Shown here: piece after piece, positions 1 through 64,000 of the stretch | Layout of the letters: each line of letters begins with the position of its first letter | Position numbering within the stretch: position 1 is the first letter of the stretch | Assembly (NCBI GenBank): GCA_963666835.2 | Contig: CAXXGO010000001.1 | Span: 2,048,001 to 2,112,000 of the forward strand | Reading direction: 5' to 3' | Source: Phycisphaerae bacterium | Lineage (GTDB): Bacteria; Planctomycetota; Phycisphaerae; UBA1845 | Length of the DNA: 64,000 bases | Notes under the pieces: generated by a model | The model's database searches: none | Told to the model about the DNA's origin: nothing | What the model saw: the letters and a program-made list of their open reading frames with translations, nothing else | Translations under genes and position numbers: made by a program

Positions 1-257
1 ACTCCAAACGAATACGACGTAACGGAACACCCGCACGGCTGGGTGGTCCACAGGTCGTCCGCAATCGGGAAGAAGCTGGGGGGATAAAGGAAGGTCCCGC
101 CGGTAGCGCTATACACCAGCGTGCTATCGGCCCGGGCCGATTTCAGCCCCTGAAACGAGTCCCCAAACAGCCCAGACTGCATCAGGGCGCCGTCGGCCCC
201 GAATATCACCGCCAGCGCAATGACGATGGGCCACGTGGTTGTCTTCAAAGAACGCAT
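1..257 (-). CDS. 5' part of a probable secreted protein (runs off the window)
   Basis: ATG at 257 with AAGGCGGAG upstream. The frame is open to the window edge: MRSLKTTTWPIVIALAVIFGADGALMQ...SARADSTLVYSATGGTF..., with a hydrophobic N-terminus. Confidence 0.6.
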   Translation of the reverse strand, partial: MRSLKTTTWPIVIALAVIFGADGALMQSGLFGDSFQGLKSARADSTLVYSATGGTFLYPPSFFPIADDLWTTQPCGCSVTSYSFG

Positions 258-586
258 GAGTCTCCGCCTTTCTACGCTTTCCCTCGCATTGGATGCCGGA
301 GTAACCACCACCAGGTCATTGCCCCGGACTGCGTTTTAGGTTGTCCATCTAGGGATGCTCTGAATGTCGGGATCCCGTGCCGCTGAGATCCCGGCGCACA
401 ACCAAACCGATTACCCCCACTCAGGGATAAGACAAGCGCATTGCGCGCCACACCTTCCGAATGGCTCTCTCCCAAATCCTCCAGCCCTCTGAGCCGCCTC
501 TGATACTACTACTATCGGGGCGTAAATGCAAGCGGTACGTGTTGAGATGATGCGCGCATGTAATAGTCAGGCGAAGAATTCCACTG

Positions 587-1219
587 CTACTGCGTGCTCC
601 GGCCGGGGATCCGGTAGAGCGATCGTGCCTCGATGAACTCTCGAACGCACTCCGGGACGAGGTAGCGGATTGACCGTCCATTGCCGACTCGCCGGCGGAT
701 ATCGGTCGAGGATATCTCGATCAGTGGGGTGTCCACAATACCGGACTCAAGACGCTCGATCTGCGCGACAGTGAAAACGTCGCGCAACCGCGTACGGTCG
801 AGCCGACCCCAGCCGGGACGAGCGGCCGTGATGATGCGACAGCACTCCACCAGGTCCGCGCCTCGATGCCATGAGGGAAGATCCGGCAGGGAGTCGGCTC
901 CAATCAGCCAGGAGATCTCGACATCGCGGCCGAGTTCGCCCTGAAAGTGCTCAATAGTGTCAATAGTATAGCTCGGACCCGTGCGTGACAGATCAAAGTC
1001 ACTAACATCGAAGAGTGGATCCCCCGCAACCGCCAGGCGGACCATTTGAGCCCGCGTAGCGGCATCGGTGAGATCCTCCGGGCTCTTATGAGGAGGGTGG
1101 GCTGACGGCAAGAAGATCACACGATCCAGAGCCAGCCGCTCAGCTACCGCCCGGGCTACAACGAGGTGCCCGTGGTGGATTGGGTCGAAACTCCCGCCGT
1201 ACAGGCAAACTTCCGGCAT
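587..1219 (-). CDS. nadD: nicotinate-nucleotide adenylyltransferase
   Basis: LYGGSFDPIHHGH (HxGH), PPHK, SYTIDT, LIGADSL, ISSTDIRR. Start placed at MPEVCL. Confidence 0.95.
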   Translation of the reverse strand: MPEVCLYGGSFDPIHHGHLVVARAVAERLALDRVIFLPSAHPPHKSPEDLTDAATRAQMVRLAVAGDPLFDVSDFDLSRTGPSYTIDTIEHFQGELGRDVEISWLIGADSLPDLPSWHRGADLVECCRIITAARPGWGRLDRTRLRDVFTVAQIERLESGIVDTPLIEISSTDIRRRVGNGRSIRYLVPECVREFIEARSLYRIPGRSTQ

Positions 1220-1443
1220 GATATCGTCTGCGAGATCCTGGCGCCTCAGGTTAGCTCTGACAATCCGAGCGTCCGACGATCGTCCCAAGCGTCTCGTGGT
1301 TCGGGACTCCCCCGTACCCACCTGAGGCGGATCGTAACTCGGACATTTTTCAGCGTCAACGTTGGTGCAAACTCTCCCATTGCAGCATTCCGTGGAGGGC
1401 GCGGGTGTTCGGACCGATAATATAAGCGGTGGAGGTGCGCGTT

Positions 1444-2709
1444 ATGCCAATCCGGTCGTCACCGGAAGTCAGCTTCATTCTGGCAACCCATAACCGACGT
1501 GAGGTTGTGCAGGACACTCTTGCGCGGCTGGATCGTTGCGGTTTGGACCGCGCCGACTTCGAAGTGATCGTAGTCGACAACGCATCTTCGGACGGTACGC
1601 CCGATGCTATCGCCCCGCGCGTAGACATCCTCATGCGATTGCACACGAATCGCGGGAGTTGCGCGAAGGCACTGGGGATTCCTGAAGCCGCCGGCCGTTT
1701 CGTAGTGTTCCTGGATGATGATTCGAGTCCGCGCCCGGGAAGTGTTCGGCGGATGATCACCCGGTTTGATGAAGATCCCGACTTAGGGGCGGCCGGCTTT
1801 TCCGTGCACCTGCCGAACGGCGAAAAGGAGGGGGCGGCGCTTCCCGATGTCTTTGTCGGCTGCGGGGTGGGCTTTCGGACGCACGCGCTGCGCGAGGTCG
1901 GCGGGCTCGACCGGTCATTTTTCATGCAGGCCGAGGAATATGATCTGAGTTTCCGGCTGGCCGGGGCGGGATGGAAGGTCCGAGTGGTCGCGGATCTTGC
2001 CGTTGACCACCTCAAGACGCCGCGAGCCCGCAGGAGCGACCGGACCGCCTTCTGTGACACGAGGAACAACCTGCGCGTTGCGGCGCGTTACCTGCCCCGG
2101 CCCTACTACCAGGTCTACGCCGCCGACTGGCTGCAGCGTTACGCCTGGTTCGCCGAGCAAGACGGCACCGTGGCTTCCTTCAAACGTGGAGCTCGTGCAG
2201 GGAGATACCGCGGTTTGCTGGAGCGTTGGACCCATCGCCGACGGCGCCTTGGTCCCGACCTTCTCGAGCGGTTCTTCTGCTGGGGGACGATCCACCGGAA
2301 CATGGCCGCACTGGTTGACTCGGGGGTGCGGCGGATCGTGTTGGCTGATCTCGGCAAGAACGTCTACCCGTTTGTTCGGGCGGCACGTTCGTTGGGGCTG
2401 CAGATCTCAGCCATCGGGGACGATCGGTTCGGGGGATGTCAGTATCAATATCGCGGGATTCCGGTGGATTCACTAGCCGACGTTCTGCAAAGCGAGCCGC
2501 AGGCCGTGGTCGTGGCCAATACCGGTCCGGTGCATGCCGCGCGGATCCGAAACCTGGTGCGCGACCGGTGCGGATTGCCGGTGTATGCGTGGCTGGCAGA
2601 GGATGCGCCGGTTGAGCCGACGCGACGAGCAGAAATCGAAACGGACGGGACCGGCCCGAATGCCGATGAAGACGCAGGTATGCGTTTGCGCGTGCCGGCA
2701 ATGACGTAG
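1444..2709 (+). CDS. GT2 family glycosyltransferase with C-terminal Rossmann-like extension
   Basis: VSFILATHNR, VIVVDNASSDGT, VFLDDD, GGLD..FFMQAEEYDL. Alternative GTG start at 1429. Confidence 0.85.
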   Translation: MPIRSSPEVSFILATHNRREVVQDTLARLDRCGLDRADFEVIVVDNASSDGTPDAIAPRVDILMRLHTNRGSCAKALGIPEAAGRFVVFLDDDSSPRPGSVRRMITRFDEDPDLGAAGFSVHLPNGEKEGAALPDVFVGCGVGFRTHALREVGGLDRSFFMQAEEYDLSFRLAGAGWKVRVVADLAVDHLKTPRARRSDRTAFCDTRNNLRVAARYLPRPYYQVYAADWLQRYAWFAEQDGTVASFKRGARAGRYRGLLERWTHRRRRLGPDLLERFFCWGTIHRNMAALVDSGVRRIVLADLGKNVYPFVRAARSLGLQISAIGDDRFGGCQYQYRGIPVDSLADVLQSEPQAVVVANTGPVHAARIRNLVRDRCGLPVYAWLAEDAPVEPTRRAEIETDGTGPNADEDAGMRLRVPAMT

Positions 2710-2742
2710 GAAGGCAACACCGCGCACAAGGAGTGCAAAACA

Positions 2743-3771
2743 GTGGGAAAGGTCGCCTTGATAACCGGGGTCACGGGGCAGGACGGCTCGTATCTCGCCG
2801 AGTTTCTCATGGGCAAGGGATACGAAGTTCATGGGATAATGCGCCGGGCGAGCGTCTTTACGACGGAGCGGGTGGAACATCTCTATCAGGATCGCCACGA
2901 CACGGATGTGCGGTTCCGCCTGCACTATGGCGATCTGCTTGACCCCTTGAGTGTCCGGCGGATCATCAGCGAAACGGGCCCCGACGAGGTCTACAATCTC
3001 GGGGCGCAATCCCATGTTCGCACGAGCTTCGATCAACCGGTATACACGGCGGACGTGGTGGCCATCGGAGCATTACACCTTCTGGAGGCGATTCGCGACT
3101 ACCAGGCCTCCTCCGGGCGGCAGGTGCGTTTCTATCAAGCCTCCAGCAGCGAGATGTTCGGCAAGGTAGCCGAGGTCCCGCAGAACGAGCAAACCCCGTT
3201 CTACCCCAGGAGTCCCTATGCCTGTGCCAAGGTCCACGCATATTGGCAAACCGTCAACTACCGCGAGGCCTACGGGTTGTTTGCCTGCAATGGGATCCTC
3301 TTCAACCATGAGTCTCCGCGCCGCGGCGAGACGTTCGTCACTCGAAAGATAACCCGGGCGGCGACGCGGATAAAGCTGGGGCTGCAGGATACGCTCTTCC
3401 TCGGGAACCTCGATGCCAAGCGAGACTGGGGGTACGCCGGCGATTTCGTCGAGGCGATGTGGCTGATGCTGCAGCAGGAGGACCCCGACGACTTCGTAAT
3501 CGCCACCGGGGAAACGCACAGCATTCGCGAGTTTCTAGATCGAGCGTTTGGCTACCTCGACCTTGACTGGCGCGAGTATGTCAAGTTCGACTCGCGCTAC
3601 CTTCGCCCGACCGAGGTCAGTTTGTTACTCGGGGACGCGGCCAAGGCACGCGATCTGCTCGGTTGGCGGCCAAGCGTGGATTGGGAGGAGCTCGTCCACA
3701 TGATGGTCGACGCCGATATGGTCATCGCCGAAAAAGAACGCGCCCTCGTTGACGCCGGCCATTTGGTCTAA
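2743..3771 (+). CDS. gmd: GDP-mannose 4,6-dehydratase
   Basis: [71 protein letters not shown]. Confidence 0.97.
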
Positions 3772-3815
3772 CCCGGCTTGTCCATGACCTTCGCATGAAA
3801 GCGCGTAACTTAACT

Positions 3816-3872
3816 GTAGCGCCACCGCTCGTCGGTGGCGTCATGGTAACAGGTAGGGTCCGCTCCTCGGAC
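3816..3872. repeat. two short GTAG-initiated palindromes (REP-like)
   Basis: GTAG-CGCCACCG ctcgt CGGTGGCG (3816-3840) and GTAG-GGTCCG ctcct CGGACC (~3852-3872). Confidence 0.5.
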
Positions 3873-3909
3873 CAATTCGCTCGTTCATTATAAGTATGGT
3901 TACGGAGTT

Positions 3910-4056
3910 GTAGGGCATGGTCGAGGTACGAGACCTGCCGTGGTCCTCGCGCGACGTGCGGCGTCTGTGGCAGGTCTCGTACCTCGACCGTGCCCTACGA
4001 GGCCCTCGCGCGACGTGCGCCGGCGCGGCAGGTCTCGTGCTTCGACCATGCTCTAC
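3910..4056. repeat. REP/REPIN-like cluster, 30-bp GTAGGGCA..GAGACCTGCC unit (1 forward plus 2 inverted copies, 58-bp period)
   Basis: GTAGGGCATGGTCGAGGTACGAGACCTGCC at 3910. Reverse-complement copies start at 3969 and 4027. Same unit as the arrays at 14.7-15.7 kb. Confidence 0.85.
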
Positions 4057-4224
4057 GGGTGGTGCCAATCTGGTGGCATGGGTCAACTTGTTGAGCCGTG
4101 GGGCGTGACGCGACGGAGGCGGGCAGGCCGCTTACGCTCGCCGTACCGACTGCGCGGACCTTCTTGCAGAGCGTTGTCGGCTGTATGCCTACTTTCCTTT
4201 GGGACGGGTTAGCGCGTGGCCGCG

Positions 4225-6546
4225 TCAACTGCCGGGGGTGTTTGTGACGCGCTCAAGACCGTCGCGGGCGGCGGTGTTAGCCGGTTGTCGGCGAAGGGCC
4301 TCCTGAAAAGCGTTCGCCGCTTCCGTGCGTTTGCCCTGTTCTTCCAACGCTACCCCCAGATTGACATACGCGTTGACGTACGCGGGGTTGATCCGCAGAG
4401 CGGCGCGATAGGCCTGTTCGGCCTCTTGGGTTCTGCCGGCTCTTAACAAGGTATTCGCCAGATTGTACCGGGCGCCGAAGTGGCTCGGTTCGAGGGCGAT
4501 TACGTCCTGGTATGCTGACAGGGCCTCGTCAAACAACCCCTGGGCGGCCAGGGCAATTGCGAGGTTGTAATGGCCGTCGATGTGACGCTGGTCGAGCCGG
4601 ACTGCCTCACGATACTCCGCAATGGCATCCTCCGCCTCCCCGACCTGAGCCAGAACAACGCCGAGATTGAAATGCGTCACGGCATCGTCGGGTTCGATTG
4701 CCAACGCCCGGCGGTACTCGGTTACCGCCTCCCCGGGGCGGCCTGCGGTACTCAAAGCGCCGGCCAGTCCGCACCGGGCATGGGCGGAATCCGGATGGGC
4801 GTCGGCCCACTCGGACCATTGTGCCAGAGCTTCGTCAGTCTGCCCGGCTTTGCCCAGAGCCCGAACGAGGTTGTCGTGCCCGCCGACGAAGTCGGGGGCG
4901 ATACGCCGGACTTCGCGGTAGTGGGCAAGCGACTCCTCGACTCGGCGCTGCTCCAGCAGAATGTGCCCCATCTGGGTGTGCGCCTCCAGGAAGTCGGGGT
5001 TGAGGCGGAGCGCCTCTTGATAGTGCGGAAGGACTTGCTCCGGCGGGGCGGACCGCTTTCGATAATACTCACCCAGGCTCATGTGCATGTCGGCCTCGCT
5101 TGTCACGGTCTCCATGCGAAAGGGGCCTGCCCAGCTACAGGCCAGGGCAACACCGAGAGCGATGCTGGCCGCGGGCAAGACGCGTCGCCAACCTCCGGCT
5201 CGGGCGCGTTCCAGCGCTGCAAGGCCTCCGGCTGCCGCCACGACTGCGGCAACGGGAATAATCGGAATGCGATACCGCCCCGTAACATGAGCCAGGATTA
5301 CCGATGCGGGGTACAAAACCAGGAACAGCATCATCGGGAACGGGATCCGCCGCCAGGTGAAGACCAAGCCGACGACGGCCGCGGGTAGAAGAACACCGAA
5401 CGGGAATCCGAACTTGCCGATCCGCCATGCCAGAATAGTAAGGACCCCGGACCACCGACGCTGCAAGTAGATGTCTTCGTAGCTCGGTATCTCGCGGGTC
5501 GTAAGGAACTGAATGGTCTTGCGAACCACACCGCCGGCGAAGTGCAGGGGGTGGTGCAGAACATAGCTCATCGTCTCGCGATAGAAGTACTGCGAGCCGT
5601 CGTACTGATCGTCGCCGATGCCGTGCTGATTCGGCAGATCGCGCAGTTCTTCATACTCCCGCCAGGGGCGGGTGGCCTCGGTGCGGGCGGAATCCAGGTT
5701 GTTCCCCATGTAGACATTGATGCCGCCGTTGGCCGGCATGATGCCGAAGTGGCCGGTGTGCGACCAGTTCTGCAGAGCCACCGGCAGAGTGACAACTACA
5801 TAGCCCCCAACGATTGCCCCGAGCCTCGGCAGCAACTTCCTGCCGGTCAAACCACCCCGGCGCAAGGTGAGCCCCAACCAAACGCAGCCGATTACCCCGA
5901 ACGGCAGAAACGTGGGCCGGGTCAATACCGCCAGAGCCCCGCAAACGCCCAGAGCAGCGCACCAACCGAGGCTTCTGCTGTTGGCTGCTCTTAGGAACAA
6001 GAGAATCGTCGCCACGGACCAGAACGTCGCCCAGCCGGTAGCCAGCAGTTCTGCCTCATAGAATATGAGCGGTCCGTAAACCGCCGTGATCAGCCCGGCC
6101 ACGATTCCGGTTTTCCGATCGAAGACGTGTCGCCCCAGGAAGTAGGTCAGCACGCAGGTCACCGAGCCGAGCAAGATCCCGAGGGCCTTGGCGGCGACGA
6201 TTGTCTTTGCGAACAACGTGTACACCACGGTCAGAAAACACGGAAAGAACACCGGCTGCCAGAAGAAGTCACTGGTTAGAGCCTTGTTCTCGATCAGTTG
6301 CCGGACCATCAGTTCGTAGTTCTGAGCATCTGCGATCGGCGCGCTGAAGGTTGGATTGTCACAGCTTTCCAGAAGGTAGATCAGCCGTATGACCAGCGCG
6401 ACGGCGAACACCAAGATCGGGGTCTTGACATCTCTGCAGGGGGGATCGCCGATGCCGGATCGATTCACCGAGGTCGGTCCGTCATTATTCCGGCGTTCTT
6501 GCCGGGCGGAGTCGCGAGGTCTGCGGTTCTTTCGTGATGCAGCCAT
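4225..6546 (-). CDS. GT-C/PMT-like multi-TM glycosyltransferase fused to C-terminal TPR repeats
   Basis: About 11 hydrophobic segments, PIADAQNY / FFWQP / LTRPTF / RYRIP, followed by TPR units (HFNLGVVL, HYNLAIAL, RYNLANTL). Confidence 0.8.
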   Translation of the reverse strand: MAASRKNRRPRDSARQERRNNDGPTSVNRSGIGDPPCRDVKTPILVFAVALVIRLIYLLESCDNPTFSAPIADAQNYELMVRQLIENKALTSDFFWQPVFFPCFLTVVYTLFAKTIVAAKALGILLGSVTCVLTYFLGRHVFDRKTGIVAGLITAVYGPLIFYEAELLATGWATFWSVATILLFLRAANSRSLGWCAALGVCGALAVLTRPTFLPFGVIGCVWLGLTLRRGGLTGRKLLPRLGAIVGGYVVVTLPVALQNWSHTGHFGIMPANGGINVYMGNNLDSARTEATRPWREYEELRDLPNQHGIGDDQYDGSQYFYRETMSYVLHHPLHFAGGVVRKTIQFLTTREIPSYEDIYLQRRWSGVLTILAWRIGKFGFPFGVLLPAAVVGLVFTWRRIPFPMMLFLVLYPASVILAHVTGRYRIPIIPVAAVVAAAGGLAALERARAGGWRRVLPAASIALGVALACSWAGPFRMETVTSEADMHMSLGEYYRKRSAPPEQVLPHYQEALRLNPDFLEAHTQMGHILLEQRRVEESLAHYREVRRIAPDFVGGHDNLVRALGKAGQTDEALAQWSEWADAHPDSAHARCGLAGALSTAGRPGEAVTEYRRALAIEPDDAVTHFNLGVVLAQVGEAEDAIAEYREAVRLDQRHIDGHYNLAIALAAQGLFDEALSAYQDVIALEPSHFGARYNLANTLLRAGRTQEAEQAYRAALRINPAYVNAYVNLGVALEEQGKRTEAANAFQEALRRQPANTAARDGLERVTNTPGS

Positions 6547-6725
6547 TAACTGTCGCCGGGGGCCGGTGGTTCGCGGATGCCGCATTGAAGGCGGCGCTCC
6601 TGTACCGAATCGGGTTCCAGCCCGGCATGATACCCTGCGGAGCCGTTATCGCCCACCGGCGCGAACGGTGAGACCGCCTTCGCGCCGGCGTCTTCGTCGG
6701 GTTCGGTACGGTCCGGCGGCGCGCG

Positions 6726-9700
6726 TTACGCTTTTGCCTTGACGGTATCGGCGGCGGCCAGACTCTCCGGGGTCTCGCCTTCGGGTATCGGGCAACTGAA
6801 CTTGCACTTCGGGTACTTGCTACAGCCGAGGAACTTGCCACTTCTCCCCGTTCGGATCACCATCGGCTCACCGCACTCTTCGCAGGGCACCATGGTCGGG
6901 ATCGGCTTGGGCCGGGCGGCGCCGGGAACCTCGATCTCGGCCTGTTTCTTCGCCTGCCCGCGCATGTTCGCGATAAACGAACATTTCGGATAGGCCGTGC
7001 AACCGAAGTAGGGTCCGAACCGCCCGGTCTTGATGGCGATCTCGCTTCCGCAATCCGGGCAGGTCAGCGGCTCCTCGGGCCAGGTCTCCACAACCGGTCG
7101 CCCGGTACGAGTCCAGGCGAACCCAGGCGGAGGCGGACCTAGCGCGGCGATATCCACTTTGCCGGACTTGTCGCGGGGGAGCTTAGCCGCGGCGGCTTTG
7201 CTCTTCTTGTTGTCGCTGCCCGGCGGCGGGGGATCGGGGATCTGCCCGGCTTCGAGCATCGCCCGCAGATCGTCCAGCTTGTCCATGGGCAGAGCATTGC
7301 GGCATCGCGGGAACCCGGAGCAACTCAGGAATGGGCCGCGCCGCCCTTGCCGGATAACGATCGGTCGCCCGCATTTGTCGCAGCGGACACCGGCCTCGGC
7401 CGGCTTGGGCTTCTCGACGTACAGACCCTCGGGAATCGACTTGGTGGCCTTGCATTTCGGATAAGCGGAGCAGCCGAGGAACGACCGCCCGCGGGCGAAC
7501 TTGACCACCATGTCGGAGTCGCACTCGGGGCACTTCTCTTTGATGTCCTCGGGTTTGACCTTCCTGAGCGCATTGCCGTGTTCATCGCTGGGGAGCGTGT
7601 GGTCGCAGTCAGGATAACCGGAGCAACCGAGGAACGGCCCCATCCGACTTCTACGGAGGATCATCGGCTTTCCGCACTTCTCACAGGGCTCCGCTGCTAC
7701 GACCGCCTCGACGGGTTTGCCGTCGGAGTCGATATTCATGGAGACCTTGCATTCCGGATAGGCCGAGCAGGAGAGGAACCGACCGTTTCTTCCAAACCGA
7801 TATACCAACTTCTTCCCGCATTCCGGACAGTCGTAGTCGCTCGGTTCGGCGAGCGCCCGCGTCATCTCAACCCGAGCCGCGTCCAGGGCGGACTTGAAAG
7901 GCTGATAGAACTCACCGAGCACGTGGACCCAGTCCAGATGGGCCTCCTCGATCTTGTCAAGCTCCTCCTCCATGTACGACGTGAACTTCACGTCCATCAC
8001 CTTGGGGAAATGCTCGACAAGCTTTTCGGTAACAACCTCGCCACGAGCCGTCGGGTGCAGCTTTTTGTCGATCAACTCGACATATTGGCGGTCCTGAATC
8101 GTTTGGATCACGGCCGCGTAGGTGCTGGGGCGGCCGATGCCCTCCGCTTCCATCTTCTTGACCAAAGCAGCTTCCGAAAACCGCGGCGGCGGCGAGGTGT
8201 GCAACTGTTGCGGGTTGAAGTCGACCGGAGCCGTTTCTTGGCCGGTTTCGATTTCAGGCAATTCGACCTGATCGCCGTTCGTCTGACCCATCACCCGCAG
8301 GTATCCGTCAAAGACCAGGCGGCGTCCGCTGGTTCGGAACACGGCCTCTCCCAACGAGGTTTCCCCCGCGATGAGTATTGTCGTGTTATCCCACTGCGCC
8401 GGTGACATCTGACAGGCAACGAAACGCCGCCAGATAAGACCGTAAAGCCGGTATTGCTCGGGGGTCAGGCTCTGGCGCAGGGCTTCCGGTCGATGCGTCG
8501 TTTGCGTCGGACGGATTGCCTCGTGAGCCTCTTGAGCGCGCTTGGCCTTGGCGAACACGTTGGGTTTGCCCGGCACATACTGGTCGCCATGCTCCTGGCT
8601 GATGAAGGCCCGCACCGCCGCCACGGACTCTGCGCTGAGGTTCGTGGAGTCCGTTCGCATGTAAGTAATCAGACCGACCGGCCCGTCCTTGTCTCCCAGA
8701 TCCACGCCCTCGTACAGTTGCTGCGCGACCCGCATGGTGCGCGAAGGGGCGAAACCCAGCTCGCTGGAGGCCGCCTGCTGGAGCGTGGCCGTGGTGAACG
8801 GGGGGTTGGGTTTGGTCGTAGTGCGTCGCTTCTGAATGTCCTTGATAGAGAACGGAGGGCACGCGTTCGGATCGGTTCGGCCCTTCAGGGTAATTCTCTT
8901 GAGACCTTTGTCGGCGTAGGCCTCCCACTCGCGCTCCTGGACCTCCTCCGTGACGAAGCCGCATGCTTCCACGGCCTTCTGCGCCTCGGTGACCTCCGTC
9001 GGACGGAAGTCCGCCCCGCCTAGCTTAATCAAGTCTGCGTAGAGGCAGCGATGCTCGGACAGCCAGGCGTTTCGCTCTTTTACGGTCGGGCCGGATTCGG
9101 CTTCGCCGCTTCCGGCTTGGAACTTTGCCCACGCTTCGCGGAGGCTCGGTGCCGCAGCTGGCTCAACCGCGAAGCACCCGGAGATCCGCCAGGATTCCTC
9201 AGGGATAAAGGACCGGATCTCCCTCTCCCGCTCCACGATCAGTCTGACCGCGACCGATTGGACCCGACCGGCCGAGAGCCCTTTGCCCAGCTTATCCTGC
9301 AGGAGCGGGCTAAGCTGGTACCCGACGATCCGATCGAGGAGCCGGCGGGCCTGCTGGGCGTTCACTTTGTCCATATCAAGGTGGTGAGGGTTCGCAAACG
9401 CGGCCTGGATGGCGGTTTTGGTGATTTCGTTGAAAACGACCCGGCTGGTGCTCTTGTCTTCCAGTTCCAGGGCGTGGACCAGGTGCCAGGCGATGGCCTC
9501 GCCCTCGCGGTCAAGGTCGGTCGCCAGAAACACGGAATCGGCCTTGCTTGCCGCCTTCCTGAGCGCTGTCACGATCTTCTTCTTAGCGGCGAGCAGCTCG
9601 TAGGCCGGCTCGAAGCTGTTTTCGATGTCGATCCCGAAATCCTTGGGCGGGAGATCTCGGACGTGGCCCATACTGGCCATAACTTCGAATCCGGAGCCCA

Positions 9701-9782
9701 GGTATCGGTTAATCGTTTTGGCTTTCGCTGGAGATTCGACGATAACCAATGATTTTGCATGATGTTGCGATTTCTTCGCCAT
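6726..9782 (-). CDS. topA: DNA topoisomerase I with six C4 zinc-ribbon repeats
   Basis: LVIVESPAKAKTI, ATDLDREGEAI, SAGRVQS, LITYMRTDS, AQEAHEAIRPT, GIGRPSTYA. Six CxxC...CSxYPxC units. Confidence 0.97.
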   Translation of the reverse strand: MAKKSQHHAKSLVIVESPAKAKTINRYLGSGFEVMASMGHVRDLPPKDFGIDIENSFEPAYELLAAKKKIVTALRKAASKADSVFLATDLDREGEAIAWHLVHALELEDKSTSRVVFNEITKTAIQAAFANPHHLDMDKVNAQQARRLLDRIVGYQLSPLLQDKLGKGLSAGRVQSVAVRLIVEREREIRSFIPEESWRISGCFAVEPAAAPSLREAWAKFQAGSGEAESGPTVKERNAWLSEHRCLYADLIKLGGADFRPTEVTEAQKAVEACGFVTEEVQEREWEAYADKGLKRITLKGRTDPNACPPFSIKDIQKRRTTTKPNPPFTTATLQQAASSELGFAPSRTMRVAQQLYEGVDLGDKDGPVGLITYMRTDSTNLSAESVAAVRAFISQEHGDQYVPGKPNVFAKAKRAQEAHEAIRPTQTTHRPEALRQSLTPEQYRLYGLIWRRFVACQMSPAQWDNTTILIAGETSLGEAVFRTSGRRLVFDGYLRVMGQTNGDQVELPEIETGQETAPVDFNPQQLHTSPPPRFSEAALVKKMEAEGIGRPSTYAAVIQTIQDRQYVELIDKKLHPTARGEVVTEKLVEHFPKVMDVKFTSYMEEELDKIEEAHLDWVHVLGEFYQPFKSALDAARVEMTRALAEPSDYDCPECGKKLVYRFGRNGRFLSCSAYPECKVSMNIDSDGKPVEAVVAAEPCEKCGKPMILRRSRMGPFLGCSGYPDCDHTLPSDEHGNALRKVKPEDIKEKCPECDSDMVVKFARGRSFLGCSAYPKCKATKSIPEGLYVEKPKPAEAGVRCDKCGRPIVIRQGRRGPFLSCSGFPRCRNALPMDKLDDLRAMLEAGQIPDPPPPGSDNKKSKAAAAKLPRDKSGKVDIAALGPPPPGFAWTRTGRPVVETWPEEPLTCPDCGSEIAIKTGRFGPYFGCTAYPKCSFIANMRGQAKKQAEIEVPGAARPKPIPTMVPCEECGEPMVIRTGRSGKFLGCSKYPKCKFSCPIPEGETPESLAAADTVKAKA

Positions 9783-10051
9783 GCCGAAGCACCTTCACGA
9801 GGATAGACCGACCCAGCTTTTCGCCGGGTAACGGTCCTTAATATCGGCGCCAAGGCGTGGATACTCCACCCGGTGTTAATTGGGGCCACCCCAGCGTTGG
9901 TTCGGGGCGATTTAGCAGGACCGAGCGGGGCTGTCAAACCGATGTTGCGCTGTTAAGCTGTAGCCGCTTGATTTCGGCGTACAACCAACTATATTGGTAC
10001 GCCTCGACTCGAAGATTGGTAACATCCTACAGAATAAGGATTTACGTCGCC

Positions 10052-11926
10052 ATGATGAAGTTCTTTCGCAAGTACAACAAGGCACTCCTAGCCGTATTTA
10101 TGGCCTTGCTGATGATCGTTTTCGTCGGCGGACAGGCTCTGGAGAGCCTTTTGGCCCCCCAGAGAGACCCGGTCATTGCGGAAAGCGCCCTGGGACCGAT
10201 CAAGGTCTCCGATCGGCGCGTCGCTGATGCGACTACCAAAATGATTGCTGCGAGCAGCTTCAACTGGAAGACCCCGTTTGGGGGCGAGCCAATCGACATC
10301 ATTGATTGGATCCTCCTTACGCGCGAGGCGGAGCGCTATCAGACGGCGGTGAGCCCGGCGGCGGCTCGCGTCATTTTGGGGGGAGAAGAAGGGGCCAGGC
10401 GGTTCCGCCAGTTAGCTCGGCAGTTGCGGGTTAAATATGAACACGTGATGGCGGCGGTGAGCGAGTACCTCTCGGTGCGGGGGACCGCGTCGTTGGTGCT
10501 CAGTGCGGCCGTGCCTAGTGAGGCGGAGGTGCGGTACGCGGCGCGGATGGTGCTGGACAAGGTGAAGGTCGGCGCCGTGGTGCTGCCAGCGGAGGCGTTC
10601 AAGGAGGACGGTTACGAGCCGACGGACGCTGAGATTGAGGCTCAATGGTCCGAGTACAAAGACGACGAGCGTGGGTACGGTCTGAACTTCGGCTACTTCG
10701 TGCCGGTCCGCGTGGCGGTGCAGTACATTAAGGTAGACCGGGACGCGATTAGCGAGTCCATCGGTGTCGCCAACATAGAAAAGAAGGCGAAACACTACTT
10801 CGACGAGCACCGAAGCTCCGATCCGGAGTTCTTGCGGATTGGTGGCGGAGAAGAGGATTCGGCCTATCTGGATTGGGAGGAAGCGAAGGACGCAGCGATT
10901 CGTATCGTCCGCCGCGAACAGGCCGACGATGCGGCGGCTAACATCGCGAACTGGCTGCTGCAATACGATGCCGAGAAGTGGGTCGGCGCAGAGTTCGTCG
11001 AACTCGAAAAGGGTGAATATACCGGGTATCGCCAGCCCCCGGAGAAAGTGGCTGAGTTGGGCTATTACGAGGGGATCTTGGAGAACATGCCCAAGACCAT
11101 TGCGTATCGGGACGCGGTCACGGTGGTTAAGACCGACTTCTTCGGGCAGGACGAGGCGTCGAAGGTTCCGGAGATCGGGCGGGCAACGTATCGGCCGCAG
11201 AGCGGGTATTCGTGGCGCACGCTCCGGGATCTGGCGTTCCGGAGCGAGGCGGTAGTCGACAGAATCCCGCGGGATGCCGAGGTGGATCGGGCCGAGTATA
11301 CCTCGCTGTTCCAGACCTCGCCGTACGTGTTGAAAGACTCGACCGGAAACCTCTATGTTTTCCGGGTCGTCGATTCGAAACCGAAGCACATTGCGGAATC
11401 GGTTGCGGAGGTTCGCGAGCAGGTGGTCGAAGACCTCAAGCTGGCGAAAGGCATGGCGATCGCGCTAGCGCGGGCGGAAGGGCTCCGAAGCTGCAGCCCG
11501 GATGTCAGTTTGCAGGAGGCCTTCGAAAGCGACGCTGAGCTGATGGGGATGGAAGGCTCCGGGGTCGGCTTCGCCGAGTCGTCGCCGGTGGCGCGGTATA
11601 CCACTTCCGAGATTACCTCCGGGCAAAGGAACCCGACGAAATATGTCGGAATCGGGATCGGAGCGGTTCCGTCCGAAATCGTCGATAAGTGGTTCCAGCT
11701 CGAGGGCGGGTGGGAGCGAACGGCGGTTTATGAACTGAAGGACCGGGCGGCTGTTATGGTTGTGGAGTGGACGGAAAGCCAGCCGGCGAGGATCGATCAG
11801 TTCGAACAGCAACGCGAGCAGCTCGCCACGCAGATGAAGACCGCCCGCCAGGCTCAGGCGATAAGTGACTGGTTCAAACCGGACAACATCCGAGCTCGTA
11901 ACCAGTTCAAGGTCGTGGAACAGTAG
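10052..11926 (+). CDS. membrane-anchored periplasmic protein, PpiD/SurA-N-like chaperone architecture
   Basis: MMKFFRKYNK plus one TM helix, PSEAEVR, EPTDAEIEAQW, EVREQVVEDLK segments resembling PpiD-like proteins. No clear PPIase motif. Confidence 0.55.
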   Translation: MMKFFRKYNKALLAVFMALLMIVFVGGQALESLLAPQRDPVIAESALGPIKVSDRRVADATTKMIAASSFNWKTPFGGEPIDIIDWILLTREAERYQTAVSPAAARVILGGEEGARRFRQLARQLRVKYEHVMAAVSEYLSVRGTASLVLSAAVPSEAEVRYAARMVLDKVKVGAVVLPAEAFKEDGYEPTDAEIEAQWSEYKDDERGYGLNFGYFVPVRVAVQYIKVDRDAISESIGVANIEKKAKHYFDEHRSSDPEFLRIGGGEEDSAYLDWEEAKDAAIRIVRREQADDAAANIANWLLQYDAEKWVGAEFVELEKGEYTGYRQPPEKVAELGYYEGILENMPKTIAYRDAVTVVKTDFFGQDEASKVPEIGRATYRPQSGYSWRTLRDLAFRSEAVVDRIPRDAEVDRAEYTSLFQTSPYVLKDSTGNLYVFRVVDSKPKHIAESVAEVREQVVEDLKLAKGMAIALARAEGLRSCSPDVSLQEAFESDAELMGMEGSGVGFAESSPVARYTTSEITSGQRNPTKYVGIGIGAVPSEIVDKWFQLEGGWERTAVYELKDRAAVMVVEWTESQPARIDQFEQQREQLATQMKTARQAQAISDWFKPDNIRARNQFKVVEQ

Positions 11927-12005
11927 GTGGGACGGTTGCAGGGTCCGTGCCCGACACCGCTGAAAGGCTGATCGCGGAACGGGGCGACCATGTTGCCCCG
12001 GCGGA

Positions 12006-12485
12006 TCAGGTGTCTTCGGCCTCTCCGCCGTAGATGCCGCGCTCGCAGGCGATGGTGAAGGTCTCGACGGTCCCCTTGAATAGTTCCCAGGCAGCGCGGA
12101 TGCGATCGGCTTCCGCCGGTTCGATCTTTCCGTCGTCCTCAATCGACTTAGTGACGGTCAGCAGCAACTGGCTGAATTCCTTGACCATTCGCTGGGTGTT
12201 GACCAGCAGCTCCGTACTGGCGTCCGGGGGCGCTTCCTTGGGGTTGGTGACGAAAAAGCCCCCGGCCTCGTGACACAGCCAGTTCACGACGTTGGGGTCG
12301 TTGGTCTGTCGAACGATGTCTGCCAGACGATCGAGAGGGTTACGGGCTCCGCTGGCGTCCGGGTCGTTGGGGTCGCACTCCTGGCACCATTTGTAGATCA
12401 AGGCGGGCGATAGCCGCAACGACGCGGCCAGGGCTTTCACCCCGATACTGTCGGCGGCACGTCTGAGCACCTCGTGAGACCGCAT
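12006..12485 (-). CDS. phage CII-like HTH regulatory protein
   Basis: GVKALAASLRLSPALIYKWC HTH, RNPLDRL, WLCHEAGGFFV, DGKIEPAEA..IR typical of the CII/YmfL-like family. Confidence 0.6.
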   Translation of the reverse strand: MRSHEVLRRAADSIGVKALAASLRLSPALIYKWCQECDPNDPDASGARNPLDRLADIVRQTNDPNVVNWLCHEAGGFFVTNPKEAPPDASTELLVNTQRMVKEFSQLLLTVTKSIEDDGKIEPAEADRIRAAWELFKGTVETFTIACERGIYGGEAEDT

Positions 12486-12609
12486 GGGAAACTCCTTTGT
12501 CTTCCTGTGAACCGGCCGGTTGATCGGGCCGGGTGCTACGAATCCGTCGGCCGGTATACTATCCGCTGTGGTGCCCGGTATCCACGGTTGAATACAAGGC
12601 GTAAGAGCT

Positions 12610-13500
12610 GTGTCCGTCGAACACGTTCAGACCAAGCACGAGATCGAGCAGCTCCTAACCGGCGCGGGGTCGCACCCCCGCAAGCGGTTCGGACAGCACT
12701 TTCTGATCGACGGCAACCTGATGCGCCGGCTGGTGGAGAGTGCCGAGATTGAGCCGGGTGATGTCGTCCTTGAGGTAGGCGGCGGGACCGGCGGTCTGAC
12801 CGATCTGCTGGTCGGCCGGGCGGCGCGGGTGGTGTGCGTGGAGATCGATCGCGACTTGCAGTCTCTATTGATGCACCGGTTTGCTTCCGTCGGTGGCTTC
12901 ACCCTGATCTGCGATGACGTCCTCGAAACCAAGCACCGGATTCGCGCCGAGGTGGCGGAGGCTATCGGCAGACGCGGCGACGATGCGACGGGGGTGGTCA
13001 AGCTCGTGGCCAACCTGCCGTATCAGGTGGCTACGCCGCTGGTTATGAACCTGCTGATCGGGTTCCCCCAGGTACGACGCCTTTGTTTTACCGTGCAGGC
13101 GGAAGTGGGGGATAGGGTCGCGGCCTGTGCCGGCGGCAGGGACTATGGTCCGTTGAGCATCATCACGCGGTTGCTTTGTGATGTAGATGTGGTCGCCCGG
13201 ATCCCCCCGCAAGCGTTTTGGCCTCGCCCGGCCGTGCAGTCGGTGATGGTACGTTTGGTTGTCAAGGATTCGCCGGTGCTCCGGGGCGAGGAGTTGGTCG
13301 AGTTCTCGCAGTTGCTCCGGGCGGTTTTCGATCATCGGCGCAAGACCCTTCGGGCGGCGCTGGCGTACGCCGTCGACAAAGATATGCGCGAAAGGCTATG
13401 CCAGGCATGTGACGCTACGCGAAGGCCGGAGTCTTTCGAAGTGGAAGAGTGGCTATCGCTGTTTCGGCTGGTTCGAGGCGGAGGAGAGGGGGGAGCGTGA
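12610..13500 (+). CDS. rsmA: 16S rRNA adenine dimethyltransferase
   Basis: KRFGQHFLID, VLEVGGGTG, EIDRDL, VANLPY, FWPRPAVQS, RRKTL. Confidence 0.95.
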   Translation: MSVEHVQTKHEIEQLLTGAGSHPRKRFGQHFLIDGNLMRRLVESAEIEPGDVVLEVGGGTGGLTDLLVGRAARVVCVEIDRDLQSLLMHRFASVGGFTLICDDVLETKHRIRAEVAEAIGRRGDDATGVVKLVANLPYQVATPLVMNLLIGFPQVRRLCFTVQAEVGDRVAACAGGRDYGPLSIITRLLCDVDVVARIPPQAFWPRPAVQSVMVRLVVKDSPVLRGEELVEFSQLLRAVFDHRRKTLRAALAYAVDKDMRERLCQACDATRRPESFEVEEWLSLFRLVRGGGEGGA

Positions 13501-14507
13501 GCGAGGCGATTGAGCCGGCGGTGGATTCGGTTCTGGTGATTGCGGTCCGCCGAAGACGGAAGCGGACGAGCTTTCTGATCGGAATGTTGGAGTGGGCGAC
13601 GATTATCGTCGGCGTGCTCACTCTTGCGGCGTGTTGCGGGCGACTCTGGTGGATATTGGAGCTGACGTGCCACTTCCGGGTCCAGTATCTGGCGTTTCTG
13701 GCAGTGGGTGCCGCCGTGTTTCTGTTGGTGGGGCGGTGGCGGGCGGCAGCGGCGGCGGTGTTTTTGGCAGCGCTGAATCTGGTTCCGATCCTCCCGTTGT
13801 ACATCGGCGGATCAACCGTCCGTGCCGAAGGCGAAGCGGTTCGGGCGCTGCTGTGGAACGTGAACACGGCCAATACGTCCCATGCTGACGTTATAGAGTA
13901 CATTCGCGAGTCTGCTCCGGACTTTGTGGTGCTCTTGGAGCTTGATGGGGAGTGGATCGGGGTACTGGATCGCGGGTTGAGTGACTATCCGCATAGGTGC
14001 AGTCGGGGGCGTAGCGACAATTTCGGGCTGGGGTTGTATAGCCGATATCCGATCGAATCCGGCGGGATTGTGAGCATAGGGGTGGCCGAAGTGCCGTCGG
14101 TTGAGGTTCGTATCGATATCGATGGGCAGTTGCTCACGGTGATCGGGACGCACCCGCCGCCTCCGAAGAATCCGGAGTACGTGCACGGTCGCGATAGCCA
14201 ACTTGCGGAGCTGGCCCGGCTAACCGCCGGTATGGAAGGACCGCGCGTCGTTCTTGGTGACTTGAACGCGACACCATGGTGTCCGGTGTTCATGGATCTG
14301 TTGCGTGATTCGGGTTTGCGTGACGCCCGCCGTGGTTTCGGGCTCCATCCCACCTGGCCGGCGATTATGCCGCTATTGGGGATTCCCATCGATCATGTTC
14401 TGGTGTCTGATGGGGTTGAAGTGCGCGATTTCTCCGTCGGACCGAGTCACGGATCGGACCACCACGCCGTCGTGGTCGACTTGGTTCTACCCGCCGCGGA
14501 TGACTGA
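13497..14507 (+). CDS. endonuclease/exonuclease/phosphatase family membrane protein
   Basis: N-terminal TM helices, WNV, LLE, GDLNATPW, IPIDHVL, GSDH. GTGA overlap with the rsmA stop. Confidence 0.85.
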   Translation: MSEAIEPAVDSVLVIAVRRRRKRTSFLIGMLEWATIIVGVLTLAACCGRLWWILELTCHFRVQYLAFLAVGAAVFLLVGRWRAAAAAVFLAALNLVPILPLYIGGSTVRAEGEAVRALLWNVNTANTSHADVIEYIRESAPDFVVLLELDGEWIGVLDRGLSDYPHRCSRGRSDNFGLGLYSRYPIESGGIVSIGVAEVPSVEVRIDIDGQLLTVIGTHPPPPKNPEYVHGRDSQLAELARLTAGMEGPRVVLGDLNATPWCPVFMDLLRDSGLRDARRGFGLHPTWPAIMPLLGIPIDHVLVSDGVEVRDFSVGPSHGSDHHAVVVDLVLPAADD

Positions 14508-14699
14508 CGCGGCGGCATACTTGCGGGTCACGGTTACCGGCAATGTCAAGAGTGTGCCACCGCTCAGTACCGCGACCGTGGGGGAGTGGCGCTGCTGTGT
14601 CAACGAGTCGTGGCGTGTCGGTCAAGGGCGGGTCGCTTACGCTCGCCGTACTGATTGCGGCGGGTCGCTCACGCTCGCGATAGAGCACCGCAGGCGGGT

Positions 14700-15240
14700 G
14701 TAGGGCAGCGTCGAGGCACGAGACCTGCCGTGGTGTTCGCGCAATGCGCGCCGTTGTGGCAGGTCTCGTACCTCGACCGTGCCCTACAGGGTCCTTGCGC
14801 GTCGCGCGTCGTTGTGGCAGGTCTCGTGCCTCGACCGTGCCCTACAGGGTCCTTGCGCGGCGTGCGCCGTTGCGGCAGGTCTCGTACCTCGACCGTGCCC
14901 TACAAGGCCTTCGCGTGGCGCGCGCCGTTGTGGCAGGTCTCGTACCTCGACCGTGCCCTACAGGGTCCTTGCGCGGCGTGCGCCGTTGTGGCAGGTCTCG
15001 TACCTCGACCGTGCCCTACAAGGTCTTCGCGCGATGCACGCCGTCGTGGCAGGTCTCGTGCCTCGACCGTGCCCTACAGGGTCCTTGCGCGGCGCGCGCC
15101 GTTGTGGCAGGTCTCGTGCCTCGACCGTGCCCTACAAGGCCTTCGCGCGACGTGCGCCGTCGTGGCAGGTCTCGTACCTCGACCGTGCCCTACAAGGCCT
15201 TCGCGCGATGCGCGGCGTTGTGGCAGGTCTCGGGCCTCGG
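14700..15240. repeat. tandem REP-like array, 58-bp period: one GTAG-oriented copy, then 8 full and 1 partial inverted copies
   Basis: GGCAGGTCTCGTRCCTCGACCGTGCCCTAC starts at 14758, 14816, 14874, 14932, 14990, 15048, 15106, 15164 and 15222 (partial). The linkers are mutually similar. Confidence 0.92.
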
Positions 15241-15255
15241 CAGTGTCGTAAGCGA

Positions 15256-15521
15256 AGCCCCTCGGGGCGACAGGTTCTTTAGCCCCACGGCGTAAGCCTG
15301 GGGGAACCGTGCGGTCGCTTCGCGCTAAGCCCCCTCGGGGGCGGCAGAGGGTATGACGCTTGGAACAAACACCGGTGATTATACATCATAAGGGGAGCAC
15401 GTTGGCGACGGCCGGGAGCGCTTCGATCATCGAAGTGCCGCCCCTGGGGGCTTGGGTTGATGTGCGACGCGATCCCGCGGCTTACGCCGCGGGCTGCGCA
15501 GAGCTGCCGCCCTGACGGGCT
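15256..15521. mobile_element. ~265-bp nested-palindrome MITE-like element
   Basis: Imperfect terminal inverted repeats (AGCCCCTCGGGGCGACAG...AGCCCCACGGCGTAAGCC versus the reverse complement of the right end AGCCCGTCAGGGCGGCAG...AGCCCGCGGCGTAAGCC), plus an inner IR pair at ~15328 and ~15434. Confidence 0.55.
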
Positions 15522-15581
15522 GGTCCCGCGAGACACACAGGTGGCACATATTCGTGCAACTCACACCACTGCGGCCGTGAT

Positions 15582-15698
15582 GGCAGGTCTCGCGCGGCGC
15601 GCGACGTTGTGGCAGGTCTCGTGCCTCGACCGTGCCCTACAAGGTCTTCGCGCGGCGCGCGACGTTGTGGCAGGTCTCGTACCTCGACCGTGCCCTAC
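15582..15698. repeat. continuation of the 58-bp REP-like array (1 truncated plus 2 full copies)
   Basis: Unit starts at 15582 (truncated), 15611 and 15669. Confidence 0.85.
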
Positions 15699-15805
15699 AG
15701 GGTTTTCCAGATTCCCGGGTCAACCGAGAACGGTACGTGTCGGTGGTGATCGCGCGTCGCGGAAACAGAGGTCGGGCCAGGGATTGCGTCGGACGAGGCT
15801 CCGCG

Positions 15806-15834
15806 GGAACTTGTCAAGGGTTGCGTCCGTCAGA
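15806..15834 (+). promoter_or_regulatory. putative ECF (sigmaE-type) promoter
   Basis: GGAACTT-N16-GTCAGA upstream of the ECF sigma gene. Confidence 0.5.
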
Positions 15835-15843
15835 GAATTAGGG

Positions 15844-16398
15844 AGTCCGGTAGGTCGGGCTCAGCCCGACATACGCCTGCAAAGGCGAGCATTACCGGGA
15901 CGCCGGGCGTAGGACGACCCACTTGTTGGTACTGTGGCAAGAGTGTTTCTGGGGCTCGTAACCCGAGATCCGCGGCCGGTCTTCTTTTTCGATGGACTTG
16001 TGCTAAGAAAACGGTGCGTCATACGTATTGATCTGTGGAAAGCGAAGTCGAGACGGGCAGGGGCTTATGGCTGACGCTGATATTCCGACGAAGGTTGCGT
16101 GGGTACGAACCGCGCTGGATCAGTCCGGTAGGTCGGGCTCAGCCCGACATACGCCTGCAAAGGCGAGCATTACCGGGACGCCGGGGGAGGACGACCTGCT
16201 TGTTGGTACTGTGGCGAAGGTGTTTCTGGGTTTCGTAACCCGAGATCCGCGGCCGGTCTTCTTTTTCGATGGACTTGTGCTAAGAAAACGGTGCGTCATA
16301 CGTATTGATCTGTGGAAAGCGAAGTCGAGACGGGCAGGGGCTTATGGCTGACGCTGATATTCCGACGAAGGTTGCGTGGGTACGAACCGCGCTGGATC
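15844..16398 (+). repeat. tandem duplication (278 + 277 bp) of the upstream region and first codons of the ECF sigma gene
   Basis: 15844-16121 vs 16122-16398. The 3' halves are identical, and the 5' halves differ by several substitutions and one indel. AGT microhomology at the junctions. Each copy starts with a GTAG-GTCGGGC TCA GCCCGAC palindrome. Confidence 0.92.
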
Positions 16399-16871
16399 AG
16401 TATGAGGCCCCGCTTGTGCGCTACGCCGCCCGGATTACCGGAGACGTCGATCGGGCGCGCGACGTAGTGCAGGAGACGTTCCTCAGGCTTTGTACTGAGC
16501 CGCGTGCGAAGGTCGATGGGCATTTGCGCGAGTGGCTGTTCGCCGTTTGCCGTAACCAGGCCGTGGACGTTCTGAGGAAGGAGGGCCGGATGAGATCGCT
16601 GAGCGATGCCGCCGTCGAGACCCACGCCAGTCGGGCCGAATCGCCCCCGGCCGTGGCCGAGGGACGCGAAGCGGCGAGTGACGTGGTTCGCGTGCTCTCG
16701 GGGCTTCCGGACAACCAGCAGGAGGTAATCCGCCTGCGGTTCCAGAACGGTTTGAGCTATCGCGAGATAAGCGCGGTAACGGAGCTGACGGTGAGTAACG
16801 TCGGCTATCTGATTCACATGGCCATCAAGGCGATTCGCGAGAAGCTCAGCGACCGGGAGGCGGAGAAGTGA
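16344..16871 (+). CDS. ECF RNA polymerase sigma factor
   Basis: ARDVVQETFLRL, WLFAVCRNQAVDVLRK (region 2), LPDNQQEVIRLRFQNGLSYREIS (region 4). Confidence 0.92.
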   Translation: MADADIPTKVAWVRTALDQYEAPLVRYAARITGDVDRARDVVQETFLRLCTEPRAKVDGHLREWLFAVCRNQAVDVLRKEGRMRSLSDAAVETHASRAESPPAVAEGREAASDVVRVLSGLPDNQQEVIRLRFQNGLSYREISAVTELTVSNVGYLIHMAIKAIREKLSDREAEK

Positions 16872-17007
16872 GATTAGGCTCTGACAAGGTTGGCGTGGGG
16901 CCCGGTGAGGGTGGTATGGGCAAACTTGTTTGCCCGTGGAGAGCTCGGGGAGACGTTGGGTCGGGCTCTGTCCGACACACGCCTGATCAAAGTAGGCCGA
17001 GGAGAGG

Positions 17008-19323
17008 ATGATGAACATCAATCCTGACGATCCGCGATTGACTGCGTATGCGTTGAACGAGCTGGACGAGGCCGAGCGGGCCGAGGTTGCCGCATTGGTC
17101 GAGCAATCTGAAGATGCCCGCCGGATCGTCGAGGAGATTCGGGCCACCGCCGAACTGCTGACGACCGAGCTTCAGAACGAGCCGGTAGCAGGGGGGCAAG
17201 ACGAAACGGCGGCTCGACTGTCAGAGAGCCAGCGCGCCGCCGTCGAGGCCAAGGCGGCCGGGACCAACGGTAGCGCGTCCAAGGCCGACAATGCGGTGAT
17301 CGCCATCCGTCGCTGGCGCGGCGCCACGCTGGCGTCGGCCGCATCGGTATTGATTGTCGCGGGGACGTGGATCGTCGTGAGGTCCTGGAACGAAATGCGG
17401 CAGACGCTTAGCCCGGCCGGAGTGGGTTCGAGAGTCGTGGCCCAGAATGGTCTGGTGGGTGATGAGGCGTCCATTCTCGATAGCGAAGCTGCCGGAATAC
17501 GGACCGGGCGCGCTTCCGGAGCATTTGCAGGCGACGAGGACGGCGAGAGCGTAAGGAATGGCCCAGTTGGCCTTACGGATCCGTTGTTCACATTCGACAC
17601 CTCTGCGGGCGGCGTAGCCCTCTACTCCATGGATAAACTGATGGTCGATACCCCCGCCCAGGGCGCACCCGCCCGTAAGCGGCGATCGAGTGGTCGAGAC
17701 CAGGAGGAGAACTGGAAACCGAAAGTCTACTTCGGGCCCGCTCCAAATTCCTTCGCCTTCGCCGCGGGAGGCGTTGCGCGGGGCGATGAGGCGTTCAACG
17801 CCTACGTTGAATTCGAGCAGGACGTCAGCGCGTACGGTAACATCTCCTACTGCTACGAGGTTCCGTACTCCGACTTCCCGCCGCGCGAATCCGGTTCGGA
17901 GACCTACGACTCTGTCACGGACAACCCGTTCAATCTGGTATCACGCAATCCCTTGTCGACCTTCTCCATCGACGTGGACACGGCCTCTTATGCGAACGTC
18001 CGCCGTTTTCTCAAATCTGGGCAGATGCCGCGAAAAGGCGCCGTGCGGATCGAGGAGATGGTCAACTACTTCCACTACGACTATCCGCAACCCACCGGGG
18101 ACGATCCGTTCTCCGTTAACGTTGACGTGGCCGAGTGCCCGTGGGAGCCGGATCATCTTTTGGCCCGTATCGGGCTGAAGGGCTGGGAGGTTGCCGAGGA
18201 AGATCGCCCGCCGGCCAACCTCGTTTTTCTGATCGACGTTTCCGGTTCGATGGACGAGCCCAACAAGCTGCCGCTGGTGGTCTCGTCGATGCGAATGCTG
18301 GTCGAAGAGCTCTCCGCTGATGACCGGGTGGCGATGGTGGTTTACGCTGGGGAGTCCGGTTTGGTGCTGCCGTCGACGTCATGCGACAGCAAGAGTGACA
18401 TTTTAGAGGCACTACAGCGTTTGCAGTCCGGCGGGAGCACCAACGGAGGGGCGGGGATCCAGCTCGCCTATGACGTAGCTGAAGAGAACTTCATAGAAGG
18501 CGGGATCAACCGGGTCATCCTGGCCACCGACGGTGATTTCAACGTCGGGACGACCGACCGCGGCTCGCTTACCGAGCTGATCGAAGAGAAAGCGGCCGGG
18601 GGCGTGTTCCTCAGCGTGCTGGGCTTCGGAATGGGCAACTACAACGATGCCACGCTCGAGACTCTGGCCGACAAAGGCAACGGGAACTATGCCTACATCG
18701 ATACGGCGGCCGAGGCGGAGAAGGTGCTGATCGAGCAGATGGGCGGTGCGCTAATCACCATTGCCAAGGATGTGAAGATCCAGGTCGAGTTCAACCCGTT
18801 GGAGGTGCTGGGGTATCGCCTGATCGGGTATGAGAATCGCGTGCTGGCCGCCCAGGACTTCAACGACGATACGAAGGACGCTGGCGAGATCGGGGCGGGG
18901 CACACCGTGACGGCCTTCTACGAACTCTACCCGGCCGATGCGGAAGGCGTGCTTCCCGACATCGACCCGCTCAAGTATCAGACGGAACCGAATCCGTCCC
19001 CGGCGGCCGAGTGCGGCGAACTAATGACCGTCAAACTGCGTTACAAGGAGCCCGATGGCGATACCAGTAAGCTGATCGAGTTTCCCGTTACTGACGACGG
19101 CTTGACCCTGGCGGACATGTCCGACGATTTCGTCTTCGCGGCGTCGGTGGCGTCGTTCGGGATGATCCTGCGCGATTCTCGATACATGGGCGATTCGACG
19201 CTCGCGGCCGTGGCGGAGATGGCCGGGGCGGCGCTGGGCGACGATGAATACGGCTATCGTGCCGAGTTTTTGGAACTGGTCGAACTCGCGGCACAGATCA
19301 AAGCCGCGTCCGAGACCCCCTGA
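17008..19323 (+). CDS. anti-sigma-like N-terminus, TM helix and von Willebrand A domain protein (YfbK/DUF3520-like)
   Basis: LTAYALNELDEAER, TM helix, PLSTFSIDVDTASYANVRRF, FLIDVSGSM (MIDAS), ILATDGDFNVG, TIAKDVKIQVEFNP, YRLIGYENR. Confidence 0.88.
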   Translation: MMNINPDDPRLTAYALNELDEAERAEVAALVEQSEDARRIVEEIRATAELLTTELQNEPVAGGQDETAARLSESQRAAVEAKAAGTNGSASKADNAVIAIRRWRGATLASAASVLIVAGTWIVVRSWNEMRQTLSPAGVGSRVVAQNGLVGDEASILDSEAAGIRTGRASGAFAGDEDGESVRNGPVGLTDPLFTFDTSAGGVALYSMDKLMVDTPAQGAPARKRRSSGRDQEENWKPKVYFGPAPNSFAFAAGGVARGDEAFNAYVEFEQDVSAYGNISYCYEVPYSDFPPRESGSETYDSVTDNPFNLVSRNPLSTFSIDVDTASYANVRRFLKSGQMPRKGAVRIEEMVNYFHYDYPQPTGDDPFSVNVDVAECPWEPDHLLARIGLKGWEVAEEDRPPANLVFLIDVSGSMDEPNKLPLVVSSMRMLVEELSADDRVAMVVYAGESGLVLPSTSCDSKSDILEALQRLQSGGSTNGGAGIQLAYDVAEENFIEGGINRVILATDGDFNVGTTDRGSLTELIEEKAAGGVFLSVLGFGMGNYNDATLETLADKGNGNYAYIDTAAEAEKVLIEQMGGALITIAKDVKIQVEFNPLEVLGYRLIGYENRVLAAQDFNDDTKDAGEIGAGHTVTAFYELYPADAEGVLPDIDPLKYQTEPNPSPAAECGELMTVKLRYKEPDGDTSKLIEFPVTDDGLTLADMSDDFVFAASVASFGMILRDSRYMGDSTLAAVAEMAGAALGDDEYGYRAEFLELVELAAQIKAASETP

Positions 19324-19696
19324 CCGACCGGCACGTCAATCCTGAATGGGCTTCACCAGCCCTGAATCGAGGCGGAACCCGGCCAGTATAGGCGAATAGC
19401 AACCTGACGCACACAACGAACTGACCGGACCCGGTGGGAAGTCGCGTGCGCCGGGAAATGTTCGCTTGTGCCCGCGCCAGCGAGGCGATACCCTGCGAGT
19501 TATCGGACAAGGCCTGTTCCGGGTAGGAGGTGGCGCTCCCTATTCCGTACGGTCTGCTGGGTGAGCGGCGAAGGCCGACCGATCTTACTGAAGATGGTGG
19601 CCGGGTCGGATTGCCGGTCGAGTTGCGAACCAGTTGACGACGAGTGCCCCCACGTCTTGGGCGATTCCCAAACGTGGCTTGAGAGGAGGTTGTGTG

Positions 19697-21520
19697 ATGA
19701 CTGATAGGCCGAGCGACCCGCATGATGTCGAAATCCGGGATTCCGTTCCCAGCGGTCTGGCGGTGTCCTCCGACCAGCCCTATCGCATTCTCGTTGTCGC
19801 CGATCTGGCGGGCTCGGCATCCGGGTCGGTCTCCGGGCCGGTTCACGACGGCGTTGTCGGTTTGAGTGCCGATAGCTTTGACGATGTGATGGCCGCGGCA
19901 CAGCCTTCCGTGACTCTCAAGATGACCGATCCGCTCAGTTCCGCCGGGGCGATGGTCGAAGTCAGTCTTCGTTTCGATTCGCTCAAGGGGTTTAATCCGT
20001 CTGCGGTAGCCGAGCAGATCCCGTCCGTGCAGGCTTTGACCAAGGCCCGGGCGATGATTGTGGAGCGTATGCGGGGTAAGACGTCTTCGCAGGCTCTGGC
20101 GGAGGGCATTGCCGCCGTGGTGGCGGCTGATGCCGAACTGACGTGGCTGACCGAATCGCTCCATTGGTCGCCGAGCGCGCCGGCGCCGACTTCCGACGCG
20201 GCGGAGGATCTGCTGGGCCAGATCGATTTCGGAGATGGGGACGCGGAGGAATCTGCTGCTCCGCCGAAGTCTCCGATCGGGGCGGCAGTGGCTGCCGCCG
20301 CCGGTGGGGCGGGGAGCATCTCGGCCAACGAGGCGTCGGCGATGCGCCGCACGTTGGGGGAGATAGACCGGCGGGTGTCCACCTGGCTGACGGCGGTGTT
20401 GCACGCGCCCGAGGTGCAGGGGATTGAGCGATCGTGGCGGTCTCTGGCGTTTTTGGTTTCGCATGTCGACTTCCGCCGCGGGATTCGCCTGTCCGTGATG
20501 CACGCCCCGGCAACTGCGCTGCTCGAGCGGTTCACCTCGTTGCTGATTGATCCGGTTTTCGATGAAGGGGCGGATGCTCCCAATCTGATTGTAGTGGATT
20601 CTCAGTTCGGAAACTCCGCGCCGGATCTCGAGGCCCTTGACGAGTTGGCCCAACACGGTGCCAGTCTTCCGGCTCTGGTCCTGGCCGGAGTCTCAGCGCC
20701 GTTCTTCGGTGTCAAACACGTGTGGCAGATGACGACGTTGCCCGCGGTCCCGAACCTGATGGATCAGTGGCAGTTCGCCAAGTACAAGACTCTGCGCGGT
20801 CAGCCGTATGCCACGGCGTTGTCAGTAGTGTTCGGACGCGGCCTGTTGCGGTCGTTGCACGGGCGGGACAAAGTCGCGGATCTCGAGTTCGCCTTCCGGG
20901 AGGCATGCACTACCGAGCGTGATCTGGTGTGGGCGGGTGGGCCGATCGTGGCCGCCTGTGCAATTGCCGATAGTGTGGCAAGGACTGGTTGGCCGACGAC
21001 CTTCTCGGGTATGGTGCACGGGCGAGTCGAGGGTTTCAAGACCGCCGAGGGCGGGAAGAAGGGCGACAAGAAGTTCGGTCCAAGTGACACCACGTTGGCG
21101 CAGGCGAAGATCGAAGAACTGGGCATGGCGGGCATCAATGCGGCCGTGGGGGTCGCGGACCACGAAGATGTCCTGGTCTGGAACGGAATGACCGTTGCCC
21201 GGGCTCGGCGCAACGATCCGGCGGCGCTGTTCGAGGTGAGCATGCCGTATCAGCTCTTCGCCGGCCGGTTGTCGGCGTTGCTATTCGCCTTGAAGCCAAG
21301 CCTCTCGGGTAAGGGCGGCGAAGAGGTCACCGCACTGGTGACAAAACACATGCGCGACTGGGTGCCATTCGAAGAAGAGCCCAGCGCGGAACAGCTTTCC
21401 GTGCAGACCCAACCCTCGGCAGACCATCCGGAGGTCCTCGATCTGGCCGTCACCGTTGTTCCGCCCTCCTCGCTGCTGCCCGGTGGCGTGCCGGTGGTGA
21501 TGGGATACCGTCTGGGCTGA
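19697..21520 (+). CDS. TssB-TssC (VipA-VipB) contractile-sheath-like fusion protein
   Basis: N-half PYRILVVADLAG..FDDVM..P.V...VEVSLRFDSLKGFNPSAVAEQIP is TssB-like. It is followed by IDRRVSTWLTAVLHAPEVQGIERSWRSLAFLV, which is TssC-like. RBS GAGGAGG. Confidence 0.75.
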   Translation: MTDRPSDPHDVEIRDSVPSGLAVSSDQPYRILVVADLAGSASGSVSGPVHDGVVGLSADSFDDVMAAAQPSVTLKMTDPLSSAGAMVEVSLRFDSLKGFNPSAVAEQIPSVQALTKARAMIVERMRGKTSSQALAEGIAAVVAADAELTWLTESLHWSPSAPAPTSDAAEDLLGQIDFGDGDAEESAAPPKSPIGAAVAAAAGGAGSISANEASAMRRTLGEIDRRVSTWLTAVLHAPEVQGIERSWRSLAFLVSHVDFRRGIRLSVMHAPATALLERFTSLLIDPVFDEGADAPNLIVVDSQFGNSAPDLEALDELAQHGASLPALVLAGVSAPFFGVKHVWQMTTLPAVPNLMDQWQFAKYKTLRGQPYATALSVVFGRGLLRSLHGRDKVADLEFAFREACTTERDLVWAGGPIVAACAIADSVARTGWPTTFSGMVHGRVEGFKTAEGGKKGDKKFGPSDTTLAQAKIEELGMAGINAAVGVADHEDVLVWNGMTVARARRNDPAALFEVSMPYQLFAGRLSALLFALKPSLSGKGGEEVTALVTKHMRDWVPFEEEPSAEQLSVQTQPSADHPEVLDLAVTVVPPSSLLPGGVPVVMGYRLG

Positions 21521-21710
21521 TCCACCGTGGCCTGGTGACTTCGTCCTGTCTCCGAACAGGCGCCACTGCGCGCCGACGCGACACGTCTTTGTCCGGTTGA
21601 GTTGCGCCGACGGCTTGCATTCGGTTGTTCAAGCGATTGGGTTTGACGTCCGGGCGAGCGGAGGCGACACTTCCTATATACGAATCTCTGAGCCCATTTG
21701 GAGATGAATC

Positions 21711-22277
21711 ATGTCACTCACGACAGGGCTGCACAAGGGGATGGTAATCCGCCACGAGGGTCAGCTCTTCTCGGTGCTGGATTTCCGGGTAATCCAGACC
21801 GGCAAGCAGAGACCCACCGTGCACGTGAAACTCCGGTCGGCGTCTACCGGGCACACCGGGGAGCGCACTCTCGACGAGTTGGGCAAGCTCGAAGAGGTGG
21901 CTACGGAGGTCCGGCAGATGCAGTATCTATACCCGGATCGATCCGACCGGGTCTTCATGGACACGGGGACTTTCGAGCAGTACTCCCTGGGCGAGGACGT
22001 TCTCGGCGAGAGTCTGCCGTTTCTGGTCGAGCAAGAGACCTACTCGATCCTGACGATTGAGGAGCAGCCGGTATCTCTGCAGATCCCCGCGGTCGTGGTA
22101 ATGGAGGTGGTCGACACGGCCCCGCCGCAGCACGGCGGCGGAGGCAGCACCGTGCAGAAGGAGGCCACGCTCAATAGCGGGTTGGCCATCCAAGTGCCGC
22201 TGTTTATCAAAAATGGCGACAAGATCCGCGTCAAGGTCGAAAACCGCGAGTATCAGGGCAAGGAGCACGATTCTTGA
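21711..22277 (+). CDS. efp: elongation factor P family protein (3' end supplied by the integrated element)
   Basis: LHKGMVI, RQMQYLY, FMDTGTFEQ, VVDTAP, KEATLNSGLAIQVPLFIKNGDKIRV. The tip loop is TGKQ instead of PGKG. Confidence 0.88.
   Translation: MSLTTGLHKGMVIRHEGQLFSVLDFRVIQTGKQRPTVHVKLRSASTGHTGERTLDELGKLEEVATEVRQMQYLYPDRSDRVFMDTGTFEQYSLGEDVLGESLPFLVEQETYSILTIEEQPVSLQIPAVVVMEVVDTAPPQHGGGGSTVQKEATLNSGLAIQVPLFIKNGDKIRVKVENREYQGKEHDS
22204..22268 (+). repeat. attL: direct repeat at the efp 3' end
   Basis: 46-bp identical core TTATCAAAAATGGCGACAAGATCCGCGTCAAGGTCGAAAACCGCGA (22204-22249 = 38566-38611). It extends to 65 bp with 3 synonymous mismatches. Confidence 0.95.
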
Positions 22278-22292
22278 CCGCTGGCAAACTGT

Positions 22293-22326
22293 GAGCGCCC
22301 CCTCTTCAACGGTTGCGCCCCCTCTT
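22293..22326 (+). promoter_or_regulatory. putative integrase arm-type sites (left)
   Basis: GCGCCCCCTCTT twice (22295, 22315). The same motif occurs near attR. Confidence 0.65.
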
Positions 22327-22602
22327 GCGGGGAAGATTCGCTGAGCCGAGAGCGGTGGGGGAAAGGCCCGGTTCGTCGCAAAAGGGGGGCAGAGTGCCCC
22401 AGAATCGCCCCCTGCTGGCCGTTCTCATCGGATGTGAGCAGATAGACCCTGGAAGTGCTCAGAGGGCCTTATATCGATTCGCTGACGTGCATGGCACCGC
22501 AGCCGGCGGCCGATGGAAGAGGACACCGACTCACCGGCGCGGTTTCGCCATGTTCGTTCGCTGAGAACCCCGGTATCGAGCCGATTTCAGCCAACTCCGA
22601 AG

Positions 22603-22788
22603 CTACCATGAGCCCCGTTTCGACAGTTCCCCGGGTTCGAGGTCGTCTTCGTCCTCTTCACGGAGTCGCTGATTGACGTGACCGCGAACCGTCTGCAGGG
22701 TGGGCCCATCTCGCTGTTCGTACTCGCGTAAAGCGTCCTTCACGATCTGGTCGCGGTGGTCAGCCTTCTCTTGATCGCGCCCGTTCAT
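22603..22788 (-). CDS. small hypothetical protein (element)
   Basis: Part of an ATGA-coupled chain of small ORFs on the minus strand. Confidence 0.5.
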   Translation of the reverse strand: MNGRDQEKADHRDQIVKDALREYEQRDGPTLQTVRGHVNQRLREEDEDDLEPGELSKRGSW

Positions 22789-22973
22789 TTGCTGATGATC
22801 TTGTGCCAGATCTCAGCATCCAGAACCTCTTGATCGTCCAGCTCTACCAACCCCTTACTGGCGAGTTCTCGATCTATGTACCCGGCCAACGACCCATCGG
22901 CCCGATGCTCACGTGGATCGTACGCCCTGACGCACTTTCCGATGATCTCGCGTCGTTTATCATTACCGCTCAT
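22785..22973 (-). CDS. small hypothetical protein (element)
   Basis: 4-bp start/stop overlaps with both neighbours. Confidence 0.55.
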   Translation of the reverse strand: MSGNDKRREIIGKCVRAYDPREHRADGSLAGYIDRELASKGLVELDDQEVLDAEIWHKIISK

Positions 22974-23230
22974 ACCGTGCCCCCAATCATCATTAGCCCT
23001 ACATCATGCATCGCCCACTGATCGCCCGGACCCAATCTCGGCAGACCAGCTAACCCGAGCACAACGTTGACAACACCTCGACCCGTGCCCTGCTCTTGCT
23101 TCGGTAAAGCGCAATACCCGCTGAACGCTGCCCGAATAAGTCGACCCCGTACAGGCAGGCCATCGCAAGCATGAACTGCCAAGCATCGAGCACAATCGCA
23201 CTGTTCGGGTTCCTTCCGATGTGCAGGCAT
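22970..23230 (-). CDS. small Cys-containing hypothetical protein (element)
   Basis: Coupled to neighbours; CDCARC motif. Confidence 0.45.
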   Translation of the reverse strand: MPAHRKEPEQCDCARCLAVHACDGLPVRGRLIRAAFSGYCALPKQEQGTGRGVVNVVLGLAGLPRLGPGDQWAMHDVGLMMIGGTV

Positions 23231-23233
23231 TCT

Positions 23234-23566
23234 CTACAGCCCTCGCAATGCCCGTGCAGCCTTGTCGATGTCCGCCACGAAGTTGACATCTGCGATGAGT
23301 CGTCGCCGCACCAACAAGGCAACAAAGCTCGCTAGTGCCTGTTCTGGGTTCGGTGCATCTCTGAACACAGGGTGCCTCGATGCCTCACTGATGAAGTCCG
23401 CCGTCTCGCGTTCGTCCATCGGTCTTGCGGGCATGAATCCGATCGGGCTCGCGTCGTCTTCGATAAGCTCAAGTCGATCGACTGTTGCCGACGGTGGATT
23501 CTCAACAGGTGCGCCGGCCTTCATGACAGATCGGCGCGGGTCTACTCTCTTGCGCGTCGCTCGCAT
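23234..23566 (-). CDS. hypothetical protein (element)
   Basis: ATG 4 nt after the TerS-like stop, with a GAGGG RBS. Confidence 0.55.
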   Translation of the reverse strand: MRATRKRVDPRRSVMKAGAPVENPPSATVDRLELIEDDASPIGFMPARPMDERETADFISEASRHPVFRDAPNPEQALASFVALLVRRRLIADVNFVADIDKAARALRGL

Positions 23567-23570
23567 ATTC

Positions 23571-23945
23571 TCACCCTCTTTTCTTCGTGGTCGACTCTGG
23601 TAACGTCGAAACAGGTTTCCAGTCCTTGGGCGGCGGTTGCTCAAATAGGATGATGTTAACTTGTTTGACGGCTACCTCCGGCCCAACGTCTTTCGGTAAT
23701 ACCGATGCCACTAACTTGGCGTACGTCGTGGGCGCTGTCTTAGCGATCTCCTTGAGTACCTTATCACCGTTGACCGTGTTCCAGGACCGTAAGATCCGTT
23801 CTCGGAGTGCTGCTACATCGAAGTCTCCATCGTCCTCCGGCTTCTTACGTTTTCGACCCTTTTGAACCTTCGCACCCTTGCCGAATTGGCCTTTAGAGTT
23901 TCGCTTTGCGGCCAGCTCATCGAATGGGACGTCACTTTTGGCCAT
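23571..23945 (-). CDS. terminase small subunit-like protein (DUF5681-like)
   Basis: RNSKGQFGKG..KGRK N-terminal motif and P..YAKLVASVLPKDV, features I associate with proteins encoded upstream of phage TerL. Confidence 0.55.
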   Translation of the reverse strand: MAKSDVPFDELAAKRNSKGQFGKGAKVQKGRKRKKPEDDGDFDVAALRERILRSWNTVNGDKVLKEIAKTAPTTYAKLVASVLPKDVGPEVAVKQVNIILFEQPPPKDWKPVSTLPESTTKKRG

Positions 23946-24762
23946 CGTCCTTGCCCTTCAAGGGTGTCGTCTCCGTGGCATCGAAAGCAGGGTAAAGCTC
24001 TCTGACGATATCGCGCCATGTCACGATGGTCGATGGCTTCGGCGTCTTCACCAGCTCCACCGCCGCGTTCCACCGCTCGACTGAATTAGTAATCTCGGGG
24101 TTCGGTGGATCACCCTTCAAGACCTTGCGTGCCATGTGCCACTCGTGATAACGCTCTTCCGCCTCGCGTTCCCTCGGCATCCGTAGTTCGATGCGCCGTT
24201 CGATCTGCGCGTCGAAAACGTCCTTAGGCACCTCGACGAAGGGGGCATCAGGATCAGTTTCGGCGATAACAGCCCCTCGACACGTCAGCGTGTGCTTGTC
24301 TAGGTCCGCTTGCGTCAGCACGTTGGCATCGAGTAGCTCCGGGTGCTCAGCTTCGAGCAGTTGTAGAGCCGCTCTCGCCTTGATCGCATCATCCCGAGCA
24401 ACACTCGCCCCGTGGCTCTCCATTTTCAACCGATACGCCTCTTGCTGTCGTTGCTCGATAATTGCATCGGTCTCCGCGTCAAAGTCGATCCGATCGCGAG
24501 CAGCTATTAAAGCCGCTTCCTGTAGTTCCGGTATCCGCGCAGCCTCGACCCGCAATTGCTCTGCACGTCGGACGATGCCGACCCACGTATCGAACTCCTG
24601 CGAAGTGACATTGCCCTTGCACGAGCATTCTGCGAACGCTGCCACGTCAGCATCAGTCATCTTCCGCCCGGCTGCCTCTTTCCTTGCCAGGTTAATCAGC
24701 TTCTTGTGAGCGCCCTTCGCTGAATCCGCCAGTCTCGTCTCTGCCTTCGCCGTCAAACTCAT
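23932..24762 (-). CDS. coiled-coil hypothetical protein (element)
   Basis: Long Ala/Glu-rich helical ORF. GAGGAG RBS before MSLTAK. Confidence 0.65.
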   Translation of the reverse strand: MSLTAKAETRLADSAKGAHKKLINLARKEAAGRKMTDADVAAFAECSCKGNVTSQEFDTWVGIVRRAEQLRVEAARIPELQEAALIAARDRIDFDAETDAIIEQRQQEAYRLKMESHGASVARDDAIKARAALQLLEAEHPELLDANVLTQADLDKHTLTCRGAVIAETDPDAPFVEVPKDVFDAQIERRIELRMPREREAEERYHEWHMARKVLKGDPPNPEITNSVERWNAAVELVKTPKPSTIVTWRDIVRELYPAFDATETTPLKGKDDGQK

Positions 24763-25354
24763 CGTCTGTACTCTCCTCTTCAAGTGATACGCCCCCAGCA
24801 AAGGGGACACCGTGTTTCCGTAGTAACCAGTGAACTTGGTCACCGCTCAGTTCTTCATTTTCCATTAGAGCGCCCGCAACCGCCTTGATCGCTGGCCAAT
24901 GCTCTTGAAGTACCTGTCTGGCGTTTGCCCGGGCTCGTTCGTGCTCTTTTGCTTGTCGCTCTGGATCGTCTGGCCAAGCCGCTTCGGCAACGTCATTAGC
25001 CGACCGCCAATCGCCCGATGAACGCTTCTGCTCCTCTAGCAGGAGTTGTTCTGCAACCTCGCCCGCATGAAGAAACATCAACTCGGCACCTGGCTCAACC
25101 TCGTAACCTCTGGACCAGATAGCACCCCACCGTTGTGCGTCCTTATCCTGCTTGATGTTGAGTCGCGTGACGGTCACACCACTCAGGTGTTGGCAGATCG
25201 CGTGCCCCGCTTCGTGGTGTGCTGATCTTGGCATCGCAAACGCCCAGGCAAGCTTCTGCGTCATTGCGTCCAATCGATTCGCCTCGCGCTCTTCCGGGGT
25301 GGGCTCAGAGAGAATAGTGACCTTCGTGGCTGGGATCTTGATAACGTCACTCAT
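24692..25354 (-). CDS. stand-alone M41 (FtsH protease domain)-like zinc metallopeptidase
   Basis: SAHHEAGHA, HAGEVAE, SAND, HWPAIKAVAGALMENEELSGDQV. Confidence 0.7.
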   Translation of the reverse strand: MSDVIKIPATKVTILSEPTPEEREANRLDAMTQKLAWAFAMPRSAHHEAGHAICQHLSGVTVTRLNIKQDKDAQRWGAIWSRGYEVEPGAELMFLHAGEVAEQLLLEEQKRSSGDWRSANDVAEAAWPDDPERQAKEHERARANARQVLQEHWPAIKAVAGALMENEELSGDQVHWLLRKHGVPFAGGVSLEEESTDDEFDGEGRDETGGFSEGRSQEAD

Positions 25355-25911
25355 CCCCCCCGATGCCTCCGCACTGTTGCCACTACATCGGCACCAGTAA
25401 TCCGCTCTCGCGCAAGAAGCTGCTCAGCAAGGTCAACGATGACCGGCCAGTGTTTGCAGACCAGATCCCACGCCACATCGTAGTATGTCTCCAATTGCCG
25501 CACACTTCGATAAACGGTATCGCTCTCGGAGCAACATAAACCCCAAGCAGTATGAAAGTCCTCACAGTATTTCCGCTCACATGGCGGTTTATGTCCTACG
25601 AGTTTTCCCGCTGCCAGCTCGCCCGCAAGGTTGATCAGCACTTCGTCTCGCACCGGTACGTTGGCCGGTCGCATCCAACCACAAGAACCCGTGCACGCAG
25701 GAACGCCGTTAGACTTGGGGCTCGGTCGAATCGTCGCAAAGTCAACACCGTAACCCAGGACATTGGCAATAACCGCATGCCCCGACTCGTGAACCGCAGT
25801 CCGTGAACGCTTGTTCGTACCGAGGCTCTGTCGCCGGACAGGGCGAGACACTAGCCGTATGCGCGGGGCAGGTAAGCGTATCGCTTCACAGCTTGGCATC
25901 GGTGGTCCCAT
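25351..25911 (-). CDS. second stand-alone M41-like zinc metallopeptidase
   Basis: TAVHESGHAVIA, LAGELA, EDF, HWPVIVDLAEQLLARERITGADV. Confidence 0.7.
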   Translation of the reverse strand: MGPPMPSCEAIRLPAPRIRLVSRPVRRQSLGTNKRSRTAVHESGHAVIANVLGYGVDFATIRPSPKSNGVPACTGSCGWMRPANVPVRDEVLINLAGELAAGKLVGHKPPCERKYCEDFHTAWGLCCSESDTVYRSVRQLETYYDVAWDLVCKHWPVIVDLAEQLLARERITGADVVATVRRHRGG

Positions 25912-26107
25912 GGATGAGTCTCAGCCCGAGCGCCCCGAGCAATCGATCTAACGCCGTCAGTGCTAAGCCGCGTTGCCCTCGCAGGAACCTCGATAAGCTG
26001 GTTTCGCTGATTCCCGAACGCTCGCAAACCTCGCGCTGAGATAATCCGGACCGTTGAATACGGCGTTGAACCTGGAGCGCAATCGGTTCGCCCATTTGGC
26101 TTGGCAT
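25886..26107 (-). CDS. XRE/Cro-type HTH regulator
   Basis: SGLSQREVCERSGISETSLSRFLRGQRGL. Confidence 0.85.
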   Translation of the reverse strand: MPSQMGEPIALQVQRRIQRSGLSQREVCERSGISETSLSRFLRGQRGLALTALDRLLGALGLRLIHGTTDAKL

Positions 26108-26179
26108 TTGAACACCCCTGTTCAAAACATCACTCTACAACCCCGCGCGGCATTGTACCGAATATGGCATGCCTGTCAA
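26107..26179 (-). promoter_or_regulatory. sigma70-type promoter plus palindromic operator for the XRE/peptidase/TerS operon
   Basis: TTGACA-N16-TACAAT (26179-26152). Perfect IR TTTGAACA-cccc-TGTTCAAA (26107-26126) lies over the translation start. Confidence 0.65.
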
Positions 26180-26467
26180 GCAACCTAAGGAAAAAGTGCC
26201 GAGAATTTGTCAGGACCAGATACCTAACACCGCGTATCATCGGTAGGGCACCTCCCGGAAGAACAAGATCTCGACCGCGGCGCAAAAAACGAGCCCAGTG
26301 CATCGTTCACCAGGCCCGCCCCCATCGTACGCTCGCACGACGGTAACCGAATGCCAAAGGTGCTGACCGGCAAGGAGAGCCAAACCCCACCGGCCAGCAA
26401 GACAAGCCGAACAATGGAACCCGGCTCGCCTAAGCCGCGCGCCCCCAGCGCGACAGGATCGAATCTC

Positions 26468-27385
26468 TTACGGGATCGCCGGGTAGATGAATCCAGACTT
26501 CGTAACCGCACCAGTGTGATAGTTCTCACACAGCGTCATCCCCGTACCGACAAACGGAGTCCCGTCTTCGTCAAGATCTCCGCTCAAGTTCCGTGCAATG
26601 ATGCCCGTGTTGGTCGCGCCTGCAAACTCGATGACATGCACGCTATCGTTCGCGTCGTTGTCGATCAGGTTATCCGTCACCGCGAGGTTCTGGAAAAGCT
26701 CCGTTCCCGGACTTCCGATGATCGCGCTGTCCGCAACATAATCACCTTGGATCTGATTACCTCGAACCGTGCAATGATCTTGATCCTTTACGAACCAGAT
26801 CGCGTTAGTGTTCGCTGCGTCTGGCTGGTAGATAACGCAATCCTCGATCAGCAGGCCATCACAGTCATTGTCCGCCGTACCGACGTTGATGCCGATCTTG
26901 AAGTTCTCATCGGTCGTGATCTCATTGATGAAAACCTTGCGAATGGTTACACCCTTGGCCTTGACGTCAATTGCCTTAGCGACATCCTCATGACCAGCGT
27001 CAAGCTCGACGTTCTGCAGCAACGTATCCGCACCACTGATGAGGATGTGGGCAGTGGACGCACCATCGATCAAGAAGGTAGGTCGGCGAGACCAACCACC
27101 CAAACCGATGACCCGCAGGCCCACAACATCCAACGTCAAGGACGGGTTACCCGTGAGCGTCTCAGCGTGCCCAGGCAACACATAGATTGTATCACCCGTG
27201 CTCGCCGCAGTCTCAGCGTAAACGAGAGTAGCAAACGGTAGTTCAGGGCTCTCACCGTGCGTTGTTGCGTCTTCTGCGTTGGTTGCAGTTGAACTAACCC
27301 AGAGAAACCGACCTTCGCATTGAACCGCATGATCGGCAAAAAACATCCCACCGCTACCGGATCGCGTACAGAATTTAGTGTCCAT
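26468..27385 (-). CDS. right-handed beta-helix (pectin-lyase-like) protein, possibly virion-associated
   Basis: GESPELPFATL, GDTIYVLPGHAET, repeated I/V-x-x-N-x-I beta-coil patterns (TVRGNQI, VTDNLI, IARNL). No signal peptide. Confidence 0.7.
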   Translation of the reverse strand: MDTKFCTRSGSGGMFFADHAVQCEGRFLWVSSTATNAEDATTHGESPELPFATLVYAETAASTGDTIYVLPGHAETLTGNPSLTLDVVGLRVIGLGGWSRRPTFLIDGASTAHILISGADTLLQNVELDAGHEDVAKAIDVKAKGVTIRKVFINEITTDENFKIGINVGTADNDCDGLLIEDCVIYQPDAANTNAIWFVKDQDHCTVRGNQIQGDYVADSAIIGSPGTELFQNLAVTDNLIDNDANDSVHVIEFAGATNTGIIARNLSGDLDEDGTPFVGTGMTLCENYHTGAVTKSGFIYPAIP

Positions 27386-27752
27386 CGGCTGACACCTCCT
27401 CAAGCTCGTCCGCCGTACACTCGACAACCTGCCGCAAGACGCAACAAGCACCCAGAGCGAAACCTCGAATCCAGTCAACCAGGCCGCGGTTGCCCAGTGC
27501 CGGTTGCATCTCGGACATACAATCGCGAATGGCAATCTCGCGAGTGCGCGGGCACTCACCATCCGAGTTCTCAGCCTCTCGCCTAATGAAGTCCAGGTCC
27601 TGCAGGTTCGCCCGTGTGACCGCCCACTTGCGACCGCAGACCATGCCCGCGCGTTCACGTTGGGCCCGCTGAACCTCTGCGCTACCCTCGAACCCCGGGA
27701 ACCGCTCCCGAAGTTGTGCCAATTCGTTGTCAGTCAATAGCATCGTCGTCAC
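27375..27752 (-). CDS. hypothetical protein (element)
   Basis: Overlaps the start of the beta-helix gene by 11 bp; plausible globular sequence. Confidence 0.5.
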   Translation of the reverse strand: MTTMLLTDNELAQLRERFPGFEGSAEVQRAQRERAGMVCGRKWAVTRANLQDLDFIRREAENSDGECPRTREIAIRDCMSEMQPALGNRGLVDWIRGFALGACCVLRQVVECTADELEEVSADGH

Positions 27753-28050
27753 CCCTAATCTTTTTCACTCGTACCCCCAAGGCCCACCGATCCCCATCGG
27801 TCGGTCAGTATTTGCCGGATCGCTACCATAATCATCGGCCGGAGTATACCCGAAACGCCAGGGTTCTGCAAGACACCTATATGGCACTGAGGGGGTAACA
27901 AACACCTAAACTGTGGGTGTGGGTCGTTTGTGTCAGAGGGGGGACATCGGGGAAGGGAGAAGTAAAGGTGGTTGAAAAAGTGCCGAAGTGAAGCGATCCC
28001 CGGCAGACGGGCGCGAGACCGACCCGCCCACCGGGGTCCTCGGTTGTTGG

Positions 28051-29124
28051 CTATTGGAGGATTGGCTTACGCCATCTAAACGCAACCGTCCCAGCCGTCA
28101 GCACGAGCAGGACCATCGCGAGCATGCCCCAGGAAGAGAGCGCGGGGACCGGAAGGGGCTCCACTTTGGCGACACGGAAACCGAAATCGTAGTTCCCGAG
28201 CTCCAACCCCGCGCTGTAGGAACGTGCCACCGATTGCATGTAGTGGGATATGCTGGGCCACGCACCGCCACGAAAACCGCGATATTCAAACGGCAATGAC
28301 TCCGGAAACTTCGATTCGTTCCATTCCATGATGTTCCCGCCCTGGTCAAATGTGCCATAGGGGCTTGTGGCGATCTCGTAACAGCCGACGTCACTCCTCC
28401 GGGGCTCCCCGCACACAAGATCATAATTCGCTGCGTTGGAATCATCCGCGGAACAACAGATGTAAGCAGGCAAGCTGTCGCTGCTCGTCGGGTAGTCCCA
28501 GTAGTCACCCGTGGCACCGTTGTTCTTGTGGTACGCTGCCTTGTACCACTCGTCTTCGGAGGGGATAACCCATGTCGCGTCTCCCTCTCGCCTTTCGATT
28601 GCATACAGCTCTGCGTCAGTCAGCGCACCGTGGAGTGCGTACGAGCCGTCCTCGGTGGAGTTCTGGTCCTGCGGCACCGGTGTGCCGAGGCCCGGCTGGC
28701 CGTTGTGGAGCCAGTTGGCAAAACGGGCCGCGTCACCCCACCCGATGTAGTCCACCGGGAGGTTCTCCCGACCGGCAACCACGGTGTAGGTATATGGGGG
28801 GGATGCGGTACGTTCGATTGATGCCCGCGGCGGGGTCGCCATCCCTTCGTTATACAAGTCGTACGTGTCATCATTGACCGCTACGGCGTTGAGGAACTCG
28901 GCATACTGCCCGACAGTCACCTCGAACTTACCGATCTCGAATACGTAGTCCACAGCCCCGCAGATGCGGTCTGGGCCGGAACCGCCCGGCTGACTCTCGC
29001 CAGACCACTTCCCGGCGTTTCCCGGGTTACCCACAACCACCGTCTCGATGACTACCTCAGCATGAACGGTCGATGCACAGAGCACGATCAGTAACAACGC
29101 CAGAACAATCTTGATTCGTGCCAT
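28051..29124 (-). CDS. secreted FGE-sulfatase/SUMF1-fold protein with IPTL-CTERM-like sorting signal
   Basis: Signal peptide; VGNPGN, IGKFEVT..QYAEFLN, PSEDEWYKAAY, SPYGTFDQGGN.MEW, RGGAW, FGFRVA. C-terminus VPALSSWGMLAMVLLVLTAGTVAFRWRK. Confidence 0.88.
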   Translation of the reverse strand: MARIKIVLALLLIVLCASTVHAEVVIETVVVGNPGNAGKWSGESQPGGSGPDRICGAVDYVFEIGKFEVTVGQYAEFLNAVAVNDDTYDLYNEGMATPPRASIERTASPPYTYTVVAGRENLPVDYIGWGDAARFANWLHNGQPGLGTPVPQDQNSTEDGSYALHGALTDAELYAIERREGDATWVIPSEDEWYKAAYHKNNGATGDYWDYPTSSDSLPAYICCSADDSNAANYDLVCGEPRRSDVGCYEIATSPYGTFDQGGNIMEWNESKFPESLPFEYRGFRGGAWPSISHYMQSVARSYSAGLELGNYDFGFRVAKVEPLPVPALSSWGMLAMVLLVLTAGTVAFRWRKPILQ

Positions 29125-29145
29125 CCCTCTATCCTCCGATATCTG

Positions 29146-29694
29146 CTACCCCTGAGCTGCAACCACCCCACGCTTCGACCGCCCAAACACGACACCGCCG
29201 ACAGCCGCGAGACCCACGAGCATTACCACGATGCCGAGATCGGAGATTGCGGGGACAGAGGCGGAAGGTGTGTCCCTGCCGATCTCAGTGAGCCACGTCG
29301 TGAACGTGATTCCACCAAAAGTCACGCCATCATCGCCAGGCTCGATCGGTACCCAATCGCCAGACAGATCTCCGCTGACGTCGATCCAATACTGTGATGG
29401 TGGTGACAAATGCCCGTAGATACCAGGCCGACCGGCAATGGTCACGCGACGATGATTGGTTTCACCATGCGAGGGCATCATTTCGTCACGAACCGCGAAC
29501 GAGTCTTGTCCAGGCGACATCGCGGCCCAGCAGATCCTCGCGGGAGTATCTACCCCAGCAAAACACGAACCCAGGCCCACCAAGGTCGATTGCGATGCAG
29601 TTCCACTCAGTTCAACCACCTGCTCAGCCTTCGCCTCCTCGCAAGCAAGAAACGCGGCGACAATCACCGCAGCAACAGAACCGATACGCAACAT
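29146..29694 (-). CDS. secreted protein with IPTL-CTERM-like sorting signal
   Basis: Signal peptide (..AKA|EQ). C-terminus VPAISDLGIVVMLVGLAAVGGVVFGRSKR. GGAGG RBS. Confidence 0.72.
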   Translation of the reverse strand: MLRIGSVAAVIVAAFLACEEAKAEQVVELSGTASQSTLVGLGSCFAGVDTPARICWAAMSPGQDSFAVRDEMMPSHGETNHRRVTIAGRPGIYGHLSPPSQYWIDVSGDLSGDWVPIEPGDDGVTFGGITFTTWLTEIGRDTPSASVPAISDLGIVVMLVGLAAVGGVVFGRSKRGVVAAQG

Positions 29695-29856
29695 CGCAGA
29701 CCCTCCCAAACATGAGACCCGCGCAACCGGCAGGACGACGAAGCCCCTCCGAGGCCGCGCGATAGATGAGCACGTCATAATACCGGACGGAGACATCGGG
29801 TTCAAGGGTTATTCAGTACTACTGTAGCTGACTTGGGGTGTGGTTAGAAAGGCAAG

Positions 29857-29892
29857 CCCCAGAAGGCGGGGGAGTGATCCCGCCCACTGGGG
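29857..29892 (-). terminator. GC-rich hairpin, terminator-like
   Basis: CCCCAG..GGCGGG-loop-CCCGCC..CTGGGG followed on the minus strand by TTGCCTTTCT. Confidence 0.45.
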
Positions 29893-29913
29893 CAAGGCAA
29901 GGTCCCGTGTGTG

Positions 29914-30120
29914 TCATCTACCGACGCATTGCATTCCGTCGGGTATCCACTTCCATTTCGTGGTTCCGCCGTCATCCCGGTTGATCGCCAGGACCTCCCC
30001 ATCACCGTTGGGGTCATCCTCAATCTGGGCAGCCCCCATCTCGATCATCGCGCAGAAGTACGGGCGAAACTTCTTCGGCGTAGTGCGTAGGAACTGGTCG
30101 GCTGGTGGTGTAGTGGCCAT
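29914..30120 (-). CDS. small hypothetical protein (element)
   Basis: AAGGA RBS, MATTPPADQFLRTTPKKFRPYF..., 25 nt after the RHH gene. Confidence 0.55.
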   Translation of the reverse strand: MATTPPADQFLRTTPKKFRPYFCAMIEMGAAQIEDDPNGDGEVLAINRDDGGTTKWKWIPDGMQCVGR

Positions 30121-30145
30121 GGATTCCTTTCCGTCCAAGAGGACA

Positions 30146-30625
30146 TCAGTCAGATGACGCCTCGATATCCGGCATCGCCTCGTTGAGCCTGTCAACCGCG
30201 CCATGGGCGAACCCCTCGATCCAGTCATCAAAGAACATGCCCTTCTGGGCCTCCTCATAGCCATCCCACCATCGGTCCTCAATTATGTCGCGGATAGACT
30301 TCCAGTCGTAGCTTCCGCCGGCCCCATCCCCTTCGATGACCTCCTTGAAGATGACCAAGTCATCCCAATCGGCGTTATTGGTCGCCCAGTCAATGCCCTG
30401 CAGTCGCCCCTCTTGCTTAGTCTCCTCACGAGTGTCCTGACTCTGCTCCTGTAACCGCGCAACCATGGTCATCTGTCCATCTCCAGAAAGTGCCTTCTCT
30501 TTCGCACGCAACGCACGAAACAACGCCTCTTGGCAGATGCGGGACACCGTGTCGCTCAAGTGTTCCCGGTACTCCTCCAAGAGCTTCTCTAGGTCCTCAG
30601 GTATCGAAATCGCTAATCTTGGCAT
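30146..30625 (-). CDS. ribbon-helix-helix (CopG/CcdA-like) regulator
   Basis: MPRLAISIPEDLEKLL...TVSRICQEAL RHH pattern; GGAG RBS. Confidence 0.7.
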   Translation of the reverse strand: MPRLAISIPEDLEKLLEEYREHLSDTVSRICQEALFRALRAKEKALSGDGQMTMVARLQEQSQDTREETKQEGRLQGIDWATNNADWDDLVIFKEVIEGDGAGGSYDWKSIRDIIEDRWWDGYEEAQKGMFFDDWIEGFAHGAVDRLNEAMPDIEASSD

Positions 30626-30650
30626 CTGGCAATCTCCGTTTAAGCCATCT

Positions 30651-30701
30651 ACTACACAACTCTACACCGCCAATGGCCAGTCGTCAAATGGATTGTGTAG
30701 T
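30651..30701 (-). promoter_or_regulatory. sigma70 promoter bracketed by an operator inverted repeat
   Basis: TTGACG-N17-TAGAGT (30687-30659), flanked by ACTACACAA (30651) / TTGTGTAGT (30693). Confidence 0.65.
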
Positions 30702-31670
30702 TTTTTCTCGTCGACACGCCCGATGCCCACTTCGTGAGCCGCGTTGCGCATTGGGTATCGGGGTCGGGATATTTTCGGGGATGAGGGGTGCTTGTCGAGC
30801 AAGAGCGGTTTGGTGAAAAGTTGGGGTGGACCCTTACTCCCCCATCTTCATGCTTTAAAAAGTGTAGGGACCCATCGACGCCCCCGGGGTACCTCTGACG
30901 ATCCGCCGACTCGACCCCATCAGCAAACCCTAGCGGGCAAGCACGTAACTGAGGTGCTCTTCAACCCCTTGATGAAACCCTGTTATAGCAGCCTTAAACG
31001 GGGGTACGTCCTATAACGCTGATTCTGTTGCATTCGATCGCCCTCGTGGAGCCGTGAAGGCCGTTAAATAGACTAGTGCTGACATTCGTTACACTTACCC
31101 GCAAGTTTATCGAGGGTATATGGACCCTGCGTGAGCCATCATCGGGTAAGCCGCTAGGCTGGTGTTAAGCTGGGTACTCTCATCGATCTGTGCCAGGTGC
31201 GAACAGCGTAGAGGGTACCTGAGCCCACCCCCAACCGGGATGAGCCCAGACGCCGCAGGCCCAACGAAGAGCCCAACCGGACAGCCTAGGGTAGGTTGAT
31301 TCAGCGTCCGGCACGTAGGTATCATCGACTCCGGGTAGGCTCGGTCTCTACGGTGGTGTTGAGTGCTTGTAGGCCGTAGGGCTCATAAGCGTGAGCATCG
31401 GCCGCCGGAAGGATCGCAGAGCGTCTCGATGGGCGTCTCGAACCGGAGTCGTGGGTGTTAGTGTTATGTTAGGGGGTTTGCGTGTGGCGATATGCGCCCT
31501 CCACCCCCCATCACTGCCTTGAATCACACTTCCCCCCTAATGCCCGACTCTTTCTGTAGGCTATTAGCTCCAAGTCATGTCCGTCAGTTCGCCGATCCGG
31601 CACCGAAGACAGTACCAAGGCTCTATCCCTAGGGTTTACCCTTGCTCCTCCCTCGATTAGTGGCGGGAGA

Positions 31671-31955
31671 GTGGTGGCAGTGGTAGCAGAGTGGTAGCAC
31701 CATCACGGCTGCTGCCACGCATCAAAACATATATATATATGCGCCAAGTCGCATTAGTGGTGGCAGTGGTAGCAGATTTCCCTTACTCAGCGAAGAAGAT
31801 AGAATCGATTTGGGCAAACCGATATCGGTAACGACAGGGAGTTTGCCGGATCTGCTGCCACTGCTGCCACGAATTCACGAAAACACTACTATAGTAGGAC
31901 AAAACGCGTGGTGGCAGATTCGACGCTGCTACCACTTGCCGTCACCTGCCATCAC
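31671..31955. other. putative replication origin of the element (iterons plus AT core)
   Basis: About 10 copies of GTGGYRGCA in both orientations (e.g. 31671, 31680, 31691, 31757, 31766, 31908 forward; 31710, 31853, 31862, 31927 reverse) around (AT)6 at 31729-31740. Confidence 0.75.
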
Positions 31956-32184
31956 ACCTTCCGATGTCTTCCTGTGATTTCCCACGTTTTCCCAAGACTT
32001 CCCACGATTTCCATACTGACCTATGGGCTCTTTGCCATCGCGGCAACTTTCCTTTATGACTGAGGTATAAGAATGACGAAGCATTAGTTGGGCAGGCGAG
32101 TAGCTCTCGCCGTAGTCGTGAGCTGGTGGAGTAACGCTCTTTCCTCCACTAGCTTGCGACTGCTCGACATAGAAGGAGCGAATA

Positions 32185-33204
32185 ATGGCGAAACGCAAAC
32201 CGAAGAAGACCGCCAAGCCGATCCGGGTCGACGTTGCCCCCCGTGATGTGCTCCGGATGTACTGTGAGCAGTTCCCGGATGCGCTCACCCGATACCAACA
32301 AGGCAAGCGATCAAACGACACCGCTCTCGATTCGCTCCGGGGCTGGCTGGATATACAACAACGTGTCGGCGGGGCAGATGACCACGTAGCCGAGTTCCGG
32401 CGCCGGTTTGAGCTTACCCAGGCGGGATACGTCCGCGCGGTCGAGTGGCTGACGACTATAATTACGACGATCGGGGAGCTCGGCGCGGAGCTCAACCTAT
32501 CCACAGACACGAAACCGGTGTACGTGCTGTTGTATGCTTTGCCGGGCGAGACGTCGGAGCACGTGACAGCGGCAGAGGGAACGGTACGCGGCTTATTGGC
32601 TGATCTCTCGGTGATAGCATCGAAGGGGAAATCCGCGGATGGTGAAGAGGGTATGACAGGCTCGGATACGGTCGAATCCAAGCAGCAGGGGGCGGTGAAC
32701 ATCCCCGATAAGGTGCAGGCCAAACCGAAAGATACGAGAACGAAAGAACAACGACTCGACGATATCAAGAGCTACATAGCCGGTCAAAAAGCTATCGAGA
32801 AGGTGGTGGGAATCGAGGACATCGCCGCTGGTGCGAATTGTAGTACGGGGTTCGTTTCACAGTCGGCACCGTGGCAAGAATACAAGGAGTCCAAGAAGGT
32901 AAGACAGAGTAAATCTGTGTGGACAACCAATTTGCTCGATCCCAATCGTGTCAATGCAGACGGAGACACCGCCCGCAGGCAGAAGCTCGGTCACGAGGCG
33001 AATGTGAACGACACCGACATGTTGATGGACATCGAGACGATTCGGGAGAAGTACCCGACATTATCTCCGCAAGAAGTCGCCCGAAAGGTCAGCGAGCTTG
33101 GCGATGAATATGAATGCACCGCCGGACATGTCGAGGCGTTCGACAATAGCCAGCGGATGAAATTCCTAACCGCCGAAACCGCTCAGCCTGTAGCCTGCTC
33201 GTGA
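32185..33204 (+). CDS. hypothetical protein with probable HTH (element regulator)
   Basis: AAGGAG RBS; IEDIAAGANCSTGFVSQS and LSPQEVARKV HTH-like segments. Confidence 0.65.
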   Translation: MAKRKPKKTAKPIRVDVAPRDVLRMYCEQFPDALTRYQQGKRSNDTALDSLRGWLDIQQRVGGADDHVAEFRRRFELTQAGYVRAVEWLTTIITTIGELGAELNLSTDTKPVYVLLYALPGETSEHVTAAEGTVRGLLADLSVIASKGKSADGEEGMTGSDTVESKQQGAVNIPDKVQAKPKDTRTKEQRLDDIKSYIAGQKAIEKVVGIEDIAAGANCSTGFVSQSAPWQEYKESKKVRQSKSVWTTNLLDPNRVNADGDTARRQKLGHEANVNDTDMLMDIETIREKYPTLSPQEVARKVSELGDEYECTAGHVEAFDNSQRMKFLTAETAQPVACS

Positions 33205-33341
33205 AATTTCATGAACTTTCACGCACACAATCCAGCCCCCAAAACGGCCATAACGACCCCGTAAAGGCCGTTCACATCTAACAACTCGTGAACACCGGGA
33301 TAGGTGAAAGCAATGTCGCTTTCCTAAACCTGGAGATTCAC
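33201..33341. promoter_or_regulatory. GTGAA/TTCAC operator-like repeats upstream of the replication operon
   Basis: Near-perfect palindrome GTGAAATTTCATGAACTTTCAC (33201-33222), plus further TTCAC/GTGAA half-sites up to the next start codon. Confidence 0.5.
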
Positions 33342-33342
33342 G

Positions 33343-33684
33343 ATGCAGAACGACGCAACGGACACACCGCCCCGGCTACTGACCACGGGGGAGATCGCCA
33401 AGCGGCTCGGCCAACGGGTTGACCGTATCGCCCGCATTCTGAGGACGAGACCACACATTCAGCCATCGGCAATGGCTGGCAACTCTCGGCTGTACGATCA
33501 TGAGTCCTACATCCTGATCTGCCGCGAGATCGCAACCATCGACGCACGGAAGACCGAGCGGAAGAGATTCATCGACAAGCTGTGCAAGGCGGCAACTGGC
33601 CCCGACCGAGCCTCTCGGCGGTTGTATTCAGACAGTGATGTGGAATTGAAGAAGCGGATGGGGCAGGAAGGCGGTGCCTCGTGA
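33343..33684 (+). CDS. MerR/Xis-like HTH protein
   Basis: LLTTGEIAKRLG...PSAMAGNSRLYD; GGAG RBS. Confidence 0.7.
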   Translation: MQNDATDTPPRLLTTGEIAKRLGQRVDRIARILRTRPHIQPSAMAGNSRLYDHESYILICREIATIDARKTERKRFIDKLCKAATGPDRASRRLYSDSDVELKKRMGQEGGAS

Positions 33685-33914
33685 AAGATCCATCCACACT
33701 CACCAGAAAAGAGATGACGGCGGCGCGGAAGGCTATACGTGAGCAGTGCCAATTGCTGAACGAAGCGGTCCTTAACGCGATGCATTGGCACGCTATGCGG
33801 CCATGTGTTGTAAGAAGGTACCTGAAGTATCTGACGGCAATTGAAGAGGAGTTCGTACGGGCTAAACCCCGAAAGGGCCCGAGGCGGAAAGGCGGCGCGG
33901 TCAATGAAGGATAA
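33681..33914 (+). CDS. small hypothetical protein (element)
   Basis: GTGA coupling with the upstream gene; overlaps the next start. Confidence 0.55.
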   Translation: MKDPSTLTRKEMTAARKAIREQCQLLNEAVLNAMHWHAMRPCVVRRYLKYLTAIEEEFVRAKPRKGPRRKGGAVNEG

Positions 33915-34383
33915 ACCCGTCATCATGATCGACCAGCGCGAGAAACTCCCGTGGAAGTTCGATAGCCCGACCGAATCTGCGTTGTTGCAGACCGCCGACT
34001 ACTCGATTCGGGGATTAGAACACCGGATCGCGATTGAGCGGAAGAGCCTTGACGACCTGCTCGGGTGTGTGGGCAGGAACCGCGAGAGGTTCACCCGTGA
34101 GCTCGAACGCCTCCAAGGTATTCAATGCCGATGCGTGGTGGTCGAGTCTAGTCTTGAGGATATCCGAGCAGGCTCATGGCGCCCGCAGATTACGCCAGCC
34201 CAGACCGTGGGCAGTATCGCTAGCTGGATGGCCAAGTTCAATGTCTGCTTCTTTCTCGCCGGCAACCGCGACTTAGCCGCAAGGTTCGCTGAGAGGTTTT
34301 TGGTCAACGCTGCCCGGACGTTGGCTTCCGAGTACGAGGCGGCTGTCGAGTTCCTCGAGGTGGCAGGAGGGCGAGATGGGTAG
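33904..34383 (+). CDS. ERCC4-domain nuclease
   Basis: IDQREKLP, ADYSI, IAIERKSLDDL, VVVE. Confidence 0.85.
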   Translation: MKDKPVIMIDQREKLPWKFDSPTESALLQTADYSIRGLEHRIAIERKSLDDLLGCVGRNRERFTRELERLQGIQCRCVVVESSLEDIRAGSWRPQITPAQTVGSIASWMAKFNVCFFLAGNRDLAARFAERFLVNAARTLASEYEAAVEFLEVAGGRDG

Positions 34384-36838
34384 TAATCAATGGCGAGAAG
34401 TCACCAAGGCTGAACCCTGCCCGATCTGCTCTCACGGCGATTGGTGCGCATTCTCGACAGACGGTTCTGCCTGCCGATGTATGCGACTGGATGCGCCATC
34501 GGCCGGATGGAAGTTCCTTCGGACTGATTCTGACGGGGGTAGTACCTTTCGGCGTACCGACGCAACCCCGACTCCGGCACCCGCGAAGCCAGACAAGCCC
34601 CGCAAGCGGCACGAGACCTTTGAGGGCGCGGTCAAAGCACTAGCTTGGAACGTTGAACGCTGTCAGAAGGAAGCCGGAAAGCGTATCGGTGCGGAGTTCG
34701 TCGCGTACTACCCATACGAGCGTCTCGACGAATCCGACAACGCAGTCGAAGTGAACCGGGAAGTCAGGTTCCTCGATCCCTCTGGCAAGAAGGAAATGAG
34801 ATGGTGTCATCAGGGCTCTGACAATCGTTGGGTGACCAAACGCGGAGATCATCGCGGCATCTTCGGGCTCGGTAATGTGCTCGCAGCACCTTCGGACACC
34901 CCGATCCTGATCGTCGAGGGCGCCAAGGTTGCTGTCCTCGCCAAGGATCTCGACCTGCTTGCGGTCACGTCTGGAGGATGCACTTCGGCTAAGCTGGTCG
35001 ACTGGTCCCCCCTCAGTGGTCGTGACGTAGTTGTCCTGCCCGATGCCGGTGAAGACGGAGCGAAGTACGCGGATGCCATACAAAGGGCACTCGCGAAGCT
35101 GAACTCTCCACCATCGGTCAAGGTTATTCGCCTGCCCGGGTTGGAGGACAGCGAGGACCTAGAAGAGTACATCGCAAACCAGCGTACCGCAGGTCTATCC
35201 GACGATGCCATCAGAGAGAAGATCGTGACGATGATTGAAGATGCCCCCAAAGCGGAACCACCAGCACCGGAGCCGGAACCGAAGAAGAAGCGTGCCGGTC
35301 CACCCATTGATGAGCAACTACTTAAGATGGTGCTTGATCGTTATGACATCCGACGTTCGATGGATGATAAGACCTTCGCCACATTGAAAGACGGCAAATC
35401 GTGCATCGTGCAGATGGTCAACACCGATCGTCGTGGGATATGCGGGGTCATGCGCAGAATGTATACCGATCGCCACGAGTATGCCAATCTGGATCAGTCG
35501 GTATTGAACAAGGTTGTTGCCACATTGGATTCACGGGGCGACGATCTAGATCGAGAGACAATCCATCTTCGTGTTGCCGATTATGGTGAGAACACATCGT
35601 ACTATGATCCGGGCTGGCGTTCGGGGCAGGCTATACAAATCGGCCCTGACGGTTGGGATGTTGTAGAGCGTCCTCCCGTATGGTTTCGACGAGCCCAGCT
35701 AACGTATCCAATGCCTGAGCCTGTGCGCGGTGGAGATCTTGATCGCCTACGTGAGCTTATCAACGTGCAGACCGATGCAGAATGGACGATGCTATTGGGA
35801 TGGTTAGTTGCATGTACGTTCGAGGTTATTGACCACCCTATTTGCTTTCTTGGCGGTCGTGCCGCCTCTGGTAAATCAACTGTAATGCACTTGATCACGA
35901 GCGCGATCGATTACCTGGGCGACGAGGATCTTGCGCCTCCAGAAGACCCACGAAGCTGGGCTGCTCTCGCCGACAATAGCTGGGTGATGCAGGCTGACAA
36001 CATATCGCATATCGATGCCGCATGGAGCAATACGTTGTGCAGCGGGGTGACTGGAGCAAGGAAACCCGACCGAGAGTTGTATACGAATACGGGGCTAGTC
36101 GTCATCGGTATGCGACGATGCATCATCCTAACGAGCATTGATGTAGGCAAGGTGCGCAGCGACTTGGCCTCCCGCCTCATGAAGATCAATCTCAAGCGAA
36201 TCGATAAGCCTCGTAAACCGAGGGTGCTGCGCGAGGCATTCAAGAGCGCTCACGGGGAGATCTTCGGCGGATTGCTCGACTTGAGCGCAAAGGTGCGAGG
36301 ACGATTGCCAAACATAACGGATACGGGATCGTTTCGTTGTGTGGACTACGCGTACATTCTCAAGGCTATTGACCAGGAACTCGGTACAACCGGGTTTGAT
36401 GCGTATGCAGCCATGCAAGCAGATTGCACACGTGCGGTGGTTGAGGATGATGTGGTGGGTGAGATGGTGGTGAAACTCGTGAGAGAGAATGGCGGGCGCT
36501 GGAGCGGGAAGATGAGAGATCTTTTTCAGATGCTGGATGGTCGCGCCGGAACGCCGAAGACACCTGCAACGCTGGGTAAGGCGATAAACCACATGGAGAA
36601 TTCGTTGGAGGCTATGGGGATTAGGTTTAAGAGTCGGCCGACTAATGATGCAAGGGTGTGGACGTTCTATGAGTTCGCATCGGATGTGGCCTCCGGAGAC
36701 GATCCCAACGTGCGGAAGTTCGCACCTGCGCCCAGCACAGACGAAGACCCATTCCCTCTGAATCCACCACCACCATCCCCGATGGAAGCGGAGGAAGTAT
36801 ATGTAGACGAGCACGGTGAGGAGTGTGGGACCATATGA
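34376..36838 (+). CDS. primase-helicase (Zn finger + TOPRIM + P-loop NTPase)
   Basis: PCPICSHGDWC..C.C, ILIVEG, VVVLPD..EDG, DLEEY (TOPRIM), GRAASGKST Walker A, DNIS, ELYTN, IILTSI, DLASR. Confidence 0.85.
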   Translation: MGSNQWREVTKAEPCPICSHGDWCAFSTDGSACRCMRLDAPSAGWKFLRTDSDGGSTFRRTDATPTPAPAKPDKPRKRHETFEGAVKALAWNVERCQKEAGKRIGAEFVAYYPYERLDESDNAVEVNREVRFLDPSGKKEMRWCHQGSDNRWVTKRGDHRGIFGLGNVLAAPSDTPILIVEGAKVAVLAKDLDLLAVTSGGCTSAKLVDWSPLSGRDVVVLPDAGEDGAKYADAIQRALAKLNSPPSVKVIRLPGLEDSEDLEEYIANQRTAGLSDDAIREKIVTMIEDAPKAEPPAPEPEPKKKRAGPPIDEQLLKMVLDRYDIRRSMDDKTFATLKDGKSCIVQMVNTDRRGICGVMRRMYTDRHEYANLDQSVLNKVVATLDSRGDDLDRETIHLRVADYGENTSYYDPGWRSGQAIQIGPDGWDVVERPPVWFRRAQLTYPMPEPVRGGDLDRLRELINVQTDAEWTMLLGWLVACTFEVIDHPICFLGGRAASGKSTVMHLITSAIDYLGDEDLAPPEDPRSWAALADNSWVMQADNISHIDAAWSNTLCSGVTGARKPDRELYTNTGLVVIGMRRCIILTSIDVGKVRSDLASRLMKINLKRIDKPRKPRVLREAFKSAHGEIFGGLLDLSAKVRGRLPNITDTGSFRCVDYAYILKAIDQELGTTGFDAYAAMQADCTRAVVEDDVVGEMVVKLVRENGGRWSGKMRDLFQMLDGRAGTPKTPATLGKAINHMENSLEAMGIRFKSRPTNDARVWTFYEFASDVASGDDPNVRKFAPAPSTDEDPFPLNPPPPSPMEAEEVYVDEHGEECGTI

Positions 36839-37206
36839 CAGCAACAACACGACAGACATGCATGGTACTCGCAGAGCTTCGTCAGAAGGACATCGAGCTA
36901 TTCATCGGGGATGGGGAATTGCGGTACGTTCCTCGACAGGCAATGACAACGGAACTCCACGCGAGACTACAGGCCCATCGAGATGCCATTTTAACGGCAT
37001 TGTCTGACCCGTGCGATACGGCCTTGGCGATAGTCGACGATGTACTTGAGCGTGAGGGTTTTGACGCTGCTCTCGATCTTGGCGAGCACTTCGAGGAACG
37101 CGCAGCCGTGCGGGAGTTCGAGGGCGATGTCTCGCGAGAGCGGGCCGAATGCGGGGCGTTGCTGGATACTTGCTATCGGCTGAATGGTAGGGGGGTGGCA
37201 GAATGA
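36835..37206 (+). CDS. small primase-associated protein (TubC-N-like N-terminus, FEERAA motif)
   Basis: ATGA overlap with the primase gene; LAELRQKDIELFIGDGELRY...LQAHRDAILTAL; FEERAAVREFEGDVSRERAE. Confidence 0.7.
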   Translation: MTATTRQTCMVLAELRQKDIELFIGDGELRYVPRQAMTTELHARLQAHRDAILTALSDPCDTALAIVDDVLEREGFDAALDLGEHFEERAAVREFEGDVSRERAECGALLDTCYRLNGRGVAE

Positions 37207-37499
37207 GTGACGCGCCACTAACCGCGCAGCAGGTCGCCGAGTATCTTCAATGCTCCGTGCAGCACGTGCGCAAACTCTGCCAGTGTGGGGCGCTCAAGTG
37301 TTCCCGCCTGCCCTCGCCGATCTCCGGCAAGATTGGACCGAAGGCTGAGTACCGGATCAGACAATCGGCGGTTGAGGAGATGTTGGGCATTGAGCCTATC
37401 AGAAAGCCTCGACGAAAGACCCTTACTCCTGCTCAGCGACGCCGGGCGCGGTCGGAATTAGAGTTGGCAAAGTCTCTGCTGCGCGCTGGAGCTGGGTAG
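37203..37499 (+). CDS. excisionase-like HTH DNA-binding protein
   Basis: LTAQQVAEYLQCSVQHVRKLCQCGALK...YRIRQSAVEE; adjacent to the integrase. Confidence 0.8.
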   Translation: MSDAPLTAQQVAEYLQCSVQHVRKLCQCGALKCSRLPSPISGKIGPKAEYRIRQSAVEEMLGIEPIRKPRRKTLTPAQRRRARSELELAKSLLRAGAG

Positions 37500-38430
37500 A
37501 CCGGACTTGGGCGTACACTTGGACCATCTTCAGGTCGACATGCCCGAGCAGTTTCGCCACCACCTCAATAGGCGTACCGGCCTCCAACCACGTTTGAGCT
37601 GCAGTATGCCTGAGCGTGTACACCCCGCGAATACCATGCCGAGAGAGCGATCGAGACAGCGATCTACGCTTCCACGGTCCTCCTCGGCAATTGTGAAAGA
37701 CAAGCTCGCCCGGTGAGTGTGGTTCGGGGATTGACTCTAGAACCTCCATCGCTTGGGGTGGCAAGTAGATCGTGCGCGGTCGTCTGGTCTTGGCTGCGGT
37801 CTTGTGCTGATCGAGTACGCAAACCCGTTTCTCCATCCGGACCTGCTCCCATGTCAAAGAGATTGCCTCACTGGGACGGCAGCCGGTCGTGAGAATGAAC
37901 GTGGCGACTCGTTTAATCGTCGGGTTCAGGGTTGACCATGCCTTGGCGATGTTCTCCGGGCTCTCGTCGCGTGGATGCAGGATCTCTTTACGATGAGGTG
38001 CAGAATCGGGTGGCTTATCAATCCAGCCCTGAGCCGCAGCCCAACGACAGACGACCCTCGCCGTAGATGTGTAACGGTTGATCGTGCTGGGCTTGAGGTC
38101 CCGCGTATCGAGGTAATCACCGTAGGCGTGAAGGACAAGCGGATCGTGGAGAATGTCGAAGGGCGCATCTGTTGCGAAGTCCTCAACCCATCGGCCAGCC
38201 GCCCGGGCTAAGTTGTGGTTGGGTTTGGCCTCCTGGCACCATCGCCGATAGAGTTCAGCAATCGAGCTAGGAGCGCCCGCACGTCGCCCCAGACCACCGA
38301 GAATCTCTCCGGCCCGCTTGTATGCGACGGCCATGTCGGTCCCGAGGTGATGATCCTTGCCGCCGACCCGTAACCTGAAGTACGGATTTCGCCCCTTCTT
38401 CCGGATGCACTGAACTGTCGGTTCTCGCAT
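37423..38430 (-). CDS. tyrosine recombinase/integrase
   Basis: TGCRPSEA (R), HKT (K), YTLRHTAA, LLGH...QVYA (H, Y); small N-terminal beta arm-binding-like domain. Confidence 0.93.
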   Translation of the reverse strand: MREPTVQCIRKKGRNPYFRLRVGGKDHHLGTDMAVAYKRAGEILGGLGRRAGAPSSIAELYRRWCQEAKPNHNLARAAGRWVEDFATDAPFDILHDPLVLHAYGDYLDTRDLKPSTINRYTSTARVVCRWAAAQGWIDKPPDSAPHRKEILHPRDESPENIAKAWSTLNPTIKRVATFILTTGCRPSEAISLTWEQVRMEKRVCVLDQHKTAAKTRRPRTIYLPPQAMEVLESIPEPHSPGELVFHNCRGGPWKRRSLSRSLSRHGIRGVYTLRHTAAQTWLEAGTPIEVVAKLLGHVDLKMVQVYAQVRSTQLQRAAETLPTLIPTAPGVAEQE

Positions 38431-38447
38431 AATTCGCCTCCCTGCTA

Positions 38448-38513
38448 GCGCCCCCTCGAACCCTTCTTACGGCATCTTAAACGCGGTTGCGATTAGGTCA
38501 AGAGGGGGCGCTC
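38448..38513. promoter_or_regulatory. right arm-type sites overlapping the integrase promoter
   Basis: GCGCCCCCTC at 38448 and AAGAGGGGGCGCTC at 38500 (exact reverse complement of 22293-22306). Minus-strand TTGACC-N16-TAAGAT (38501-38474). Confidence 0.6.
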
Positions 38514-38565
38514 GAAACGAGCAAACCACTATAATATAGGCACGAAACGCAATCCGTACCCCTTC

Positions 38566-38633
38566 TTATCAAAAATGGCGACAAGATCCGCGTCAAGGTC
38601 GAAAACCGCGAATACCAGGGCAAAGAGCACTGA
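38566..38633 (+). repeat. attR: displaced original 3' end of efp (..IKNGDKIRVKVENREYQGKEH*)
   Basis: Direct repeat of 22204-22268 followed by TGA. Confidence 0.95.
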
Positions 38634-38805
38634 CGCCGGCCCGTACTCCGATCGTCTGCCCGCTGCTTGTGTCCGGCTCAGGGTTCATCCGCGGTTACCG
38701 TTGCCCCAATCCAGCGCCTGCCTTTACCCGGCTCGCTTCATTTGCGCCCTCCGGCGTCCGATAGAAACAGGAGAGTAGGTACGTACCGAGGGTCTTCGAG
38801 GCGAA

Positions 38806-39123
38806 ATGTCCGTACACGGCGGCCAACAACAGGATTCCGGATTCGACAAGACCACCGATCCCGCAGGTGGAGGGGCAGGGGCTCTGCCCTCGCGCCGCGC
38901 GATAGTAACCGGCGGGGTGAAGTTGGCTTTCGTTGCTCCGGTTCTGTCGACCTTCTTCGCCAGTCAGGCTTACGCCGCTAATTACAGTTGCTATCCGCTC
39001 GGGCACACGTGTGACACGGTCAGCGAGGGGAAACGGCAGCAGTGTTGCGGCGCGCTTACGTGCAAGGGACCTGATACGATTCCGGTTGATCCGGGCGATG
39101 TCGACGGTACGTGCCAGCCGTAA
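38806..39123 (+). CDS. putative RiPP precursor: RR/FxxPxL leader plus 6-Cys knottin-like core
   Basis: SRRAIVTGGVKLAFVAPVLSTFFASQAYA|ANYS-C-x6-C-x10-CC-x4-C-x16-C-QP; first gene of the PqqD/kinase operon. Confidence 0.75.
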   Translation: MSVHGGQQQDSGFDKTTDPAGGGAGALPSRRAIVTGGVKLAFVAPVLSTFFASQAYAANYSCYPLGHTCDTVSEGKRQQCCGALTCKGPDTIPVDPGDVDGTCQP

Positions 39124-39205
39124 GGTCCGGTTGAGATTCCGGCAGGCTCTTGGTTGGGCCTGGAATGGAGCTCGCCGGAGAGACTGGATCCAAGGAAGGG
39201 TTGCC

Positions 39206-40531
39206 ATGTCCTCGGCAGCATCAGGGCGGACGGCTACGTTGTTCATAATCGCTTGTGCGCTGGGCGGGGCAGGCGTGTCCGGGACGCTGCTCAAGGCGCA
39301 CGACGGCGGTTGGCAGATCGCCAGCCGGGACGGCGTCGGTCTTATTCAGTATTGCAACGCTCAGATTATTCCCAACGCCGATTGCCCGCAGGTCATGGGC
39401 AGCCGCTGGGGGTCCTTCGATGCCCGGATCGGCTCACACCGAGTGTTGGTTCCCACCTCACTGATCGGCTTGGCGTACTTCGTTGCCGTGGCCGTCTGGT
39501 TTGGGATGGTCAGTCCCGGTGGGGTCCGGGGCGGTTGGACCTGGCCGATTACAATCCTCGCAGTGGCGGCAGGGCTCGCCGGATCGTTGTTTCTCGTGGT
39601 CATCATGGCGGTGTCGGTGAGTCGATGGTGCCCCCTTTGCGTGGTCGCACATCTGTTGAACGGGGCGATTGTCATAGCGACTTTGTGGTTGTGGCGACGC
39701 ACCAGGCGTAGTCCCGATTGCAGCGTGCCGGTTGTTCCGGGGATGATTCGTCTTCGCCGCCGGCTGGCGTGGTCTGCCGCAACAGTGGCTCTGGGGGCGG
39801 CCGTGGGATTCTGGCTCTACTTCGATGCGGTGACTGAAGCCCGTCGACAATGGCGAAAGTACACTCATTTGAAGCAAGCGGTAACCGCCCTGCAGGACGA
39901 CCCGCAACTCACGCTTCGGGCGTTCTATGCTCAAGAGGTCGTCGAAGACCTATGGGACGATCGAAACGCTGATTCGGAATGGGGGGTGAGTACGCTCCGT
40001 CCGCGGCTTACGGTGTTCACGGACTACGATTGTGGCCCCTGCGCATGCTTCGAGAGTACCCGCGAGCGGGTGATCAGCGTGGCCTTTACGGACGGCGTGG
40101 ATCTCCAGGTACGCTACTGCCCTGAAACCACCGGGACGGGGCGGGCAGACGTGTCGACTTTGGCGGCGAGCTGCGCCGCGGAAGCGGCTCGGCGCCAAGG
40201 CGGATCGGACGCGCAGCTACGCATGCATCGGTTGCTGTTCATTCACCGCCAGGCTGGTCCGCAACGAGACTACGCCGACTTGGCCCGGCAGGCCGGCCTT
40301 GACGTTGACCGATTCCTGGAAGATTGGCAAAGCGAGCCGGTGCGGGAGGCGGTTCTGAGCGATATTGGTCTGGCGAACTCTCTGAAGGTCTCCGCCCCGG
40401 CCGTGTTCCTCGAAGGTCGGCGCGTGCCGGACTTGTGCGTTGAGAGCCCGACCTTCTGGGAGGCGGTTTCGGCTGAGCTGGCCAAGGAACGGGTCGCGGC
40501 CTCGTCCGAGATCGGGGAGGAGCTGCGATGA
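39206..40531 (+). CDS. VKOR-DsbA/thioredoxin fusion (disulfide-bond formation)
   Basis: YC..x..DCPQVMGSRW loop cysteines, TM helices, WCPLCVVAH (VKOR CxxC); FTDYDCGPC and SAPAVFLEG (DsbA). AAGGAAGG RBS. Confidence 0.88.
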   Translation: MSSAASGRTATLFIIACALGGAGVSGTLLKAHDGGWQIASRDGVGLIQYCNAQIIPNADCPQVMGSRWGSFDARIGSHRVLVPTSLIGLAYFVAVAVWFGMVSPGGVRGGWTWPITILAVAAGLAGSLFLVVIMAVSVSRWCPLCVVAHLLNGAIVIATLWLWRRTRRSPDCSVPVVPGMIRLRRRLAWSAATVALGAAVGFWLYFDAVTEARRQWRKYTHLKQAVTALQDDPQLTLRAFYAQEVVEDLWDDRNADSEWGVSTLRPRLTVFTDYDCGPCACFESTRERVISVAFTDGVDLQVRYCPETTGTGRADVSTLAASCAAEAARRQGGSDAQLRMHRLLFIHRQAGPQRDYADLARQAGLDVDRFLEDWQSEPVREAVLSDIGLANSLKVSAPAVFLEGRRVPDLCVESPTFWEAVSAELAKERVAASSEIGEELR

Positions 40532-40860
40532 CTGACGCGGTCAACGGCGATGGTGTGCGTCTTTCGCCGGCCGTCTGCTCCGAGTCCGGCAGTCAAGCGC
40601 GCCTCGTCCGGAGAACGGATGTCACCGTCTATGAGCTGGACGGAGAGGGGCTGGTCTTCGACGCCACCCGCGGTGACACGCATCGTCTGAACGCGACGGC
40701 TATGGCGATTTGGCGCGAATGTGACGGCCGGCAGGATGCAGCGCAGATTGCCGAACGCCTTACGGATTCTTATGACGTTTCTATGGCAGCGGCTGTTGAG
40801 CATGTGGAGAGGCTTCTTCGAGAGTTTCAGGAACGGCGGCTGGTTTACACGGCGTTTTGA
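40528..40860 (+). CDS. PqqD family protein (RiPP recognition element)
   Basis: YELDGEGLVFD...THRLNATAMAIWRECDG...IAERLTDSYDV...VERLLREF..RRLV; ATGA coupling. Confidence 0.9.
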   Translation: MTDAVNGDGVRLSPAVCSESGSQARLVRRTDVTVYELDGEGLVFDATRGDTHRLNATAMAIWRECDGRQDAAQIAERLTDSYDVSMAAAVEHVERLLREFQERRLVYTAF

Positions 40861-40872
40861 CACAGGGACCGG

Positions 40873-41781
40873 ATGCTTAGCATGGCCCGGGATGACAGGC
40901 AAGACGTGATGCACTTTCAGATCGGCGAGGTAGCGATGTCGCTGCGGACGCCGCTCCGGTCGTTACGCAGTCAGTATCTTGCTCTGTATGAAGACTTCCG
41001 GGTCCCGCAGCGGGCACGCAACTCCATTCGCATCGAGGTTCGCCCCTCGCAGCGGTCCTTACGCCATCGGCGGTGCTACCGGGTCTATGTGGACGGGCGA
41101 TTGCGGTTCGAGCCGACCCGGTTCAAGGAACTGCTGCCCTACGTGGAGTGGGCGGTCAACTGGGAGTTAGCCCGGGTCATGCCGCAGTTTCTGCAACTCC
41201 ACGCCTCCTCCATGGAGATTAACGGGCAGGGCGTGATTCTGCCGGGGGCGTCGGGTAGCGGAAAGTCCACCCTGACTACCGGACTGATTGCCGACGGATG
41301 GCGATATCTCTGTGATGAATTCGCGTTGATTCATTCGGGCACCCTGGAGCTTCACCCGTTTCCCCGGGCGATTTGTGTCAAGAAGCCGGCATTTTCCGTG
41401 ATGGAGTCCCTCGGGTTTCACCTGCAGAAAGCCCGGCATTACCACAAGGGGACCAAGGGCGATGTAGTTTTTCTGAATCCGTTGAATCTGCGGCCCAATG
41501 GGATCGGACGCACCTGCCCGGTACGATATGTCGTCTTTCCGCGCTACGCCGCTGGAGCGGAACCGGCGCTGGTGCCCATCAGCCGGGCGGAGGCGGCCCT
41601 CGACATGCACCACGTCTGCTTCAACCTCTTCGGGTGCCGGACGCTCGGCGTGGAGGTTCTGGCGAAGCTGGTACGGGGGGCTTCCTGTTATCGACTTATC
41701 AGTGGAGAGATTGGCAAGACCTGTCGTTTGCTCCGCGGAATGGTCGAACAGGCGGCCCAACCGCAGGCTCTAAGCGCGTAA
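40873..41781 (+). CDS. HprK-related kinase
   Basis: LQLHAS...GVILPGASGSGKSTL...GWRYLCDEFALI...HPFPRAI. Confidence 0.85.
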   Translation: MLSMARDDRQDVMHFQIGEVAMSLRTPLRSLRSQYLALYEDFRVPQRARNSIRIEVRPSQRSLRHRRCYRVYVDGRLRFEPTRFKELLPYVEWAVNWELARVMPQFLQLHASSMEINGQGVILPGASGSGKSTLTTGLIADGWRYLCDEFALIHSGTLELHPFPRAICVKKPAFSVMESLGFHLQKARHYHKGTKGDVVFLNPLNLRPNGIGRTCPVRYVVFPRYAAGAEPALVPISRAEAALDMHHVCFNLFGCRTLGVEVLAKLVRGASCYRLISGEIGKTCRLLRGMVEQAAQPQALSA

Positions 41782-41816
41782 GGTCGCGATCGAGGGGAGA
41801 CGCCCTTGGCGGAGCG

Positions 41817-42995
41817 ATGGAGGACTTGATGGACCATAGTGGAATCCAACTTGCCCCCTGGTTGAACGCTGCCGGTCCGCCGCGTGCCGCTGTCGAGTGG
41901 ATGGAACCAGTCGAAGTGGCCTGCGAATCCGGGCTTGCCGGGTTGCTCTTGGAACACGTTTCGCGACACGGGCTCGAACCTCCGGCAGATGCCGCCGAGA
42001 CCCTGCGCCGCGCGGCTGCGTCAGTCGCGCAAAACAACATCCACCTGCACGACGAGCTGGCTGACGTGGTTCAGGCTTTCAACCGGGCGAAGGTCCCCGT
42101 GATGCTCCTCAAAGGGGCAGCCCTCAATCATACGATCTACCCCCGATATAACCTCCGTCCGATGAGCGATCTCGACTTGCTCGTCCACCCGGATTCGGCG
42201 GAAGAGGCCGTGCAGTTGCTTGCCGATCACGGTTGTCCGCGCGGATTCGATCTCGTCCGCGACGATTTCTTCCCGAAATACCACAACGAGGTCGAGTTGC
42301 TGACGGGCTCGCCCAATCCCGCCCGGATCGATCTGCACGCGCGACCGCTACGCCCACTACGAATCTCGCAGACAATGCCGGACGACGCTCTGTGGGAAGA
42401 CGCTCAACCGGTTCATATCGGAGACGGTAAGGCGTGGATCCCCCGTCCGGAGTTAAACTGCCTCCACTTGGCGGCCCACGCGGCTTATCATGGCTGTTCC
42501 CGGTTGATCTGGCTATATGATCTTCTCAGGCTTCACGAAGCGTACGGCAGTGTCATGGATTGGGGTCTGTTGGTCGATCGGGCTCGGGAATGGAAGCTGT
42601 CGTGGCCGGTCCTTTTCGCCCTGCGTCGCGCGGGCGAGCTCCTCGGCGAAGTCTGTCCGCCAGGGGTAATCGAGAAGCTGGAGGGACATCCGATCGGCTG
42701 GCGCGACCGGTTGGCTCTAGTTCACGCTCCACGGGACGCCGCCGCCCCGATCTCTCATCTCGTAGTAGATCTGCTCTGTACGCCCGGGATTCGCTTCCGG
42801 ATAGGGTACGCCTCGTCCTTTGTGCTGCCCGGAGGTAAGCATCTGGCCGGGATCTACCCCTTCCGGCACCGGGGATGGAAGGCGGTTGCGCACCTCTGGC
42901 GGTGTCTTCGAGCCGCAGGCCGGGCTGTGGCGGGGCTGGCGAGCGCGCCGGCCGCTCTGCTGCGTCGAGGCAGCTTCCGGTTGGCGTCTCCGTAA
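41817..42995 (+). CDS. nucleotidyltransferase family protein (NTP_transf_5-like)
   Basis: MLLKGAAL, YP...RPMSDLDLLV, IDLH, HLAAHA, LIWLYDL. Confidence 0.87.
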   Translation: MEDLMDHSGIQLAPWLNAAGPPRAAVEWMEPVEVACESGLAGLLLEHVSRHGLEPPADAAETLRRAAASVAQNNIHLHDELADVVQAFNRAKVPVMLLKGAALNHTIYPRYNLRPMSDLDLLVHPDSAEEAVQLLADHGCPRGFDLVRDDFFPKYHNEVELLTGSPNPARIDLHARPLRPLRISQTMPDDALWEDAQPVHIGDGKAWIPRPELNCLHLAAHAAYHGCSRLIWLYDLLRLHEAYGSVMDWGLLVDRAREWKLSWPVLFALRRAGELLGEVCPPGVIEKLEGHPIGWRDRLALVHAPRDAAAPISHLVVDLLCTPGIRFRIGYASSFVLPGGKHLAGIYPFRHRGWKAVAHLWRCLRAAGRAVAGLASAPAALLRRGSFRLASP

Positions 42996-43132
42996 CCACC
43001 CAGCCCGATAATCACCTGGATTGGACCGCACAAGCCGCCGATATCAGCGGCAGTTGGTGCCGTGTACGGATCACCGTACCCGGACCGACCTGACCCGGGA
43101 TTCAGGCTCTGTCGGACTGTGGCGGAACAGCG

Positions 43133-44140
43133 ATGACGCGTTGGCATCAACACACGGTGGCCGTCGTGATGACCGTGAAGAACGATCCCGCGGGTTGTGC
43201 CGTGACCCTTGGTTCGCTGGTAACCCAGACACGCCGCCCGGACGAGATAATCGTAGTAGACGGCGGGTCGACCGACGATACCGTGCGTTTGGTTCGGCAG
43301 TACCAGGGCAGCCTGCCACAATTGCGGGTTATTGACGCTCCCGGGGCCAACATCGCTCGCGGGCGAAACATCGGGGTCGAGGCGGCAGAGTCAGAGATTG
43401 TGGCCACGACCGATTGCGGATGTCGGGCGGATTCGAAGTGGCTGGAGGAGTTGCTGCGACCTTTCCAGGAGGATCCCGGCACGGAATTCGTGGCGGGTTT
43501 CTATCGAATCGAAGCCCACAGCCTTCTGGAAGAGGTTGTGGGGTTGGCGACGATGCGCGGGCAGTTGGACCCGGTCGACCCGGACAAGTTCAACCCGTCG
43601 GCTCGGTCGATGGCGCTGACCAAAGCGTTGTGGACCAGGGCGGGGGGCTGGCCGGAGTGGATCTCGTTTTCCGAAGACACCCTCCTGGATCACAAGATAA
43701 GGCAGATGGACGTCGGGTGGGCTTTCGCCGGAGATGCGGTGGTACGCTGGCGTCCGCGCCGGTCGCTTCCGGCAATTGCCCGCCAGTTTCATAATTACGG
43801 CACCGGGCGGGGGCACACGCAGATTGATGCCGCGGGCTATCTTTACGACGTTCGGAACGGCCTGCTCTTTGCGGGGACGGCGGTTGCCAGCCTGTGGACG
43901 GTGTGGGCGCTGCCGCTTCTTGTCGCGATTTTTGGCTATTTCTATGTTTGGGCGTTTCACCACAAGGCGATGCGTGTGGCCCGCCGGGCCGGACGCTGGC
44001 CGGCATACCCGCTTTGCCTCTGCGTTATGTGGGTGATCATTGCGGTGAACATCACCGGGTTCCTGGCGGGTTCCTGGCAGAGGCAACGGGATCAGGGTCG
44101 ATACCGGCGTCGGCTCGAGGCATACCTGGCCGGCCCCTGA
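43133..44140 (+). CDS. GT2 family glycosyltransferase with C-terminal TM helices
   Basis: QTRRPDEIIVVDGGSTDDT, NIARGRN, TTDCGC, GGWPE...SEDT. Confidence 0.88.
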   Translation: MTRWHQHTVAVVMTVKNDPAGCAVTLGSLVTQTRRPDEIIVVDGGSTDDTVRLVRQYQGSLPQLRVIDAPGANIARGRNIGVEAAESEIVATTDCGCRADSKWLEELLRPFQEDPGTEFVAGFYRIEAHSLLEEVVGLATMRGQLDPVDPDKFNPSARSMALTKALWTRAGGWPEWISFSEDTLLDHKIRQMDVGWAFAGDAVVRWRPRRSLPAIARQFHNYGTGRGHTQIDAAGYLYDVRNGLLFAGTAVASLWTVWALPLLVAIFGYFYVWAFHHKAMRVARRAGRWPAYPLCLCVMWVIIAVNITGFLAGSWQRQRDQGRYRRRLEAYLAGP

Positions 44141-44305
44141 GACTCCGTCCCCGCTTACCAAGGGAGGATCGAGGGGCGTCGATTCGGGAGCTGCAGAGTT
44201 TTCCGGGGTTTTCAACAAGAACGCCCGTAGTGACTTAGAAAAGTGCCCGACGCCGACAATGGAGCGGCCTATCCAGTGAATCGAAACCAGCCAACCCGCT
44301 CCACG

Positions 44306-45745
44306 ATGAGGCGACGCTGGCTGTGTGTCGCCTACGCTTTCCCTCCGATCAATCGAAGCGGAACGCACCGCACCTTGGGCTTCGTGAGGCACCTGGATTC
44401 GCTTGGGTGGGACGCCACCGTGCTAACCGTGGATCCAGGGGATGAGCCGGTTGATGCTGGTCTCCTTGACCGGGTCCCCGAGTCGACCGAGGTCATTCAA
44501 TCGCTGTGGACGGACCTTATCGCCCAGGCAAAACGGATGTTGTGCCTCGGGCGTTCTCAAGAGAGAGCGAGTGATTTTCCCCGCGACGCCGCGCGTTACG
44601 ACCAAACCGTCATCAGCGGAACCGCCCGCGATGGAAAGCCGGGCGGGGTGAAGGAGTGGGTGTCCCGTTTGTTGATTACTCCGGATTCCCGGCTTGGTTG
44701 GCTCGGTCCGGCAACACGCCGGGGTATGGCCGCAATTCGCCGACGGCGCCCCGAGGTGATCTACTCGACCTCACCGTATATGACGGCTCATCTGATCGCG
44801 GCGCGACTTGCCCGCCGAACGGGCGTCCCCTGGGTTGCGGATTTTCGAGATCCGTGGTGCGACAACCCGTTCCGCAGTCTAGGCTTCACGAGTCTTCGGC
44901 GATGGGATGAATGGTTGGAGCGTCGGACCCTTCGCCGCGCCGCTCATGTAGTATGCACGACCTCGACCATGCGGGATCGATTTGCGGAGCGACTGCCGTT
45001 CGTGCGCGAAAAGTCCAGCGTCATCACCAACGGGTTCGACGCAGAGCTGTTGACCGGCCTTACGCCGACACGCGTTGCGCCGGTGGAAGATCTGGTCCTG
45101 ACCCACTGTGGACAGTTCTACGGGCCGCGTCGCCCGCAGGTGTGGTTCGATGCCCTAAGACGGGTGCTGGACCAACCTTCGGATCGACCGCGGAGAATCC
45201 ACTTGCAGTTGCTCGGACCGGATTCGTACGAGGGCCGGCCGCTGATGGAACTGGCCGCGGACGCGGGAGTCGCCGAGCATGTTCACGTGTCGGGCTCCAA
45301 GAGCCATCGGGAGGCTCTATCGCACATGGCCGGCAGTGACGTGTTGCTGCTGGCCGGATCGTCGGGCGTCGGTAGCGATCTGCAGGTGCCCAACAAACTG
45401 TTCGAGTACCTTGCCGTGCGCCGGCCGATTATCGCCGCGGTTTCCGCAAACAGCCCGGTCGTTGGGATCCTCCGCGAAGCCGGGGCGGAGGCGTCTGTCT
45501 GCGATCCGGAAGATGCACTCGGTATTGCCGAAGCGATCGAGAACCTCTCCGAATCGCATAGTCCGGACCCCGCGCAAGCATGGGATGGCGTTTCCCGGTT
45601 CGACCGCGCCAATCGAGCGCGCGAGCTGGCTGCGATCTTTCAGCACGTATCCCAGTCGAAGATCCTCGGACGGACATCGCGGATTGCCGCCGCCGACCAC
45701 AAGTGCCAAGGCGTAGACACCGCCCGCGGCTACGCCCACGGATAG
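44306..45745 (+). CDS. GT4 family glycosyltransferase
   Basis: AYAFPP, GWDATVLT, PDSRLGW, PWVADFRDPW, ITNGFD, VPNKLFEYL. Alternative GTG start at 44243. Confidence 0.88.
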   Translation: MRRRWLCVAYAFPPINRSGTHRTLGFVRHLDSLGWDATVLTVDPGDEPVDAGLLDRVPESTEVIQSLWTDLIAQAKRMLCLGRSQERASDFPRDAARYDQTVISGTARDGKPGGVKEWVSRLLITPDSRLGWLGPATRRGMAAIRRRRPEVIYSTSPYMTAHLIAARLARRTGVPWVADFRDPWCDNPFRSLGFTSLRRWDEWLERRTLRRAAHVVCTTSTMRDRFAERLPFVREKSSVITNGFDAELLTGLTPTRVAPVEDLVLTHCGQFYGPRRPQVWFDALRRVLDQPSDRPRRIHLQLLGPDSYEGRPLMELAADAGVAEHVHVSGSKSHREALSHMAGSDVLLLAGSSGVGSDLQVPNKLFEYLAVRRPIIAAVSANSPVVGILREAGAEASVCDPEDALGIAEAIENLSESHSPDPAQAWDGVSRFDRANRARELAAIFQHVSQSKILGRTSRIAAADHKCQGVDTARGYAHG

Positions 45746-45796
45746 AGGCTCGCGAGTTCGCCCCCTCGATCCGGTGGGTGCCGCCCGCCAGCGCTA

Positions 45797-47131
45797 TTAT
45801 CCGCGTATCACCCAGCGAAGCATCTGGGCGAAGTTCGCCCCTTTACCCTGCATCAGAATCCCGACCCGGAAGATCCGGCCGGCGGCGAAGACGCAGACGA
45901 TTGTGGTTAGTAGGACCAGCACGATTCCCACGACCGGCTGCCACAGCGGGACCCCGGGCGGCACCGCCTGCCGGATGGTCATCAGCATGGGCGTGGCGGG
46001 CGGAATCAGCGACAGAATAACCGACAGCGGGGCGGTCGGCTCGCGTACGACGAAGATCCAGCAGAACAACGGCATGGCCACGACGATCATCACCGGCATC
46101 AGAGCGCTCTGAGATTCCTTCATGTCCGAGACCGCCGCGCCGATTGCTACGAAAACGGAGCCGAACATCAGCACCGCCAGAGCAAGGAACGTGACGAACC
46201 AGATCACCAAGTGCGAGGGGAAGTACTCCTCGAAGCCGGCGTGTCGGATTGCGAAGTACGCCCCGAACAGGTAAATGACCGCGAGCGTCAGCGATACTCC
46301 GACCATACCGATCAGCTTGCCCATCATGAGCTGGAACGGCGGGATCGATCCAAGGAGGACTTCGGCGATCCGCTGCATCTTCTCTTCGAGCACGCTGTGA
46401 ACCAGTGGGGTGGCGCCAATGTTGATGATCATGAACATCAGCATCATCATACCCATGGGTATGAATATGTTGGCCAGCTCGTTAGTCTCGGTCGCCTTGG
46501 TGATGTTCCCCTCCTTGTCGACCGACACCAGGCCGAGGTTGGCAATCGACATCCACTTCGTAGCTTTCTTGACCACTTCCTGGTCGAGCCCGGCCTTGGC
46601 GAAGCGGAGTTCCTTGATCCGATTGTTGATGGGAAAGCCTACCCAACGCTGAAAATCGTCACTGGTGGGACTGTTTGAATGGTAATCAATCGACTGACGC
46701 GAGTCACCGTCTTTCGGGGTAATTACGTCGGGCTCTATAATGACGAACGCGAATAGTTCGCCGTCGCGGACCCGATTAGACAGATTCAGCTTAACCCGCT
46801 CCGGGTCGTCCGCGGTGGGGGCGATTCGTTCTATGACGAAGCGGGGCATGACTTGCTTACGCTTTCCGTTCTTCGTTTCGTAGATCCCCTGGTCTTTGAT
46901 ATCCTGCTCGTTGCGCTCGTTGGACGCCTCGACAATCGCGTCGAACAGCTCTCCAGTGTGGTCCACGATGGCTACATGCCGGTCGGAGATGTCGCGTTTG
47001 TCCTCCAGAATGGTCTGGGCAATCAGTACGCCGCACATCAGAATGGGCATGGCGATCATGCTAATGACAAAGGCCTTCGTTCTGACAGCGGCTTGATACT
47101 CGCGGACGGCGACGACGATCATCTTACGCAT
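45797..47131 (-). CDS. ABC-2 type transporter permease (NatB-like)
   Basis: VAVREY..VRTKAF, VLEEKMQRIAEVLL, LMMGKLIG, SLIPP..PMLM, RIFRVGILMQGK. Confidence 0.88.
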   Translation of the reverse strand: MRKMIVVAVREYQAAVRTKAFVISMIAMPILMCGVLIAQTILEDKRDISDRHVAIVDHTGELFDAIVEASNERNEQDIKDQGIYETKNGKRKQVMPRFVIERIAPTADDPERVKLNLSNRVRDGELFAFVIIEPDVITPKDGDSRQSIDYHSNSPTSDDFQRWVGFPINNRIKELRFAKAGLDQEVVKKATKWMSIANLGLVSVDKEGNITKATETNELANIFIPMGMMMLMFMIINIGATPLVHSVLEEKMQRIAEVLLGSIPPFQLMMGKLIGMVGVSLTLAVIYLFGAYFAIRHAGFEEYFPSHLVIWFVTFLALAVLMFGSVFVAIGAAVSDMKESQSALMPVMIVVAMPLFCWIFVVREPTAPLSVILSLIPPATPMLMTIRQAVPPGVPLWQPVVGIVLVLLTTIVCVFAAGRIFRVGILMQGKGANFAQMLRWVIRG

Positions 47132-48068
47132 GGCTGGCCTCCTGAGCTTGGGACGCGGTGGCGGCCGTGTCTGCCTCCGGGCCGGCTATCCTGACGAAGA
47201 TGTCGTGAAGCGACGGTTTGGCAAGCTCGAAGTGAGCCACCCGCCCCCGCGCCATCAGAGCGGCGAGGGTCTGTTGCGAATCGGTGTCCGGAGCCATCCG
47301 CAGTTCCTGGAGATGGCCGAAGTCCGTTACCTTCTCAACTCCTTCGATTCCACGCGGGTCGAATCCTCCGTTCTCCACCTTCACTCTGATCGTATCCTGT
47401 CCGTATGAGTCCTGGATCGAAGCGAGCGTGCCGTCGAGCACCTTGTTGCCCTTGAAGATCATGAAGATGAAGTCGCACATCTTCTCGGCCACGGCCATGT
47501 CATGGGTCGAGAAGATCACCGTGGCGCCGCGCTGCCGCAAAGCGAGGACCTCCTCCCGCAGGACATCGGTATTCACGGGGTCAAGCCCGGTGAACGGCTC
47601 GTCCAGGATCACGAGTCTCGGATCGGCGATGACCGAGGAGATGAACTGGACCTTCTGAGCCATGCCCTTCGACAGGGTCTCTATCTTGCGGTTTGCCCAG
47701 TCGGCCAAATCCAGCCGATCGAGCCAGTGCTTGACGGCGGCGTTGAAGTCACGCCGCCCTTTAAGTTCGGCGTAGAACCGCAGGAGGTCCCACACTTTCA
47801 TCTTTTTGTAAAGGCCCCGCTCTTCCGGCAGGTAGCCGATTTCGTCGTTAGCGGCCGTCAGACTCTCCTCGCCCAACACGCGAATCCGCCCGGTTCCCGC
47901 ATCGGGCCGGTAGATCCGCATGATCATCCGCAGAGTAGTCGTTTTGCCCGATCCGTTGGGCCCGATGAATCCGTAGATTGCGCCTTCGGGTACGGAGAGC
48001 GAGAGGTTGTTTACTGCGATGTGCTCACCGAACGTCTTGGTGGCGTTTTCAATCTCGACAATGTTCAT
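47124..48068 (-). CDS. ABC transporter ATP-binding protein
   Basis: GPNGSGKTT, LSKGMAQK, ILDEPF, FSTH. Confidence 0.93.
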   Translation of the reverse strand: MNIVEIENATKTFGEHIAVNNLSLSVPEGAIYGFIGPNGSGKTTTLRMIMRIYRPDAGTGRIRVLGEESLTAANDEIGYLPEERGLYKKMKVWDLLRFYAELKGRRDFNAAVKHWLDRLDLADWANRKIETLSKGMAQKVQFISSVIADPRLVILDEPFTGLDPVNTDVLREEVLALRQRGATVIFSTHDMAVAEKMCDFIFMIFKGNKVLDGTLASIQDSYGQDTIRVKVENGGFDPRGIEGVEKVTDFGHLQELRMAPDTDSQQTLAALMARGRVAHFELAKPSLHDIFVRIAGPEADTAATASQAQEASHA

Positions 48069-48305
48069 TATTTCAGGTTCCCGCCTGGTTCGGATCCGCT
48101 CCGCCGATTATGCAGACCCGAGAAACCACGTTCATGCATCGTACTTGCGGAGTGCCGTGGGCTCAACAGCAGGGATGTACCTTGTTGTGCTGGCAGGCTG
48201 GACAGAACCGGACAGAAAAGAGGCGATGGTGTTGCGGTGTCGCACCATCGCCTCTGTGTAGTCTGTAATGCGATGTCTTGGCCGGCGGTAAGCCGGTCCG
48301 TGAGT

Positions 48306-48587
48306 TTAGTTTACCAGGTCCTTGCCTCGCTTGGTCAACGCGGCGGCCATGATCTGCTGCCCGGCCTCGTTGCTGAGGTTGCCGGACCAGATCAGCCCCT
48401 CCGCCCGGAGCTCTTCGAGCCAGTCCATCATGTTGTCCGAACACTGCTCCACCGTGAAGCCGGAATGATCGGCGATTTCACCGGCGAGTTCGAACTCCGT
48501 CAGGGGACCACTGCGCAGTCTTCGCAAGATCACAAGCTGATGCTGTCGTAATGCGTCCATCGTGTCGATCATGACTCGTCTCCCCAT
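48306..48587 (-). CDS. small winged-helix-like protein
   Basis: ILRRLRSGPLTEFELA...LEELRAEGLI...LTKRGK. Confidence 0.6.
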   Translation of the reverse strand: MGRRVMIDTMDALRQHQLVILRRLRSGPLTEFELAGEIADHSGFTVEQCSDNMMDWLEELRAEGLIWSGNLSNEAGQQIMAAALTKRGKDLVN

Positions 48588-48929
48588 CTTTCCGACCCGG
48601 TCGCCCTTTCTTACGGTATATCGATCGAGCCGCGTTCTTCCCCGGAACCGCCAGATTGTAGGCGTACTACCGTACCCGCATCAACCTGCGCGCCGGCAAG
48701 AAAACAACGTCTTTGACAGTGTTCTTCTGCCTTGGGGGGCTTGACCGGACGCATGACCCGGCCTAGCCGAAACCGGCGTTGGACACTTGCCGATGCGCTT
48801 CGGTCTACGCGGACGTTCGGACTTCTGTGATCGGCGTGGGCGCGGTTGTGCGGCGGGCGTGGTTCTGTACACTTCCCGCATACCGGCCCCGAGCCGGGCG
48901 GACGCGGATGGTCTTTTCAAAGCGATACT

Positions 48930-49592
48930 ATGAGCGAGCAGAACCTACGTATTCACACCGTGAACGACCCGGTGTACGCCGAAAACGGGATGGTGATATA
49001 CCTCCGTGGGAGCGGACCTTGCTGGATTATCGATCCCGGTCTTCCACCGCAAGCGGAGCTAATGGTAAAATACGTCCGTGAGGAGAAGCTCGAGGCTCAG
49101 GCGATCCTGCTGACTCACGGGCACGCGGACCATCTTGCCGGGGTGGATGAGGTCCGCGCCGCCCTCGGCCCCGTTCCTGTCTACCTCGCCAAAGAGGAAT
49201 GGGCGGCGCTTCAGGACCCGATGGTGAACCTCTCCGGGCTTATGGGGCAGGGCATAACGCTGAGCGTAACAGACCAGATGGACCTCGTGCCCGGCGAGAC
49301 GCTGCTACTGGACGGCTTGACCTGGCAGATTATCGACACGTCCGGTCATTCGCCGGGCGGACGGAGTTTCTACTGCGCCGAGGTCGGGACTGTGATCGTC
49401 GGGGATGCTCTTTTCGCCGGTAGCGTCGGCCGCGTGGACTTTCCCGGGAGCAGCGGTAGCCGATTGATCGGAAACCTCCGCGAGAGACTCATGAGCTTGC
49501 CCGATGAGACTCGCGTCATCCCGGGGCACGGCCCCGAGACGACCATCGGACATGAACGCGCCACGAACCCCTACCTCTTGCGCGGGATCTGA
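48930..49592 (+). CDS. MBL-fold metallo-hydrolase (glyoxalase II-like)
   Basis: IIDPG, THGHADH, GHSPG, GDALF..SVGRVDFPG, PGHGPETTIG.E..NPYL. Confidence 0.9.
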   Translation: MSEQNLRIHTVNDPVYAENGMVIYLRGSGPCWIIDPGLPPQAELMVKYVREEKLEAQAILLTHGHADHLAGVDEVRAALGPVPVYLAKEEWAALQDPMVNLSGLMGQGITLSVTDQMDLVPGETLLLDGLTWQIIDTSGHSPGGRSFYCAEVGTVIVGDALFAGSVGRVDFPGSSGSRLIGNLRERLMSLPDETRVIPGHGPETTIGHERATNPYLLRGI

Positions 49593-49767
49593 TTGCGGCT
49601 CTTTACAGGTTGGGTATTACCGTTCCCCCCATGGGGGAAGGGGACGCCGATTAGGCGCCCCCCGAACCCCGCTTGGGTACGCCGGGATCCGCATCCTGTA
49701 CGAGGAGGGCGTAGCGGAACACGGCTGGAGTCTCGCCAACGGCACCACCTCCTATCTGCCCCCTGGC

Positions 49768-50166
49768 TTACTTCGCAGTAACGGTGATCTTCCGCGGCTT
49801 AATTGCCTCGACCTTCGGCAGGCGGAGGGTCAGGACACCGTCAGCGTATTCCGCGCAGATTCCGGCGGCGTCGATGGTCTCGCCGATTTCGAAATTGCGG
49901 TGAAAATCACCGATGTCATACTCGCGCATCAGGTACTTCTGCTGTTCGCAGTCGCGGGGCTTGACCCGTCCATGCACGGAGAGTGTGCCGTTCTCAAAAC
50001 CGACCTCGATGCTGTCGGAGCTTACTCCCGGCATGTCCACCAACAACTTCAACTCATTGCCGACCTCAATAATGTCCACGTTGGGCTGAAACAGCTTCCC
50101 GCAGCAAGGAGCTTCCTCATGGGTCATCTCGGCGCCTGTAGTCTTCTCTAGCGTATTTGTAGCCAT
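49768..50166 (-). CDS. Hsp20/alpha-crystallin small heat shock protein
   Basis: PNVDIIE, DMPGV, F.RNF, YADGVLTLRLPK, PRKI. Confidence 0.92.
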   Translation of the reverse strand: MATNTLEKTTGAEMTHEEAPCCGKLFQPNVDIIEVGNELKLLVDMPGVSSDSIEVGFENGTLSVHGRVKPRDCEQQKYLMREYDIGDFHRNFEIGETIDAAGICAEYADGVLTLRLPKVEAIKPRKITVTAK

Positions 50167-50224
50167 TTCGTTTCTCCTTCCATCAAGTACCCGGACAAGC
50201 CGGGGATGTTGCCGTTGTAGTCGG

Positions 50225-50668
50225 TCAGCTCTTCACTTCGATCCGTCTGGGCAGAACGGCATCCGCCTTGGCGAGGGTGACCAGCAGGACCCCGTCACGA
50301 AGGGAGGCTTCCACCTTCTCGGCGTTTACGTCACACGGCAACTGCACGGTGCGCTCGAAACGTCCGATGCCACGCTCGCGACGGTGATACGTCGCTTCCT
50401 TGTCATCCGACGACCGATGCTCACCCTTAATCGTCAGTTCGTCACCGGCGACGAGAACCTCGAGTTTCTCCATCCCGATACCGGGCACTTCCGCCTCGGC
50501 AAAGAGGTTCTTCTCGTCTTCCCACACGTTGATTGCCGGGAAGTTACGCCGGCCGAACGCGTTAAGGGAGCGGTTCAGGCCGGTGTTCGCCATGACGTTC
50601 TCGAAGAGCCGGTCCATCTCACTACGAAGCCGAACAACCGGGTGATTCATTGTGCGAAGCTCGATCAT
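50225..50668 (-). CDS. Hsp20/alpha-crystallin small heat shock protein
   Basis: FPAINVWED, AEVPG, YHRRER..G.FER...LP, DGVL, PRRIEV. Confidence 0.92.
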   Translation of the reverse strand: MIELRTMNHPVVRLRSEMDRLFENVMANTGLNRSLNAFGRRNFPAINVWEDEKNLFAEAEVPGIGMEKLEVLVAGDELTIKGEHRSSDDKEATYHRRERGIGRFERTVQLPCDVNAEKVEASLRDGVLLVTLAKADAVLPRRIEVKS

Positions 50669-50802
50669 CTCTGTTCTCCTTTATGGTTCTCCGCAGTTCC
50701 GTCGTGCTCCTTCGTCGCCTTCGGTGCGGTACTGCAATGTCGTAACCTTGTCAGCCAACTCCCATCTGCCGGGTGTCGGCGTCATCCACACCCAGCCATA
50801 GG

Positions 50803-50817
50803 GCAAAGGCCGTACCA
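50803..50817 (-). promoter_or_regulatory. putative sigma54 (-24/-12) promoter of the hsp20 pair
   Basis: TGGTACGGCCTTTGC (GG-N10-GC). Candidate enhancer sites CTGCCAGTCTGACAG / TGCGGCAGTTGGCAG lie ~100 bp upstream. Confidence 0.55.
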
Positions 50818-51109
50818 GGAATCGCCGAAGCGGCCCAGGGTCGTAACTTCCGCATTGGCCTGGACTTACGGTCGGGCGCCCGGTGACTGAAACCGGACGG
50901 CTGCCAGTCTGACAGCTATTGTGCGGCAGTTGGCAGCCGGATCGGCGGGGGGGGCGGAAGTGGCTCGGCACAACAGAGCGGAAACCGATACCGCAGGGTA
51001 CCCGACAAGGGAGGATGCGGTTCGGGGGCGTCCCCGGGTAAGTGTGGTCTATGGGCTGCCGTGCCACGCCTTTGGCGCTAACTATCCGGCGTCTTGTCAG
51101 TGGCGTTAG

Positions 51110-52303
51110 TCAATCGGGGAGTACTTCGAGCCCTACGACGGTGACATCATCGTGCGGCTTGAGCGACCCGGTCTCGACGTCAAGGCGGGCGTCGATCTCG
51201 CGGACCATTTCCTTGATCGGCAGGCGGGCAAGTGACTCGAAAGCTCGGTGATACGCCGTCGTGTCCAGATGTTCGCTCTTCTCGCTTTGAAACGCCAGCT
51301 CGACCCCATCGGAGAACAGCAGGAGTTTGTCCCCCGGTTGGAGCTGCGTTTCGAACGTCGGGAAGTCCCCGCCCTTGAACAGACCCAAGAGACCTCCGGG
51401 AGTCTTCAGGTCGGTTATCATCCCATCGGTGGTAGCTAATATGGGATAGGGGTGCCCGCCGCGGGCGTACTGCAGAGTGAGCGTGCGGTGGTTGAACACT
51501 ACGTAACACGCCGTGACGAACTGGGCGTTGGGCAGTGATTGATCCGCCAGGGCGTTGTTGAGAATCGAGATTGTTTCGGATGGGCTGAGGATCGAGTATT
51601 CCTCTCCGATTACCCGCTTGGACACAATGGTCCGCTTGATGAACATGGTCAACAAGCTGGCGGCCATACCGTGTCCCACCGCATCGGCCACGTAGAAGCC
51701 GGTGTGGTCTTCGTCGATTCGGAAGATGTCGAAGATGTCGCCGGAAACCCAGGAGGCCGGCCGGTACACCGTGGCGAACTGCGCATTGCGAATCGCCTCC
51801 CTGGATTCCGGTAAGAAATCACGCTGCAACCGGCTGGCAAGCCGCATTTCCTGGTCGACCTCGCGGAAGTGCTCGTTGAGGCGTTTGCCGAGTCGCTCCA
51901 TGTTCTGCAACTCTTCTTCCAGACGCTGGAAGTGAGCCTGATATCGCCCGATCATCGCTAACCGGCCGCGCAGCTCGGATACGGATACATCGCGATTCAC
52001 CATGTCAATAGTGGAACTTGGGTTCTGGCCGGTGTCGTGGATCTCGTCTGCGATCACGATGGTCGCGATTCGTTGAGCGTCGATCAAGCGAAGCAGGCTC
52101 TTGTAGGCTTGCTGCTGATCGTCGTCTTGCTCGTTATCGATTGGCTGGGCGATTATGACTGCATCTAAGCGTTCGACGCGGGCGGTGTTCAGGGCGCTGC
52201 AATAGTCCGGGGTGGTAGTCGTACTCCACCCAACCTCGCTGAGCATCTCGTTCACCCCCTCTGGAAGGGGCCGGTTCGTTGGGTCGATTGTTAATACGTG
52301 CAT
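51110..52303 (-). CDS. PP2C/SpoIIE (RsbU-like) phosphatase with receiver-like N-terminus
   Basis: LQRDFLP, VSGDIFD, VADAVGHG, FVTACY, GGHPYP, FSDG, HDDVT. Confidence 0.9.
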   Translation of the reverse strand: MHVLTIDPTNRPLPEGVNEMLSEVGWSTTTTPDYCSALNTARVERLDAVIIAQPIDNEQDDDQQQAYKSLLRLIDAQRIATIVIADEIHDTGQNPSSTIDMVNRDVSVSELRGRLAMIGRYQAHFQRLEEELQNMERLGKRLNEHFREVDQEMRLASRLQRDFLPESREAIRNAQFATVYRPASWVSGDIFDIFRIDEDHTGFYVADAVGHGMAASLLTMFIKRTIVSKRVIGEEYSILSPSETISILNNALADQSLPNAQFVTACYVVFNHRTLTLQYARGGHPYPILATTDGMITDLKTPGGLLGLFKGGDFPTFETQLQPGDKLLLFSDGVELAFQSEKSEHLDTTAYHRAFESLARLPIKEMVREIDARLDVETGSLKPHDDVTVVGLEVLPD

Positions 52304-52413
52304 TATGCTCAACCAGTGCGCAGACCGCGTACTCGCCGGCCAAACCCGCAGGCATTATCGGAACACAACTGTCGGCTGAGGACGCGCGTGACGCCCAGGG
52401 GGACGTCGACCGG

Positions 52414-52908
52414 TTACGAATCGGCCTTTAACACCGATGCGGGAATCGCCAGAATGTCGCCGGAGACGACACCGAGTTCGCCAAACCGATCGGCGTTAAC
52501 CTCGATGGCGAAGCGGTAGGGGGCGTCCGGGGGGTAGGCGTTGTGCCGGGTGTCCAGCGGGGCCATGGTATGGACTGTGACGACTATGCCGTCTGTACTG
52601 ATGTACGCGATGTCCAGGGGGATGATCGTGTCCTTCATCCAGAAGCTCGTTCGCACGGAATGGTCGAACACGAAGAGCATCCCACGCTCCGTTCCGTCCG
52701 GCAGCGGCTGCATCTGCTCGGCCGTGACCATCATGAGCCCCGCGTTTTGCTCATCAACCGTATCGGCCACCCATAGTTCGAAGGGCTGCCCCTTGATGGT
52801 CATGGCTACTGTCGGGAGCTTATCCAGGCGGTTCGGGGTCGTAGGGGTGCATGCCGGCAAACCGCCGGCCGTCGTTACGGAAATCGCCATAAGTACCAGC
52901 CTTTTCAC
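52414..52908 (-). CDS. DUF192 family exported/lipoprotein
   Basis: VADT..EQ..GLM, GMLFVF, FWMKDT.IPLDIAYI, AIEVNA. Confidence 0.85.
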   Translation of the reverse strand: MKRLVLMAISVTTAGGLPACTPTTPNRLDKLPTVAMTIKGQPFELWVADTVDEQNAGLMMVTAEQMQPLPDGTERGMLFVFDHSVRTSFWMKDTIIPLDIAYISTDGIVVTVHTMAPLDTRHNAYPPDAPYRFAIEVNADRFGELGVVSGDILAIPASVLKADS

Positions 52909-53303
52909 GGGTTCGAATCCTCTGCGCGGGCTGAGGAACTTTCCGCCTCGCTGCGGAGTCTAGCACGTTCGACCCTTCGTTGCGAAATCATCCATCGCGT
53001 GTACCGGACGTCCTTGATGGCCAAAGCGCAGAGCCAAAGAACCAACGCCATGATTACGACCCAATATGCCGCATAAATCCGCGGGTGGTCCGGAATGTCC
53101 ACCGCGTACACGCCCAGGACGAACATGACCGACACAAGCAGGCAGATCGCGGCGCCGATGCGTCTCCACGGTCGCTCCTCTGCGCCAGAACGCCCCGAAT
53201 CATCGCGCCGCCGCACTGGCCGCCCCAAATAGGCCCAAGCCCCGAGCAACGCAAACGTGAGAATGAAGATCGAGAACAGAATTTTCAACCAAACGTCCCC
53301 CAC
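52905..53303 (-). CDS. small membrane protein
   Basis: Three TM segments; coupled to the DUF192 gene. Confidence 0.6.
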   Translation of the reverse strand: MGDVWLKILFSIFILTFALLGAWAYLGRPVRRRDDSGRSGAEERPWRRIGAAICLLVSVMFVLGVYAVDIPDHPRIYAAYWVVIMALVLWLCALAIKDVRYTRWMISQRRVERARLRSEAESSSARAEDSNP

Positions 53304-53550
53304 GCCGTCCAGCGCAAATGCAGCTCAAGTCCGGGTCGCCGAAACGCTCTGCCATCTCCTACATCGTACGTCAGCAACAGTGATCAGTGAAGGACGACGC
53401 GGTTTTTTCACCCAAAGTCGCATCAACAAGGTGTCGATGTACTTCAAAGCACTCACATAGGGCTCAAACGGCCTTGGGGCAAACTCCGAATGCAATCTGA
53501 AGAGCGGGGGGCGGCGATCCGGACCGGATCGCCGGTATGCGCCGACCCGG

Positions 53551-55044
53551 CTACGATTCCGCGCGCAGCCGGGAGAGCCGTTCTTCGATGAGCCGATCCA
53601 CCAGCGCCGGATCGGCTTGGCCGCCGGATACCCGAATTACTTGTCCGCGGAGAAAACCCAAGGCTCCGCAAGCCTTCTTTCGTCCGGATAGAGCATCCGA
53701 CACGGCCTTGGGGTTCTCTGAAAACACCTGTTCCAACCAAGCATCCGTCACCTTCCGGTCGCGGACCTGTACCAGGCCGAGCTTCTCTGCCAGTTGGGCC
53801 GGGGGAGCGGGGTCGTCGAGCATCGCTTGGGCCAAGCGTTCCGCCGCCCTTGCGCTTACCGTTCTGTCGGAGGTCATTCGAGCGAGGTCAGCCATGCGCG
53901 CCGGTTCCATCTTGAGGTCGCTTACGGTCATACTCCGGACCGCCGCCAGCCGGACCCACAGGTTGATCAATTGGGCGGCTGTCGTACGTGGTGGCCCGCC
54001 GGCGGTGATGATCTCGTCAAACAGATCGGCGGTGGGGCGGTGGGAGACGATGATCTCGGCATCGGCGGGTGGTATACCGACGATTTCTGCCAGCCTCTGC
54101 CGCCGTGCGATCGGCAGCTCCGGCAACTCACGACGGATTCTCTCGATAGTCGAGTCCGAGAGCTCTACGGGAACGAGATCCGGCTCCGGGAAATAGCGGT
54201 AATCGTGAGCACCCTCTTTGTCGCGTTGGAACTCGGTGCGACCATCCCTCTCGTTCCATCCGCGGTTCTCATTTGGATGCGTGCCGGCCACGTACGTGTG
54301 ATCGGCGGCCCAGGCCGATACCTGCCGATCGATTTCGAAAGCAACCGCATCGTGGACGGAGTGGAAACTGTTCAGGTTCTTGACCTCGACGATGGGCGTG
54401 CGGTACTGTTTTCCGTCCTCGCGGATCAGGATGTTGATATTGGGCTCGAAACGCATCTGCCCTTCCTGCATCGAGCCGGCGCTTACGCCAAGGTATGTGG
54501 CCAAACGCTGCAGCTCAACGCAGAATGTGTACGTCTCCTGGGCGGAGGTGAGGTCGGGTTCGGTTACGATCTCCAATAGCGGAGTGCCCGCCCGGTTCAG
54601 GTCCACGAGCGTTCCGGGTCCGCAGTCGTGAGTGTTCTTGCCGGCGTCCTCCTCCAAATGAGCGCGCTTGATGCGAATCCGCTTGGTCGCATCTCCGACG
54701 ACAATGTCGAAGTGCCCGTTGGTCGCCAGAGGCAAGTCGTATTGGCTGATCTGGTAACCCTTGGGGAGGTCGGGATAGAAGTAGCTCTTACGATCCCACT
54801 TCGTACGTTGAGCTATCGTGCAGTTCAGCGCTAAACCGGCATGGATCGCCAGTTCCACCGCCTGACGATTGATGGTTGGCAACGCTCCGGGATGGCCCAG
54901 GCACACCGGGCAGACCAGCGAGTTCGCGGGAGCCCCGAAACGAACCGCGCAGCCGCAGAACATCTTGGTTCTGACAGAAAGCTGGACATGGACCTCCAGT
55001 CCGATTATCGGATGTACCGTCAACGCCGGCTCCGTCTTACTCAC
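53551..55044 (-). CDS. gatB: Asp/Glu-tRNA amidotransferase subunit B
   Basis: IIGLEVHVQL, CPVCLG.PG.LP, RKSYFYPDLPKGYQISQ, HLEEDAGK, DLNRAGTPLLEIV, DYRYFPEPDL. Start uncertain (up to 55092). Confidence 0.95.
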   Translation of the reverse strand: MSKTEPALTVHPIIGLEVHVQLSVRTKMFCGCAVRFGAPANSLVCPVCLGHPGALPTINRQAVELAIHAGLALNCTIAQRTKWDRKSYFYPDLPKGYQISQYDLPLATNGHFDIVVGDATKRIRIKRAHLEEDAGKNTHDCGPGTLVDLNRAGTPLLEIVTEPDLTSAQETYTFCVELQRLATYLGVSAGSMQEGQMRFEPNINILIREDGKQYRTPIVEVKNLNSFHSVHDAVAFEIDRQVSAWAADHTYVAGTHPNENRGWNERDGRTEFQRDKEGAHDYRYFPEPDLVPVELSDSTIERIRRELPELPIARRQRLAEIVGIPPADAEIIVSHRPTADLFDEIITAGGPPRTTAAQLINLWVRLAAVRSMTVSDLKMEPARMADLARMTSDRTVSARAAERLAQAMLDDPAPPAQLAEKLGLVQVRDRKVTDAWLEQVFSENPKAVSDALSGRKKACGALGFLRGQVIRVSGGQADPALVDRLIEERLSRLRAES

Positions 55045-55151
55045 CCGGTCCCGAGGATCCGCCACGGGTTGGATGATACGGGGAAGCCTCAAAGGCGGCG
55101 AGCGTGGTGCCTGACGTTAGCGGCTTAGCAGCCCGCCTCCCGTTTCCCGAC

Positions 55152-55910
55152 TCAGGGGCGGCTGGCGATTGCGACCGCCAGCGGGTTGACAAACCCGGGA
55201 ACCACACGCTCGGTCGCAAGTTCGTCGGTTACGTCGAACAGGGTGCCGAGGGCCTCCACCAGAGTGTCCGGAGCGTCAACCCCCCAGTACTTCCGGGCGG
55301 TCAGGAAAACGCTGATCGGAGCGTTCTCGAATGAGCCACTACGAACCTCGTACGTGGTGGTCCGCGACTTGACCTCAACATAAGCCTGCAGGTCACATTC
55401 CGGTGACAGCGCTACTCCGAAGTAAGGCTGCGCGTCGATGATGTGGGCGGTATCGTCTCCGAACAAGAAGCCCCCGGCCGCATGATCGCCCATAAGGGTC
55501 TCGGCCACTAACTGATCGTGGTTTCCGCGGTAGTCCAGATCAAACCCGTAGATGAGCTCCAGATGGTCGAAATCTATATCGCTAAAGCTCAGATGGTACG
55601 GAGCCTGGGTCAGGATCAGACTTCCGAACCGCCGGACCTCCTCGATGTCGGGGGGCGAGAAGTGCCCGAAGCGCAGACTACCGTGGTCCAACCGGACCCA
55701 CCTGCGCGAGCCGCGGTCCCCGACCGATTCTTCCTCGAGCAGCAAGCACCCATCATCCCGGCGACGCAACTTGCTCAAACCGGGGTACTCCTTACGAAGA
55801 CGGTCGAAGAAGTGCAGCACGGTGTCGCGTTCCAACGGCATATCCAGCTTGAGGAACAGACGGCAATTGATATAGAACTCGTCACACACCGCACCGAGTC
55901 CGCTGTTCAT
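55152..55910 (-). CDS. conserved hypothetical protein
   Basis: Long ORF with host-like codon usage (CDEFYIN..L.LKLDM..RDTVLHFF..). Confidence 0.7.
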   Translation of the reverse strand: MNSGLGAVCDEFYINCRLFLKLDMPLERDTVLHFFDRLRKEYPGLSKLRRRDDGCLLLEEESVGDRGSRRWVRLDHGSLRFGHFSPPDIEEVRRFGSLILTQAPYHLSFSDIDFDHLELIYGFDLDYRGNHDQLVAETLMGDHAAGGFLFGDDTAHIIDAQPYFGVALSPECDLQAYVEVKSRTTTYEVRSGSFENAPISVFLTARKYWGVDAPDTLVEALGTLFDVTDELATERVVPGFVNPLAVAIASRP

Positions 55911-56002
55911 CGTAATCCTCCGGGCCGGCGGAAGCACCAAAACCAATAATCGAGTATTATCGCCCAAACGGTTGCCGAATTCAACCGACATGGAGGTAGC
56001 TA

Positions 56003-56770
56003 ATGCAGACCATACACTCGCGTACAACCGTTGAGCGGCTTATCCGGGCGACGTTACTTGTGGTCTTGGTCAACGGATTCGCCCTGGCCTATTTGTGGGA
56101 CGGTTACGTCGGATACGCCAGAGATAACGTCGAGGCGCTCGTCAACACATTGGGGTTAAATACCCAATTGTATCCCCCTGTCGACCCTACGATGACGGAG
56201 CAGAGGGGGACGGCCCTGGCCGGGGAAATCAAGAACCGAACTCCGCTCAGGGACGTGACGGCTCAACTTGGCGAACCCGCCCTGGAGCATGACGGCAGTC
56301 TGTACTTCATCGGCCCGGGAGGACACCTTCGCATCGCGCTGAACAGGGGATTCGTGACGGCGGTCGAGTGGAATCGCGGCAACCACAGCGAGTCGGATCT
56401 TCTGTGGCAACGGGGGATCGGCTTCGTCCTGGTCCTGTGTGGCGTGTTCGCCCTGGTTCATTTCGTGCGCGTAGTCAGGACTCGGGTTGTGTTGACTTCG
56501 GAAAGCCTGGCGGTCGGTGGACAGCCGCCGGTCCCTCTTCAGGCGATTACCGGGGTCAATCTCGTAGCCGACGCGCGGGCGGAGCTGATTGCGATTACCT
56601 ACGACGACAACGGTCGGAGCGGCGAGCTGCAGCTTAGCGGTTACGTTGTCAAGGAGTTGCCCGCTATCGTGGCGGCCCTGTGTGCGTACAAGGGGCTGGC
56701 GAATCCGCTTGCTGCCGCCAGTGATGAGCCCGGGGAGGCTGCCAACGGCGATAGCCGCGATGCCGATTGA
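56003..56770 (+). CDS. membrane protein (2 TM)
   Basis: GGAGG RBS; WDG..GY motif after TM1. Confidence 0.65.
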   Translation: MQTIHSRTTVERLIRATLLVVLVNGFALAYLWDGYVGYARDNVEALVNTLGLNTQLYPPVDPTMTEQRGTALAGEIKNRTPLRDVTAQLGEPALEHDGSLYFIGPGGHLRIALNRGFVTAVEWNRGNHSESDLLWQRGIGFVLVLCGVFALVHFVRVVRTRVVLTSESLAVGGQPPVPLQAITGVNLVADARAELIAITYDDNGRSGELQLSGYVVKELPAIVAALCAYKGLANPLAAASDEPGEAANGDSRDAD

Positions 56771-56778
56771 CGTTTCGG

Positions 56779-57336
56779 CTACTCGGCGGCAGACCGGGTG
56801 AGTTGTTTGATGATCTCCGCGGCGATGCCGCGCGGGTCCTTGCCCGATGTCTCTATCACCAGATCGGCCGCGTCTTCGTAGTATAATTCGCGTTCGGAAA
56901 GGAGCCGGCGGATCTCGGTCTTGCCGTCCAGGTCCGTAAGGGGCGGGCGGCTGTCGTTGGTTGCGGAGTCGGCGCTGACGCGCTCCCAGAGCACTCCGGC
57001 CGGGGCCCTAAGCCACACCACCGTCGAGGTCGTTCGTAAGGCCTCGACGTTGCGGCTATCCAGAACCGCGCCGCCGCCGACGCTGATAACAGCCGGAGCC
57101 GATTCGACTACTCGCGCGATTACTTCACATTCGCGACGGCGAAACTCCGCTTCGCCATCCTCATCGAATATTGCGGCGATCGACTTTCCGCATAATGCCG
57201 CGATCATGGCATCCGTATCGACCTGAATGTCCCCGAGCATCTCGGCCAATTCGCGCCCCACGGTGGATTTGCCACACCCCCGGCACCCTATCAGCGCAAT
57301 GGGCGTTCGCTGGTCCGGGTCTTCTCTTCCCGTCAC
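56779..57336 (-). CDS. aroK: shikimate kinase
   Basis: LIGCRGCGKSTVG, DTD, GEAEFRRRE, SVGGGAV, RPPL, R..YY..AD. Confidence 0.93.
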   Translation of the reverse strand: MTGREDPDQRTPIALIGCRGCGKSTVGRELAEMLGDIQVDTDAMIAALCGKSIAAIFDEDGEAEFRRRECEVIARVVESAPAVISVGGGAVLDSRNVEALRTTSTVVWLRAPAGVLWERVSADSATNDSRPPLTDLDGKTEIRRLLSERELYYEDAADLVIETSGKDPRGIAAEIIKQLTRSAAE

Positions 57337-58886
57337 GCCGATTCCTCCGTTTGTCCGGCAAGTTCCCTTACGATAACGTCGCGCGCGAGTCCGAGGTTAG
57401 GATTGACACCCGTCCAGAGCACGAACTGAGCGGCGGCCTGTCGGACGAACATGTCCAAACCGTTAAGTGCGGCCGCGCCGACCCGCTGAGCGTCTGCGAG
57501 GAGCTTCGTACACAGAGGGTTGTAGATGAGATCAAACACCAGCCGACAGCCTTCCAACCCCTTGGCCGTCATCGGGGATTCGTCGACCTCCGGCCACATT
57601 CCTACGCGCGTGCAGTTGATCAGGACCTGTCCGCGGCGGTCGGCTCGTGTCTCCCAGGAGGCCGACCGGCAGTGGAACTCCGCGGCGAGGCAGTCGGTTG
57701 TGCGCGGGGACCGGCCGTATACCGTCGAGTTGCACCCGGCTTCCCGCAGCCCGGCCAGCACGGCGCGGGCCGCTCCGCCGGTGCCGAGAACGTCGACCGC
57801 AAGTCCGCGCAGATCGCCGGTAGTGCATCCCAACGATGCAGCCATCGACTCTATTGCGGCCTGGCAGTCGGTATTGTGACCTTCGACCCGCCCGTTGCAA
57901 AACACCAGCGTGTTCGCCGCCCCGATGGCCGCGGTGGCCTCAGTAGCGTTGCCGCCGACCCATTCGAGAGCGGCTACCTTGTGCGGCAGGGTAACGCTGA
58001 ACCCGCCGACATTCAGCCACGGGCGGGCGACGCAGCCATCCAGGAAGCGGTGGAGGCAGTCATCCGCCCCGCGGACTCGCAACGGCATGTACACGGCGTC
58101 AAGACCGGCGTCGCTGAACCAGCGGTTCATCAGAGCGGGGCTCACGGAGTGATGAATCGGATCACCCAGCACGCCGAATACGCGCGTTGACTCGTTAATC
58201 TGGGCCCAGCGATACCGATCGATCATCGCCTTTAGGGTAGGCTGCCCCGGAGCGGTGAAGGAGGACGAGTCCAAGCAGCAGTACGTGCCGAACCCTCCGA
58301 GTTTGCCCGCAAGTACCCGAGACCAAAGACCATCTTCGCCCATCGCTATGGCGACTGCCTTATCTCGATGGCGGTGCATCAGGTCCAGTGACGCAAAGCT
58401 GTCACAAATGGCGTCGGACTTGTACGCGACCTTGGCGATTCCGCCGGCATCGCGCATTTCCTTCGCGGCAGCGGCGAGGTCCATCCGGGCACCGGAGAAG
58501 TCATGCGCAGAGAGAATCAGGTTGAGTTCGGACCTGTTGGGGCTCGTGGCGGCCCGACCGATCAGACGCTGTGCGCCGGCCGACCCTCTCCAGTCGGCCA
58601 TTTCGAAATCGATGATCGCACGGCCGTCGCCGGCAACAGTTGCAAGTTGTGCCGCCCGCTCTTCAGCCGGGGCATCGGACCGCCCGCCCTCGCGGTTCGT
58701 ACGGCACGTAAGCAGCCAGGTCTTGGGTGACGTTTCGGCGACATATTCTGCAAGAGCCGTGATGTCATCGCTGTAGGCGTCGAGCCGAATCTCGACCGCA
58801 TCGGTACCGCCGGCAAACGCTCGTTCGGCTTGCGATTTCACATCGGCAAGCGTTTTCGCGGCGATCGACGTGATCAGTAGCGACAT
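57333..58886 (-). CDS. aroE: type I 3-dehydroquinate dehydratase / shikimate dehydrogenase fusion
   Basis: EIRLD, TCR..EGG, SAHDF, AMGE.G.WSR, APGQ (AroD); GDPIHHSVSP, SVTLPHK, IGAANT, NTD, GTGGAARA, NCT.VGM, DLIYNP, GLDMFVRQA (AroE). Confidence 0.92.
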   Translation of the reverse strand: MSLLITSIAAKTLADVKSQAERAFAGGTDAVEIRLDAYSDDITALAEYVAETSPKTWLLTCRTNREGGRSDAPAEERAAQLATVAGDGRAIIDFEMADWRGSAGAQRLIGRAATSPNRSELNLILSAHDFSGARMDLAAAAKEMRDAGGIAKVAYKSDAICDSFASLDLMHRHRDKAVAIAMGEDGLWSRVLAGKLGGFGTYCCLDSSSFTAPGQPTLKAMIDRYRWAQINESTRVFGVLGDPIHHSVSPALMNRWFSDAGLDAVYMPLRVRGADDCLHRFLDGCVARPWLNVGGFSVTLPHKVAALEWVGGNATEATAAIGAANTLVFCNGRVEGHNTDCQAAIESMAASLGCTTGDLRGLAVDVLGTGGAARAVLAGLREAGCNSTVYGRSPRTTDCLAAEFHCRSASWETRADRRGQVLINCTRVGMWPEVDESPMTAKGLEGCRLVFDLIYNPLCTKLLADAQRVGAAALNGLDMFVRQAAAQFVLWTGVNPNLGLARDVIVRELAGQTEESA

Positions 58887-58942
58887 CGAGGGCTCCAGAC
58901 AGTCCGGCTGACGCTCGTGGCGGCCCCGCCGAGGCAGCGCGC

Positions 58943-60082
58943 CTAGCCCGCCACCCGTTTCTCCAAGATCGGGATCTGGTCTTTCAAGGCACGGGCCTGC
59001 GGCGAGTCGGGGTATTGTTCGACCACGTGTTTCGCGAGGCGGAGCGCATCCGCGTATTCATGATCCCTGACGAGATCCTTGAACCGAGCTTCGATCTCTT
59101 TGCGTTGCACAATCTCCGCATTCGATCGCAAGGTCTCCATCTGTCTCCGCAGGGCGTCGGCCTCCCGCGCGGCAGGGAACCGCTCCAGGAACTCCTCAGT
59201 AGCGGCCGCCGCTTCCGACCACCGATGCTGGTCGGCACACTTCTGAATGTGCGCGTACAGTCGGGCGCATCGGGTACGCTGCCACAACTGCCGAGCCCGA
59301 GCACTGCTGGGATGGTTTGCGTACAGCTTTTGGGTGAACTGCTCGGCGATAGCCCATTGCCCCTTCTGGCTGGCTTCCTCAACTTGCCGCTTGGTCCGCG
59401 CGAAATCGAGCGCCTCGTTCCGGGCGGCGGCTTCGTCGATCTTGGTCTGCAAGCGGGCCAACGTCGGTGTGCTTCCGAACGCAGCTTCGGCGTCCTGCAG
59501 CAGCAGACGCGCCCGGCCAAGCTGGCGGCTGTTGATTGCGTCGACGATCTCCTCGGCCGCCCGGCGCTGCACGCGGTTGTGAAGACGCTCTTTGGCCTTC
59601 TCTCGATCATCCGGAGCAAGCAACTGGAAGTCGCGGAGGTCCGTCAATAGGGCAACGGTCTGCTCGGAATCGCTGGTCGTAGTTCCGGCGGGCTGGTCTT
59701 CCGCCAGGATATTGGGTTCCTGCGCCGCCTTGATTGCTGCTTGCAGACTGGTTTCTGCCATGTGCGCCATGGCGTGGACGTATCGAAGAACTGCCGCGGC
59801 CGCGACCAGAAGCCCACCCATGGTTATGCCCACCACCAATCCGGTGACCAACGTGGATAGGAAGGGTACATCCAGCGGCTGATGTTCGCGCAGTCGCCAG
59901 CCCAGAACGATCAATGCCCCGACCGGCGCCACGACCAGATTAACGAAACCCATAGCCTGCAGAAAAACTGACAGGAAGGGCGGTTTCACCGCGGGTTGAT
60001 CCACCGGCGGTTGCGGCGATTGGTCCATCGAGACGTCTCCCTTCAGATCGAGCCGTTCCGGCAACGTATCTCGGATCGACAT
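58943..60082 (-). CDS. membrane-anchored helical-repeat hypothetical protein
   Basis: Two TM segments, then repeated A...P.S..A TPR-like helices. Confidence 0.7.
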   Translation of the reverse strand: MSIRDTLPERLDLKGDVSMDQSPQPPVDQPAVKPPFLSVFLQAMGFVNLVVAPVGALIVLGWRLREHQPLDVPFLSTLVTGLVVGITMGGLLVAAAAVLRYVHAMAHMAETSLQAAIKAAQEPNILAEDQPAGTTTSDSEQTVALLTDLRDFQLLAPDDREKAKERLHNRVQRRAAEEIVDAINSRQLGRARLLLQDAEAAFGSTPTLARLQTKIDEAAARNEALDFARTKRQVEEASQKGQWAIAEQFTQKLYANHPSSARARQLWQRTRCARLYAHIQKCADQHRWSEAAAATEEFLERFPAAREADALRRQMETLRSNAEIVQRKEIEARFKDLVRDHEYADALRLAKHVVEQYPDSPQARALKDQIPILEKRVAG

Positions 60083-60299
60083 GCCGGCGCACGATGATTA
60101 CCGTCACGAACGCCCGCGGTCTATCCGATTGCCGCCCCACGTTGGCTGCAACCTATTCGTTAACAACGATTTAACAGAACTCTCGCCGCGGCTCGTTCGG
60201 AATCTTGTACAACACCGGCGAGCCGCGTGCAAGCGGAGGTGACCTATATGCGCTTCGCGGGACACGTGTAATGCCGGACCGGTGGAGCCGCCGGGGAAG

Positions 60300-60797
60300 C
60301 TAGATACCCTGCTTCTCGTAGAACACGCCTTTGTCCACTTTCTGCAGGAAGGCCTGATAGAACGCGGGGTCTTCAATTGGCCGGACGGTGATGACCTCGT
60401 TCCGGTTGTTCACTACTTTGACCTGGAAGTTGACCCGCAGCCGCATGCCGTTGCGTACTTCGGTGACATTGGCCGCGCACTCGATAATCGCGTTCTTCCG
60501 CCACCTGGCGTCCTTGCTCCCGTGCCAGAATCTCGCCCAGAATCTCTCGTTGCCCTTTTCGATATCCGTCTCTTTGACGGCGTGGACGAATCCGACTTCG
60601 AGATTGACTTGCCTTGGGATAAACGCCTCATCCTGCAGAACATTCAGGACCGCCTTGATCGCCTTCTTCGGGTCTTTGATTTCGTATGAGCGAGTCTGCA
60701 TCTGGCGGACCTGGAGCTGTGACATCCGAACTTCCGGCTGGTGGCATCCGGAACAGATTGCCAGGAAGACTCCCGCTACGATGGGTATCGTCCTCAT
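60300..60797 (-). CDS. lipoprotein
   Basis: Lipobox CSGC; LQVRQMQTRSY..VLQDE.F; FYQ.F..KVDK.VF. Confidence 0.75.
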   Translation of the reverse strand: MRTIPIVAGVFLAICSGCHQPEVRMSQLQVRQMQTRSYEIKDPKKAIKAVLNVLQDEAFIPRQVNLEVGFVHAVKETDIEKGNERFWARFWHGSKDARWRKNAIIECAANVTEVRNGMRLRVNFQVKVVNNRNEVITVRPIEDPAFYQAFLQKVDKGVFYEKQGI

Positions 60798-60815
60798 GAT
60801 GAGCCCCCGTCGATT

Positions 60816-61283
60816 CTAGAATCGGCTCGAATGATAGGAGAAGTCGCTGACGCGGCTTGCTTCGTCGAACTTGATAATGACGGTGAGCGTGCGTTGGGTC
60901 GTTGCCGACGCGCCGGCCGACTTGCCGTAACCGGTCGCAAGGCCGCCGAGGATCAAGGTCTGCCCGCCCGTCATGCCGCCCCCGCCGGCCACACCGCCGA
61001 TCCCGCCGGCATCGTTGGAGTATGACGCCTCTGTCGCAATCTTGTCATATATCCACGTCTCCATACCGCCGGAGTCTCGCGATACGATATTCGGAGAGCC
61101 CAGAGCCGCGGCCACGTCCGCCCCGGACATCCCCTTGCGGATCTCCTTCTGGACAACGCCGACGGTCAGTCGTTGGTCTTGCGCGGAGTGCAGTTGCGAA
61201 GAGTGCTTCCCCGCAGTCCTACACCCGGCCACGACCCACAAGAAAGACAGGCAGAGAATCGCTGTTGTTATTCTGGAACTCAT
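60816..61283 (-). CDS. BamE/SmpA-like lipoprotein
   Basis: VAGC lipobox; IRKGMSGADVAAALGSPN, ETWIYD, LTVIIKFD. Confidence 0.75.
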   Translation of the reverse strand: MSSRITTAILCLSFLWVVAGCRTAGKHSSQLHSAQDQRLTVGVVQKEIRKGMSGADVAAALGSPNIVSRDSGGMETWIYDKIATEASYSNDAGGIGGVAGGGGMTGGQTLILGGLATGYGKSAGASATTQRTLTVIIKFDEASRVSDFSYHSSRF

Positions 61284-61524
61284 GAGTCACTCCCTCTGTG
61301 CATACCGTGACACGGTCCCCACGCCGGTACGGGACGGCGGACGCCGCGTTCCGTGATTCCCCATCCGTTCTTCTAACCTGACGATGGCGAACGGTCAACG
61401 TGGCGACAGGTTGACCATCCGTTTGACGGCCGTCAGGGGGCTGTTACGAAACGAACGGCGAATCAGCATGGAAGAAAGCAACGCGTGCCGATAGGATTGC
61501 CGGGCAACGACCGGTCTACGGGAG

Positions 61525-62082
61525 ATGAACGTAATGGCCCTGGAGTGTCCGAACTGTCGTGCCCCTGTTTCGCTTTGGCGAGCGTTCAGGACGACGGCTT
61601 GGGGCCGGTTCACCTGCAAAACGTGCGGGTCCGTCCTCGGTATCAATGTGAAGCGGAGGTTCTTTGCGCTGATCCCGTTAACGGTTTGGATGGTCTTCCT
61701 CATGTCCGTGGTAGGTATGCGGCAATACGGGACTGCCTGGATGGCAGCCGCGTATCTCGCGTCGTCCCTGTTCATCTTCTATCTGTTTGAGGACATCGTT
61801 TTAATCGAGAGGCGGGCTTTCTGCTGCCGAAAATGCGGGTACGAACTCGAAGGACTACCTCTGCCGCGGTGCCCCGAATGTGGCACGGGGTTCGACCCGG
61901 AAGAGAAGCAGCGGATCGAGGAGCGTATCGGACAGCCGATCCCTCGCGCCCGTTACCGTTGGGTGCTGGTGCTTTTGATCTTATTGCTCGTCGGTACGCT
62001 CATCCTCAGCATCACGACCATTCAATGCGCCAAGGCGCCACCACGACCAGCACCCGCGCCCCAGCAGCCCCAAGCCCGCTAG
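61525..62082 (+). CDS. Zn-ribbon-containing membrane protein
   Basis: CPNC, CKTC, CRKCGYELEGL...RCPECG, plus 3 TM helices. Confidence 0.7.
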   Translation: MNVMALECPNCRAPVSLWRAFRTTAWGRFTCKTCGSVLGINVKRRFFALIPLTVWMVFLMSVVGMRQYGTAWMAAAYLASSLFIFYLFEDIVLIERRAFCCRKCGYELEGLPLPRCPECGTGFDPEEKQRIEERIGQPIPRARYRWVLVLLILLLVGTLILSITTIQCAKAPPRPAPAPQQPQAR

Positions 62083-62103
62083 GTTCCGCCTTGGTCACGC
62101 CAT

Positions 62104-63717
62104 TCACGCCGGCGGTTTCACTGCGACAACCACATTGTGCTTGAGCTTCTGGACGATCAGAGGCCTGGCGTCTTTGAAATCACCGCGACGAAACAGCAGG
62201 TCACGGATCAAAGGAGGGCTGGAGATGACATAATCGAGCTGCAGCTCGTGGATGTACTCGGCCATCGTACCGGTCCGCAGAGCTTGGTAGGCTCCGCTGC
62301 TGGTCTTGCCGTCCAGATTGTAGATATCCGCGTCAATGAAATAGTCGAGCGTACCGCTCTCGAAACTGCCGACCTTCATCCTGGGCGTCCAGGAATCGCG
62401 AATCGTAATCGCGTCGGCGTACAGGCGTGCGGCTATTCCCGTCTTGTCTACCGGCCCGAACAGAAGGGCGTGGTCTCGGATTCCACCGGCCACCAGTACC
62501 GTGACAACGGCGATCCCGACCCATCGCCAGCGGCCGCCGCGGGCCGCCCGCTGCCCGATCCAGCTCAACAAAACGGCGCTTGGCAACAGAAGCGCAATGG
62601 CTACCGGAGTGAGGTATCGCCAGTAGTGCCACTGGGCGAAGAAGTAGAAGCAGTACGCTCCGATCAGCAGGCCACAGAACACCCACAGATACCAAAGACG
62701 CCGAAAGACGTCCCGCAATCTCGGTGGGGGCGAGTCGTCATCCCGAATTCCGTTCCGCGCCGCAAAGGCCGTCAGGACTATCACGAGAGCCACAACGACG
62801 GGGCCGAGGACGACCGAGGAGGTCAGAAGATGCGCCGGGATTGCCAGCGCGGTTGACTCGACCAGTGTTCGACCGGCGTGAGCGAGGTTGCTGGTGTAGT
62901 ATTCCCCCGGAACCTCGTCGAGAGGGAAGTAGCTGGGCTCGCGAGCCGGGCCCTCGGGCGAACCGTAAAGCTGCGCCACCATCCGCGTGGCTGCTCCGCT
63001 AATGGGCGTAAGTCGCCCGCATTCAACAAGGCTGAAGATGAACCAGGGGGCGATGACTATCGCAGCCGAGGTGACGATCAACCCCAGCGAGTCCATCTGC
63101 CGGCGGACAAGGCGAACTCTGATCTGGTCTATCCCCAACGGAACCAGCAGAAGCCCCAGGTCCAGCCGGGCCAGCATGGCTAAGCCCATCACCAGACCGA
63201 GGCTGATTGCCGAAAGCACGCCGAATCGCTGCCCGGGACACTTGCTGCGAAGGTGCAGGTAGATGACGACGAGCATCATCAGATTGGCCAGGCTGGTCTC
63301 GAGCCCGTTAAGTCCGACGCGCGTGAAATGGGCGGATACTGTCCAGAGCAGGAGTCCGACCAGCCCGGTCCGGACGTTGTGAAGTTCTCGCAGGATCAGA
63401 TAGACAAAGTACCCGGCCGCTACGCTGCACGCGCTCAACAGTCCGGCGGCCGCGACGGTTGCCTGGTGATGGTCTAGGAACCAGTAAAACGGCACAAGCA
63501 AGAAGACATAGAGCGGCTGGAACCCGTTAGTGGGCACGCCCGCCTGCGTAATCCCTAGCCCTGCCGCGATATTCGACGCGAACTTGAGCGACATGAACGA
63601 ATCGTCGCCGAAGAAACCCTGATCGGTCATCGGACCACACCATGCGATCAACGCCATGCGGATGAGAATCTCACAGGCAAGAAGAGCGATCAGAATGGCG
63701 CGGTACGAGCGTAACAA
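62104..63717 (-). CDS. GT-C-like multi-TM glycosyltransferase
   Basis: DDSFMSLKFASNIA.G.G, PTNGFQPL, NGLETSL, LARLD, WRYL, NLDG. Confidence 0.75.
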   Translation of the reverse strand: MLRSYRAILIALLACEILIRMALIAWCGPMTDQGFFGDDSFMSLKFASNIAAGLGITQAGVPTNGFQPLYVFLLVPFYWFLDHHQATVAAAGLLSACSVAAGYFVYLILRELHNVRTGLVGLLLWTVSAHFTRVGLNGLETSLANLMMLVVIYLHLRSKCPGQRFGVLSAISLGLVMGLAMLARLDLGLLLVPLGIDQIRVRLVRRQMDSLGLIVTSAAIVIAPWFIFSLVECGRLTPISGAATRMVAQLYGSPEGPAREPSYFPLDEVPGEYYTSNLAHAGRTLVESTALAIPAHLLTSSVVLGPVVVALVIVLTAFAARNGIRDDDSPPPRLRDVFRRLWYLWVFCGLLIGAYCFYFFAQWHYWRYLTPVAIALLLPSAVLLSWIGQRAARGGRWRWVGIAVVTVLVAGGIRDHALLFGPVDKTGIAARLYADAITIRDSWTPRMKVGSFESGTLDYFIDADIYNLDGKTSSGAYQALRTGTMAEYIHELQLDYVISSPPLIRDLLFRRGDFKDARPLIVQKLKHNVVVAVKPPA

Positions 63718-63720
63718 AAC

Positions 63721-64000
63721 TCACCCTCGACTCTGGGGCTCGGTGCTCTTGGCACCCCTATGGGTGCCCGCCCGCGATGTTAACGGCGACTGCGGGGGCG
63801 GGCTACTCTCGTTGGACACGCCCTTGGACACCCCGCCCGGGCCATCTGCCGGGGGTGGCCAGGACTCCGGGTTTCGGAGATACTTGCCGCGGAAGAGAGT
63901 TGATCGGTTGTCCCTGGCCTTTGAAGGAGGCGGAGTGCGAATGTTTGCCAAACGAGCCTGTTGGACATTGTTGTCGATGTTGGCGATCCCTGCGGCGGCT
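63721..64000 (-). CDS. 3' end of a gene entering from outside the window
   Basis: Frame is open from the window edge to TGA at 63721, 3 nt before the next start. Confidence 0.4.
   Translation of the reverse strand, partial: AAAGIANIDNNVQQARLANIRTPPPSKARDNRSTLFRGKYLRNPESWPPPADGPGGVSKGVSNESSPPPQSPLTSRAGTHRGAKSTEPQSRG

Follow-up and report, generated by a model that had tools for sequence, protein, structure and literature searches.

Knottin studies are almost confined to animals, plants and fungi. The KNOTTIN database paper defines a knottin by a III-VI disulfide threading the ring formed by disulfides I-IV and II-V, and lists bacterial knottin sequences, as of 2017 without an experimental structure (PMC5753296). 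The framework by itself is not new, since bacterial knottins are already known as sequences. The closest characterised system to the one described here is the pathway for linear polyphosphorylated peptides (LPPs), comprising LppA/K/B/S/D/N of Paenibacillus alginolyticus (Popov et al., Nat Commun 2026, PMC13381572). According to the main text of that paper, LppK phosphorylates the precursor up to four times, with core Ser3 as the sole site and the S3A substitution abolishing modification; deletion of the nucleotidyltransferase (NTase) brought no detectable change; and the loci lie in capsule regions and occur patchily in Bacillota. The RRE leader motif [Y/W]xxPx[L/V/I/F/A] is given there for both lasso and LPP systems. 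In pseudomycoidin, as presented in PMC8498205, the phosphate is extended by one or two hexoses through an NTase. For the HPr-rel-A system, the literature searched under its system names yielded no paper. We take an adjacent NTase to be the third, defining gene of that system.

Here we describe an operon within a 64-kb stretch of the genome of a Phycisphaerae bacterium (the window; Table 1). The preliminary description had recognised its first gene as encoding a bacterial peptide with an inhibitor-cystine-knot (ICK) cysteine framework; what it missed is that the gene is best explained as the substrate gene of an RRE/kinase/NTase cassette. Our main reading, to which we assign a probability of roughly 60%, is that the peptide is the substrate of an RRE-guided modification pathway of the HPr-rel-A/LPP type, carries an ICK-type core with three disulfides and serves in the cell envelope. 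The parts are known, namely the ICK framework, the RRE-kinase-NTase cassette and VKOR; the combination appears new, and no description of a knottin core with such a cassette was found in the literature searched, which takes in few subscription journals.

Table 1. Positions of the precursor, its segments, the operon genes and related features (window coordinates unless a contig is given).
Feature	Position	Strand	Basis
Precursor gene, 105 aa: variable N-terminus, Tat-like/RRE leader, Ser linker, six-Cys core	38806..39123	+	ORF and homologues
Twin-arginine motif S29-R-R-A-I-V34	38890..38907	+	Tat-type rule
RRE-docking segment, residues 39-52, F42-x-x-P45-x-L47 and T49	38920..38961	+	motif conservation, predicted interface
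A55-Y56-A57, predicted signal peptidase I site (cleavage inferred)	38968..38976	+	Ala conservation
Ser61, predicted phosphorylation site, 16 residues past leader Pro	38986..38988	+	conservation, analogy to LppA Ser3
Six-Cys ICK-type domain, C62-C103	38989..39114	+	alignment, fold model, structural neighbours
VKOR-DsbA-like fusion, 441 aa	39206..40531	+	Pfam VKOR 54 bits, DSBA 29.9 bits, both over cut-off
PqqD-family RRE	40528..40860	+	TIGR04353 43.1 bits (cut-off 35); PF05402; fused-homologue fold
HprK-related kinase A-like	40873..41781	+	TIGR04352 189.3 bits (cut-off 200), profile positions 2-278 of 280
NTP_transf_5 nucleotidyltransferase	41820..42995	+	PF14907 181 bits; KG, RxxxDxD motifs kept
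GT2 glycosyltransferase	43133..44140	+	linkage in many knot loci, though not specific to the knot
GT4 glycosyltransferase, accompanies GT2	44243..45745	+	
Right-hand att repeat, copy of efp 3' end; boundary, outside the system	38556..38630	+	75-nt direct repeat with 22194-22268; efp by Pfam
Trypsin-like protease / Dictyostelium-repeat protein with terminal module	G000:C5:158498-160711, G000:C6:883830-885497 (L105, L106)	-	

Set beside the LPP main text, the window system is alike in having a stand-alone RRE, a kinase resembling HprK and an NTP transferase with no macrolactam cyclase; among neighbours common to at least three of our loci, no family of cyclase size recurs. It also resembles LPP in its aromatic-x-x-P-x-(V/L) leader motif, in pairing a conserved N-terminus with a variable C-terminus, and in its nearby glycosyltransferases, and the target Ser stands shortly after the start of the core, its distance from the leader Pro being 15 residues in LppA (Ser3) and 16 in the window precursor, where the Ser is predicted. 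However, LPP clusters include a SipW-like SpI peptidase and an MsbA-like exporter, neither of which occurs as an ORF between 38806 and 45745 or among the recurring neighbours of 52 loci. In turn, the window system has a twin-arginine/AxA leader, Phe in place of Tyr/Trp, the six-Cys knot and VKOR-DsbA. Its leader departs from the LPP consensus YxxPxVLxHQxIxFETxxS, sharing only aromatic-x-x-P-x-aliphatic and the downstream Ser, and its cassette is near-universal in one Phycisphaerae family whereas LPP is patchy in Bacillota. The words knottin, disulfide, twin-arginine and Planctomycet are absent from the LPP main text (PMC13381572). As far as the main text allows comparison, the window system is thus not an LPP system by membership, having no SpI/MsbA gene and another consensus. 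By analogy, it probably works like LPP with a knottin as its cargo.

The other relatives are close in part. As in HPr-rel-A, the window PqqD scores above the TIGR04353 cut-off, the kinase alignment spans the TIGR04352 model and an NTP_transf_5 gene adjoins; yet the kinase scores below the TIGR04352 cut-off (Table 1), and no precursor model was matched. Features common to the paeninodin and pseudomycoidin pathways, as far as PMC8498205 describes them, are an HPr-kinase homologue whose target is a Ser in the precursor before folding, a hexose-adding NTase and a B1-type RRE. The window loci differ from lasso loci in that no lasso cyclase or B2 peptidase recurs, the constraint is a disulfide one and the Ser stands ahead of a folded domain. 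With the ICK knottins (agelenin 2E2S, tachystatin B 2DCW, asteropsins, O-superfamily conotoxins) the core has the C-C-CC-C-C framework in common; unlike them, it is bacterial, follows an RRE/Tat leader, comes with tailoring enzymes and has long loops 2 and 4. The putative CCPGW bacteriocins of NF047792 are likewise small Cys-containing bacterial peptides, with weak similarity around the CCPG motif. Membership in that family was considered and rejected: the window peptide gives no match, and 3 of 73 relatives reach 11-16 bits (best 16.4) against a cut-off of 80.

The cysteine framework in the preliminary description is real. Re-reading the gene places the cysteines at residues 62, 69, 80, 81, 86 and 103 of 105 (C-x6-C-x10-CC-x4-C-x16-C), the six cysteines are invariant in all 19 rows of the homologue alignment, and the 48-residue stretch downstream of AYA agrees with the core proposed there. 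A six-frame scan of the 6.0-Mb genome (12.0 million residues) gave ten strict matches to the framework; the precursor is the only small ORF among them, the remaining nine lying in ORFs of 556-1804 aa. Because this is the sole small-ORF match in the genome and the six cysteines are kept by homologues, the framework goes beyond chance. The precursor is single-copy in its own genome, and Pfam and NCBIfam scans of it returned no family at E<=0.1. An unbiased protein search recovered 18 homologues out of 20 candidates; invariant in the resulting 19-row alignment are the six Cys, the RR pair, F42, P45, S48, T49, S61 and Y63. Homologous cores are also widely found by profile: among 1.84 billion representatives, 98 cluster representatives match at E<=0.001, of which 88 have the framework, six do not, and the other four are long proteins visible at their ends alone. 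Cys invariance in a larger alignment (A2, 73 rows) is a product of selection, and we do not count it as evidence.

Comparison with a sister strain lists at least 11 positions differing from the window ORF (codons read by hand; contig depth 4.6). Five of the 11 listed fall in the variable N-terminus and give four amino-acid changes, and six fall in the conserved part, where five are silent and one exchanges Ile for Leu; homologue P0001 has the same five amino-acid changes as the sister strain. We give little weight to a codon-position test on 36 leader blocks (differences 1302/606/4823), since choosing the blocks by amino-acid pattern biases it. Precursor genes with lost Cys or shifted frames are seen in L013:7474-7845, L073:9764-10078, P0071, P0079, P0080 and P0082, which suggests turnover of extra precursor genes. 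Tandem precursor genes in L024, L063 and L072 have near-identical or similar leaders and differing cores.

Loop lengths were taken from 144 distinct knot-bearing precursors, a pattern-selected set that includes near-duplicates. Loop 1 has six residues in 132 of the 144 and loop 3 has three or four in 136; the modes of loops 2 and 4 are 5 (62/144) and 4 (59/144). The family's modal loops are thus 6-5-(3/4)-4, and the 10 and 16 residues of the window copy mark the long extreme. The remark that loops 2 and 4 exceed those of typical knottins therefore holds locally, not for the family at large. A special role for the long acidic loop, also suggested at that stage, finds no support in the comparison: loop 4 reaches 15 or more residues in only 8 of 144 relatives, and we dropped the loop as a functional site of the family. 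Gly stands at Cys I+4 in 119 of 144 precursors and His at Cys I+5 in 93 (His67 here), and two CC motifs, or tandem knots, occur in 22. One sub-clade (L021, L046-L050, L071; P0090, P0106, P0107) fuses PqqD, leader and double knot in a single chain, with Cys VI of knot 1 abutting Cys I of knot 2 and no linker between them.

AlphaFold2, given the 73 rows, modelled the 48-residue core with pLDDT 76 and pTM 0.57, placing strands at core residues 11-13, 28-30 and 43-47. Foldseek with this model gave 39 matches at E<=10, the best at E 0.32 and none at E<=0.001, headed by asteropsins and other small disulfide-rich toxins. VIA-align placed 41 of 48,161 chains at Z>=2 (Z up to 3.8), mostly ICK peptides, with IGFBP, colipase and Dickkopf-type domains among the others; agelenin (2E2S) aligned over 35/35 residues at 2.0 A with Z 3.6. 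These fold scores are low, and the predictor is prone to an ICK shape for any such Cys pattern. A search of PDB sequences with the family profile gave four rows at E<=10, none significant (best E 2.6), three being peptides of 33-36 residues and two of these named spider toxins. Taken with the canonical loops of the homologues and the oxidase gene directly downstream, the mostly ICK, weakly scored neighbours support the ICK assignment, which is the best reading of the six-Cys domain; pairing I-IV, II-V, III-VI would follow from it. Two large secreted-type ORFs of the same genome end in a C-x6-C-x5-CC-x3-C-x4-C module (Table 1). Judged by sequence, these terminal modules are a possible source of the knot and a possible sign that it is used as a plain domain in this lineage.

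The leader appears to combine an export signal with an RRE tag. A Tat-type motif followed by 13 uncharged residues is present, by a TatFind-like rule, in 138 of 144 knot precursors, a set selected for RR. In several relatives the Tat motif is close to ideal (SRRKFLK and SRRAFL, for example), and TatC is present in the genome. The h-region of the window leader is short, with Lys just before it, and curated Tat-signal profiles list no match for the precursor or the 73 relatives. Around the leader Pro, the position P-3 is F/Y/W in 130 of 142 sequences, P+2 is L/I/V in 137 and P+4 is T in 125, and Ala occupies P+10 in 127 and P+12 in 131, giving a family consensus of FVAPV(L/I/V)STFFAxxAYAANYS. 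For PqqD and the leader, complex prediction gave a score of 0.69, the best of three controls reaching 0.00, with residues 39-52 as the predicted interface; runs agree in at least 95% of contacts, with partner pLDDT of at least 62. Of 157 solved complexes, 116 reach the mark applied to this score, as do 2 of 215 mismatched pairs; the pair being of a textbook type, the score may show likeness to solved lasso B1-leader complexes, not binding.

Natural fusions tie the leader to the enzymes. The precursor is fused behind PqqD in six database proteins and seven loci, and behind the kinase in three full-length ORFs. In a model of one PqqD-precursor fusion the RRE domain has pLDDT of about 90 and resembles TbiB1/TfuB1 and the B1 of 6JX3, and leader residues 143-147 (VSTFF) of the same fusion are modelled as a strand at moderate confidence. 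In the RRE and kinase fusions some 90-350 residues precede the RR motif, a position that speaks against a plain, classical Tat signal or implies a second start codon.

The gene order precursor-[VKOR-DsbA]-PqqD-kinase-NTase-[GT2-GT4] recurs in Phycisphaerae and metagenome loci; a promoter and terminator scan of the plus strand gave nothing useful. TIGR04352 is by far the best family for the kinase, which keeps its His, P-loop and (C/S)DE motifs, and no solved relative of the NTase was found by sequence. The VKOR cysteines C50, C60, C142 and C145, as expected for a loop pair and a membrane CXXC, are kept in 23/23 cluster copies. The window copy has four hydrophobic segments above 1.6 and a fifth at 1.55, and CGPC in its thioredoxin domain at 276-279; the fifth, weaker segment follows an Arg cluster and would leave the thioredoxin domain on the outer side of the membrane. 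Of 23 cluster copies, 14 keep the thioredoxin CXXC and nine have lost it. An extra Cys281 occurs in 23/23 cluster VKOR-DsbA copies and 0/4 stand-alone ones, and Cys411 in 19 of 21 cluster copies that cover the position, stand-alone copies being without either. VKOR-DsbA is a probable dedicated disulfide oxidase or chaperone, and its DsbA partner domain seems remodelled for a knot client.

Sister precursors without the knot point to the residue on which the cassette probably acts. In the knot-bearing set, Ser stands directly before Cys I in 115 of 144 precursors, and at P+13 to P+18 in 133 of 142. We surveyed 60 genomes of the same Phycisphaerae family, counting profile matches by hand. Of these, 49 match the precursor profile at E<=0.01 and 41 also at E<=1e-5; 41 of the 60 genomes carry precursors of the knot type. 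In fourteen family genomes, eight with weak matches and six further ones that bear the kinase but gave no match, the same leader runs into a tail of 5-9 residues that contains no Cys. These tails are Ser-rich and 13 of the 14 end in Ser (for example ASGMSVTS, ASPSS and GSGVSPVS), as do phosphorylated lasso precursors. The knot-less precursors adjoin kinase and NTase genes, with PqqD detected in 13/14. Since the same leader and cassette accompany a Ser tail with no knot, the likely target of the enzymes is the Ser just past the AxA site (Ser61 here), with the knot as an add-on. In four of the knot-less cassettes (L075, L076, L078, L080), a conserved gene for a membrane protein of about 690-720 aa lies alongside.

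VKOR and GT2/GT4 occur in 0/14 of the knot-less stretches (3.6-18 kb), and among the 24 knot rows 14 have a neighbouring VKOR gene and ten have none. In an unrooted kinase tree of 32 rows, knot and knot-less forms are separated by a single split (support 92/93, not starred), so that by sequence the association of knot with VKOR amounts to about one evolutionary event. The idea that VKOR is missing from knot-less genomes proved false: 4/4 tested hold an unlinked, divergent copy on its own branch. Nor is there support for GT2/GT4 as knot-specific enzymes, an unlinked GT2 orthologue being present in 5/5 knot-less genomes tested.

The kinase is found in 53 of the 60 family genomes. The 21 GTDB loci are all labelled Phycisphaerae/Planctomycetota except two labelled only 'uncultured bacterium'; one of the more distant knot precursors bears an Acidobacteriota label, and in the Atlas the closest clusters consist of Thermomicrobiota proteins, similarly Cys-rich, which we treat as a lead only. 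Outside the family, a phylum search scoring 16 candidates per genome found one of 300 genomes at E<=1e-5, with a CxP repeat as its core. That locus (L070:7526-7798, minus strand; genome G086), in another class of the phylum, combines the same leader and cassette with a CxP-repeat core, QSASCQPENCHPVDC..., a third core type. Orphan knot precursors (L005, L013, L019, L027, L037, L041) stand divergent from a conserved secreted-protein gene; at these six loci its product, of 540-690 aa with HYR/PKD-like domains, is a possible partner or display scaffold. Upstream of the operon lies an integrated element of 16.4 kb (22194-38630), with the efp 3' end as a 75-nt direct repeat on either side, and containing a tyrosine integrase (37423-38430, minus strand) and a large primase-like ORF (34376-36838). 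Its attachment site is the efp gene, not a tRNA; the 64-kb window has no tRNA gene. We considered the precursor as cargo of this element and rejected the idea: the att repeat stops at 38630, before the precursor gene, so the operon is chromosomal. In run X2 the operon is covered, with zero depth at 37000-38504, the right end of the element.

From the gene, its conservation, the operon linkage, the fusions and the motif conservation observed here, we infer the following chemical steps. PqqD, as modelled, would bind the FxxPxL segment of the leader in the cytoplasm. The HprK-type kinase would then phosphorylate Ser61, perhaps repeatedly, as LppK and the paeninodin kinases suggest. NTP_transf_5, possibly with GT2/GT4, might add a sugar or nucleotide to the phosphate by the precedent of pseudomycoidin, this being the weakest step. 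The still-reduced peptide would pass through Tat by way of its twin-arginine leader, and signal peptidase I would cut after AYA. Outside the cytoplasmic membrane, the membrane VKOR-DsbA would oxidise the six cysteines to the I-IV, II-V, III-VI knot. The modified Ser would be the conserved business end and the knot a protease-resistant carrier with free loops. The product would then have a lineage-wide role in the cell envelope, as a display unit or as a primer or anchor of a surface glycan, and be no weapon. More tentatively, and with less confidence than the main reading, we propose that the system may be an undescribed RiPP class in which the Ser before Cys I is phosphorylated and then glycosylated or nucleotidylated, the peptide is exported unfolded by Tat and its own VKOR-DsbA ties the knot. 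The leader would in that case double as RRE tag, and the thioredoxin domain of VKOR-DsbA would be the remodelled part.

The main rival to the envelope role accepts the same biosynthesis and sees the released knottin as a bioactive product outside the cell, be it an antimicrobial, an anti-grazer peptide or a protease inhibitor, with variable loops that bind and a phospho-Ser as switch or solubility tag. Such a product would account for the wide variation of loops 2 and 4 within a fixed Cys frame, for the two or three precursor copies of some genomes, tandem and orphan ones included, and for the double knots of 22/144 precursors; some homologues also score weakly against venom Pfam models. Those venom matches, however, reflect Cys spacing and nearly all fall below cut-off, the core is acidic (pI 4.45), and no immunity-like gene is found among the recurring neighbours. 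The cassette, moreover, occurs in 53 of 60 family genomes and operates without a knot in 14. We consider this explanation unlikely. Because nearly all genomes of the family have the cassette, and because it can do without the knot entirely, the peptide most likely acts as part of the envelope and not as a toxin of the venom kind. In another alternative the leader is uncleaved or the peptide unexported, so that it stays at the membrane, the RRE or the kinase as a phosphorylated carrier or primer, the RR being a relic or topology signal. The internal RR of the RRE and kinase fusions, the very small size of 5-9 residue cores as free products and the overlap of the hydrophobic stretch with the RRE site would all suit a retained carrier; the strongly conserved AxA site, the near-perfect Tat motifs of several relatives and an oxidase that implies Cys at the outer side of the membrane make it improbable.

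Two further explanations bear on the core and on its company. The six Cys, with His67, might bind metal, or the disulfides might be non-knotted, as His at Cys I+5 in 93/144 and the ten of 24 knot rows without an adjacent oxidase would allow. Against this stand the strict C-C-CC-C-C order with canonical ICK loops, the Gly at Cys I+4 in 119/144, the export-type leader, the adjacent VKOR with its four catalytic Cys in 23/23 copies, the ICK fold neighbours and the use of the same module to terminate two large secreted-type proteins of the genome, and we regard it as improbable. That an ordinary small Tat substrate is merely a chance neighbour of an unrelated enzyme cassette is very improbable: orphan copies do lie away from the cassette in several loci, and similar Cys-rich proteins appear in Thermomicrobiota clusters, but the precursor is repeatedly fused to PqqD and kinase, its adjacency is fixed in knot and knot-less clades alike, the RRE motif is kept in 130-137 of 142 sequences and the complex score is 0.69 versus 0.00.

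If the more tentative reading as an undescribed RiPP class is true, this system would supply the first bacterial knottin with a solved structure, a prokaryote's own machine for knottin folding and more than 100 natural loop variants. With the knot tied to a defined cassette, fold, modification and export become testable with a construct of 6-7 genes, and a dedicated VKOR-DsbA for a three-disulfide knot could aid the production of disulfide-rich scaffolds in bacteria. The split into sister clades with and without the knot amounts to a natural experiment, and it points to the residue on which the HPr-rel-A kinase and NTP_transf_5 would act. For the organisms themselves, the near-universal presence of the cassette suggests an envelope feature of this uncultured Phycisphaerae family.

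Follow-up and report, generated by a model that had tools for sequence, protein, structure and literature searches.

A Phycisphaerae gene cluster that probably makes an exported, phosphorylated and disulfide-knotted peptide

Seven co-oriented plus-strand ORFs at a planctomycete (Phycisphaerae) locus raise the question of what they produce, and which of them form one system. Judging by its sequence, the leader of the encoded precursor resembles both a signal for export and a site where modifying enzymes dock; the product is therefore probably a peptide that is exported, phosphorylated and disulfide-knotted, related to recently discovered phosphorylated bacterial peptides but itself undescribed. 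The interpretation in a preliminary description of this DNA is, overall, partly supported.

The locus and its precursor gene

The locus lies in a stretch of 64,000 nucleotides, here called the window, and has the following features:

38806-39123, +: precursor of 105 aa, with residues 1-28 as variable n-region, 29-57 as dual leader and 58-105 as the 48-aa core
38890-38898, +: twin-arginine motif S29-R30-R31, with R30/R31 invariant among homologs
38929-38946, +: predicted RRE-binding-type motif F42-x-x-P45-x-L47, at F-16/P-13/L-11 relative to the predicted cut
38968-38976, +: predicted A-Y-A signal peptidase I-type site, residues 55-57
38977-39120, +: core, 48 aa, following AYA at residue 57, with six Cys (C-C-CC-C-C)
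39206-40531, +: VKOR-DsbA fusion (PF07884 54.0 bits, PF01323 29.9 bits)
40528-40860, +: stand-alone PqqD/RRE (PF05402 53.3 bits; TIGR04353 43.1 bits, cut-off 35)
40873-41781, +: HprK-like kinase (TIGR04352 189.3 bits, just under the cut-off of 200)
41817-42995, +: NTP_transf_5 nucleotidyltransferase (PF14907 181.3 bits)
43133-44140, +: GT2 glycosyltransferase with C-terminal hydrophobic segments, a neighbour
44306-45745, +: GT4 glycosyltransferase (alternative GTG start 44243), a neighbour that travels with GT2
45797-48068: convergent ABC-2 pair, the only ABC genes at the cluster, common to few loci

All seven genes named in the preliminary description are present, including the coupled PqqD gene, whose start overlaps the VKOR stop via ATGA. 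The intergenic gaps are, in gene order, 82, -4, 12, 35, 137 and 165 (or 102) bases, and a single contig of run X3 covers 38566-45900 gap-free. The core of the system is formed by four genes: precursor, RRE, HprK-like kinase and NTP_transf_5.

The precursor has no Pfam or NCBIfam match at E ≤ 0.1. Among 20 candidate proteins 18 are homologs, and the six Cys are invariant in them. The precursor of a second-study strain differs from that of the window at 11 bases. By arithmetic on codon positions, 5 of these lie in codons 1-24 and change 4 residues, and the 6 from codon 25 onward comprise 5 silent changes and one Ile-Leu exchange. This variant matches homolog P0001. Judged from such sequence comparisons, the precursor gene is genuine and selection acts on it. 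It is present in 44 of 61 related genomes and nearly fixed in one Phycisphaerae family (33/36 genomes), and the precursor family, which is unannotated, comprises 571 clusters at 50% identity (E ≤ 0.001). A few precursors stand alone elsewhere in their genomes.

Leader and core of the precursor

Tat substrates are characterized by an [ST]RRxFLK motif, an h-region and an AxA site. The leader consensus over 147 representatives, [ST]-R-R-x-[FV]-[LV]-R, matches this pattern together with AxA, and the window's own leader reads SRRAIV, departing from the usual F-L. A hydrophobic stretch is also found in the leader (mean hydropathy 1.8). The TAT_signal HMMs TIGR01409 and PF10518 barely recognize the leader, with weak matches in 1/34 members each. 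The leader Pro is invariant (34/34 members), and counts of RR and P in profile-found sets are partly circular because the leader profile includes both. At the cleavage register, small-x-small occurs in 33/34 members, compared to no more than 11 at any of eight other registers, and in 141/149 of a larger set, where the next best register reaches 59; Ala is at -1 in 71/82 of the wider set. TatC is found in the host genome, and the cassette loci have no conserved, dedicated peptidase or exporter.

The linear polyphosphorylated peptides of Bacillota (LPP; LppA/K/B/S/D/N) are made by an RRE, an HprK kinase and an NTP transferase without a cyclase (Popov 2026, PMC13381572). As described in that report, they share with our locus the discrete RRE, the HprK-like kinase, an uncharacterised NTP transferase and the lack of a macrolactam cyclase, as well as a signal-peptidase-I-type cut site, nearby polysaccharide genes and a variable C-terminus. 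The leader register is likewise shared (aromatic-16/Pro-13/aliphatic-11; LppA has Y-16/P-13/V-11), and the Ser is at core position 3 in LPP, at 4 here and at 2-4 in most relatives. However, the dedicated SipW-like peptidase (LppS) is absent here from both cluster and genome (92% complete), where TIGR02228 (SipW type) is unmatched, and the MsbA-like ABC exporter is absent from the cluster. In the LPP leader YxxPxVLxHQxIxFETxxS, the segment HQxIxFET is here replaced by the hydrophobic stretch and AxA. Our locus also differs in its twin-arginine signal, in having Phe at -16 together with a His in the pocket of the RRE, in the six-Cys core and VKOR-DsbA, and in its Planctomycetota host; the terms 'twin-arginine', 'disulfide' and 'Planctomyc' are absent from the main text of the LPP report (PMC13381572). 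In sequence terms, the leader thus unites a twin-arginine motif, the LPP-leader register F-16/P-13/L-11 and an AxA signal-peptidase site. This apparent Tat-type signal doubling as an LPP-register RRE motif is the most unusual feature of the system, and it was missed in the preliminary description.

The core follows AYA as first proposed, has a net charge of about -3 and a monoisotopic mass of 4999.16 Da when reduced. Ser4 immediately precedes Cys1 and is the sole Ser ahead of it, making it a candidate phospho-site; Ser or Thr occurs within the first four core residues in 141/147 cases, against an expectation of 53% derived from the remaining core positions. The C-C-CC-C-C spacing is kept in 41/41 six-Cys cores, and the core fits the knottin pattern of six Cys, the third and fourth adjacent, within 30-50 residues. 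In a structure model of the core (pLDDT 74, pTM 0.51), the top fold matches are mostly ICK peptides, all weak: Foldseek gives 7rz3 as best match (E 0.23, prob 0.96, TMq 0.60), and VIA gives Z 4.3 (rmsd 2.7 over 39) for its best match and Z 4.1 (rmsd 1.9 over 39) for tachystatin B. Weak Conotoxin and ICK Pfam matches are found in up to 6/34 members. The claimed export signal and ICK-like Cys pattern are hence both there as predicted features, and the resemblance to ICK peptides and knottins comes from spacing and weak fold matches to a core that is itself acidic. Larger proteins, too, contain the Cys motif as a module, and two of these have signal-peptide-like starts (L137, L140). Bacterial knottin sequences were already catalogued, without a solved structure at the date of the database paper (PMC5753296), and a bacterial knottin alone is therefore not new.

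The knot had been regarded as a defining feature, but at 34 of the 79 loci the cores are free of Cys. These cores are mostly 5-9 residues long and about one-third Ser; 26 of the 34 terminate in Ser, and in several the first hydroxyl residue is Thr. By comparison of these sequences, the cystine knot appears to be optional, an add-on to a short Ser-rich core. The same holds for VKOR-DsbA (motifs C50/C60 loop pair, C142xxC145 and thioredoxin C276xxC279), which appears to be an optional partner of Cys-rich cores: its proposed role agrees with its position next to 29/45 Cys-rich and 0/34 Cys-free precursors, but it does not define the system, as 16/45 Cys-rich loci have no adjacent VKOR. Twelve loci have VKOR without an adjacent precursor. 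The VKOR CxxC is intact in 38/38 and the DsbA CxxC in only 24/39. Of the best 15 VKOR-DsbA matches 13 lie inside the cassette, and paralogs are found in 57/61 genomes. The VKOR/Cys link includes only 4 independent tree contrasts, of which 2-3 are concordant and 0 contrary (p 0.25).

Modifying enzymes and their link to the precursor

A consistently adjacent RR/[FY]xxP ORF had been set beforehand as a test of the proposal, and such a conserved ORF is borne out. The precursor is present in 42/42 kinase-bearing genomes, 9 of which were not used for building the precursor profile, compared to 2/19 kinase-less genomes, and these two exceptions have a genome completeness of 65% and 85%. Of 100 distinct kinase loci, 92 have the RRE, 87 the nucleotidyltransferase and 79 the precursor, which is found at 69 of the 81 with at least 3.5 kb of upstream sequence. 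Within the family, 31/36 genomes have the HprK-related kinase. In-frame fusions also place the precursor after the kinase at 5 loci, after the RRE at 5 and after NTase-SET at 2; such fusions are seen in called proteins too, and two have no alternative start codon within 60 codons of RR.

The kinase carries H110, the Walker A residues G128-G130-K131-T133 and D148-E149. Its TIGR04352 match is nearly full-length, the next family reaching 31.8 bits, and on profile scores it is a sister subfamily of TIGR04352. In HPr-rel-A systems, this kinase family goes with a TIGR04353 PqqD-family chaperone; our RRE exceeds the TIGR04353 cut-off, while the kinase is 11 bits under that of TIGR04352. The HPr-rel-A models name no substrate. 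Both above-cut-off HPr-rel-A loci found in the phylum (L141, L142) show, by eye, a small ORF with an RR leader upstream of the kinase; they have LGVP in place of [FY]xxP, their cores are Cys-free, and VKOR is absent.

PadeK and PsmK, from paeninodin and pseudomycoidin biosynthesis, are reported as HprK-type Ser kinases giving (poly)phospho-Ser, with one or two hexoses added to the phosphate (PMC8498205, PMC6993621). According to the pseudomycoidin report, hexosylation of phospho-Ser depends on PsmN, which requires a DxD pair, and the authors propose a partner glycosyltransferase (PMC6993621). Our locus shares with these systems, as reported, the kinase type and an NTP transferase with DxD, here the conserved D118-x-D120 of NTP_transf_5, and the Cys-free cores that end in Ser do so as those substrates do. 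In contrast, the window's candidate Ser is internal, and lasso cyclase, B2 peptidase and ABC exporter are missing. A lasso peptide cluster was rejected, as the RRE has neither macrolactam cyclase nor B2 peptidase beside it, confirming what was first noted; a PF13471 search of the whole genome (92% complete) yielded a single match, below cut-off, and the five PF00733 matches are all far from the cluster. Phosphorylation as the likely primary modification is supported by these analogies. The statement that no characterised pathway has this combination holds for the full set, but not for RRE, HprK kinase and NTP transferase without cyclase, which are already characterised as LPP (PMC13381572). 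What is new is the predicted Tat export and cystine knot.

The RRE is the sole PqqD copy in the whole genome (92% complete), and its nearest solved relatives are TfuB1, TbiB1 and LppB (9x8z). A complex model of RRE and leader scored 0.56 (best control 0.04), with at least 98% of contacts the same between runs and a partner pLDDT of at least 57, and is rated weak support. The mark it passed was reached by 116/157 solved and 2/215 mismatched pairs, with only 18 solved pairs and both mismatches at scores ≤ 0.60, and the pass may mirror likeness to solved lasso RRE complexes. At the site equivalent to LppB D70 (Tyr-16 H-bond), mapped by hand from structural relatives, Asp co-occurs with Tyr in the leader 29 times and with Phe there 0 times, an association from 3 independent tree pairs, 1 of them informative. 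The window has His at this site and a Phe leader, the same as in 25 loci.

Proposed pathway and alternative explanations

We favor LPP-like leader-directed peptide modification in Phycisphaerae with a leader that doubles as a Tat signal, at a probability of roughly 0.6. In the cytoplasm, the RRE would bind FxxPxL and hold the precursor, as the register, the fusions and the weak complex model suggest. The HprK-like kinase would then (poly)phosphorylate a Ser near the core start, here Ser4, by analogy with LppK and PadeK, and NTP_transf_5 may cap the phosphate with hexose or NMP as PsmN does, which is the least certain step. Export would follow via TatABC, housekeeping signal peptidase I cutting after AYA, and this machinery would stand in for the dedicated peptidase and ABC pump of LPP. 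Finally, VKOR-DsbA would oxidize the six Cys in the periplasm into an ICK-like fold, knot and enzyme together forming a module added to a short, Ser-rich core. Further observations count against this model: the fusions put a folded cytoplasmic domain before the signal, unlike the ordinary Tat layout; LppN is reported to have had no effect in a heterologous host (PMC13381572); and LppK is reported to refuse Thr (PMC13381572), the first hydroxyl residue in several Cys-free cores.

GT2 and GT4 may lengthen a sugar carried by the peptide or have no such role. If all seven genes formed one pathway, they would build a glycan on phospho-Ser after priming by the nucleotidyltransferase, yielding a phosphoglycosylated knottin perhaps tied into surface polysaccharide; this would add a step to the favored model and replace nothing. 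On the kinase tree, GT2 adjoins the cassette in three places, the main clade, L046 and L206/L237, and it does so only at Cys-rich loci (17/36, compared to 0/26 Cys-free); a phylum-level locus (L153) combines its RRE with GT2 and GT25 domains in one fusion. The published PsmN hexosylation with its suggested partner (PMC6993621) and the reported location of LPP clusters within capsular polysaccharide loci (PMC13381572) also agree with it. However, among the 75 loci whose sequence extends far enough, GT2 adjoins the kinase at only 21 and is lacking at 54. GT2 orthologs are found in 30/36 family genomes, next to the cassette in 12 and elsewhere in 18, and GT4 orthologs in 17/36, next to it in 10. 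No leader was found in the 18 stretches holding cassette-distant GT2 orthologs, many of which lie in polysaccharide loci, several with Wzm/Wzt-type ABC genes, O-antigen ligase, carbamoyltransferase and more glycosyltransferases. Moreover, one genome (G008, 96% complete) retains GT2-GT4-MBL without kinase or precursor. The glycosyltransferases are thus not dedicated to the cassette, contrary to the preliminary description, and most likely serve envelope polysaccharide; a single seven-gene pathway is rather unlikely.

The neighbouring glycosyltransferases, the few precursors standing alone and the lack of activity data for TIGR04352-type kinases in the literature searched would also fit a kinase and nucleotidyltransferase acting on sugars, polysaccharide or another protein, with the peptide an unmodified secreted knottin sharing the operon. 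We consider this improbable given the fusions of the precursor to kinase, RRE and nucleotidyltransferase, the near-perfect co-occurrence, the LPP register and the conserved Ser, and cores of 5-9 residues with one-third Ser make little sense without modification. Slightly less probable still is that the RR leader serves just as a handle for the RRE, the peptide staying in the cytoplasm with metal-binding Cys and VKOR-DsbA a bystander. The poor TAT_signal scores, the mid-protein leaders of the fusions and the Cys-rich loci without VKOR speak for it, while the twin-arginine consensus with its hydrophobic stretch and fixed AxA site, the lack of a conserved dedicated peptidase or exporter, the absence of VKOR beside any Cys-free core, and the Cys modules behind signal-peptide-like starts speak against it.

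Beyond the favored LPP-like model, the system could tentatively, at somewhat under even odds, represent a separate RiPP class. Its leader would be RRE handle and Tat signal, the core Ser would be phosphorylated and capped in the cytoplasm, Tat and the housekeeping signal peptidase would replace exporter and protease, and a co-opted VKOR-DsbA would fold the appended knot. The same leader would be a platform for SET, B12 radical SAM, radical SAM-SPASM and PRMT-like enzymes, and would remain functional when its own RRE, kinase or nucleotidyltransferase is fused in front of it. If so, the products would be phospho- or phosphoglyco-knottins, the uncharacterised HPr-rel-A-type cassette would have a named substrate, and one 29-residue leader would steer cytoplasmic modification followed by export and oxidation by general machinery. 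The system would also be a direct test of NTP_transf_5 function, which is only partly known for PsmN and left open for LppN, reported to be without effect in a heterologous host (PMC13381572). Collectively, this large, unannotated family would offer natural bacterial cystine-knot scaffolds along with their folding enzyme.

Gene cluster and its genomic setting

All seven co-oriented genes claimed in the preliminary description are present at 38806-45745, and profile searches matched their products to VKOR plus DsbA, PqqD, an HprK-related kinase, NTP_transf_5, GT2 and GT4; the 105-aa precursor ORF matched no family in these searches. The PqqD protein, here called the RRE, scores above the TIGR04353 cut-off (43.1 vs 35), and the kinase falls narrowly below that of TIGR04352 (189.3 vs 200). 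Among named genomes, the best 80 relatives of the kinase come from Phycisphaerae or other Planctomycetota, except two labelled 'uncultured bacterium', so the window probably derives from a Phycisphaerae genome. Genome-wide profile searches (6.0 Mb, 92% complete) found one TatC, a single PqqD, which is the cluster copy, and no B2 peptidase above cut-off; a lasso cluster acting in trans is rejected. No SipW-type peptidase and no additional precursor copy were found in this genome, and promoter and terminator scans gave counts no better than chance. The surrounding features are listed here.

19697-21520: single ORF with both T6SS VipA and VipB sheath domains
21711-22277: EF-P-family gene, the insertion target of the integrative element
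22204-38630: integrative element, 16.4 kb, with a GC content of about 55-59%, integrated into the EF-P-family gene at its 3' end
22204-22268 and 38566-38630: 65-bp direct repeats of the element
37423-38430: tyrosine integrase of the element
48306-48587, minus strand: winged-helix protein of 93 aa that scores weakly, below cut-offs, with PqqD and PadR-like models

The integrative element further encodes an HTH_17 excisionase-like gene, an 820-aa primase-like protein and an ERCC4-domain nuclease. At 38566, loose ends appear in contigs from each of the four runs, which fits the empty site; in the element-free arrangement the EF-P gene stops about 170 bases before the precursor begins. That the cassette (precursor, RRE, kinase and nucleotidyltransferase) is cargo of this element is ruled out, because the 65-bp repeats do not enclose it and a strain that lacks the element retains it. 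The 93-aa winged-helix protein is conserved next to an MBL-fold gene in one related locus (L165).

The precursor and its association with the candidate modifying enzymes

The precursor is a real gene that is tied to these enzymes. Eighteen of 20 candidates were precursor homologs with six invariant Cys, and the changes seen in a second strain chiefly affect the n-region or are synonymous. A profile built from 34 precursors found the gene in 42/42 kinase-positive genomes, 9 of which had not contributed to the profile, and in 2/19 kinase-negative genomes, both incomplete. After collapsing kinases of at least 97% identity, 123 kinase loci were reduced to 100 distinct ones; of these, 92 have an RRE, 87 the nucleotidyltransferase and 79 a precursor. 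Nine of the 21 loci without an adjacent precursor have less than 1.5 kb of upstream DNA, and for 2 further ones the precursor lies elsewhere in the same genome. The expectation that a Cys-rich RR/[FY]xxP ORF would be consistently adjacent held for the leader type (79/100) but not for the core, which is Cys-free in 34/82 precursors.

Precursors are also fused in frame behind the kinase (loci L059, L061, L214, L225 and L227), the RRE (L046, L047, L067, L132 and L133) or a nucleotidyltransferase-SET protein (L053 and L127). An alternative start codon within 60 codons is absent from the L053 and L133 fusions but present in several of the rest, some of which may therefore be pairs of genes sharing a frame. 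The precursor family comprises 571 clusters at 50% identity, and an ESM Atlas search matched only unnamed Cys-rich clusters. Of 301 genomes of the phylum, 19 matched TIGR04352 at E<=1e-15, 2 of them above cut-off; 18 of these loci were inspected, with an RR-leader ORF in 8 (by profile, motif or eye) and VKOR absent from all 18.

Some loci carry additional domains. In L134:5029-8697, two B12-binding radical SAM genes separate a Cys-free precursor with a Tat leader from the RRE-kinase-nucleotidyltransferase genes; in L143:7866-9798, a radical SAM-SPASM-RRE fusion adjoins a precursor whose Tat leader is followed by another type of core, made up of repeated Cys-x-Pro. A PRMT-like methyltransferase stands beside the precursor in L150, and in L153:2597-4948 a fusion joins a PqqD domain with GT2 and GT25 domains and has another RRE, a kinase and a nucleotidyltransferase as neighbours. 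NTP_transf_5-SET fusions occur at L053:3060-4994, L050:9482-11173 and L127:4456-8520, in two of them (L053, L127) with the precursor at the C-terminus; the L127 frame also has MgtE_N and CBS domains upstream. In one branch (L059, L064, L070, L053, L125, L129, L214 and L227) a large surface-type protein rich in repeats recurs within or next to the cassette, in some loci with LamG, cadherin-like or DUF5122 domains.

On paper, the leader would carry two roles, a Tat-type signal and an RRE-binding motif. Its consensus is [ST]-R-R-x-[FV]-[LV]-R followed by a hydrophobic stretch and AxA, an order that fits the layout of a Tat signal; TAT_signal HMMs match the leader poorly. Within the leader, [FY]xxPx[LIV] lies exactly 16 residues ahead of the predicted AxA cut. 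AxA takes this register in 33/34 precursors vs at most 11 at other registers, and in 141/149 vs 59 at the next-best register in a larger set, the best 150 of 571 representatives, which leans to Cys-rich members (149 parsed for register, 147 for consensus). The motif register is the same as in LppA of the linear polyphosphorylated peptides (LPP) of Bacillota, which binds LppB through Y-16/P-13/V-11, with LppB D70 hydrogen-bonded to Tyr-16 (PMC13381572).

The nearest solved relatives of the RRE profile are TfuB1, TbiB1 and LppB. Among 75 loci, the RRE position that aligns with LppB D70 is Asp with 29 Tyr and 0 Phe leaders, and His with 25 Phe and 12 Tyr leaders. This covariation of Asp and Tyr is suggestive only, as the kinase tree, from which pair tests exclude the 21 loci without a precursor, yields one informative pair. 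A model of the RRE with the leader scored 0.56 vs 0.04 for the best control, weak support that is possibly owed to likeness to solved complexes.

The core and its optional partners

The 82 precursors split into 34 without Cys and 48 that are Cys-rich. Cys-free cores are mostly 5-9 residues long and about one-third Ser, and 26 end in Ser. Among the Cys-rich cores, 41 have six Cys, with the third and fourth adjacent in all 41, and a Ser precedes the first Cys in 47/48, immediately so in 30; in the window precursor, whose core has a calculated reduced mass of 4999.16 Da, Ser4 is the sole Ser ahead of Cys1. Larger proteins of these organisms contain a similar Cys motif. We infer that the knot is an add-on domain of a short core containing Ser. 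The predicted core fold has a pLDDT of 74, and its top fold matches are mostly ICK peptides, every score being weak.

VKOR-DsbA accompanies the knot but is not obligatory. It adjoins 29/45 Cys-rich and 0/34 Cys-free loci (28/43 vs 0/26 where upstream DNA suffices), and 13 of the 15 best matches of this protein lie inside a cassette, though 57/61 genomes have paralogs. A Fisher test of VKOR vs Cys gave p = 3e-10, a value set aside because related loci are not independent; the kinase tree gave four independent contrasts, 2 or 3 agreeing and 0 contrary, which is not significant. The CxxC is intact in 38/38 VKOR and 24/39 DsbA domains. One stand-alone Cys-rich precursor immediately precedes a VKOR-DsbA paralog (L126), a second is one gene removed from such a paralog (L125), and a single open frame in L040 contains both VKOR-DsbA and the RRE. 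In genome G015 (L071:8121-9605, L055), the VKOR-DsbA ortholog is beside GT2-GT4, with precursor, RRE, kinase and nucleotidyltransferase on a different contig.

GT2 and GT4 are neighbours of the cassette. They had been described as dedicated, and are rejected as required parts since 18 of the 30 GT2 orthologs, found among 36 family genomes, lie away from the cassette and 12 adjoin it. The leader was sought in the 18 distant stretches and was absent from all; many of these, in a scan of 40 chosen ORFs, hold Wzm/Wzt-type ABC genes, more glycosyltransferases, a carbamoyltransferase or an O-antigen ligase. GT4 orthologs occur in 17/36 family genomes, 10 adjoining the cassette, and genome G008 retains the GT2-GT4 pair without kinase or precursor. 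GT2 nevertheless adjoins the cassette in three different parts of the tree, exclusively at Cys-rich loci, which argues against a clean dismissal.

Relation to linear polyphosphorylated peptides

From comparison with known systems, the cluster probably works like LPP. Both have an RRE, kinase and NTP transferase without a cyclase; however, the cluster lacks the SipW-like peptidase LppS and the MsbA-like exporter LppD, and its leader ends differently, which places it outside LPP as described in PMC13381572. There, LppK polyphosphorylates Ser3 and LppN had no effect in a heterologous host, and PMC6993621 reports that hexoses on phospho-Ser require PsmN.

Literature searches found no description of a leader combining Tat signal and RRE motif, or of VKOR-DsbA paired with a knot, although supplements and subscription papers could contain one. 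No papers were found on 'HPr-rel-A' or joining HprK, PqqD, nucleotidyltransferase and RiPP, and further searches led to lasso papers alone. Among the matches listed, TIGR04352/TIGR04353/PF14907 gave one paper, unrelated; only an unrelated cyanobacterial paper had both twin-arginine and RiPP; and knottins in Planctomycetes gave nothing on the present family. The main texts of RRE-Finder (PMC7470986) and PMC12710340 lack the terms HPr, kinase and nucleotidyltransferase, and their supplements may list such clusters.

The preliminary observation is confirmed, and its reading as a new RiPP class partly supported. We infer every chemical step of what appears to be an LPP-like phosphorylation system that relies on Tat for export and on signal peptidase for release, and the cluster here appears to add two optional parts, a cystine knot and the oxidase that serves it.

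Follow-up and report, generated by a model that had tools for sequence, protein, structure and literature searches.

A twin-arginine leader that may double as a PqqD docking segment in a Phycisphaerae HPr-rel-A cassette

Introduction

How might a small, cysteine-rich precursor peptide be recognized by its tailoring enzymes, exported and freed of its leader when the surrounding genes encode neither a dedicated peptidase nor an exporter? This question is raised by a gene in the window, the whole 64,000-nucleotide stretch of Phycisphaerae DNA analyzed here. The original prediction held that one leader segment recruits a PqqD-type RiPP recognition element (RRE) for cytoplasmic tailoring and then directs export, with signal peptidase replacing a leader peptidase, which was offered as the reason why the cluster lacks a protease. 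The lack itself is borne out, as no peptidase family occurs among the genes of 38806-45745, nor in 27 ORFs that flank the loci L012, L013 and L018 and the locus in the window. An exporter family is likewise absent from the genes of 38806-45745. Among the 27 flanking ORFs, the only transport-related matches at L012 are HlyD-type and SecA-type ORFs about 7-9 kb upstream, and the window locus is flanked by an ABC-2 permease on the opposite strand (45797-47131). We lean towards the view that the leader is a Tat/signal peptidase I signal that likely also carries a PqqD docking motif; a dual role of the segment is well supported by comparison among related sequences.

The precursor and its core

The precursor gene (38806..39123, + strand) encodes 105 amino acids, reading MSVHGG...ALPSRRAIVTGGVKLAFVAPVLSTFFASQAYAANYSCYP..., and consists of a variable N-region, a conserved leader and a six-cysteine core, all on the + strand. 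The N-region, M1-P28 (38806..38889), lies N-terminal to a twin arginine. The leader, S29-A57 (38890..38976), has the sequence SRRAIVTGGVKLAFVAPVLSTFFASQAYA and is composed of SRR, a short basic stretch, a 13-residue hydrophobic stretch and AYA. By codon arithmetic, the codons of S29-A57 run from 38890 to 38976, and the segment singled out originally therefore matches its quoted sequence exactly. The twin arginine, R30-R31 (38893..38898), sits at positions -28/-27 from the predicted cut in the context S-R-R-x-hydrophobic-hydrophobic-(R/K). No in-frame ATG, GTG or TTG occurs between 38806 and the twin-arginine codons, which leaves 38806 as the only start for a protein containing this pair. A start further on, at GTG 38917 (yielding MKLAF...), was ruled out, as the twin arginine and the residues downstream of it are conserved at the protein level.

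The core, A58-P105 (38977..39120), contains six cysteines with the C-C-CC-C-C spacing (C62, C69, C80, C81, C86, C103) that is found in knottins. Five of these (C62, C69, C80, C86 and C103) are invariant among 36 aligned homologues, and C81 is present in at least 90% of them. The core start, NYSCYPxGH, is conserved directly past the predicted cut (S61, C62, Y63, H67), and the invariant S61, immediately before the first cysteine, is a candidate phospho-acceptor by analogy with known substrates. In an AlphaFold2 model of the stand-alone precursor, residues 61-90 of the core reach pLDDT values of 72-84. A Foldseek search with this model gave 41 matches, mostly knottins, none of them at E <=0.001 (best E 0.52). 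The core thus resembles knottins in its spacing and in the composition of this list, whereas the lack of a significant match, the bacterial origin and the attached tailoring cassette set it apart. Weak Pfam matches of family members are to Toxin_12, Toxin_35, Conotoxin and UPF0506. The precursor falls into no Pfam or NCBIfam family, and no NCBIfam model reports for any of the precursors tested.

Conservation of the leader

Homologues of the precursor were sampled as 18 sequences from one search, 21 genomic loci and 186 representative clusters. Compared with 35-36 homologues, the window leader has a median identity of 72% (range 59-100%), the six-Cys core 35% and the N-region 11%. A leader more conserved than its core is in keeping with a RiPP leader. 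The neighboring enzymes are 34-61% identical across loci, which is below the leader median. Nine leader residues (R30, R31, G37, F42, A44, P45, S48, T49, A57) are identical in 36/36 aligned homologues, including the S48-T49 pair (38947..38952) within the hydrophobic stretch at -10/-9. Across 20 DNA loci, these invariant residues are encoded by varied synonymous codons: all six Arg codons are in use for R30, and both TCN and AGC occur for S48. The leader pattern is more than chance.

The 186 representative clusters were recovered by a profile search and have a common layout, in which the twin arginine is followed by 13-14 residues, a proline and, 12 residues on, AxA. Geometry was counted in the 146 pattern-matched proteins out of 164 family proteins. 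The distance from the twin arginine to the proline is 13 or 14 residues in 139 of the 146. Phe or Tyr occupies P-3 in 111, and Val, Ile or Leu occupies P+2 in 140. Alanine is found at P+7, P+10 and P+12 in 131, 129 and 131, respectively. Thr or Ser stands at P+4 in 144/146, a count to be read in the light of the selecting pattern, which itself demanded Ser/Thr at P+3 to P+5. The number of residues ahead of the twin arginine varies from 6 to 329 across the family.

The linked cassette

The gene directly downstream of the window precursor encodes a VKOR-DsbA fusion (39206..40531, + strand; PF07884 54 bits, PF01323 29.9 bits), the predicted oxidase of the core. Hydropathy predicts five membrane helices in this protein, which also has a periplasmic CGPC thioredoxin-like domain. 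Its homologue follows the precursor directly in 10/21 loci. The TGA of the fusion gene overlaps the ATG of a gene for a PqqD-type RRE (40528..40860, + strand), which is found where the original prediction had put it and matches PF05402 with 53.3 bits and TIGR04353 with 43.1 bits (cut-off 35). It is followed by an HprK-related kinase A-like protein (40873..41781, + strand). This kinase covers profile positions 2-278 of the 280 of TIGR04352; its 189.3 bits fall below the cut-off of 200, which counts against the assignment. Next is an NTP_transf_5 nucleotidyltransferase (41817..42995, + strand; PF14907 180.1 bits) with a predicted start at the ATG of MEDLMDH. Two glycosyltransferases on the same strand, a GT2 (43133..44140; PF00535 72.6 bits) and a GT4 (44243..45745; PF13579, PF13439), are each co-linear in eight of 21 loci, and the hydrophobic C-terminal stretch of the GT2 is read as membrane helices.

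PqqD and HprK adjoin the precursor in 12 of the 21 loci, three of which are without VKOR-DsbA. In L014, L018 and L020, a single open frame encodes both VKOR-DsbA and PqqD, and no membrane helix separates the two. This arrangement would place PqqD in the periplasm at these three loci and counts against the dual role.

The leader as a docking site

Within the hydrophobic part of the leader lies F42-V-A-P45-V-L47 (38929..38946, + strand), the predicted RRE docking site. It conforms to [F/Y]xxPx[L/I/V] at -16/-13/-11 from the predicted cut. FVAPVL had been proposed to fit the lasso leader motif, and the comparison upholds its conservation in the register of the LppA residues that contact their RRE. 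LppA belongs to the linear polyphosphorylated peptides (LPP), and the crystal structure of LppB with LppA has contacts at Y-16/P-13/V-11 and shows leader residues -12 to -7 paired with LppB (PMC13381572). The register of F42/P45/L47 equals that of these three residues, with the reservation that the cut site in the window precursor is predicted. Profile matches of the local PqqD include TfuB1 (1.8e-7), LppB (9X8Z_B; 2.3e-6), which is the second-best solved match, and TbiB1. The local PqqD is most like lasso B1 proteins and LppB, and its best relatives in both structure and sequence are lasso B1 proteins.

Two points weigh against docking through this motif. First, the position that is Tyr or Trp in LPP and lasso leaders is Phe in the window subfamily, a residue not included in the published Y/W set; for LppA, a hydrogen bond of the Tyr hydroxyl is described, and Y-16A weakens binding (PMC13381572). 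Second, phosphorylation in the Bsf lasso system is reported to have survived Ala replacement of the Y, P and L (PMC10368454).

Natural gene fusions bear on the same issue. A PqqD domain is fused N-terminally, directly ahead of the leader, in 31/164 family proteins and likewise in L027, and a full HprK-like kinase is fused in three of the 164, two more being fragments. In an AlphaFold2 model of one PqqD-leader-core fusion (P0115), the RRE domain has pLDDT values of 86-95 and superimposes on TbiB1 with TM 0.81-0.84 and an rmsd of 1.7-1.8 A. The leader of this model forms a strand at P+2 to P+6, the same stretch as the LppB-pairing residues -12 to -7. The strand is of low confidence, with leader pLDDT values of 58-65 in the fusion and 52-56, as coil, in the stand-alone precursor, which counts against the docking role.

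The leader type is also found on cores that have nothing in common. Three loci in the phylum sample have HprK_rel_A above its cut-off, and each of these canonical HPr-rel-A loci has an upstream small ORF with RRx..GVPxxxTx..xA, in which the leader precedes a Ser/Thr-rich core that has no Cys. At another locus, the leader type occurs together with a radical SAM/SPASM enzyme. Six-Cys cores, Ser/Thr-rich cores and CxxxC repeats are all accompanied by it. Because these cores share nothing, the leader is the sole element common to all candidate substrates.

These data also speak to the idea that the leader is an ordinary, lineage-conserved Tat signal, and that PqqD binds elsewhere, for example at NYSCYPxGH, or that the cassette has another substrate. 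The conservation of S61, C62, Y63 and H67 beyond the cut would fit such an arrangement, as would the low confidence of the leader in the fusion model. It is nevertheless quite unlikely, as the leader type goes with PqqD and HprK on unrelated cores, the motif shares its register with LppA and PqqD is fused directly before the leader in the 31 proteins. Moreover, stronger conservation than in the adjacent enzymes is not what one expects of the hydrophobic core in an ordinary signal.

The leader as an export signal

The original prediction recognized in the leader a twin arginine followed by a hydrophobic stretch and an A-x-A site, and this pattern is conserved family-wide, with RR in 145/146 pattern-matched proteins (KR in one) and alanine at -3/-1 (P+10/P+12) in 129 and 131 of the 146. 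The window motif is SRRAIVT and that of the family [S/T]RRx[V/I/L][V/L/M][R/K], in agreement with the Tat motif; L061 carries the perfect Tat consensus, SRRKFLK. The hydrophobic stretch, LAFVAPVLSTFFA, is followed by SQAYA. In it, A55-Y-A57 (38968..38976, + strand) is the predicted signal peptidase I site, with the cut after A57. Across the family, AYA, AMA, AFA, ARA and ACA occur at this site, and a linker of variable length follows. A conserved Lys/Arg (K39) breaks the region after the twin arginine and limits the hydrophobic stretch to just 13 residues, which counts against a signal.

The genome encodes TatC (127.6 bits), TatA (50 bits) and, about 340 kb off, a signal peptidase I; TatC is found in five of five other system-bearing genomes tested. 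The curated Tat models, PF10518 TAT_signal and TIGR01409, gave no report for eight precursors at E values up to 10. This silence is weak evidence, as the models are short and the HMMER filters drop weak matches. Tat signals are normally N-terminal. The twin arginine of the window precursor has such a position, with 28 residues before S29, whereas it is internal in the 31 PqqD and five kinase fusions, a point against Tat. The folded cargo that Tat normally carries had been raised as a puzzle, given oxidation of the core after export. Small unstructured hydrophilic peptides can pass Tat, and there is no contradiction; Tat would also suit a cargo that is first modified in the cytoplasm.

Export could also proceed via Sec, with the leader still docking the RRE. 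The twin arginine would then be kept because PqqD, the kinase or some other partner recognizes it, or because it acts as a positive-inside determinant. The silent TAT_signal models agree with this, and the mean Kyte-Doolittle hydropathy of LAFVAPVLSTFFA, about 2.05, is compatible with either pathway. Oxidation by VKOR-DsbA after export suits unfolded Sec transport, and the bufferin precursors are described as having Sec signals (PMC12452194). Three observations make Sec unlikely, though it is the most probable of the alternatives. The near-invariant twin arginine would not be expected, since Sec signals accept Lys. The residues after it match the Tat consensus (hydrophobic, hydrophobic, R/K). 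Finally, a cytoplasmic domain of 100-300 residues before a 13-residue hydrophobic stretch would make a poor Sec signal-anchor.

A third possibility is that the leader is never cut and tethers the Cys-rich domain to the outer face of the membrane, with its N-terminus inside. A cytoplasmic-side twin arginine obeys the positive-inside rule, and the fused forms would be so anchored ahead of any cleavage. However, the uncharged hydrophobic stretch has merely 13 residues, the L027 fusion shows no membrane helix when its hydropathy is scanned in 19-residue steps of view, and AxA stands at a fixed distance in about 130/146 proteins, followed by the variable linker. An uncleaved anchor is thus highly improbable.

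A putative maturation route

If the leader has both roles, maturation may proceed as follows. PqqD would dock on F42-L47 and cover a large share of the signal's hydrophobic stretch. It would thereby keep the precursor cytoplasmic, in the way that the chaperone NapD acts on the Tat signal of NapA. The HprK-like kinase could then phosphorylate a Ser near the core start, for which S61 is the candidate (compare Ser3 of LppA and BsfA), and NTP_transf_5, perhaps together with the two glycosyltransferases, would extend the phosphate. The leader, once released, would engage TatBC, and cleavage behind A57 would fall to the housekeeping signal peptidase I. In the periplasm, the VKOR-DsbA of the operon would make the three disulfides of the knottin-like product.

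A wider, more tentative proposal is that the precursors represent a Gram-negative peptide class of at least 186 clusters. In this class, a RiPP leader with a twin arginine would be bound by PqqD acting both as substrate recruiter for the kinase and nucleotidyltransferase and as a Tat proofreading chaperone, which would keep the signal masked up to the end of tailoring, and Tat and signal peptidase I would replace the dedicated exporter and peptidase. The window product would possibly be a phosphorylated or phosphoglycosylated knottin oxidized by VKOR-DsbA. If so, one segment of 29 residues would carry out enzyme recruitment, export targeting and leader removal, which are assigned to separate parts in other RiPP pathways, and the missing substrate of the HPr-rel-A system would have been named.

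Relation to known systems

By gene content and homology, the system is an HPr-rel-A cassette (PqqD, HprK-like kinase, NTP_transf_5) that is closest to the LPP. Should the docking role hold, it would be a Gram-negative form of the pathway of peptide modification that became known in 2026, when the LPP of Bacillota (lppA-K-B-S-D-N) were reported (Popov et al., Nat Commun 2026, PMC13381572). Both systems have a discrete PqqD-type RRE, an HprK-like kinase and an uncharacterized NTP transferase, both have precursors with a conserved N-terminal leader and variable C-termini, and both share aromatic-xx-P-x-V/L at -16/-13/-11. They also cluster among glycosyltransferases, and in both the leader is removed by a signal-peptidase-type enzyme, as predicted for the window. 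Unlike LPP clusters, the window cluster has no LppS-type (SpI-like) peptidase and no MsbA-like exporter LppD, and its leader has RR and AxA. Of the LPP consensus YxxPxVLxHQxIxFETxxS, only [F/Y]xxPx[V/L/I] is common to both, with STFFAxxAxA in place of the missing VLxHQxIxFET. A six-Cys, knottin-like core with its own VKOR-DsbA and the Phe for Tyr of the window subfamily are further differences. The relatives found sit in MAGs titled Phycisphaerae or Planctomycetota, whereas LPP are called restricted to Bacillota in PMC13381572. If the assignment is right, LPP chemistry would extend from the Bacillota, the only source reported, to Planctomycetota-type bacteria with a different export logic. Words beginning with "Tat", "twin-arginine" or "signal peptide" are absent from the main text of PMC13381572.

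The original prediction framed the locus in terms of lasso peptides. That frame does not hold: a lasso peptide was ruled out, as neither a macrolactam cyclase (C) nor a B2 protease is present among the genes of 38806-45745. The likeness is to the phosphorylated or phosphoglycosylated lasso peptides, as described for paeninodin PadeK, ThcoK, pseudomycoidin PsmK/PsmN and BsfK (PMC9266682, PMC10368454), with which the cassette shares a B1-type RRE, an HprK-like kinase and a nucleotidyltransferase acting on a precursor, and a YxxPxL-type leader motif. In addition to the missing enzymes, the window precursor differs from them by having no Thr at -2 and by the signal-peptide features of its leader. 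The lasso motif is given at -17/-14/-12, one residue further from the cut than the -16/-13/-11 seen here (PMC10368454).

The NCBIfam HPr-rel-A models cover the chaperone and the kinase only. In agreement with them, PqqD scores above the TIGR04353 cut-off, the kinase matches TIGR04352 end to end and the two genes are adjacent; the sub-cut-off score of the kinase and the precursor family with a twin-arginine leader that is tied to the cassette depart from them. In the papers searched, neither a twin-arginine RiPP leader nor an HPr-rel-A precursor is described. RRE-Finder (PMC7470986) and a 2025 RRE survey (PMC12710340) yielded no passage on HPr kinase or Tat.

Precedents for the two halves of the dual role come from elsewhere. 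Cytoplasmic NapD is reported to bind the NapA Tat signal, with overlapping chaperone-binding and transport functions (PMC3712460). The window system would similarly place a cytoplasmic protein on a twin-arginine signal, with both functions in one segment. In contrast to PqqD, NapD does not belong to the RREs, and the epitope it binds is a helix overlapping the twin arginine, whereas the site predicted here is in the hydrophobic stretch and would be bound as a beta strand. Binding would serve to tailor a peptide, not to load a cofactor. For bufferins and other MNIO-modified RiPPs, the Sec signals are suspected to contribute to recognition by the enzyme, and a partner protein is suspected to mask the signal for as long as modification is under way (PMC12452194). 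Bufferins thus share with the window system a leader that is a general export signal and Cys-rich cores, but they use Sec signals and an MNIO with a DUF2063 partner instead of PqqD, kinase and nucleotidyltransferase; the word "Tat" is absent from the main text of PMC12452194. The leader studied here would add a second case, based on Tat, to that of the Sec-dependent bufferins, and it raises the same question of how premature export is prevented.

Distribution and minor observations

The precursors go undetected by curated family models, and the layout of twin arginine, 13-14 residues, P and 12 residues to AxA provides a handle for mining. The natural PqqD-leader-core fusions are ready-made constructs for structural work. 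A profile of the precursor found only two weak additional matches in 401 genomes of the phylum. No tRNA was found within 30000-48000. A scan of 38400-39300 found one minus-strand promoter-like site and, within coding sequence, one terminator-like site, neither of which exceeds shuffle expectation. No second precursor was found in the same genome. There, a strict pattern (RR, 13-14 residues, P, three residues, S/T, xxAxxAxA) occurs at five places in six frames of 6.0 Mb; the other four are read as off-frame noise, and only the window one precedes a family-like six-Cys core.

A conserved leader in the precursor

The precursor is encoded by a 105-residue open reading frame at 38806-39123 (+), in which, by translation and codon arithmetic, S29-A57 is exactly SRRAIVTGGVKLAFVAPVLSTFFASQAYA and the next residue is A58. 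The segment that the original prediction quoted at 38890-38976 as a dual-purpose leader, serving both recognition and export, is identical to this string. As no in-frame ATG, GTG or TTG follows from 38806 up to the RR codons, a protein that contains the RR pair must begin at 38806.

A word-index search found 18 precursor homologues, and a survey that took a single genome from each species found 21 precursor loci, every one of them in a MAG whose title reads Phycisphaerae, Planctomycetota or "uncultured bacterium". No variation occurs among 36 aligned precursors at R30, R31, G37, F42, A44, P45, S48, T49, A57, S61 or five of the Cys. Against the window precursor, median identity is 72% in residues 29-57, 11% in residues 1-28 and 35% in the core, and the neighbouring enzymes of the same loci share 34-61%; the leader segment is the best-conserved part of the whole cluster. 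The invariant residues vary widely in their synonymous codons (R30 is written with all six Arg codons, S48 with TCN and AGC), indicating that selection acts on the protein. For the hydrophobic core of an ordinary signal peptide, general properties suffice; the conservation of this leader goes beyond such needs and thus demands a further constraint.

Searched against 1.84 billion representatives, a profile built from these 36 precursors retrieved 186 proteins at E ≤0.001 and 63 at ≤1e-10. A loose leader pattern matches 146 of the 164 family proteins examined, although it presupposed two adjacent basic residues, the Pro and a Ser/Thr close by, so that these are no independent counts. None of the following was presupposed: the basic residues read RR, and not KR or RK, in 145/146 matched proteins; 13 or 14 residues separate RR from the Pro (P45 in the window) in 139; and, relative to this Pro, the same 146 proteins carry Gly at P-8 (104), Lys/Arg at P-6 (125), Phe/Tyr at P-3 (111) and Ala at P+7 (131), P+10 (129) and P+12 (131). 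The AxA motif ends 12 residues after the Pro, and the linker from there to the first Cys varies in both length and sequence, as expected of a predicted signal peptidase I site. Right ahead of the first Cys, the window has an N-x-S motif (NYS, 38980-38988), frequent though not universal in homologues (NHS, NLS, NNS); with two glycosyltransferases in the cluster it may serve as a glycosylation sequon, or it may simply be the context of the invariant Ser.

The gene neighbourhood

Downstream of the precursor, all on the forward strand, lie a VKOR-DsbA fusion (39206-40531; PF07884 54 bits, PF01323 29.9 bits), a PqqD-type protein (40528-40860; PF05402 53.3 bits) whose start codon overlaps the VKOR-DsbA stop codon (ATGA), an HprK-related kinase A-like protein (40873-41781; TIGR04352 189.3 bits, below the cut-off of 200), an NTP_transf_5 nucleotidyltransferase (41817-42995; PF14907 180 bits), and GT2 (43133-44140; PF00535 72.6 bits) and GT4 (44243-45745; PF13579, PF13439) glycosyltransferases. 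The PqqD-type protein also matches TIGR04353, "HPr-rel-A system PqqD family peptide chaperone" (43.1 bits, cut-off 35). Family scans of the genes at 39206-45745 turned up neither a lasso cyclase nor a B2 protease, and no further peptidase or any exporter, in agreement with the earlier claim that the cluster lacks a protease.

Directly upstream is a tyrosine integrase (37423-38430, -). By eye from their translations, a large ORF (34376-36838) appears primase/helicase-like and a small one (37203-37499) resembles a DNA-binding protein; a mobile element has likely inserted beside the cluster at 33841-38430. No tRNA was found at 30000-48000. An ABC-2 family permease (45797-47131, -) comes right after GT4 but on the opposite strand, and farther on there are genes for a metallo-beta-lactamase-fold protein (48846-49589) and for a SpoIIE-type phosphatase (51113-52312, -).

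Probable recognition of the leader

PqqD and the kinase adjoin the precursor in 12/21 loci, three of them without VKOR-DsbA (L007, L008, L015); the sequence of locus L016 stops short of the PqqD/kinase position. The precursor stands alone in eight of the 21, two from MAGs that also have a full cluster and two reaching a contig end. A PqqD domain is fused ahead of the leader in 31/164 family proteins, with linkers of 11-55 residues (among them P0075, P0078, P0082, P0091, P0113, P0115 and P0130), and likewise in a PqqD-linker-leader-core protein besides these 31 (L027:9560-10321), joining the recognition domain to its own presumed substrate. Three proteins carry a full HprK_rel_A domain ahead of the leader and a Cys-rich core: P0083 and P0123 (183 and 173 bits against TIGR04352) and P0150, which matches the window kinase at 3.2e-68 (BLASTP). 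One of the three is present on two contigs, and two more (P0087, P0107) are fragments. Such proteins would be enzyme-substrate fusions, for which self-modifying borosin-type precursors offer a parallel.

The same type of leader precedes other cores. In three other genomes of the phylum sample the kinase scores above the TIGR04352 cut-off (361-389 bits). Just upstream of PqqD-kinase-NTP_transf_5, the canonical HPr-rel-A cassette, small ORFs in L064 (6396-6635, +), L062 (8462-8665, -) and L063 (6821-7078, +) carry the leaders RRAFLRTSVVVGVPLIITFSSRSAWA, RRRIIKRAALLGVPIILTLHGTAFA and RRRNLLKRSVVLGVPLLLTLPGKSFA, respectively, on Cys-free cores rich in Ser/Thr/Pro/Gly. In the variant cluster L061 (5042-9065, -), comprising NTP_transf_5, precursor, an added radical SAM/SPASM enzyme, PqqD and an HprK-like kinase, the leader SRRKFLKRIVYTAPVIMTFVASRAHA (SRRKFLK...YTAPVI...AHA) sits on a CxxxC-repeat core. 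As judged from sequence, the leader is the sole element common to these candidate substrates, whether six-Cys, Cys-free or CxxxC-repeat.

A profile of 13 local PqqD proteins matches, among solved structures, TfuB1 (1.8e-7), 9X8Z chain B (2.3e-6), PqqD (7.8e-5) and TbiB1 (1.2e-4). 9X8Z is the complex of the RiPP recognition element (RRE) LppB with the LppA leader, from the linear polyphosphorylated peptides (LPP; Popov et al. 2026, PMC13381572). The RRE domain of a folded natural fusion (pLDDT 86-95) superimposes on leader-bound TbiB1 with a TM score of 0.81-0.84 and an rmsd of 1.7-1.8 Å. Counting from the predicted cut after A57, F42, P45 and L47 fall at -16, -13 and -11; the LppB-LppA crystal is described as having contacts at Y-16, P-13 and V-11 and an intermolecular sheet at residues -12 to -7 (PMC13381572). 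The natural-fusion model has a β-strand at P+2 to P+6 (-11 to -7), at low confidence (pLDDT 58-65), and the only other strands not taken up by pairing inside the Cys-rich core are probably those of the RRE sheet, which may be its partner. In the stand-alone precursor model this stretch is coil.

Several observations cut against such docking or are not accounted for by it. The LPP Tyr is hydrogen-bonded through its hydroxyl (PMC13381572), whereas the window leader has Phe. The invariant S48-T49 in the hydrophobic stretch belongs to the features not accounted for, with no counterpart in the LPP consensus. In the Bsf lasso system, Ala in place of Y, P and L is reported to have left phosphorylation going (PMC10368454). 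Furthermore, at L014:4060-5943, L018:10257-12128 and L020:2750-4630, VKOR-DsbA and PqqD share one open frame of 623-627 aa, with an acidic, Pro-rich linker of ~100 residues and no predicted membrane helix in between; length differences preserve the frame, and a Met is retained at the usual PqqD start. If translated as one chain, PqqD would be periplasmic there, which clashes with the PqqD-leader fusions, as these imply that it is cytoplasmic.

Predicted export of the precursor

After RR, the family sequence runs x, hydrophobic, hydrophobic, R/K (SRRELMRKG, QRREVLKKG and a perfect SRRKFLK), which is the twin-arginine (Tat) consensus as stated for NapD work (PMC3712460). TatC and TatA are encoded in the window's genome, as is signal peptidase I, whose gene lies ~340 kb away from the cluster, and TatC is present in 5/5 other system-bearing genomes. 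Curated Tat-signal profiles reported none of 8 precursors, which is weak evidence because the models are short and HMMER filters drop weak matches. The RR segment is internal rather than N-terminal in the fused forms, which counts against the Tat reading; N-terminally extended Tat signals can still function via a loop mechanism. In the genome behind L027, tatC (about 4960-5517, -) and the PqqD-precursor gene are divergently oriented some 4 kb apart, perhaps by coincidence.

VKOR-DsbA, directly 3' of the precursor in 10/21 loci, has five predicted membrane helices and its CGPC domain outside. A six-Cys core together with the operon's own periplasmic oxidase argues that the core crosses the membrane. 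The original prediction found it puzzling that Tat, which normally carries folded cargo, should export a core oxidised only afterwards; this is not a contradiction, since hydrophilic peptides that are small and unstructured can pass through Tat. A peptide decorated in the cytoplasm would also be well served by a post-translational route that tolerates bulky cargo.

Relation to known systems and a possible mechanism

The window resembles LPP in its RRE, kinase, NTP transferase and glycosyltransferase setting, and LPP clusters are described as often located in polysaccharide loci (PMC13381572). Unlike LPP, which its authors call restricted to Bacillota (PMC13381572), it has no dedicated peptidase and exporter, and its leader has RR and AxA instead. 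It would thus work like LPP but misses two defining features, and is not assigned to that family. Words beginning "Tat", "twin-arginine" and "signal peptide" are absent from the main text of the LPP paper (PMC13381572). The tailoring trio is shared with phosphorylated lasso peptides as described (PMC9266682, PMC10368454), but a lasso identity was rejected because the cluster has neither a cyclase nor a B2 protease. Precedents for a partner on an export signal are NapD, reported to bind the NapA Tat signal (PMC3712460), and bufferins, whose Sec signals are suspected to be masked by a partner protein (PMC12452194).

On balance, we lean towards the full dual-role mechanism, with RRE docking and export in one leader segment. 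It builds on what is directly observed, namely the sequence, its conservation, synteny, fusions and homology. PqqD would dock on the leader at -16 to -7, the core would be phosphorylated, with S61, four residues in, as candidate, and the nucleotidyltransferase, perhaps with the glycosyltransferases, would extend the phosphate; Tat would then export the peptide, a cut would follow A57, and VKOR-DsbA would oxidise the core. In a search of open-access papers, neither a RiPP leader that is a twin-arginine signal nor precursors of the HPr-rel-A cassette were found described. Two features set the window and its relatives from Phycisphaerae apart: a six-Cys core of knottin-like type, and a VKOR-DsbA that is translationally coupled. 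Seven family proteins (P0017, P0018, P0030, P0046, P0061, P0064, P0083) carry two C-C-CC-C-C units in tandem behind one leader, as double knottin-like cores.
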